A stretch of DNA of 20,000 bases, taken from the IMG/VR virus record IMGVR_UViG_3300036760_000988; one strand, written 5' to 3'. Position numbers and translations under genes: made by a program. Source of the DNA: an uncultured virus (IMG/VR IMGVR_UViG_3300036760_000988). Lineage: Duplodnaviria; Heunggongvirae; Uroviricota; Caudoviricetes. The notes beneath the pieces are model-generated. The model saw only the letters and a list, made by a program, of their open reading frames with translations, had not been told where the DNA came from and did no database searches. Positions within the stretch are counted from its first letter, which is position 1; every line of letters starts with the position of its first letter. This document shows positions 1 to 20,000 of this stretch, in pieces.

Positions 1-494
1 AAGCGAGAGGATCTGCGATTTCGTGCCTGCTCCTTGTCGGTGGCCCAGCGAATGTTCCCAGGCATGTAGTCGCCGGTGTTGTCGATGCGATCGATCGACT
101 GTCCCCGGGGACGTGGGCCCAAGTGCTCGTTCACGTAGGCGGCGAACACCTCGAAATCGTGCAACCACGGCGCGTGGATGTGGATGTCGGGGTACCACGT
201 ACGCTGCCCCGTCTCGATGGGGCGACAGCGATCCTTGATCGAGACCCAGGTGCGATAGAGTGGGGTCCGCGATTGACCGTGCGTGGTGGCAACACGGCGC
301 ATGTTGTCCACCGCCAAGCAGCCGCACGATTTCGCATGACCAATCATGAGATTGGTCTCGCGCACCCACTTTTCCTTCCCACAGTCGCACTTGACGTGTA
401 CCCACCAAAATTTCTGTTTTTCGTTTTCGCCCTGCCGCTGCTCTCGTCCGAGAGCTGTCAGCCGACCGAATCGATCTCCGATTACGACACTCAT
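1..494 (-). CDS. Phage-type HNH homing endonuclease, 3'-truncated by the window edge (not in the ORF track)
   Basis: Manual translation from ATG at 494 gives MSVVIGDRFGRLTALG...VKCDCGKEKWV...KSCGCL...THGQSRTPLYRTWVSIKDRC...LGPRPRGQSIDRIDNTGDYMPGNIRWATDKEQARNRR, open to the window edge. GxRFGRL, CxCG, SCGC and SIDRIDNxGxYxPxNxRWAT-xxxQxxN are hallmark motifs of this family. SD AGGAGG lies at 505-500. Confidence 0.92.
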   Translation of the reverse strand, partial: MSVVIGDRFGRLTALGREQRQGENEKQKFWWVHVKCDCGKEKWVRETNLMIGHAKSCGCLAVDNMRRVATTHGQSRTPLYRTWVSIKDRCRPIETGQRTWYPDIHIHAPWLHDFEVFAAYVNEHLGPRPRGQSIDRIDNTGDYMPGNIRWATDKEQARNRRSSR

Positions 495-525
495 GGGAGC
501 CTCCTGCGTAGGAGGCTCCCATGAG
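490..525 (-). promoter_or_regulatory. Perfect 16-bp hairpin sequestering the SD and ATG of the HNH gene
   Basis: ctcatgggagcctcct (490-505), 4-nt loop, aggaggctcccatgag (510-525). On the minus strand the 3' arm reads AGGAGGctcccATGag. There is no U-tract on either side. Confidence 0.85.
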
Positions 526-573
526 CCTATTCGATTGTCAACTACTACGACGGGATAACTTCCAACAGGGGCG

Positions 574-673
574 GTCCATCACAAACATGATTACCTTTCC
601 CTGTCGGTCATTATCAGGTTTGTTACTGGACGTCTCTCGTCTGGAGACCGTCGATCACAAACATGATAACTTT
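574..673. repeat. Degenerate direct repeat: non-coding copy (574-597) of a segment near the 3' end of the capsid-candidate gene (650-673)
   Basis: gtccatcacaaacatgattacctt vs gtcgatcacaaacatgataacttt, 21/24 identical with a 14-nt exact core atcacaaacatgat. On the minus strand the copies read KVIMFVMD vs KVIMFVID. Confidence 0.8.
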
Positions 674-1198
674 CTCGTCGTCAGTGGCCCCCGTGTTGAG
701 GAGGGTGAGCGCGTTCACGGAGCCGACCGTGAAGAACTGCGCCTCGACGGCGAAGTTCTGGCGGACGGGCACCATGATCGGGCGGGCCAGCTTCAGGATC
801 GACTCCTGGGTGGGCTCACCCAGGTTGAAGATCGACGTGGTGGCGTCGAAGCCCCACACGCCGCCGCCCGACGGGTAGTACCAGCACGGCGCCTGGAACG
901 CCGGCTTGTCGCCCAGGGACAGCGTGAAGTACAGCTGCGACGTGACCCGCAGGTAGTTGTTCCGGCGGTTGGTGCCGTTGAAGTACAGCCAGCACCGCAG
1001 CGCCAGGATGATGTACGTCTGGTCGCTCGCGAGCTGACCCGCCACCTGCAGGTTGGTCAGCGCGAGATTCCCGACGTTGGCGTTGCCGAACAGTCGCTGG
1101 GACGACTGGATGGTGGGCGTCGGATCGCCCGTGGTGCGGATCAGCGTATCCCAGAACGGCTGGTGCCGTCTTTCCTTCACTCCGTGCAGACGCGGCAT
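623..1198 (-). CDS. 191-aa beta-strand-rich protein; candidate single jelly-roll major capsid protein
   Basis: The real start is likely MPRLHGVKERRHQPFWDTL at 1198 (GGAG SD at 1210-1207, A-rich spacer). It has many alternating hydrophobic strands (YIILALRCWLYF, LYFTLSLG, PIMVP, FAVEAQF, VIMFVIDG), no TM helix, and its own structured leader at the end of the structural operon. The CDS is solid; the capsid role is inference. Confidence 0.6.
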   Translation of the reverse strand: MPRLHGVKERRHQPFWDTLIRTTGDPTPTIQSSQRLFGNANVGNLALTNLQVAGQLASDQTYIILALRCWLYFNGTNRRNNYLRVTSQLYFTLSLGDKPAFQAPCWYYPSGGGVWGFDATTSIFNLGEPTQESILKLARPIMVPVRQNFAVEAQFFTVGSVNALTLLNTGATDDEKVIMFVIDGLQTRDVQ

Positions 1199-1227
1199 GT
1201 TGTTTTCTCCACTGTTTTTAGTTTCGT

Positions 1228-1316
1228 CCCGAGCCATCTCGGGGCAGGAGGGGTGGCTTCCCCACCGGAGATCACAGCATTGAGGGTTTGCAGAAACAGA
1301 GTTTGCGAACCGCAAA
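1228..1316 (-). promoter_or_regulatory. Structured intergenic leader upstream of the capsid candidate (three short hairpins)
   Basis: Stems are tttgcg/cgcaaa (1302-1316), ggtgg/ccacc (1252-1266) and cccgag/ctcggg (1228-1243), followed by an A-rich tract and the SD. Confidence 0.45.
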
Positions 1317-1317
1317 T

Positions 1318-1542
1318 TTACGAATACAGCCTTTGGTACTTCCTGCGACGACGCCGGATCTCGGCGCCGATCTTCACCTTCGCGTGCGCGATGCGGGCGT
1401 GCCGCACGATCTTCTTCCGTCGCTTGACCAGCTGCCAGGCCACGAGCCCTCCACCCAACCACACCCACCACGGCGTGCCCGTGAGGACCCCCGAGAGGGG
1501 GTGTGGTTGGGCGGCGGGCACCGTGGGCTGGACGTAGGACAT
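1318..1542 (-). CDS. 74-aa membrane protein, MSYV N-terminus, basic C-terminus
   Basis: MSYVQPTVPAAQPHPLSGVLTGTPWWVWLGGGLVAWQLVKRRKK...RRRRRKYQRLYS. TGATG overlap with the upstream gene. Confidence 0.8.
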   Translation of the reverse strand: MSYVQPTVPAAQPHPLSGVLTGTPWWVWLGGGLVAWQLVKRRKKIVRHARIAHAKVKIGAEIRRRRRKYQRLYS

Positions 1543-1754
1543 CAGCGGCTCTTGCCGTACGTCTGGTGCATCTGCTGCCGCTCTGTTGGCGTCAAGCGCA
1601 GTGCGTAGTTCTTGTCGTACCAGCGCCAGGCGAAGTAGCCCCCCGCCAGCCACGCCCACCACGGCAGATCAGGAACCAACCCCCCCAGCGCACTGAGGGG
1701 TTGCGGTGGCGTGGCGAGCGAGGTGCCCGGCACTCTGGTGTTGACGTAGGACAT
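1542..1754 (-). CDS. 70-aa membrane protein, MSYV N-terminus; paralogue-like to 1318-1542
   Basis: MSYVNTRVPG...PQPLSALGGLVPDLPWWAWLAGGYFAWRWYDK. It shares PWWxWLxGG with the next gene and starts 1 nt after the upstream stop. Confidence 0.8.
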   Translation of the reverse strand: MSYVNTRVPGTSLATPPQPLSALGGLVPDLPWWAWLAGGYFAWRWYDKNYALRLTPTERQQMHQTYGKSR

Positions 1755-1755
1755 A

Positions 1756-3273
1756 CTACCCGAGCGAACCCATCCCACCGGCGAAGATGCCGGTGTAGAC
1801 CTGCGCGCGGGCGTCACGCTGTGGTGACCAGTTCGGGATCTGCTTCACGAAGTTCTTCGAGGGCACCGGCGCGAGCATGGACCGCTGCGCGACCGGGGCG
1901 AGCTGCGTGTTCGCGCCGCCCAGCTCCTGCTGCAGCGCGCCCAGCTCCTCCTCCATGCCGGACTGCGACATGTCGCCCAGCTCCTCCTCGGCGCCGGTCT
2001 CGATGTAGTCGCCCATGCCGGTCTCCATGTACTCGCCGGTCTCCATGTACTCGCCCATCTCCTGCTGGAGGGCGCCGAGGGCGTTGTCGTACACGCCACT
2101 GTCGCCGATGGCCAGGTACTGCTGGATCGACGCGGGCGCGTACGTCTTGACCACGGACATCAGCATGTTGATGCCGAGGCCCGCGAGGATGCCCTGCCGC
2201 CACTTGGCGAGCGGGCCTCGCTTGGTCGCGAAGTGCCCCGCGCCGACCATGAGCAGGGACAGCACCGGATCACGGTGCTGCCCGAGCTTGTCGAGGCCCG
2301 GGATCATCGGGCCCACCTTGTTGGTGATCAGGCGGCCGACGACCATGCCCCCCAGCACCGGCGCGGCGTGCTTGGCGACATCGCTGAGGAAGCCGATCGC
2401 GCCCGCGGGGTTCCGCGTGTACAGGCTCTTGATCTTGCCGCGGCTGATCGTGCCGCCCTTGCGGCGCCGCGCGCGTCCACCGCGGATGCCGTAGGCCCGG
2501 CGTGCCGCCGTGCGGCCCGACACCCGACGACGCCGCGGCGCGGCCCGACGGCGCCCGCGCGTCGACCGGCGACGCCGCGGGGCGGCGCGACGGGCCGACT
2601 TCCGCGAGCCCGACTTGCCGTACCGGCGCTTGCGCGTGCGCCACGCCTTCTTGCCGGCGGCCGAGCGGCTGCGCTTGCGCCCACGCCGCGGGGCGGCGCG
2701 ACGGGCGGACTTGCGGCTGCCCGACTTGCCGTACCGGCGCTTGCGCGTACGCCACGCCTTCTTGGCGGCGGCCCGACGCCCGCGCTTGCGCCGCGGAGCC
2801 GCCCGGCGCGCGGTCTTGCGGCTGCCCGACTTGCCGTAGCGGCGCTTGCGCGTGCGCCACGCCTTCCGGCTGGCTGCCGCACGCTTGGGGGACTTCCGAC
2901 GACGCTTCGCCATGGTGCTGCCTCTCTTTCGGGTGGTGGACGTAGTGGTGGTCTTGGCGCCGGCATACGCGCGGCGCGCTTTCGCGTAGCCCGCGCGACT
3001 CCGCGCCTTCCGGGCCTTGGGCTTGGGATACGAGGCGCCGCCGCCGAACGTGCGGGCGTAGCCGGCGCGGTACGCCGCCCCCGAGCCCTTCGCGCTCGGG
3101 TTGCGACGCCGCCGCACGGTGCGCCGCGGGTTGGTCTTGTACGAACCCTTGACCCGCGGATGTGCGAGGCGACGATGACGTGCAATAGAACGCCCCTTAC
3201 GCTTCGGGTTCCGGCGCGACTTGCGACGCGCAACGGGGCGGGGGCTCGACGGATTGACGTACCAGATGGGCAT
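1756..3273 (-). CDS. 505-aa bipartite protein: Arg/Lys-rich protamine/histone-like N-half, Gly-rich hydrophobic helices and an acidic repeat tail; candidate DNA-condensing virion core protein
   Basis: Start MPIWYVNP at 3273 with a GGAG SD. It has three copies of KAWRTRKRRYGKSGSRK(T/S)ARRAAPRR and five NP motifs. The C-part contains APVLGGMVVGRLI, VLSLLMVGAGHF, GILAGLGINMLM and then GEYMET/EEELG repeats. Confidence 0.8.
   Translation of the reverse strand: MPIWYVNPSSPRPVARRKSRRNPKRKGRSIARHRRLAHPRVKGSYKTNPRRTVRRRRNPSAKGSGAAYRAGYARTFGGGASYPKPKARKARSRAGYAKARRAYAGAKTTTTSTTRKRGSTMAKRRRKSPKRAAASRKAWRTRKRRYGKSGSRKTARRAAPRRKRGRRAAAKKAWRTRKRRYGKSGSRKSARRAAPRRGRKRSRSAAGKKAWRTRKRRYGKSGSRKSARRAAPRRRRSTRGRRRAAPRRRRVSGRTAARRAYGIRGGRARRRKGGTISRGKIKSLYTRNPAGAIGFLSDVAKHAAPVLGGMVVGRLITNKVGPMIPGLDKLGQHRDPVLSLLMVGAGHFATKRGPLAKWRQGILAGLGINMLMSVVKTYAPASIQQYLAIGDSGVYDNALGALQQEMGEYMETGEYMETGMGDYIETGAEEELGDMSQSGMEEELGALQQELGGANTQLAPVAQRSMLAPVPSKNFVKQIPNWSPQRDARAQVYTGIFAGGMGSLG
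1992..2060. repeat. Coding 18-bp tandem repeat (GEYMET units)
   Basis: gccggtctccatgtactc occurs at 2017-2034 and 2035-2052, with a degenerate copy near 1993-2010. Confidence 0.8.
2572..2870. repeat. Three coding tandem repeats of 105-111 bp period in the basic protein
   Basis: The core cccgacttgccgta(c/g)cggcgcttgcgcgt(g/a)cgccacgccttc begins at 2609, 2720 and 2825. Both periods are multiples of 3. Confidence 0.9.
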
Positions 3274-3354
3274 TGTTCTCTCCGTTAGGGACGGCGACGT
3301 TTGCAACTCACTAAGTCGTCGCCACGAACCGGAGAGATCGTGGAGGCAAGGCTA

Positions 3355-3383
3355 AGTGAATGCGATCTCACCATCCGTGTCAA
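3355..3383 (-). promoter_or_regulatory. Possible sigma70-type promoter for the basic-protein/capsid sub-operon
   Basis: Perfect TTGACA at 3383-3378, a 17-nt spacer, and only a weak -10 (TTCACT, 3360-3355). It lies in one of the few intergenic gaps of the operon. Confidence 0.35.
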
Positions 3384-3387
3384 GGTG

Positions 3388-3636
3388 CTATTTCTTCCAC
3401 AAGGAGATCAGGGTCGAGACTCCCGCCGCCACCACCGCGGTGGCGATCGAGATGCCGATGTAGATGCCGATGACCTTGGCCCGCCAGTCGGCGTGGGTCT
3501 TGACCTCCCCCTCGATGAGCTGGATCCGCCCGGTGTGGTCCTTGAACTTGTCCTCGAAGTCATTCAGCTTGGTACAGACCTCGCCCATGCTGCGGTGGAG
3601 GTCGATCAAGATCTCATCACGCTGATGTTCGTTCAT
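3388..3636 (-). CDS. 82-aa coiled-coil protein with C-terminal TM helix (XhlA/holin-accessory-like architecture)
   Basis: MNEHQRDEILIDLHRSMGEV...RIQLIEGEVKTHADWRAKVIGIYIGISIATAVVAAGVSTLISLWKK. ATGA overlap with the upstream gene. Confidence 0.75.
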   Translation of the reverse strand: MNEHQRDEILIDLHRSMGEVCTKLNDFEDKFKDHTGRIQLIEGEVKTHADWRAKVIGIYIGISIATAVVAAGVSTLISLWKK

Positions 3637-4121
3637 CCGACGATCCCTTCCGCGCGCACGTCTAGCGCGCCGCCCCAGAACCCCGCCAGGAGGCGTGCGG
3701 ATCGTCCGTCGACCTCGATCACCAGGAGGGCTTTCCCGTCTGGGGTGGCGTACAGCTCGGGCAAGGGTTGCTTCACCTTGGCCTCGACCGGCTGGTCGTC
3801 GAAGTCGGTGTACTCGAAGCCTAGACAGTCCCCGAGCTTGTAGAGCGTGGTCACGGTCTGTACGAAGGTGGGCACCGCGATCTTGATCTCTCCGCGCGCA
3901 TCGGGGCGGTAGCACATGACACCCCCCTCGAAGTCGTGGATGTAGTCGTGCATGATCCCCTCCCACTTGTCCGAGCGGTAGCAGATGTGCACGCCGGCCC
4001 CGACGGAGTAGATCTTGGGCGGGATCCGCAGCCCCGCCAAGAGGCCCTGCTCGATCGGCGGGAACTTGTGGAAGCGCGCGTAGCCCTCCTGCGCCGCGTT
4101 CAGATCGGGGGGGTTCTTCAT
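3633..4121 (-). CDS. 162-aa soluble hypothetical protein (possible minor virion protein)
   Basis: Normal composition and strong GC3 bias, with ATGA coupling at both ends. Motifs include YARFH, YRSDKW, YIHDF and GGALDVRAEGIVG. Confidence 0.8.
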   Translation of the reverse strand: MKNPPDLNAAQEGYARFHKFPPIEQGLLAGLRIPPKIYSVGAGVHICYRSDKWEGIMHDYIHDFEGGVMCYRPDARGEIKIAVPTFVQTVTTLYKLGDCLGFEYTDFDDQPVEAKVKQPLPELYATPDGKALLVIEVDGRSARLLAGFWGGALDVRAEGIVG

Positions 4122-4594
4122 GGCCGGTACTCCTTCAGGAGCTGAACGAAGCCTGGGTTCGAGAGGGCGTCGCGTCCGCGCGCGGCGCGGATGAGATCGA
4201 CGGTCTCTGATGTGGGGAGGTGGGTGTGCTTGCGCACCGCAATCCCCGTCACCAGGCCCGAACGATTCAATCCGGCGTAGCAGGTGACCAGGCAGCGCCG
4301 GTTGCGATCGAGCAGCTCGGCCACGCGCTCGCCGGCACGCACGGCAATGTTCACCTCGTGCGGTGAAGGCGTGCGCGTGTCGTCGAACGGCGCGTAAATC
4401 AGGAGCGTACGTCGCGGATCACCAAAGTCGGGCTGGTACTCCTCCGCGCAGAACACCACCACGTGGAAGTCCCGCAACTCCCGCAAGGCTTCCGGGCGTC
4501 CGCCCATGTAGAGCCCGCGGATCACCCGATCCGCGTCGAGGCCCGCGGGGAGGGGCTTGCCGCCCGTGATGTAGCGATCCGGGACGTAACTCAC
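4118..4594 (-). CDS. Dual-specificity/protein-tyrosine phosphatase (CX5R), 158 aa
   Basis: P-loop LVTCYAGLNRSG, upstream GLYMGG, acid loop APFDD, and C-terminal IRAARG..ALSNPGFVQLL. GTG start at 4594 (GTGA overlap) gives MSYVPDRY. Confidence 0.92.
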   Translation of the reverse strand: MSYVPDRYITGGKPLPAGLDADRVIRGLYMGGRPEALRELRDFHVVVFCAEEYQPDFGDPRRTLLIYAPFDDTRTPSPHEVNIAVRAGERVAELLDRNRRCLVTCYAGLNRSGLVTGIAVRKHTHLPTSETVDLIRAARGRDALSNPGFVQLLKEYRP

Positions 4595-4908
4595 TTGCGC
4601 TTCTTTCCCCAGTGCTTCCACAGCCAGTACCCGACCCCTCCCGCGAGGAGGAGCTTCACCAGCGAGGTCTCGTTGTTCGAGAGTCCACCGAGGGTCGCGA
4701 TCATCCCGCGGGGATCCGCGCCGGTGCCCGTCTGCTTGGCGCCGGCCGGCAGCGGCCAACCAGCAGTGGCGGGATCCATGCCCAGCTCGGCGCGACTGAA
4801 CTTGCCTCCGGCGGACAGATGCCCGGTGACCGGCGGGCGGTCGTCGTGCATGCCCGTCTCGTAGTACGTGTAGATCTTCGCGTCGGGATTCCACACGGAG
4901 TAGATCAT
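4591..4908 (-). CDS. 105-aa protein with C-terminal TM helix and basic tail
   Basis: MIYSVWNP...TLGGL...LVKLLLAGGVGYWLWKHWGKKRK. Translationally coupled at both ends. Confidence 0.8.
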   Translation of the reverse strand: MIYSVWNPDAKIYTYYETGMHDDRPPVTGHLSAGGKFSRAELGMDPATAGWPLPAGAKQTGTGADPRGMIATLGGLSNNETSLVKLLLAGGVGYWLWKHWGKKRK

Positions 4909-5090
4909 CGGCGTCGCCCCTTCTGCGCCTTCTTTTTCTTGCGCTTCCCCTTGAACAGGAGGAGCCCCGCCACGGCGGCCTGCGCCAGGAGCCGTGCGCC
5001 CAGGCTAACTCCCGTCGTGACCGCCAACGGGACCACCTTGACCCCGGCGGGCAAGATGTCCCCGGCGCCGTCTGTGCGGACGTAGCTCAT
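4905..5090 (-). CDS. 61-aa membrane protein, MSYV N-terminus, polybasic tail
   Basis: MSYVRTDGAGDILPAGVKVVPLAVTTGVSLGARLLAQAAVAGLLLFKGKRKKKKAQKGRRR. The ATG at 5090 is 1 nt after the upstream stop. Confidence 0.75.
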   Translation of the reverse strand: MSYVRTDGAGDILPAGVKVVPLAVTTGVSLGARLLAQAAVAGLLLFKGKRKKKKAQKGRRR

Positions 5091-5091
5091 C

Positions 5092-5499
5092 TCAGCGCCG
5101 CCGACGCCGCCTGGCGGGCTTGCTCGCACCGCGCTTGCCAGTGAGTAGGAACACCCCGAGAAGCGCCGCGCCGCCGAGGAGCGCGTACGTGGGCAGGTTG
5201 CCGATGCCGGCCGTCTTCACACCTGCCCCGCCAGGAGTGGTGCGGAACGGCGCGACCGGCGGCACATAGACATCTGACGCCTTGGCGTACTTCTTCGGGT
5301 CGTACTGCTTCCCCGCCGCCTTCGCCGCCGCGTACTGCTTGGCTGCGTCCGTGCCCGGCTTGAGCCCCGCCCGGATCAGCTCCAGCGGATCGATCGGCGG
5401 TGGTGTCGGGGTCACCGCCTGGGTGAGGCTCGCCCACAGCTTGTCGGTCCAGCTCTGTGTCGGTGGGGGTGCGGACCAGCCAGTCTGAACATAGCTCAT
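5092..5499 (-). CDS. 135-aa membrane-anchored protein, MSYV N-terminus, polybasic tail
   Basis: MSYVQTGW...GNLPTYALLGGAALLGVFLLTGKRG...RRRRR. ATGA overlap, with a GGAGG SD inside the upstream Arg codons. Confidence 0.85.
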   Translation of the reverse strand: MSYVQTGWSAPPPTQSWTDKLWASLTQAVTPTPPPIDPLELIRAGLKPGTDAAKQYAAAKAAGKQYDPKKYAKASDVYVPPVAPFRTTPGGAGVKTAGIGNLPTYALLGGAALLGVFLLTGKRGASKPARRRRRR

Positions 5500-5615
5500 C
5501 GCCGCCTCCGCTTCGGGTTCGTGGTCTTCTTGCCCTTGAGCAGGATCACGGCGAGGAGTGCCGCGCCGCCGAGGAGCGCGTACGTCGGCAGGTTGCCGAG
5601 GCCCGCGGTCTTCAC
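5165..5615. repeat. 56-bp direct repeat encoding a shared membrane-anchor module in two adjacent genes
   Basis: 5165-5220 vs 5560-5615, 52/56 identical. Encodes VKTAG(I/L)GNLPTYALLGGAA. Confidence 0.9.
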
Positions 5616-6086
5616 GCCGCCAGGCGTGACGGCCCGCAACACCGGGAGCGTGGCCTGTTGCATGCCCGTGGACCGCAGCACCGGCGTAGCCAGCGCGAGG
5701 CTCCCCTTTGCGGTCTGCGCCGCGATCAGGGGGAGTAGAGCGGCATGCGCCAGCTCCCCCGTCGGGGCCTTCGCGCCCCCGACGGCGGCCTGGATGTTGT
5801 TCCAGGCGGCCTGCGCATCGAATGAGAGCGTGCCGCGACTGAGCGGCGTCAGCCCCTGCTCCCGCAGGCGGGCGTATGCCGCGCGTAGCACTTCCACGTT
5901 CGCCTGTAGCTCCTCCGCCGGACCGTGCATGAACAGCGGGCCCCCCAGCTCACGCGCGGGGGCGGTCGACGGCGGGAAGGGGTAGCCCCGCCAGTCCTGC
6001 ACGTAACGCCGCTGCGCTCCGTACTGATAGTAGCGGGGATCGTAGGGCGCCGCCTGGTACGGCGTGTTGGTCGGGAGGTAGCTCAT
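5496..6086 (-). CDS. 196-aa membrane-anchored protein, MSYL N-terminus, polybasic tail
   Basis: Tyr/Pro-rich N-terminus, ELGG motif, and C-terminal YALLGGAALLAVILLKGKK..NPKRRRR. Confidence 0.85.
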   Translation of the reverse strand: MSYLPTNTPYQAAPYDPRYYQYGAQRRYVQDWRGYPFPPSTAPARELGGPLFMHGPAEELQANVEVLRAAYARLREQGLTPLSRGTLSFDAQAAWNNIQAAVGGAKAPTGELAHAALLPLIAAQTAKGSLALATPVLRSTGMQQATLPVLRAVTPGGVKTAGLGNLPTYALLGGAALLAVILLKGKKTTNPKRRRR

Positions 6087-6601
6087 CGTCTTCCTTTCCT
6101 TCTGCGCACCGGGCGTCGCTTGCGCGCCGGCTTGAGATTGCGCGACAAGTACTTGCGCGCCGCAAACGCGCCCCCGAACGCCAGCAGCAAGGCCCAGCCC
6201 ATCGGCAGCCCGGCCATACGGACGCTCATAGGTTTTACAGGTGGTTGGGTGCTCGCCGGCTGCAAGCGCCAGAGTGCGTAGTTCACGTTGTAGAGCGCCT
6301 CGGCCGGTTTACGCGTCAAGGGATTCAGCTTCTCTGTCCCCGGCGGCTTCATGAGCGCCACGTAGTCGTTCCACGCCGCGGTGTACACCCCCGCCGTGGG
6401 CAAGGGCCAGAGCATGACGTTCGACCCCCACGCCTCCGGCGCCGCGGGGTTGTGCACCGTGCCGTCCGCCTCGGTCCAGGGCGTGACTTGCAAGAACTTG
6501 CCCTGCCACGCCGCGGGCAGCGCCACGAGTTGATCGCGGAGCGCCTTCAAGGTCGAGTAGAGCGCGCTCGGGGTCGCGCCCAAGGTGGCCATGTACCCCA
6601 T
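6083..6601 (-). CDS. 172-aa membrane-anchored protein with polybasic tail
   Basis: MGYMATLGAT...MGWALLLAFGGAFAARKYL...RRRKGRR. TAATG and ATGA coupling. Confidence 0.85.
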   Translation of the reverse strand: MGYMATLGATPSALYSTLKALRDQLVALPAAWQGKFLQVTPWTEADGTVHNPAAPEAWGSNVMLWPLPTAGVYTAAWNDYVALMKPPGTEKLNPLTRKPAEALYNVNYALWRLQPASTQPPVKPMSVRMAGLPMGWALLLAFGGAFAARKYLSRNLKPARKRRPVRRRKGRR

Positions 6602-7422
6602 TACCGTCTCCGACGCTTCGTGGTGCGCGGCTTCTTGCCCTTGCCGCCGAGCAGGAGGAAGCCGGCGCCGATGCCGAGGGCGAGCATGGGCAACATGCCC
6701 ATGCTACCGAAGCCGGAGGTGAGGGGAGGCGTCTCGGGGATCACGTACCCTCCTCCGCCACCACCGCCACCACCGCCGGCCGGCGGCGCGATACTGCCAC
6801 TCGCCGCCTTCGCGATCTTGGCTTGGGTGTCGCCGCGGGCGAGCGCCTGCAGCGCGGCGGTCCAGTCCGCGGGAGTGGAGATCGTCCCAGGCGCCCCGAG
6901 CTTCACCACCGCAGTGTGATACTCGGTTACGGCCTTGGCCCACGCCGCGTTGGCGACGTGTTTTCCCAGTGCGTTGTTCGTCGCCGCCTCGAACTGCGCG
7001 GAGACCTTCTCGCCGCCCTTCGCGTAGGCGAGCTTCTGATCGTGTTCGTCGGCGAGGCCGCCGAGCCCCTGCAGCCCCCCGAAGTCCTCCATGCGCTCGC
7101 CGCGGGCCAGCTCCTCGAAGACCTCCCACCACTGCCACTTGAGGTAGCTCCGGCCCCGCGCCATGCGCGCGAGGGTCTGCCGCGTCTTGGTGCCGAAGAC
7201 GCCATCCTCGGGGATCTTCGCGCCGAGTCGATTCAGCCCCCGCTGTGTCGCCGCGACGAGGATACGGGTGATGTTCGAGTCCGGATCGGCCTCGCCCACG
7301 GTCCACCAGAGCCCTGGCACCGCGGACACCGCGTCCATCATGTTGCGGCCGAAGCTGCGCAGCAGCTCGACGCCCGAGCCAGCATCCGTCGGGGTGCCAG
7401 CCATCGCCTGGTAGTAGGTCAT
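6601..7422 (-). CDS. 273-aa membrane-anchored protein with a peptidoglycan-binding (PGBD/PG_binding_1-like) motif
   Basis: ATQRGLNRLGAKIPEDGVFGTKTRQTL fits Q..L..LG....DG.FG..T. It also has a poly-Gly linker, TM helix MLPMLALGIGAGFLLLGG and tail KRRRR. Confidence 0.8.
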   Translation of the reverse strand: MTYYQAMAGTPTDAGSGVELLRSFGRNMMDAVSAVPGLWWTVGEADPDSNITRILVAATQRGLNRLGAKIPEDGVFGTKTRQTLARMARGRSYLKWQWWEVFEELARGERMEDFGGLQGLGGLADEHDQKLAYAKGGEKVSAQFEAATNNALGKHVANAAWAKAVTEYHTAVVKLGAPGTISTPADWTAALQALARGDTQAKIAKAASGSIAPPAGGGGGGGGGGYVIPETPPLTSGFGSMGMLPMLALGIGAGFLLLGGKGKKPRTTKRRRR

Positions 7423-8154
7423 CTACGATCCCTTTCGCAGGTGCTGGTAAAGGAAGACGCCGCCGAAGCCGAGGGCGACCACCGGCAGGAGGGGCTTGAG
7501 GACGTTCCAGATCACCCCGAAGGCGGCGCGTCCCGCGAACCCCGCGATCTCCTTGCCGGCGTTGACGAGGTGCCCCGGCAGCTCCTTAGCGCTCTCCACG
7601 ACCGCCGACCACACCTGCCCCTGCCAGCTGGGGATCACGCTCACAGAGTTGAAGCCGATGCCCACGCGCGCGGTCTGGTCCCAGAAGGTCTGGGTGTCGG
7701 CGATGTTCAGCGAGGTCTGCTCGGGGTGAAATGCCTTCGCCTGAGACCCGAAGCCCGTCGTGAGGATCACCGCCAGGTCGGGGACCCGCGGGTAGTAGCG
7801 CTGCCACTCCTTGACGAGTGCGTCGATCTGATTGCTGTTGCCCTTCGCATTGCTGAGATCGAAGACCCCGCCCCCCGGCGCTGCAACGCAGGAGTTCGAG
7901 AAGCCCAAGGTCGAAGGACAGGTCTGCTTCCACGCGAGCACGCGATTCGCCTCGGCCTGCCACCACCGGAAGATCTCTTGCGAGTACGTGCGCGGCGTGC
8001 GCGGGTACGGCGAGCCCGGCATGAGCGCGCCCCACCGCTTCCAGGCGTAGTTCTTCTGGGCGACGTAGACGAGCGCGTAGTCGACCGCCCCGGTGGGCGC
8101 TCCGGCGTTGGCCGCCGCGAGGGCGCGATACCGACCGTTGGACACGTAGCTCAC
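7423..8154 (-). CDS. 243-aa membrane-anchored protein, MSYV N-terminus
   Basis: GTG at 8154 gives MSYVSNGRY, 4 nt after the upstream stop. C-terminal amphipathic helix followed by LLPVVALGFGGVFLYQHLRK. Confidence 0.8.
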   Translation of the reverse strand: MSYVSNGRYRALAAANAGAPTGAVDYALVYVAQKNYAWKRWGALMPGSPYPRTPRTYSQEIFRWWQAEANRVLAWKQTCPSTLGFSNSCVAAPGGGVFDLSNAKGNSNQIDALVKEWQRYYPRVPDLAVILTTGFGSQAKAFHPEQTSLNIADTQTFWDQTARVGIGFNSVSVIPSWQGQVWSAVVESAKELPGHLVNAGKEIAGFAGRAAFGVIWNVLKPLLPVVALGFGGVFLYQHLRKGS

Positions 8155-8158
8155 GACG

Positions 8159-9115
8159 TTACCGCTTCCCGCCGCGTCGCGTCGCCACGAGCACGAGCGC
8201 CAGCGCGCCGCCCCCGAGGAGGAGCATCGGCAACATCGAGCCCCCACCCAGGAACGACTGCTGCTCCTGCTGCTGTTGCTGCAGCTGCTCCTTCGTGCAG
8301 ACCGCCCCCGCGATGGCGGCCCCGCCCGCGCCGGCCGGACCACCGGCCGCCGTGGCGACCGCCGCGAGCCCGCCCGAGTTGGCCGCCTTGCAGGCGAGGC
8401 TACCGATCCCCTTCACGATGCTCTTGCCGACGCCATAAGCGCCCGCGCCCACGGTCTTCGACGCACCGACGACGGCCTTGGCCCCCGAGTACTTGTACAC
8501 GGTGTCCCAGAACCCGGCGAGGTCCGCTTGCGCGCCGCAAGCGCCGCACGCGCCGCACCCCGCGAGCCCGAGCAACCCGCCGGTGGGCGCCTGGCCGGTC
8601 TTGCCCACCTTGATCACCTGCGCCAGGAAGCGGTTGGCGAACGCCGCCGCGAGCCCCTTCTCCAGCGCCACGGCCGGCGGGTACTTCTTGGCGTACGCCT
8701 CGGCCTTCGTCTCGACCTCGGCGTACATGCCGCTCTCGATGCTGTCGAGGATGGTCTTCATGAGCGGCTTCCGCACCGCCGGTTCGACGGTCATGATCCG
8801 CTGCATGACGAGCCGCGCCGCGTCGCGCCCGAACGCCGCGACTGGATCGCCCGCGGCCCCCACCGGCCCGCCCAGGGTCGAGCCGGCGAGCGAGGACCCT
8901 GCGAGGGTCGAGCCCGCCAGGGTCGAGCCGGCGAGGGTGTGCCCCCCGAGCGAGCCGAGCCCTTCGAGCCCCACGAACTCGCCGGGCGACAGCGACGAGA
9001 TCGTGCGCCGCGGGGTGTAGCGCGTCGTGATCGTGCCGCGCGCGAAGGGCTCGTCCATCACGTTGCCGGGCAGCGCGTAGCCGGGGTTCCAGGGGTTCGA
9101 CGCCTTCAAGTACAT
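8159..9115 (-). CDS. 318-aa Gly/Ala-rich membrane-anchored protein with LAGST pentapeptide repeats and a CGACGAC motif
   Basis: AAGGAG SD, repeats TLAGSTLAGSTLAGSSLAGSTLGG, a Gln tract, and TM helix MLPMLLLGGGALALVLVATRR. Confidence 0.85.
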   Translation of the reverse strand: MYLKASNPWNPGYALPGNVMDEPFARGTITTRYTPRRTISSLSPGEFVGLEGLGSLGGHTLAGSTLAGSTLAGSSLAGSTLGGPVGAAGDPVAAFGRDAARLVMQRIMTVEPAVRKPLMKTILDSIESGMYAEVETKAEAYAKKYPPAVALEKGLAAAFANRFLAQVIKVGKTGQAPTGGLLGLAGCGACGACGAQADLAGFWDTVYKYSGAKAVVGASKTVGAGAYGVGKSIVKGIGSLACKAANSGGLAAVATAAGGPAGAGGAAIAGAVCTKEQLQQQQQEQQSFLGGGSMLPMLLLGGGALALVLVATRRGGKR

Positions 9116-9136
9116 GGGGTTCTCCTTGTAGATCCT

Positions 9137-9673
9137 TTAGGCCACCGGCCAGAAACGGACGGCCTTCACGCGGTTCAACATCTTCGCCGTGTCGACCCCC
9201 GCGACCGGATCACAGGTGATCCAGGCGTTGGAGCGCGGCTCCTTCATCTGCGCGAACACGTGCGAGTACTGGCGCTGGCCCTTGTAGAACATGTCGGCAA
9301 ACGCCACCGTCGCCAGCCGCACCTCACGCCCGACCGCGAGCCCCAGCCCGCACTCGAAGCCCGCGAAGTCGTCGCAGTCGAGCTGCGGCACGTAGCCAGT
9401 CTGCAGCTGCTTGATGATCTCGACGGGGGCTTGGACCAGCTCCACCGTGCGCGGGTCTTGCATGTAGCGGGCGTGGCCCCAGCAGAAGTTGTTGAGGGCT
9501 AAGATCTCGGACAGGTAGTCCTTCGACCGCAGGTGCTGGCAGACGGCCTCGGCCAGGAGCCGCGGGCGGTAGTCGTCCTGCGAGCGCAACGCCGCGTCCC
9601 GGATCACCGCCACGGTCTGGGGCGCTCCGCGATAGCTCAGGCGTAGAATTCGCTCGTCGTCGAACTGTCGCAA
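9137..9673 (-). CDS. Transglutaminase-like (Cys-His-Asp) cysteine enzyme; candidate maturation protease
   Basis: LDCDDF (Cys), YSHVF (His) and WITCDPV (Asp), plus RYMQDP..VELV..P typical of the family. TTG start, with an in-frame stop just upstream. Confidence 0.85.
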   Translation of the reverse strand: MRQFDDERILRLSYRGAPQTVAVIRDAALRSQDDYRPRLLAEAVCQHLRSKDYLSEILALNNFCWGHARYMQDPRTVELVQAPVEIIKQLQTGYVPQLDCDDFAGFECGLGLAVGREVRLATVAFADMFYKGQRQYSHVFAQMKEPRSNAWITCDPVAGVDTAKMLNRVKAVRFWPVA

Positions 9674-9755
9674 ACCACTGAGCTTCCCACCGGAGAAGAC
9701 TCACGTTACGTTGATAGCTGGGAGTATGCCGGAGGAGGCGGGGGTAGTGCAAGGG

Positions 9756-11567
9756 CTACGACGGGTCGGGTTCGGGCACGGTCTCAGCCGCGAGCGCGGC
9801 GTCCACCGCGGCCACGGCCGGCGGGACCTCCACAGGCTCCACGGGCACGGGTGGCGCCGCCGAGGTGCCCGCGCCGTCGATCAGGAGCTTGGCCACCTTG
9901 CGGATGAAGTTCCGGCCGTTCTGCGTGTGCAGCGGTGAGCCCTCCTGCAGCGGCGTGCTCTGCAGGAACGCATCCACGCCGAACTGCTTCAAGAACAGCA
10001 CGATCTCGTGCGGGATGAGCGACCGCGCCGACGCCATGAAGTCGCGCGGGTCCGTGCCGTTGCGGATGGCGGTCTCGATGAAGTTCACCGCGATGCCGAC
10101 GTGCACCGGATCCAGCTTGGGCATGCGCCGGGGCTTCGGCGCGGGGGCGCCAGGGGGTGCCGCCAACGCGGGGGCACCGGGCGTCGGCGCATTGGGCGCG
10201 GCCCCAGGGGCGGCGCCGGCCTGCGACGACACCGGCCCCGCGGGGCCCGCCGGACGACGCATCGCCTGTGGTGGCGGGCGGCGCACACCCGGCCGACGCA
10301 CGAGCGGCGGGGGCATGACCGGCGGGGACTGCTCGATGCGCGCGGCGGCGGCCTTGGCGAGCGGCGACTCCATGAACCCCATGAAGATCCGCTCCCAGAT
10401 GCCGCCCTGCTCCTCGTCGTCCTTGTTGTTCGCGAGGCCGAGGCCGACCATGGCGTCCTTCATGAGGACGACCTCCTGCATCGCTTCGAGCGGGCCCTTC
10501 TGCTTCAGCGCCCGCAGCGCCACGGTCTCGGTGCGCGTCTCGCCCAGCTGCCGTTCGAGATCGGCGAGGCGGGCCTTCTGGGTGTCGAGGCGTCCCTCAT
10601 ACGCCTGCTTCAACGAATCCACCTGCATCGCGTGGGTCCGCTCCAAGGTGGAGATCTCGCGCTCGTGCGCCTTCTCCTTCGTCTTCAGCTCGTCGTCGAA
10701 CCGACCCCGCTCCCGTGCGAGCCCGTCCGCGTGCGACCGCTCGATCATCGCCTTCTCGCTCCCGAACTGGGTGCGCAGGGCCTCGATGCGCGCGGACTCC
10801 CCATCGATCATCTTGTCGAGGATCTTCTCCGAGTGTGTCGGTCCACTCGGAGCCTCCTTGCGCGTCGCAAGGTCGAGGTACCGATCGTTCGCCGCCCGCA
10901 GATCGCCGCCGAGCGCCGTGAGCGAACGCTCCAGCGAGGTGATCTGCTGCTGGAACGGGGCCGTCAACGCCGCCACGTCGAGCTGCCCCCCGCGTCGCGC
11001 CTGCTCCTCGATGCGGTCGGCTCGCGCCTGGGCGCGCTCGGAGATGTTGTGCATCGTCTCCATGGCCTGCTTCTGCAGGGACGTGTCGTCGCGCGCCGGC
11101 ATGGCGACCGGCGCCGCCACCACCTCGTCCTTGTAGGTCAGCTCGCCGGTGACCTTGGGATCGCCGGCCAGCTCGATCGAGCGCTGGCCGGCATACATCC
11201 ACCCGCCTTTCGGGTTCACCCGCCACGTCTTGACCTGGAACTTGCCGCCGCCGAAGCGGTCGCGCACGTCCGTCTCGGCGAAGGGCTCGGAGTACTCCGC
11301 GCAGTTCCCGCGGATGAAGTGCCCCTGCCAGGTCTCCGGGAAGGTCCGAAACAGCTTGATGCGGACGCGGGTGCCGGTGCCGATCTCCTGCAGCCAGTCG
11401 AAGATCGTGCGGTCGTCCTGCCCCGCCAGCGCCTCGGCGGCGGCGGAGGTGGCCTGCGGCGGTTTCGGGTTCGGCGGTCGCCCCGGGCCGCGCTTGGGGG
11501 GCGCGACGGGCGCCAGCTCCGTGGGATCCGGCAGCTCATCCTCCAGATCGTCGGTGAGCGGGTCCAT
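9756..11567 (-). CDS. 603-aa protein: AT-hook-like N-terminus, globular domain, long coiled coil, Pro-rich linker and small helical C-domain
   Basis: KRGPGRPP motif, heptad-rich E/K/R/Q central region, GGAGGAGG SD in the upstream gene end, and strong GC3 bias. Confidence 0.85.
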   Translation of the reverse strand: MDPLTDDLEDELPDPTELAPVAPPKRGPGRPPNPKPPQATSAAAEALAGQDDRTIFDWLQEIGTGTRVRIKLFRTFPETWQGHFIRGNCAEYSEPFAETDVRDRFGGGKFQVKTWRVNPKGGWMYAGQRSIELAGDPKVTGELTYKDEVVAAPVAMPARDDTSLQKQAMETMHNISERAQARADRIEEQARRGGQLDVAALTAPFQQQITSLERSLTALGGDLRAANDRYLDLATRKEAPSGPTHSEKILDKMIDGESARIEALRTQFGSEKAMIERSHADGLARERGRFDDELKTKEKAHEREISTLERTHAMQVDSLKQAYEGRLDTQKARLADLERQLGETRTETVALRALKQKGPLEAMQEVVLMKDAMVGLGLANNKDDEEQGGIWERIFMGFMESPLAKAAAARIEQSPPVMPPPLVRRPGVRRPPPQAMRRPAGPAGPVSSQAGAAPGAAPNAPTPGAPALAAPPGAPAPKPRRMPKLDPVHVGIAVNFIETAIRNGTDPRDFMASARSLIPHEIVLFLKQFGVDAFLQSTPLQEGSPLHTQNGRNFIRKVAKLLIDGAGTSAAPPVPVEPVEVPPAVAAVDAALAAETVPEPDPS

Positions 11568-12074
11568 CTAGCCCTCCTCCCCGGAGGTAGACGCCGCGTC
11601 TTCGTTCTCCTCGGGCTCCTCGGCGTCGTCCTCGTCGTCCTCGTCCTCCGACGGCGGGAGCGCGGCCTCGTTCACGGCCTCGACCGTCATCGCGTTGGCG
11701 GTCAAGACCGCCGCGCCGAGCTGCTGGAAGCGCGCCGCGGTCTTCGCGTCGAGCGTGTCGCCGGCCTTGAGCTTCGTGCAGGCGTCGGCGAGCTGCCGCC
11801 CCAGCTCCAACGTGGCGAGCAGCTGCTGGGCGAGATCGGGCTGGAGGAAGCTCTCGGTCTGCTCGATCATCTCGTCGACCGCAGCCTCCAGGCGCTCCAT
11901 GCGTGCCCCGAAGTGCTCCATGAAGGACGCCAGGAGCGGGTAGCACTCGTCGGCGAACTCGCGCTTGGCTTCGAGGAAGGTCGCCTTCGCCGCGCGCTTC
12001 TGTGCCTTCGCCAGATCCTCCAGGAGGTACGTGTGCTCCTGAACCGGATCTTCCTGCTCGGTCGTCTCGCTCAT
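11568..12074 (-). CDS. 168-aa acidic helical protein
   Basis: Start MSETTEQED at 12074 with a GGAG SD and a D/E-rich C-terminal tail. The ORF-track extension to 12692 is a shadow of the upstream gene. Confidence 0.8.
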   Translation of the reverse strand: MSETTEQEDPVQEHTYLLEDLAKAQKRAAKATFLEAKREFADECYPLLASFMEHFGARMERLEAAVDEMIEQTESFLQPDLAQQLLATLELGRQLADACTKLKAGDTLDAKTAARFQQLGAAVLTANAMTVEAVNEAALPPSEDEDDEDDAEEPEENEDAASTSGEEG

Positions 12075-12078
12075 GTGC

Positions 12079-12645
12079 TTACGCTCCATCGTTGGTGGTG
12101 TAGGCGGCCAGGTCGTCGTCATCGGCCAGACCCGTGTTGCGGGCCTCGGTCGCGGCCCGCGCGTCGGCGGCGGTCGCCAGCGCGGCGTAGAACTCCGCCC
12201 GCGCCGCGTCACGCCGCGCGTCGGACGCCACGCACTCCGGGTGCGCGGCCAGGTAGCGGGCCCGCAGCGCGTCGAGATCGTGGCTCGGGCTCTCGGGCTC
12301 CCAGCGGGAGCAGCGCAGGATCGCGACCTCGCCAAGATCGATCTCGATGCCCGCGACCGCGGTGCAGAGCCGGTTGCGCTGAATCGGCACGTAGTCCGGC
12401 ACGTCGGAGACGCTCTCCACATCCGCGCCGGAGTCGAACTCCATGTAGTAGCGGCACGGCCCGCGCAGGCAGACATGGTGCGCCGGGATCGAGGGGAGCG
12501 ACTTCGGCGGCGGCGTGGCCGGCGCCGGCACGAACCCACCATCGGGCGCGAGCGGGGGCAGCGGCCCGGGTTCGAGGTTGGAGAGCTGCTCGGCGGGCAC
12601 CAGCGCGTGCTTGCCCGTGTCCTCCTCGTCGTCACCGATCCGCAT
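12079..12645 (-). CDS. 188-aa hypothetical protein with Cys/His cluster (possible metal binding); first gene of the leftward operon
   Basis: Motifs HHVCLRGPCRYY, NRLC, RCSRW and HPEC. It ends 4 nt before the next start. Confidence 0.75.
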   Translation of the reverse strand: MRIGDDEEDTGKHALVPAEQLSNLEPGPLPPLAPDGGFVPAPATPPPKSLPSIPAHHVCLRGPCRYYMEFDSGADVESVSDVPDYVPIQRNRLCTAVAGIEIDLGEVAILRCSRWEPESPSHDLDALRARYLAAHPECVASDARRDAARAEFYAALATAADARAATEARNTGLADDDDLAAYTTNDGA

Positions 12646-12651
12646 CCGGGC

Positions 12652-12679
12652 ACTCTAGTCACGTGCGCCGCAGACACAA
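12652..12679 (-). promoter_or_regulatory. Putative sigma70-type promoter giving a leaderless transcript of the leftward operon
   Basis: TTGTGT (12679-12674), 16 nt, TAGAGT (12657-12652), 6 nt, ATG (12645). There is no SD before the ATG. Confidence 0.5.
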
Positions 12680-13194
12680 GGGAATTGTGCAACGCAATTA
12701 CGGGCTCGGGCGTTGCGCCGAGGTTTTGGGCGGTTGAATACCCGATCAGCTTGAGGTTGTTGAAGCTTCAAAGGTTTCACAAGTCATTGAAACTTCAGAA
12801 ACTAGCATACTTTCGGGGGTTTCTCGCCGCACTACGGACGCATACACCGCACGCGGGCGACCTAACTCCCCGGATCCGGCACCCCCCGAAACGACCCGCG
12901 CCGCGCCGTACGTCCCTGGCCGACACTCCGACCGACTCTCGGCCGACCGGGCCGACCCTCCGCCGACCCCCCGAACGGCCCCCTGGGGGCCGAGGGACCC
13001 CCTGGCTGAACACCTGTTCAGTAGGATTGCGGCTCGCAACCCCTGGGGCGTTCCGCCCCGGCGACCGCAAAAAGGTCAAAAGGGGCCAAAACCCCAAGGG
13101 TTTCGAGGGGTTGGGGGGCCTAATCCCCGGAGAAAGTGCGCCAACCTGTCACGGTTACCCCGGCCTACACCCTCGAAATCATTAGGTTTTTCCG

Positions 13195-13210
13195 AGGCAT
13201 GGCCCTTGCT
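13195..13210 (+). promoter_or_regulatory. Putative sigma54 (-24/-12) promoter for the rightward arm
   Basis: aGGCATGgcccTTGCT has GG at 13196-7, exactly 10 nt, then GC at 13208-9. An IHF-like AATCAttaggTT lies at 13177-13188. Confidence 0.5.
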
Positions 13211-13600
13211 ACACCGGGGGTTGCCATGCGCCAAGTTTCGCCCCCCCGGTCCCACGCCCCAACCCCCCGGCACTCCGCCGGGACGGTCGGGGGGTTGCGC
13301 CGGGGATCCGCCCGTGGGGCCGACTCCGCTAGGCTCGATTCTGCGGGCTCGGTCGGTCGGTCGGCGCAAGGGTCGGCCGATCGCGCCGAAAGCCCGTCAC
13401 GGGGCGCTAATCGCGCGGAGGAGGGCACCCCGAACTGACCCGCGATTGCGCCGCGCAACCCTCCGGTGGTCGGGGGGAACGCGGCTCGGCCCCCGAGAGG
13501 GGGCCCCCCCGACCCTCCGCCCCCGTGGCGGGTCGGGACACTGGACCGGGGGAGTGGGCCCACCGGCCCCGACTCCCCCCTATGCTCGGAGGACGACACC

Positions 13601-13975
13601 ATGGACACGACGACTCAGGCCCCGAACGGCACCGCGCCCCGCACCCCGGCCCCCGCCCCGACGGCGGCGACCCCCCCGGCCCCCGCGCCGGAGACTCCCC
13701 CCAAGGCCCCCAAGCCCATGAAGGCCCACGAGACGGCCGCCGTGGTGGCGCGGGCCCCCGTGGCGGTCACCCCGCTCCTCCGCCGCGCCGAGTTCGGCGA
13801 CGTGGTGAGCGTCACCCTCCCCGCCGCGACGGCGGCCGAGTGGGAGACGGTCGCCCTCGGGGCCGTGACGGCGGGCCTGTCGGGGGCCGAGGTCCGGCGC
13901 GAGGCGTGCAAGGCCCTGCGGGGCAACCTGGCCCGCCTGATGCGGGGTGAGCCCCTCACGGCCCCCAAGAAGTAG
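13601..13975 (+). CDS. 124-aa protein: Pro/Ala/Thr-rich N-terminus plus a segment resembling an AAA+ SRH/lid
   Basis: GGAGG SD at 13588-13592 and strong GC3 bias. Contains LLRRAEFGDVVSVTLP...VTAGLSGAEVRREACKAL. Confidence 0.75.
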   Translation: MDTTTQAPNGTAPRTPAPAPTAATPPAPAPETPPKAPKPMKAHETAAVVARAPVAVTPLLRRAEFGDVVSVTLPAATAAEWETVALGAVTAGLSGAEVRREACKALRGNLARLMRGEPLTAPKK

Positions 13976-14041
13976 CCCCGCGCCCCGTCACACCCCGTCC
14001 GGGGTGTGGGCCAGGGGCCGAGGCGACTCGGCCCCCGCCCT

Positions 14042-14500
14042 ATGACCCGGACCATTACCCGCCGCGTACCCGACCCTACCGCCCTCGCCGCGCTCCTCGC
14101 GGCGTGCCGCGCCGTGGGGTTGTCCGACGCGGACACCGCGACGGAGCTAGAGCTAGCCCGGTCCGGCACGGCGTCTGACGTGGCGCACCGTGCCGCGCTC
14201 CTCGCGGGGCGCGCGGACCTAGCCGACCGTCCCGAAGTGCCCGCCCCCGTACCCGACGGCGCGGGCGTGTTGCGGCGCGGGCAGTGGCGCGGCGTCCCGT
14301 GCGCCACGGGGGTTGACGTGGGGCGGCTTTCCGCCCGGATCCCCGGGCCGGCGGACGGTCGCCCCCGGGACGCGCTCCGGGTAATTCACACGGCGGCCCG
14401 GGACGCCGCCCGGGACGCGCACCGTGCGGACCGGGGGAAACGTGCCAAGCCCCGGGGGCGGGGGCGCTGGCATCCGGGCGGAGGTTACTCGGCCGAGTAG
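14042..14500 (+). CDS. 152-aa hypothetical protein, possible HTH-like N-terminal segment
   Basis: ATG at 14042 after two hairpins. GLSDADTATELELARSG resembles an HTH turn. A terminator follows; there is no clear SD. Confidence 0.5.
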   Translation: MTRTITRRVPDPTALAALLAACRAVGLSDADTATELELARSGTASDVAHRAALLAGRADLADRPEVPAPVPDGAGVLRRGQWRGVPCATGVDVGRLSARIPGPADGRPRDALRVIHTAARDAARDAHRADRGKRAKPRGRGRWHPGGGYSAE

Positions 14501-14525
14501 CCCCCCGGGGGCGTGACTCGGCACT

Positions 14526-14564
14526 AGCCCCCACGGGCCTCCGTGGGGGCTGTTTCCCGTTTTC
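14526..14564 (+). terminator. Intrinsic terminator
   Basis: Perfect 11-bp stem agcccccacgg/ccgtgggggct with a 4-nt loop, followed by gtttcccgttttc. Confidence 0.7.
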
Positions 14565-14566
14565 GG

Positions 14567-14599
14567 GCTTGCGGACCGCAAGCGCTTGATGTACATCAA
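14567..14599 (+). promoter_or_regulatory. Putative promoter of the AAA operon overlapped by two perfect palindromes
   Basis: TTGCGG (14569-74), 17 nt, TACATC (14592-97). The palindromes are gcttgcgg-a-ccgcaagc (14567-14583) and ttgatgtacatcaa (14586-14599). Confidence 0.55.
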
Positions 14600-14615
14600 T
14601 CCACGGAGGACGATC

Positions 14616-14762
14616 ATGCTGTTGAGTCTGGTTCACCCGGGGCACGCCGCCCCGTCGCTGGCCTTCCCCCACGTTGGGGGCTGGCTGATCTTGGGGGCGG
14701 CGCTCGCCCTCGTCGGGTGCGCGGCCCTCCGCGCGTGGAGGACACGTCATGGAAACCCGTAG
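14616..14762 (+). CDS. 48-aa small membrane protein (not in the ORF track)
   Basis: GGAGG SD at 14605-14609. MLLSLVHPGHAAPSLAFPHVGGWLILGAALALVGCAALRAWRTRHGNP. It overlaps the ATPase start by 14 nt. Confidence 0.6.
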   Translation: MLLSLVHPGHAAPSLAFPHVGGWLILGAALALVGCAALRAWRTRHGNP

Positions 14763-16299
14763 CAGCAAGGTCAACGCGGACATCACCGCGCTCCTCAAGG
14801 CCCGCAACACGCTGCTCTGGATCACTTCGCGCGAGGAGATCCGCGTGGAGCGCGCCCTGGTCGCCGCCTGCGGCGATGCGTCGTACAAGGTCCGCTTCTG
14901 GGACTGCGCGACCGGCATCACCGATGACCAGGGCACGCCCGTGGAGATGAGCGCGCAGGATCCGAACGCGTGTCTGACGTTCATCCGGGAGCGCCGGGTG
15001 CGCTGCGTGTACGTCCTGCGCGATCTGCACAAGTGGTTCGATCCCGTGGTCCTGCGCGCCGTGCGCTCGCTCGCGCGGGAGCTGCAAGTCGCGCCGCCCG
15101 ACGAGGCACGGGCGCTCGTCCTCCTCACGCCCTCGGGCGAGGTGCCCCCGGAGCTGTCGGGGGCGACCGTGATCGACTACCCGCTCCCCGATCGGGCCGA
15201 AGTCGCGGCGCTCCTCGACGACGTGATCGCCGCGCTCCCGGAGGCGCGTCGCGCCAACGCCGCACCGAACGGCGTGCGGGAAGCCGCGATTGACGCGGCG
15301 GTCGGCCTCTCCGCCGAGGAGGCCGCGAACTGCTACGCGCTCTCGCTCGTCAAGCTCAAGCGGATCGATCCGGTGCTCATCTCGAACGAGAAACGCCGGG
15401 TGATCGCCCGCGAGAAGGTCTTGACGTGGTATGAGCCCGACCCTCGGGGGCTCGCGGCCATCGGCGGCCTGGATCTGCTCAAGGGTTGGCTCACCGCGCG
15501 CCGGTCGGCCTTCGGCGCGAAGGCCCGCGCCTTCGGGTTGCCCTGGCCCAAGGGCATGCTGCTGCTCGGCCCCCCGGGGACGGGCAAGAGCTTGACCGCG
15601 AAGTGCGTCGCCGCCGCGTGGGGGATGCCGCTGCTCAGGTTGGACATGGGCGCGCTGAAGTCCAAGTACGTCGGCGAGTCGGAGGGGAACATCAGGAAGG
15701 CGCTGCAAGTCGCAGAAGCGGTCGCGCCGTGCATCCTGTGGCTGGACGAGATCGAGAAGGCGCTCGCCGGGTCGACCGGCGCGCAGGGCGATGGCGGCGT
15801 GTCCGCGGACGCGCTCGGCGCGGTGCTCTCGTGGATGCAGGAGCGCTCCGGGAGCGTCTTCGTGGTCGCGACGGCGAACGATGTCCGGGCGCTCCCCCCG
15901 GAGCTGCTCCGTAAGGGGCGCTTCGACGAGCTGTTCTTCGTCGACTTGCCGACGACCAGCGAGCGCGTGGAGATCGTCAAGGCCGCGCTGGGCCAGTACG
16001 GGCGCGGCGACGTGGCGATCAACCATGCCGAGGTCGCACGGGTCACGGTCGGCTTCACCGGAGCCGAGATCGCAGCGCTCGTGCCCGACGCGCTGCACGT
16101 CGCCTTTGCCGCGGACGCCCGGGAGATCCTCACGAGCGATCTCATGAACGCGGCGGAGACGGTGGTACCGCTCTCGAAGACCGCCGCGGAGCAGATCAAT
16201 TCGCTCCGCGCTTGGGCGAAGGGCCGCACGCGCCCCGCCTCGACCCCTGAAACGAACACCACGGGCACGGTGCGTGCCCTCGACCTGGACGCCAACTAA
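14749..16299 (+). CDS. AAA+ ATPase, Ycf46/SpoVK-like (degenerate N-terminal AAA module plus active C-terminal module)
   Basis: Walker A GPPGTGKS, pore loop KYVGESE, Walker B ILWLDEIEK, sensor-1 ATAN and SRH LPPELLRKGRFD. The N-part has EEIRVE, VLRDLH and IDYPLPD. GGAGG SD. Confidence 0.93.
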   Translation: METRSSKVNADITALLKARNTLLWITSREEIRVERALVAACGDASYKVRFWDCATGITDDQGTPVEMSAQDPNACLTFIRERRVRCVYVLRDLHKWFDPVVLRAVRSLARELQVAPPDEARALVLLTPSGEVPPELSGATVIDYPLPDRAEVAALLDDVIAALPEARRANAAPNGVREAAIDAAVGLSAEEAANCYALSLVKLKRIDPVLISNEKRRVIAREKVLTWYEPDPRGLAAIGGLDLLKGWLTARRSAFGAKARAFGLPWPKGMLLLGPPGTGKSLTAKCVAAAWGMPLLRLDMGALKSKYVGESEGNIRKALQVAEAVAPCILWLDEIEKALAGSTGAQGDGGVSADALGAVLSWMQERSGSVFVVATANDVRALPPELLRKGRFDELFFVDLPTTSERVEIVKAALGQYGRGDVAINHAEVARVTVGFTGAEIAALVPDALHVAFAADAREILTSDLMNAAETVVPLSKTAAEQINSLRAWAKGRTRPASTPETNTTGTVRALDLDAN

Positions 16300-16320
16300 C
16301 CGCAACACGGAGGACGACGA

Positions 16321-17097
16321 ATGGACAACACGAAGGTTGCAAAGATTCGCCCCGGCTACATGATCGCGCTGCACTCGACGGTGCAGGGCGGCGTGAGCTA
16401 TCAACGAGTTGATTTGGCCGCGCCCAAGGAGAACTCGGAGCGCGCCGTCGCCCGCTGGGAGACGACCCGGGTGATCGAGGACCCGATCGAGCACGAGCGG
16501 GCGAACAAGGCCCGCTCGAAGGCGCGCGGCGAAATCACCAAGCTGTGCTGCGCGACGGCTTTTGGCCTCCTCTGCCCGAAGGAGAACGCCACGGAGCTGA
16601 CGGAGGCGGTCGCCCGCGCGCAGGCGATCATTGCGGAGCACAACAGCGGTGCCATCTTCACCCGGATCGGCCTGTACGTGCTGAAGGGGGAGATCGCTAG
16701 CTCGGATGAGGAGGCTACGCGTTCGATCATGGCCGAGCTGGCGTCCCTCGTCGCCGAGATGAACACCGGCATCGATCGGCTGGAGCCCAAGAAGATCCGG
16801 GACGCGGCGGATCGCGCCACCCAGATGATCGCCATGCTCGGCGAGCAGGAGGGCGAGGCCGCGAGCGCGGCGATCGAGGCCGCGCGCCGTGCCGCGCGCC
16901 AGATCGTCAAGCGCGTGGAGAAGGAAGGGGAGGCGGCGGCCATCGTGCTGAAGGACATCCAGCGGGGCGCGCTGGAGAAGGCCCGGATCGCCTTCCTCGA
17001 TTTGAGCGACGCCGCCCCCGCGAGCGCGCCGCTGCCGAGCGCGCAGCTGCAGCGGTTCGCCGATCTCGACACGACGGCGGAGACGACCAAGCAGTAG
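16321..17097 (+). CDS. 258-aa helical hypothetical protein, AAA ATPase partner
   Basis: GGAGG SD, strong GC3 bias and an Ala/Glu-rich helical C-half. It starts 21 nt after the ATPase stop. Confidence 0.85.
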   Translation: MDNTKVAKIRPGYMIALHSTVQGGVSYQRVDLAAPKENSERAVARWETTRVIEDPIEHERANKARSKARGEITKLCCATAFGLLCPKENATELTEAVARAQAIIAEHNSGAIFTRIGLYVLKGEIASSDEEATRSIMAELASLVAEMNTGIDRLEPKKIRDAADRATQMIAMLGEQEGEAASAAIEAARRAARQIVKRVEKEGEAAAIVLKDIQRGALEKARIAFLDLSDAAPASAPLPSAQLQRFADLDTTAETTKQ

Positions 17098-17110
17098 GCC
17101 CGTCGTTACC

Positions 17111-17154
17111 TGCTACCTGCCCCGAGATCGCTCGGGGCAGGAGTGGAGGTAGCA
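17111..17154 (+). promoter_or_regulatory. Intergenic hairpin with an alternative pairing that can mask the downstream SD
   Basis: 11-bp stem cctgccccgag/ctcggggcagg (17116-17141). tgctacct (17111-18) is complementary to aggtagca (17147-54), which overlaps GGAGGT. Confidence 0.55.
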
Positions 17155-17157
17155 ACC

Positions 17158-17496
17158 ATGCCATGTGATTCGATTCGTCAAGCAGGGCAAACGCTCGCCC
17201 AGCGCACCGCGCAGATCGATGTGGCGTTGAAGCGCCTGGAGGCGTCCCTCCTGGGCGGGCGCGTCGCGGTCGGCATCGGACCGAACGGCGCGATCGTGCT
17301 CAAGGGCTGGGCCGACCGCGACGACATCACGGACGTGTGCGCGATCCGCACGCTCACGGCGGCGAACTCCTGGGCGCTCCGGCAGGCCATCGCCCGCGCC
17401 GAGGCGACGACGGGCAAGAAGGTCAACATGCAGGCGGTCGCCGCGGGGGTTCATTCTCACGATGGTGGCCGCTCATGGTATCCTGGTCACAAATGA
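17158..17496 (+). CDS. 112-aa hypothetical protein of the AAA operon
   Basis: ATG at 17158 with a GGAGGT SD. MPCDS...GVHSHDGGRSWYPGHK. Confidence 0.8.
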   Translation: MPCDSIRQAGQTLAQRTAQIDVALKRLEASLLGGRVAVGIGPNGAIVLKGWADRDDITDVCAIRTLTAANSWALRQAIARAEATTGKKVNMQAVAAGVHSHDGGRSWYPGHK

Positions 17497-18080
17497 AACG
17501 ACTGCCTCTTACCAACAGGCGATTTGGTAGCTGGACCGTGCTTCAACCAACACGATGCCGTAGCGGCGGCCTATATTGGAAATGTCGGTGTGTCTGCGGA
17601 ACCGTTCGTGAGGTCCGTGGAGATCGACTCTCGCATGGCCTGTCCCAGTCCTGTGGCTGCGCCAAGCTAACACAGAAAGGATTGAGCAAGAGCAGACGAA
17701 CTGAATTTGATATTTGGCGTCACATGATCGCGCGTTGTCGTCCGAACGGACTAGCGAGATATGGCGTCCGTGGCATCCGTGTCTGTAAACGCTGGAGGAT
17801 CTTCTCGACGTTCCTTGCCGATATGGGACGTAAACCGAAAGGTAAAAGTTTAGATCGTAAAAATAATAACGGAGATTACAACCCGAACAACTGCCGATGG
17901 GTTACTCAACGCGAGCAAATGAACAATCGAGGCAATAATCATCGATTGAAGTTTCGAGGAGAGACTTTGACCATCGCTGAGTGGGCGCGATGTTTGAAAA
18001 TTAGCTGGTGGACACTCGCTTCGCGCCTCCGGTACGGATGGTCAATAGCTCGAACGCTCACTGAGCCTGTCAGACACTGA
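17493..18080 (+). CDS. Phage-type HNH homing endonuclease, 195 aa
   Basis: ATGA overlap at 17493-6. Motifs RFGSWTV, WKCRCVCG, SCGC, WRHMIARC, YGVRGIRVCKRW and DMGRKPKGKSLDRKNNNGDYNPNNCRWVT..Q.NN, plus a C-terminal helix-turn-helix-like TIAEWA..L. The gene is visibly more AT-rich than its flanks. Confidence 0.92.
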   Translation: MKRLPLTNRRFGSWTVLQPTRCRSGGLYWKCRCVCGTVREVRGDRLSHGLSQSCGCAKLTQKGLSKSRRTEFDIWRHMIARCRPNGLARYGVRGIRVCKRWRIFSTFLADMGRKPKGKSLDRKNNNGDYNPNNCRWVTQREQMNNRGNNHRLKFRGETLTIAEWARCLKISWWTLASRLRYGWSIARTLTEPVRH

Positions 18081-18119
18081 ACAACGCGCCCGGTGGTCGG
18101 GCGCAAAGAGAGGACGACA

Positions 18120-18404
18120 ATGGCAAAGACGAAGACGAAGACGAAGCCGCAACCGGATCCGAAGGTCGTCGCGAAGGCGATTCACGCCGGCACGGAGACC
18201 GACAACTCCTGGGAGGAGGGCGGCGCATTCGCCGCGGAGCTTGCGGCTGAGCTGTCCAAGCTCGGCTGGAAGCGCGCAACGAGCTACTCGGAGTGCTCGA
18301 AGGCGAGCTATGAGAAGCACCTCCAGCACGGCACACGGCGAATCGAGATCATCTCGTCGTCGTTCCTGGGGGTGTTCACACAGATCACCCTGACGGAGGC
18401 GTAG
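18120..18404 (+). CDS. 94-aa hypothetical protein
   Basis: GAGG SD and start MAKTKTKTKP, where the TK repeat comes from a gacgaa hexamer repeat. Confidence 0.7.
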   Translation: MAKTKTKTKPQPDPKVVAKAIHAGTETDNSWEEGGAFAAELAAELSKLGWKRATSYSECSKASYEKHLQHGTRRIEIISSSFLGVFTQITLTEA

Positions 18405-18406
18405 TC

Positions 18407-18607
18407 ATGAACAAGCACAACGATCCGAAGGTGATCGCCCGTGCACGGAGGGGGCTGAAAATAGAGGTGCAACTCTCCAGCAATAGGCTGGCGCTTTTCT
18501 TGGCGCTCGATGAGGAGGTCTTCCCCTTCACTCAAGGGGAAGCTAGACGGCTCGCGCGGCGATTGATCGACATGGCGAATACCATGGAGAACGAGGTGAC
18601 GCCGTGA
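18407..18607 (+). CDS. 66-aa hypothetical protein
   Basis: GGAGG SD, start 2 nt after the upstream stop, and GTGA overlap with the next gene. Confidence 0.65.
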   Translation: MNKHNDPKVIARARRGLKIEVQLSSNRLALFLALDEEVFPFTQGEARRLARRLIDMANTMENEVTP

Positions 18608-19074
18608 TCGTCCCCCACGATATGGCGTATTTCATGACGGTGCTCGCCAAGGCCCACGAGCTGCACAAGCTCGACGGCGATGCGGGGCTCATCACCCAGC
18701 TCATGTACCTCGACTCCTACTCGGAGTACACCAACCGGGAGAGGGGGGAGCGCGATTACGGGCGCACCCGCTGCACGCTCTACAAGGATCTCGCGCCGCT
18801 CTCGTTCTACTTCAAGATGGCGCGGCGGCTCGACCCGGAAAAGCGCCGCTGCCACTACAAGGACTGCAAGGAGGGGCATCAGCTCGCGGGAGTCAGCGAG
18901 CCTACGACGTGCGCCACCTGTTGTAAGGATCTGGGGGTGGCGTGCGACGAGTACACGCCCTGGTTCGACGGCGGACTCATCTTCCACGGCGCGATCGACG
19001 GCTACGGCTCCGGGGCCGCGCCCACCTTCTCGGTTACGCTGTCCCCGACGGACGGCTGGAACGTGCATACGTGA
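18604..19074 (+). CDS. DUF4120-like protein with a Cys-rich insertion
   Basis: LYKDLAPLSFYF, GGLIFHG and terminal FSVTL....GWNVHT match my recollection of DUF4120. Insert is CHYKDC...H...CATCC. GAGGT SD. Confidence 0.7.
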   Translation: MIVPHDMAYFMTVLAKAHELHKLDGDAGLITQLMYLDSYSEYTNRERGERDYGRTRCTLYKDLAPLSFYFKMARRLDPEKRRCHYKDCKEGHQLAGVSEPTTCATCCKDLGVACDEYTPWFDGGLIFHGAIDGYGSGAAPTFSVTLSPTDGWNVHT

Positions 19075-19265
19075 GCGGCAAGCGCGTCTTCAGGCCCACG
19101 AAGCACAACGACGTGGCAACGATCTTGGAGTACTTCGTCGAGCGCCAAGCCTGGAACAACGAGTCGCTCGTCGAACATCTCTCGCAGTACATCGAGCGCC
19201 AACGCGACAACGGAGCGCTGCTCGACTTCCTGTGCGCGCAAGCCAACGAGGAGAATCAGTCATGA
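19071..19265 (+). CDS. 64-aa hypothetical protein
   Basis: GTGA overlap at the start and ATGA overlap at the end. MSGKRVFRPTKHNDVATILEYF... Confidence 0.65.
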   Translation: MSGKRVFRPTKHNDVATILEYFVERQAWNNESLVEHLSQYIERQRDNGALLDFLCAQANEENQS

Positions 19266-19510
19266 AAAAGACCGTCACGGCCGCAATTCGCATCAAGGCC
19301 GTGCGCTACGGGCGCACCATCAACCTCGGCAACTTCCAGTCGTCGCGCGTCGACCTGGAGGCCGACGTGCCCCATGGCCGCACTTGGCAGGAGGTGCTCG
19401 CCCACCTGCAGGCGCAGCTCTGCGTCGTGGAGTGTGAGGAGCGCACGGGCAAGCGCGTGACGGCGAAGCCGTCGATGGATTACGATCCGTCGGATTGCGG
19501 ACCTTTCTAG
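19262..19510 (+). CDS. 82-aa phage-type hypothetical protein
   Basis: GAGGAG SD. VRYGRTINLGNFQSSRVDLEA resembles a motif I recall from small phage proteins. Confidence 0.75.
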   Translation: MKKTVTAAIRIKAVRYGRTINLGNFQSSRVDLEADVPHGRTWQEVLAHLQAQLCVVECEERTGKRVTAKPSMDYDPSDCGPF

Positions 19511-19624
19511 GAGAAAGTAGTCAGCCGACCACCGACTGGCTGCTTAGGACTTGCGCGCCGCAATCCGCCGTCGTCCCGGGGACCGGCGCGCAAGCCCGTT
19601 GGAGCCCATCGTATAGGAGAGCAC

Positions 19625-19957
19625 ATGACGATCATCATCCGCACACCACAGTTTGAACGACCCCCCGGCGACCCCGCCCCCGCAGGTCCGCCCGAAGATT
19701 GGGACGCGCTCAGCCGCATGAGCATTATCGCGCTCAAGGAGCTGGGTTGTAGGGTTTGGAACGACCCCCGCGAGGCGGACGATGAGTTCGACGGCGGGAC
19801 CCTGCTGCTCTTTCCGGGAGAGTGGTACCCACGCATCCCGGCGGACTTCCCGATCGTCACCATCAACGGGTGCGCCGAACGGTTCGTACCCGGCGTGACC
19901 GACGATGACATTCGGTTCGGCTGTTTGGCGTACGGCATTCTTGTACGAGGAGCATGA
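19625..19957 (+). CDS. 110-aa hypothetical protein
   Basis: AGGAG SD. Contains LLLFPGEWYPRIP and TDDDIRFGCLAYGI. Confidence 0.75.
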   Translation: MTIIIRTPQFERPPGDPAPAGPPEDWDALSRMSIIALKELGCRVWNDPREADDEFDGGTLLLFPGEWYPRIPADFPIVTINGCAERFVPGVTDDDIRFGCLAYGILVRGA

Positions 19958-20000
19958 CCATGGACATCACAGAACGAGACAGGATCAAGATCGCAGCAAA
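19954..20000 (+). CDS. Start of a further gene, truncated by the window
   Basis: ATG at 19954 (ATGA overlap) or at 19960 (GAGGAG SD). The frame is open to the end: MTMDITERDRIKIAA. Confidence 0.5.
   Translation, partial: MTMDITERDRIKIAA

Follow-up and report, generated by a model that had tools for sequence, protein, structure and literature searches.

Gene, reading frame and protein family

The minus strand of the 20,000-nt stretch of virus DNA analysed here (hereafter the window) encodes a 505-aa protein at 1756–3273, with the ATG at 3273–3271 and the stop codon at 1758–1756 in the translation; the parts of this gene given below are on this strand, as are the neighbours at 623–1198 and 9137–9673. 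The protein consists of a basic N-terminal arm and a conserved C-terminal domain (C-domain), and a Shine-Dalgarno-like GGAGAG (3278–3283) is placed 4 nt 5′ of the ATG at 3273, as the same GGAGAG is before the start in loci L001 and L004. The frame opens with a conserved octapeptide, MPIWYVNP (3250–3273; family pattern M-P-I/L-x-Y/F-V/M-N-P/G). This start is common to the window protein, P0002, P0006, P0008, L001, and L004, while L002, L003, and L005 have a GTG start and the variant MPILFVNG; among the 116 representatives with tabulated starts, MPIMYVNP occurs seven times, and MPIWYVNP, MPIVYMNP, MPIMFVNP, and MPLWFINP twice each.

Window 1756–3273 is a genuine gene. The high G+C content here gives rise to long open frames on both strands, and several database homologues have been called from an internal Met, so the basic half might be read as an untranslated, GC-rich repeat 5′ of a shorter real gene. 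The chance of this is negligible: divergent genomes share the open frame, the octapeptide at its N-terminus, and the ribosome-binding site, the arm excludes acidic residues, and GC3 in the 505-aa frame is 0.86. Plus-strand ORFs over the region (e.g., 2233–3288) are rejected as genes, being shadows of the frame that is conserved on the minus strand.

Seven homologues were found by word search, and a profile search retrieved 377, 196, and 118 representatives at E ≤ 1e-3, 1e-10, and 1e-30, respectively. PHROGs gave no match to the 505-aa protein, and NCBIfam gave only 18–20 bits against a cut-off of 202. No match was obtained by tblastn against 50,697 phage records for the whole protein, its C-domain, or its 191-aa neighbour, and literature searches turned up nothing relevant to the virus group or to any similar protein. 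Pattern-based locus searches with the gene itself as target retrieved nothing from viral and genome contigs, which is a shortcoming of this type of search: the neighbouring gene retrieved seven viral loci, all with a homologue. By these searches, the protein belongs to an unnamed, unannotated family of virus proteins. Rfam had no match to the window, and the sequencing runs that contain this stretch are one sediment-metagenome run, possibly its source, and one run with a small share, no RNA run being listed.

The polybasic arm and its Asn-Pro motifs

The arm (aa 1–289; 2407–3273) contains 118 Lys and Arg residues and no Asp or Glu, and is hypervariable among homologues. The composition of aa 1–296 is 28.4% Arg, 15.5% Ala, 11.5% Lys, 10.1% Gly, and 9.1% Ser, without Asp or Glu, in agreement with the first-pass annotation, which had described about 290 aa dominated by these five residues. 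With 40% Lys + Arg and no acidic residue, aa 1–296 falls compositionally in the protamine-like class; the likeness is one of composition only, the Pfam scan of the whole 505-aa protein having returned no family at E ≤ 0.01, and thus no protamine-family membership. Part of the arm is a 111-bp tandem repeat present in 2.8 copies (2571–2866; 85% matches in Tandem Repeats Finder), which encodes three KKAWRTRKRRYG... units of ~37 aa, of the form KKAWRTRKRRYGKSGSRK.ARRAAPRR, and these are the three ~36-aa repeats that had been noticed by eye.

Across 113 family arms (43–444 aa), the Lys + Arg fraction is 0.32–0.57 (median 0.436) and the median Asp + Glu fraction 0.005; the Arg share ranges over 0.08–0.45 and the Lys share over 0.01–0.36, and the net charge is +18 to +165, almost without acidic residues. 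As compared over these sequences, the charge of the arm is conserved and its sequence and length vary, tandem duplication being another way in which the arm changes. The basic half, first described as protamine-like, thus appears to behave as a charge-selected polyanion binder, of variable length and sequence but constant charge.

A candidate in-frame internal start is situated within the arm at 2911–2927, where AGAGAGG is followed by a 7-nt spacer and the ATG of Met121 (MAKRRRKS...). The AGAGAGG element holds the only AGA codon of the N-terminal half. This conserved internal ribosome-binding site suggests two nested products, of 505 aa and about 385 aa.

Asn-Pro (NP) occurs in the window protein at aa 7, 22, 48, 58, and 288, which accounts for all five Asn residues of the basic half, and none of the six Asn residues of the C-terminal half precedes Pro. 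The contexts YVNP, RRNP, KTNP, RRRRNP, and TRNP are exactly those first reported, with the three sites at aa 22–23, 48–49, and 58–59 (RRNP, KTNP, and RRRRNP) spanning 3097–3210. The last NP, Asn288-Pro289 (2407–2412), had been placed at the boundary between the basic and hydrophobic parts; this is the junction between arm and C-domain, and its Asn is invariant in alignments A1, A2, and A4, and present in 125/125 representatives. Pro follows it in 116 of these and Gly, Ser, Ala, Phe, or Ile in the other nine, and alignment A4 (98 sequences) has just four invariant columns, of which this Asn is one.

The suggestion that NP should be conserved among homologues whose arms do not align was borne out away from the junction as well: in 116 arms, 317 of the 505 non-boundary Asn residues precede Pro, against a Pro frequency there of 4.9%. 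For 14 arms, 78/109 Asn residues precede Pro, compared with 3/75 in their C-domains. As a control, 44 of 673 Asn residues in a related complete genome precede Pro (6.5%, vs. a Pro frequency of 6.3%), which rules out a genome-wide or DNA-level bias. Judged by these frequencies, NP is a real, selected motif, within the arm only. About one-third of the arm sites are preceded by a few hydrophobic residues similar to the start of the protein itself (GLTYVMNP and AALLYTNP, cf. MPIWYVNP), and positions +2 to +4 are rich in Arg or Lys in 54–59% of the 78 sites; no specific residue preference was found around arm NP sites beyond Asn-Pro itself. NP had also been noted in two neighbouring proteins, and it is indeed present in both, as MKNP at the start of the 162-aa protein at 3633–4121 and within TNPKRRRR at the end of 5496–6086. 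A signal shared with these proteins is rejected: MKNP is kept in only 3/7 homologues, and the lack of NP bias in the related phage proteome means that the motif cannot be extended to neighbouring proteins.

The C-terminal domain, gene block, and related virus genomes

Beyond the junction, the family profile contains three moderately hydrophobic, Gly-rich segments (aa 291–322, 334–351, and 361–381; 2131–2403) with hydropathies of 1.1–1.3 in the window protein. The first-pass annotation had taken these for membrane helices; three hydrophobic segments are present, but they are sub-threshold for transmembrane helices, reaching at most 1.31 (19-residue Kyte–Doolittle) vs. 1.55–2.24 in the C-terminal anchors of neighbouring proteins. 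Family medians are 1.3–1.4, with 6–19% of members above 1.6 per segment and the homologue in the related genome G004 reaching 2.0, and segments 1 and 3 have a periodicity of ~90–95 degrees. By hydropathy and periodicity, the three segments are amphipathic or moderately hydrophobic rather than clear transmembrane helices.

Downstream of these segments are acidic repeats, three of G(D/E)Y(I/M)ETG and two of EEELG (aa 406–452; 1918–2058), found as previously described: GEYMET twice, GDYIET, and EEELG twice, with 17 acidic residues and no Lys or Arg in 68 aa. The proposal that this tail is an intramolecular chaperone did not hold up, since 17 acidic residues set against 118 basic ones could not chaperone the arm by charge. 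The residues that are conserved are Tyr and Gly, in an alternating, strand-like pattern (180-degree periodicity), and the repeats look more like a docking element. The protein ends in a conserved YTGIFAGG motif (1774–1797), in which G213 and F215 do not vary across 98 sequences. For the C-domain, the best match in a profile search of PDB sequences had E 1.2, and matches in the protein atlas were to unnamed viral clusters only.

In 8/8 loci, the next gene downstream is co-oriented with it and encodes the protein that is the best conserved in the block. In the window, this downstream neighbour (623–1198) encodes a highly conserved, predicted β-sandwich protein of 191 aa that is a candidate capsid protein. 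Its AlphaFold2 model consists mostly of strands, at low confidence (pLDDT 58.9), and the model matches jelly-roll or β-sandwich proteins best, with XepA and the capsid protein of Sulfolobus polyhedral virus 1 (SPV1) in joint first place by VIA-align (Z 6.5; 135 residues aligned for SPV1), a level (Z < 8) below that of kinship, at which a match can reflect a common arrangement only; many jelly-roll or TNF-like structures follow at Z 5–6. The best BFVD match had E 5e-4 (TM 0.36), the nearest named protein-atlas clusters were PRD1 P3/P2, at only 0.76–0.78, and a profile search of PDB sequences gave at best E 0.73. The gene belongs to a long run of co-oriented genes for membrane-anchored proteins, within which there is no promoter-like site; no promoter-like site was found in window 1–4500, and no terminator-like site on the gene's strand directly flanks the gene. 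The same block encodes a transglutaminase-like Cys-His-Asp protein (9137–9673), a candidate protease or cross-linker, in which PF01841 was identified in 4/4 members (best E 1e-7; window copy E 0.066) and C100, H138, and D155 are invariant.

Five related genomes (G001–G005) have direct terminal repeats (DTRs) at their ends and are 80–104 kb in size; four are rated 100% complete and G001 50%. An 80.6-kb contig that was binned with a Gemmatimonadota genome is the sole pointer to a host. The large terminase and HK97-fold capsid genes by which tailed phages are recognised were found in none of the five by sequence searches (PF03237, PF03354, and PF05065, i.e., two terminase families and the HK97 capsid; six frames, E ≤ 0.1), a negative that concerns sequence similarity only and allows for very divergent versions. 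Packaging, portal, and capsid families were likewise absent from the 74 longest (PHROGs) or 60 (Pfam) of the 106 ORFs of G004. A few PHROG hits in G004 have structural labels: a NUDIX protein is labelled portal, an M23 peptidase tape-measure or minor-head, and the end of a 455-aa protein "virion structural protein"; the portal and the tape-measure or minor-head labels fit the enzyme families that those proteins match best. Thirteen of the 106 ORFs end in a hydrophobic anchor and a basic tail. The AAA ATPase of the window was considered as a packaging motor and rejected, as it is absent or weak in the related genomes (2/5 weak matches) and the AAA ATPases related to it are those of ordinary tailed mycobacteriophages.

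On the usual view, the DNA in bacterial viruses is naked and is pumped in by a motor, and protein-condensed genomes are known chiefly from adenoviruses, baculoviruses, and some archaeal viruses. An arm of protamine scale in genomes without a recognisable terminase, portal, or HK97 capsid points to particles of bacterial viruses that are built in another way. The internal membrane that had been postulated for the virus fits this context, in which many tail-anchored proteins and a conserved, jelly-roll-like neighbour occur and no terminase or HK97 capsid was detected.

Possible roles and known counterparts

From sequence comparison, we put at close to even the chance that the 505-aa protein lies inside the virion of an uncultured ~80-kb bacterial virus and there condenses and anchors the DNA; its binding to DNA, its location, the anchoring, and a membrane are all inferred. 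The long, disordered, charge-conserved arm would bind and condense the viral DNA non-specifically, and the C-domain, in which amphipathic helices rich in Gly are followed by acidic Tyr/Gly repeats of strand-like pattern and the ...LYTGIFAGG end, would anchor the nucleoprotein to the particle, either at a lipid layer or at the inner face of the shell. The Asn-Pro dipeptides may be selected turn or helix-start elements that punctuate the arm, the invariant junction Asn may act as a hinge between arm and anchor, and the one reading frame would yield both nested products. Synteny with the conserved β-sandwich gene, together with co-orientation, argues for a structural role.

The invariant Asn also bears on an alternative that we regard as unlikely, in which the protein is a precursor cut after Asn, at least between Asn288 and Pro289 and perhaps at other NP sites, so that basic DNA-condensing peptides would be separated from a membrane-active C-domain. 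The agent would be the Asn side chain itself, as in asparagine-lyase coat proteins, or a virion protease. The NPTH sequence of FlhB/YscU is a self-cleaving Asn-Pro site. Asn-Pro self-cleavage is also described for RsgI and for reovirus mu1 and aquareovirus VP5 at Asn42-Pro43 (as outlined in PMC10328401), and the present protein resembles these systems in that it is membrane-associated and has a conserved Asn-Pro, with the Asn as the constant residue, where two functional parts meet. At the candidate scissile bond the Asn is fixed (125/125; Asn-Pro in 116/125) while the next residue may vary, and a fixed Asn is also the pattern of self-cleaving Asn sites; the resemblance of the patch before one-third of the NP sites to the protein's own N-terminus is in the same direction, as is the presence of a transglutaminase-like Cys-His-Asp protein in the block. 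Known Asn self-cleavage, however, needs a folded pocket (the sites of RsgI, mu1/VP5, and FlhB/YscU are in folded turns, and their folds are unrelated), and five to ten such pockets are hardly to be expected of a disordered poly-Arg arm. Around the arm sites only Asn-Pro is specific; the other proteins of the virus show no excess of NP, so it is not a general processing signal; and the transglutaminase-like protein, whose link to NP is conjectural, scores only E 0.066 in the window copy.

The combination of a polybasic arm and amphipathic helices would suit the tethering of DNA to a membrane anywhere, and an intracellular, non-virion role during infection (DNA tethered to the cell membrane, or compacted in replication or host nucleoid shutdown) is accordingly conceivable, if rather improbable. 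G004 encodes a paralogue with a short basic arm outside the structural block, among non-structural genes, which shows that no long arm is needed for the C-domain to work, perhaps also outside the particle, and which weighs against the virion reading as well. Against this role are the strict synteny with the β-sandwich gene in all eight loci and the position of the gene inside a long co-oriented block of membrane-protein genes without an internal promoter-like site. Head-assembly genes such as lambda C/Nu3 give two nested in-frame products from one gene, and the nested products predicted here, as well as the conserved C-terminal motifs, would be compatible with a scaffold, cement, or size-determining shell protein in which the arm is incidental and DNA condensation is not its role. 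We consider this very unlikely, as the upkeep of an arm of +18 to +165 across 113 members is difficult to account for unless the arm has a polyanion to bind.

We give little credence to a more far-reaching scenario: the ~80-kb viruses would be motor-less, with the particle built round DNA pre-condensed by this protein, and during assembly the junction Asn would cut its own peptide bond, which would make the family a new one of asparagine lyases, to free the nucleoprotein from a membrane-active C-domain that later aids genome delivery. If true, an adenovirus- or portoglobovirus-style nucleoprotein core and a maturation switch driven by Asn would be seen for the first time in a bacterial virus. 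The Asn-Pro punctuation, together with the invariant junction Asn, provides a sharp and cheap experimental handle, and the conserved internal start a second; even on a modest reading, the family merits a name and a profile, as its viruses are now annotated as rows of hypothetical proteins.

The adenovirus core proteins VII and mu are Arg-rich and condense a dsDNA genome inside a capsid of the jelly-roll lineage, and protein VI, a separate amphipathic and membrane-active protein, links shell and core; the core precursors are trimmed by a papain-like cysteine protease at (M/L/I)XGG|X. The proposed Arg-rich DNA condensation and amphipathic part recall VII, mu, and VI, without sequence similarity. 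Unlike in adenovirus, the basic and amphipathic parts are here fused in one chain, the arm is 3–10 times longer, and the motif is Asn-Pro, at which cleavage is hypothetical. Positive, nucleic-acid-neutralising terminal regions are also known from the SPRRR tail of the hepatitis B core protein. The portoglobovirus SPV1 has a jelly-roll shell, a lipid layer, and a VP1 nucleoprotein core, as portrayed in PMC8459092. In the present virus, too, a shell of single-jelly-roll type would enclose a membrane, and the membrane a genome stored as nucleoprotein, and the SPV1 capsid protein is a joint-best fold match of the 191-aa neighbour, at the sub-kinship Z given above; SPV1 differs, by that account, in being an archaeal virus of about 20 kb.

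The Arg-rich arms of icosahedral virus capsid proteins, as presented in PMC7096446, are likewise disordered, poorly conserved, positive ends that neutralise packaged nucleic acid, with short X-Pro elements interrupting the Arg runs; those arms are of 20–60 residues and on the shell protein, whereas the present ones are of 43–444 residues and attached to a domain that is not part of the shell protein. In common with protamines and SPK(K/R)-rich sperm histone tails, as described in PMC3073880 and PMC9903204, the arm has Arg/Lys stretches with neutral spacers and a small polar residue and Pro before basic residues. The arm differs from these in the absence of homology (no match in the Pfam scan) and in a basic content of about 40%, vs. 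60–80% Arg in typical protamines. With Asn in place of Ser or Thr, control by phosphorylation would be impossible in the NP-containing arm.

A basic arm on a conserved C-terminal domain

The 505-residue frame runs on the minus strand of the window from an ATG at 3273 to a stop at 1756–1758, with a GGAGAG motif 4 bases upstream of the ATG; the frame and this motif confirm the coordinates of the first-pass annotation. Residues 1–296 match by composition the basic segment of about 290 residues, rich in R/K/A/S/G, that it described (28.4% Arg, 15.5% Ala, 11.5% Lys, 10.1% Gly, 9.1% Ser, and no Asp or Glu), and residues 1–289 contain 118 Lys and Arg. Its three repeats of about 36 residues correspond to a tandem repeat at 2571–2866 in the basic half (Tandem Repeats Finder: 111-bp unit, 2.8 copies, 85% matches). 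The C-terminal half encodes three Gly-rich hydrophobic stretches, followed by the acidic repeats also noted there (GEYMET twice, GDYIET, and EEELG twice), and a YTGIFAGG motif at the C-terminal end. The hydrophobic stretches had been read as helices; they are present, and segments 1 and 3 have helical periodicity near 90–95 degrees, but they reach only 1.1–1.3 in a 19-residue Kyte–Doolittle scan, below the C-terminal anchors of neighboring proteins (1.55–2.24). The acidic G(D/E)Y(I/V)E(T/V)G repeats have an alternating, strand-like periodicity. A role of the acidic tail as an intramolecular chaperone is not supported, with 17 acidic and no basic residues in its 68 aa set against 118 basic residues in the arm, and with Tyr and Gly, rather than the acids, being kept in this region.

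There is no match to this protein in Pfam or PHROGs, or among GenBank phage records, and NCBIfam gave nothing usable. A word-indexed search with the C-terminal half found seven proteins (E 2e-44 to 2e-19), and when 1.84 billion cluster representatives were searched with a family profile built from 14 C-domains, 377 matched at E ≤ 1e-3, 196 at ≤ 1e-10, and 118 at ≤ 1e-30. In the family alignments the C-domain is conserved and the N-terminal arm unalignable. The arms were surveyed in 157 proteins (the top 150 of the 377 and hits found earlier) and were measurable (>40 residues) in 113, with medians (and ranges) of 193 aa for length (43–444), 0.436 for the Lys + Arg fraction (0.318–0.571), 0.005 for Asp + Glu (0–0.085), 0.289 for Arg (0.08–0.45), 0.155 for Lys (0.01–0.36), and +81 for net charge (+18 to +165). 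Thus, charge is kept, but not sequence, length, or choice of basic residue, a pattern that, as judged from sequence, marks a non-specific polyanion binder. This variability, together with the 111-bp repeat, indicates that the arm evolves by duplication and loss. The open frame, ribosome-binding site, and N-terminal octapeptide (MPIWYVNP, MPTWFVNP, MPIVYMNP, MPIMYVNP, and, from a GTG start, MPILFVNG) recur across divergent genomes, and on this recurrence the frame is judged to be translated. The main comparison genome, G004, also has, away from the structural block, a gene for a 292-aa paralogue (43898–44776, minus strand; locus L016 3898–4776), with a basic arm of about 30 residues, an HRKNP junction, three hydrophobic segments, a long acidic tail, and the ending ...LYDGVFTN.

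Asn-Pro dipeptides and an internal start

In the basic half, each of the five Asn residues precedes a Pro, within the sequences already listed by the first-pass annotation (YVNP, RRNP, KTNP, RRRRNP, and TRNP); in the C-terminal half, none of the six does. Across 14 arms (the window's own, those of seven loci, and those of six database proteins), Asn precedes Pro in 78 of 109 cases, with Pro making up 187 of 3468 residues (5.4%); the figure for the C-domains of the same proteins is 3 of 75. A simple binomial value of 3e-73 for the excess in the arms is inflated, and overstates independence, because the sequences are related. Conservation of the dipeptide among homologues with unalignable arms, proposed earlier as a check, is found: among 125 representatives with a junction and >15 residues upstream of it, the junction residue (Asn288 in the window protein) is Asn in all 125 and is followed by Pro in 116, and by G, S, A, A, G, F, S, I, and A in the other nine. 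Non-boundary Asn residues precede Pro in 317 of 505 cases in the 116 arms (Pro frequency 4.9%). The junction Asn is one of only four invariant columns in a 98-sequence alignment, together with one Gly of hydrophobic segment 3 and, in the C-terminal motif, a Gly and a Phe.

Among 105 other ORFs of G004, Asn precedes Pro in 44 of 673 cases (6.5%, vs. a Pro frequency of 6.3%), and 12 other window proteins give 9 of 78 (vs. 6.9% Pro); three of seven homologues retain the MKNP with which the 162-aa protein begins. From the arm counts and these controls, Asn-Pro is a selected feature of the arm and junction, not a virus-wide signal, and the idea that neighboring proteins share it as a common signal fails. 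No specific residue surrounds the arm sites apart from Asn-Pro itself: positions -2, -1, and +2 to +4 are mostly Arg, and about one-third of the sites come after a short hydrophobic patch similar to the protein's own N-terminus.

A putative internal start lies at window 2911–2927 (minus strand), where AGAGAGG precedes, with 7-nt spacing, the ATG at 2913–2911 that encodes Met121 (MAKRRRKS); this stretch contains the sole AGA codon for Arg in the N-terminal half. The homologous Met has a GGAG, GAGG, or AGGAG motif 6–8 nt upstream in all seven genes compared (those of the window and of loci L001–L005 and L007, with the L007 Met assigned by motif only), against a background of 5 of 57 other internal Met codons in the first 330 residues. 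It directly precedes an AAKKAW..TR.K.Y motif, and the residues encoded upstream of it vary from gene to gene. Given this conserved motif, and that gene callers start several database homologues at the internal Met, the gene likely encodes two nested products, one of 505 and one of about 385 residues.

The structural block and proposed role

Downstream of this gene, a 191-aa protein (623–1198, minus strand) is a candidate major capsid protein, and is far more conserved than its neighbors (75% mean column identity over seven sequences). Seven IMG/VR contigs were retrieved with it, all of which encode a homologue of the 505-aa protein directly upstream on the same strand; an HNH endonuclease gene lies between the two in G004, and a small ORF in the window. 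In a low-confidence structural model (pLDDT 58.9), the 191-aa protein consists mostly of beta strands. The top matches in an exhaustive structural comparison were PBSX XepA and the Sulfolobus polyhedral virus 1 capsid (Z 6.5; 135 residues aligned); next, at Z 5–6, came the coats of plant satellite viruses and geminiviruses, and TNF-like sandwiches. The predicted fold is jelly-roll-like, with scores below the level that proves kinship. In a protein atlas the 191-aa protein falls in unnamed viral clusters, the nearest named families being PRD1 P3/P2, at only 0.76–0.78. In L001, the 191-aa gene is followed by a second beta-rich protein of about 207 aa that ends ...LPGYRIVNM.

Direct terminal repeats are present on five of the seven contigs (80–104 kb), four of these being rated 100% complete and G001 50%. 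Another copy, on an 80.6-kb contig, was binned together with a Gemmatimonadota genome, and the window sequence is present in a sediment-metagenome run. For G004, 106 ORFs were called, with PHROGs run on the 74 longest and Pfam on 60. PHROG names were assigned to genes of replication and nucleotide metabolism and to an integrase, ParB, a methyltransferase, and an M23 peptidase. The peptidase also drew the labels 'tape measure' or 'minor head', and a NUDIX protein the label 'portal'; these labels are explained by the peptidase and NUDIX families, the best matches of those proteins. The 3–29 kb block that contains the homologue of the 505-aa gene has no PHROG names except two HNH endonucleases and one weak 'virion structural protein' match to a 455-aa protein's final 40 residues, and Pfam found no structural family in the 60 ORFs. 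In a six-frame search in which controls matched, none of the five repeat-ended genomes gave a match to either of two terminase families or to the HK97 capsid family. The ORFs scanned yielded no packaging ATPase, portal, or tail family, and no Walker-A protein was seen in G004 beyond a thymidylate kinase, a primase-helicase, and a helicase. By its gene content the lineage appears to be a non-tailed virus group not described before, and the 505-aa protein belongs to a lineage with unrecognizable particle-building genes.

Within G004, 13 of the 106 ORFs end with a hydrophobic anchor and Lys/Arg tail, 10 start with M-(S/G/T)-Y, and eight do both. Window proteins with these features are encoded at 4591–4908, 5092–5499, 5496–6086, 6083–6601, 6601–7422, 8159–9115, and 1318–1542, all on the minus strand; G004 counterparts of the small anchor-tail proteins lie at 9.6–20.3 kb. 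The MSY-I/V/L-x-x-G N-termini resemble the G(D/E)Y(I/V)E(T/V)G repeats, and may represent a shared docking motif. The block also encodes a 178-aa transglutaminase-like protein (9137–9673, minus strand) with a PF01841 core, matched in all four family members (best E 1e-7; window copy 0.066). Residues Cys100, His138, and Asp155 are invariant, and the protein may act as a protease in maturation or as a cross-linking enzyme. Its gene in G004 is apparently interrupted by an insert.

We infer DNA binding, virion location, and a membrane in proposing that the 505-aa protein is a virion-internal nucleoprotein with an anchor, a reading to which we give a nearly even chance. The arm, which has +118 charges in the window protein, would associate with DNA regardless of sequence and contribute to neutralizing an 80-kb genome; by our own arithmetic, several hundred copies would be required for a sizeable fraction. 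The C-domain (helical segments 1 and 3, strand-like acidic repeats, and invariant G.F end) would fix the nucleoprotein to a lipid layer or the inner face of the shell, giving a particle with a jelly-roll shell, a lipid layer, and a core made of nucleoprotein, an arrangement with precedent in the portogloboviruses (PMC8459092). The Asn-Pro dipeptides of the arm would be turn or helix-start elements interrupting the Arg runs; by analogy, this is their best explanation, and they resemble the neutral residues between Arg stretches of protamines, and SPK(K/R) motifs (PMC3073880 and PMC9903204).

Alternatively, the protein might be cleaved at Asn, hypothetically by itself or by a protease, a more specific form of the first-pass annotation's idea that Asn-Pro is a processing signal. 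An invariant junction Asn with a changeable next residue has the look of a self-cleaving site, PMC10328401 documents Asn-Pro autocleavage for RsgI and cites autocleavage at Asn42 of reovirus mu1 and aquareovirus VP5, and a possible protease, the transglutaminase-like protein, is encoded nearby. However, a disordered arm is an improbable setting for five to ten self-cleavages, and Asn-Pro has no use elsewhere in the virus, so that we consider processing unlikely. An intracellular DNA-membrane tether, favored by the G004 paralogue with a 30-residue arm outside the structural block, is less likely again, and a scaffold or cement protein is improbable. An artefact is hardly credible.

By function, adenovirus core proteins VII and mu, with protein VI, are among the nearest known systems to the proposed nucleoprotein. 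The portoglobovirus nucleoprotein core, protamines, and the arginine-rich arms of small-virus capsid proteins (PMC7096446) are also near by function; in sequence, the protein falls in none of these groups, adenovirus proteins included. No description of this protein or virus group was found in the literature (supplementary files aside), or in phage and family libraries; we rate the protein as a variant, not yet described, of a known kind, the basic genome-condensing virion proteins. It is unusual in its selected Asn-Pro punctuation with an invariant junction Asn, in the fusion of a basic arm to an amphipathic and acidic domain that would serve as anchor, and in its probable nested start.

Further genes of the window and related genomes

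A dual-specificity phosphatase-like gene (4118–4894, minus strand; PF00782 E 5e-6, below the curated cut-off; phrog_10650; C-x5-R motif) sits within the structural block. HNH homing-type endonuclease genes (phrog_374 and others) are found at window 3–494 (minus) and 17337–18080 (plus), and at G004 14447–15127 and 15724–16350, with insertion places that differ between genomes. Three G004 proteins of 815, 637, and 455 aa (20834–23281, 24543–26456, and 26491–27858; locus L015) have a common N-terminus, MAN-x-FL-x-I-PVP...G-x-G-x-AV.., and then diverge, an arrangement that, from sequence, would be typical of exchangeable receptor-binding or vertex proteins. An AAA ATPase in the window (14749–16299, plus strand; PF00004 E 4e-32; phrog_8638 E 1e-151) has relatives in tailed mycobacteriophages (about 41% identity) and weak matches in two of five related genomes; not being common to these, it is probably an accessory gene. 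The non-structural arm of G004 encodes a TnpB/Cas12f-like transposase-type protein (PF07282; 71657–73252) and a pentapeptide-repeat protein (78184–79302), both within locus L017.
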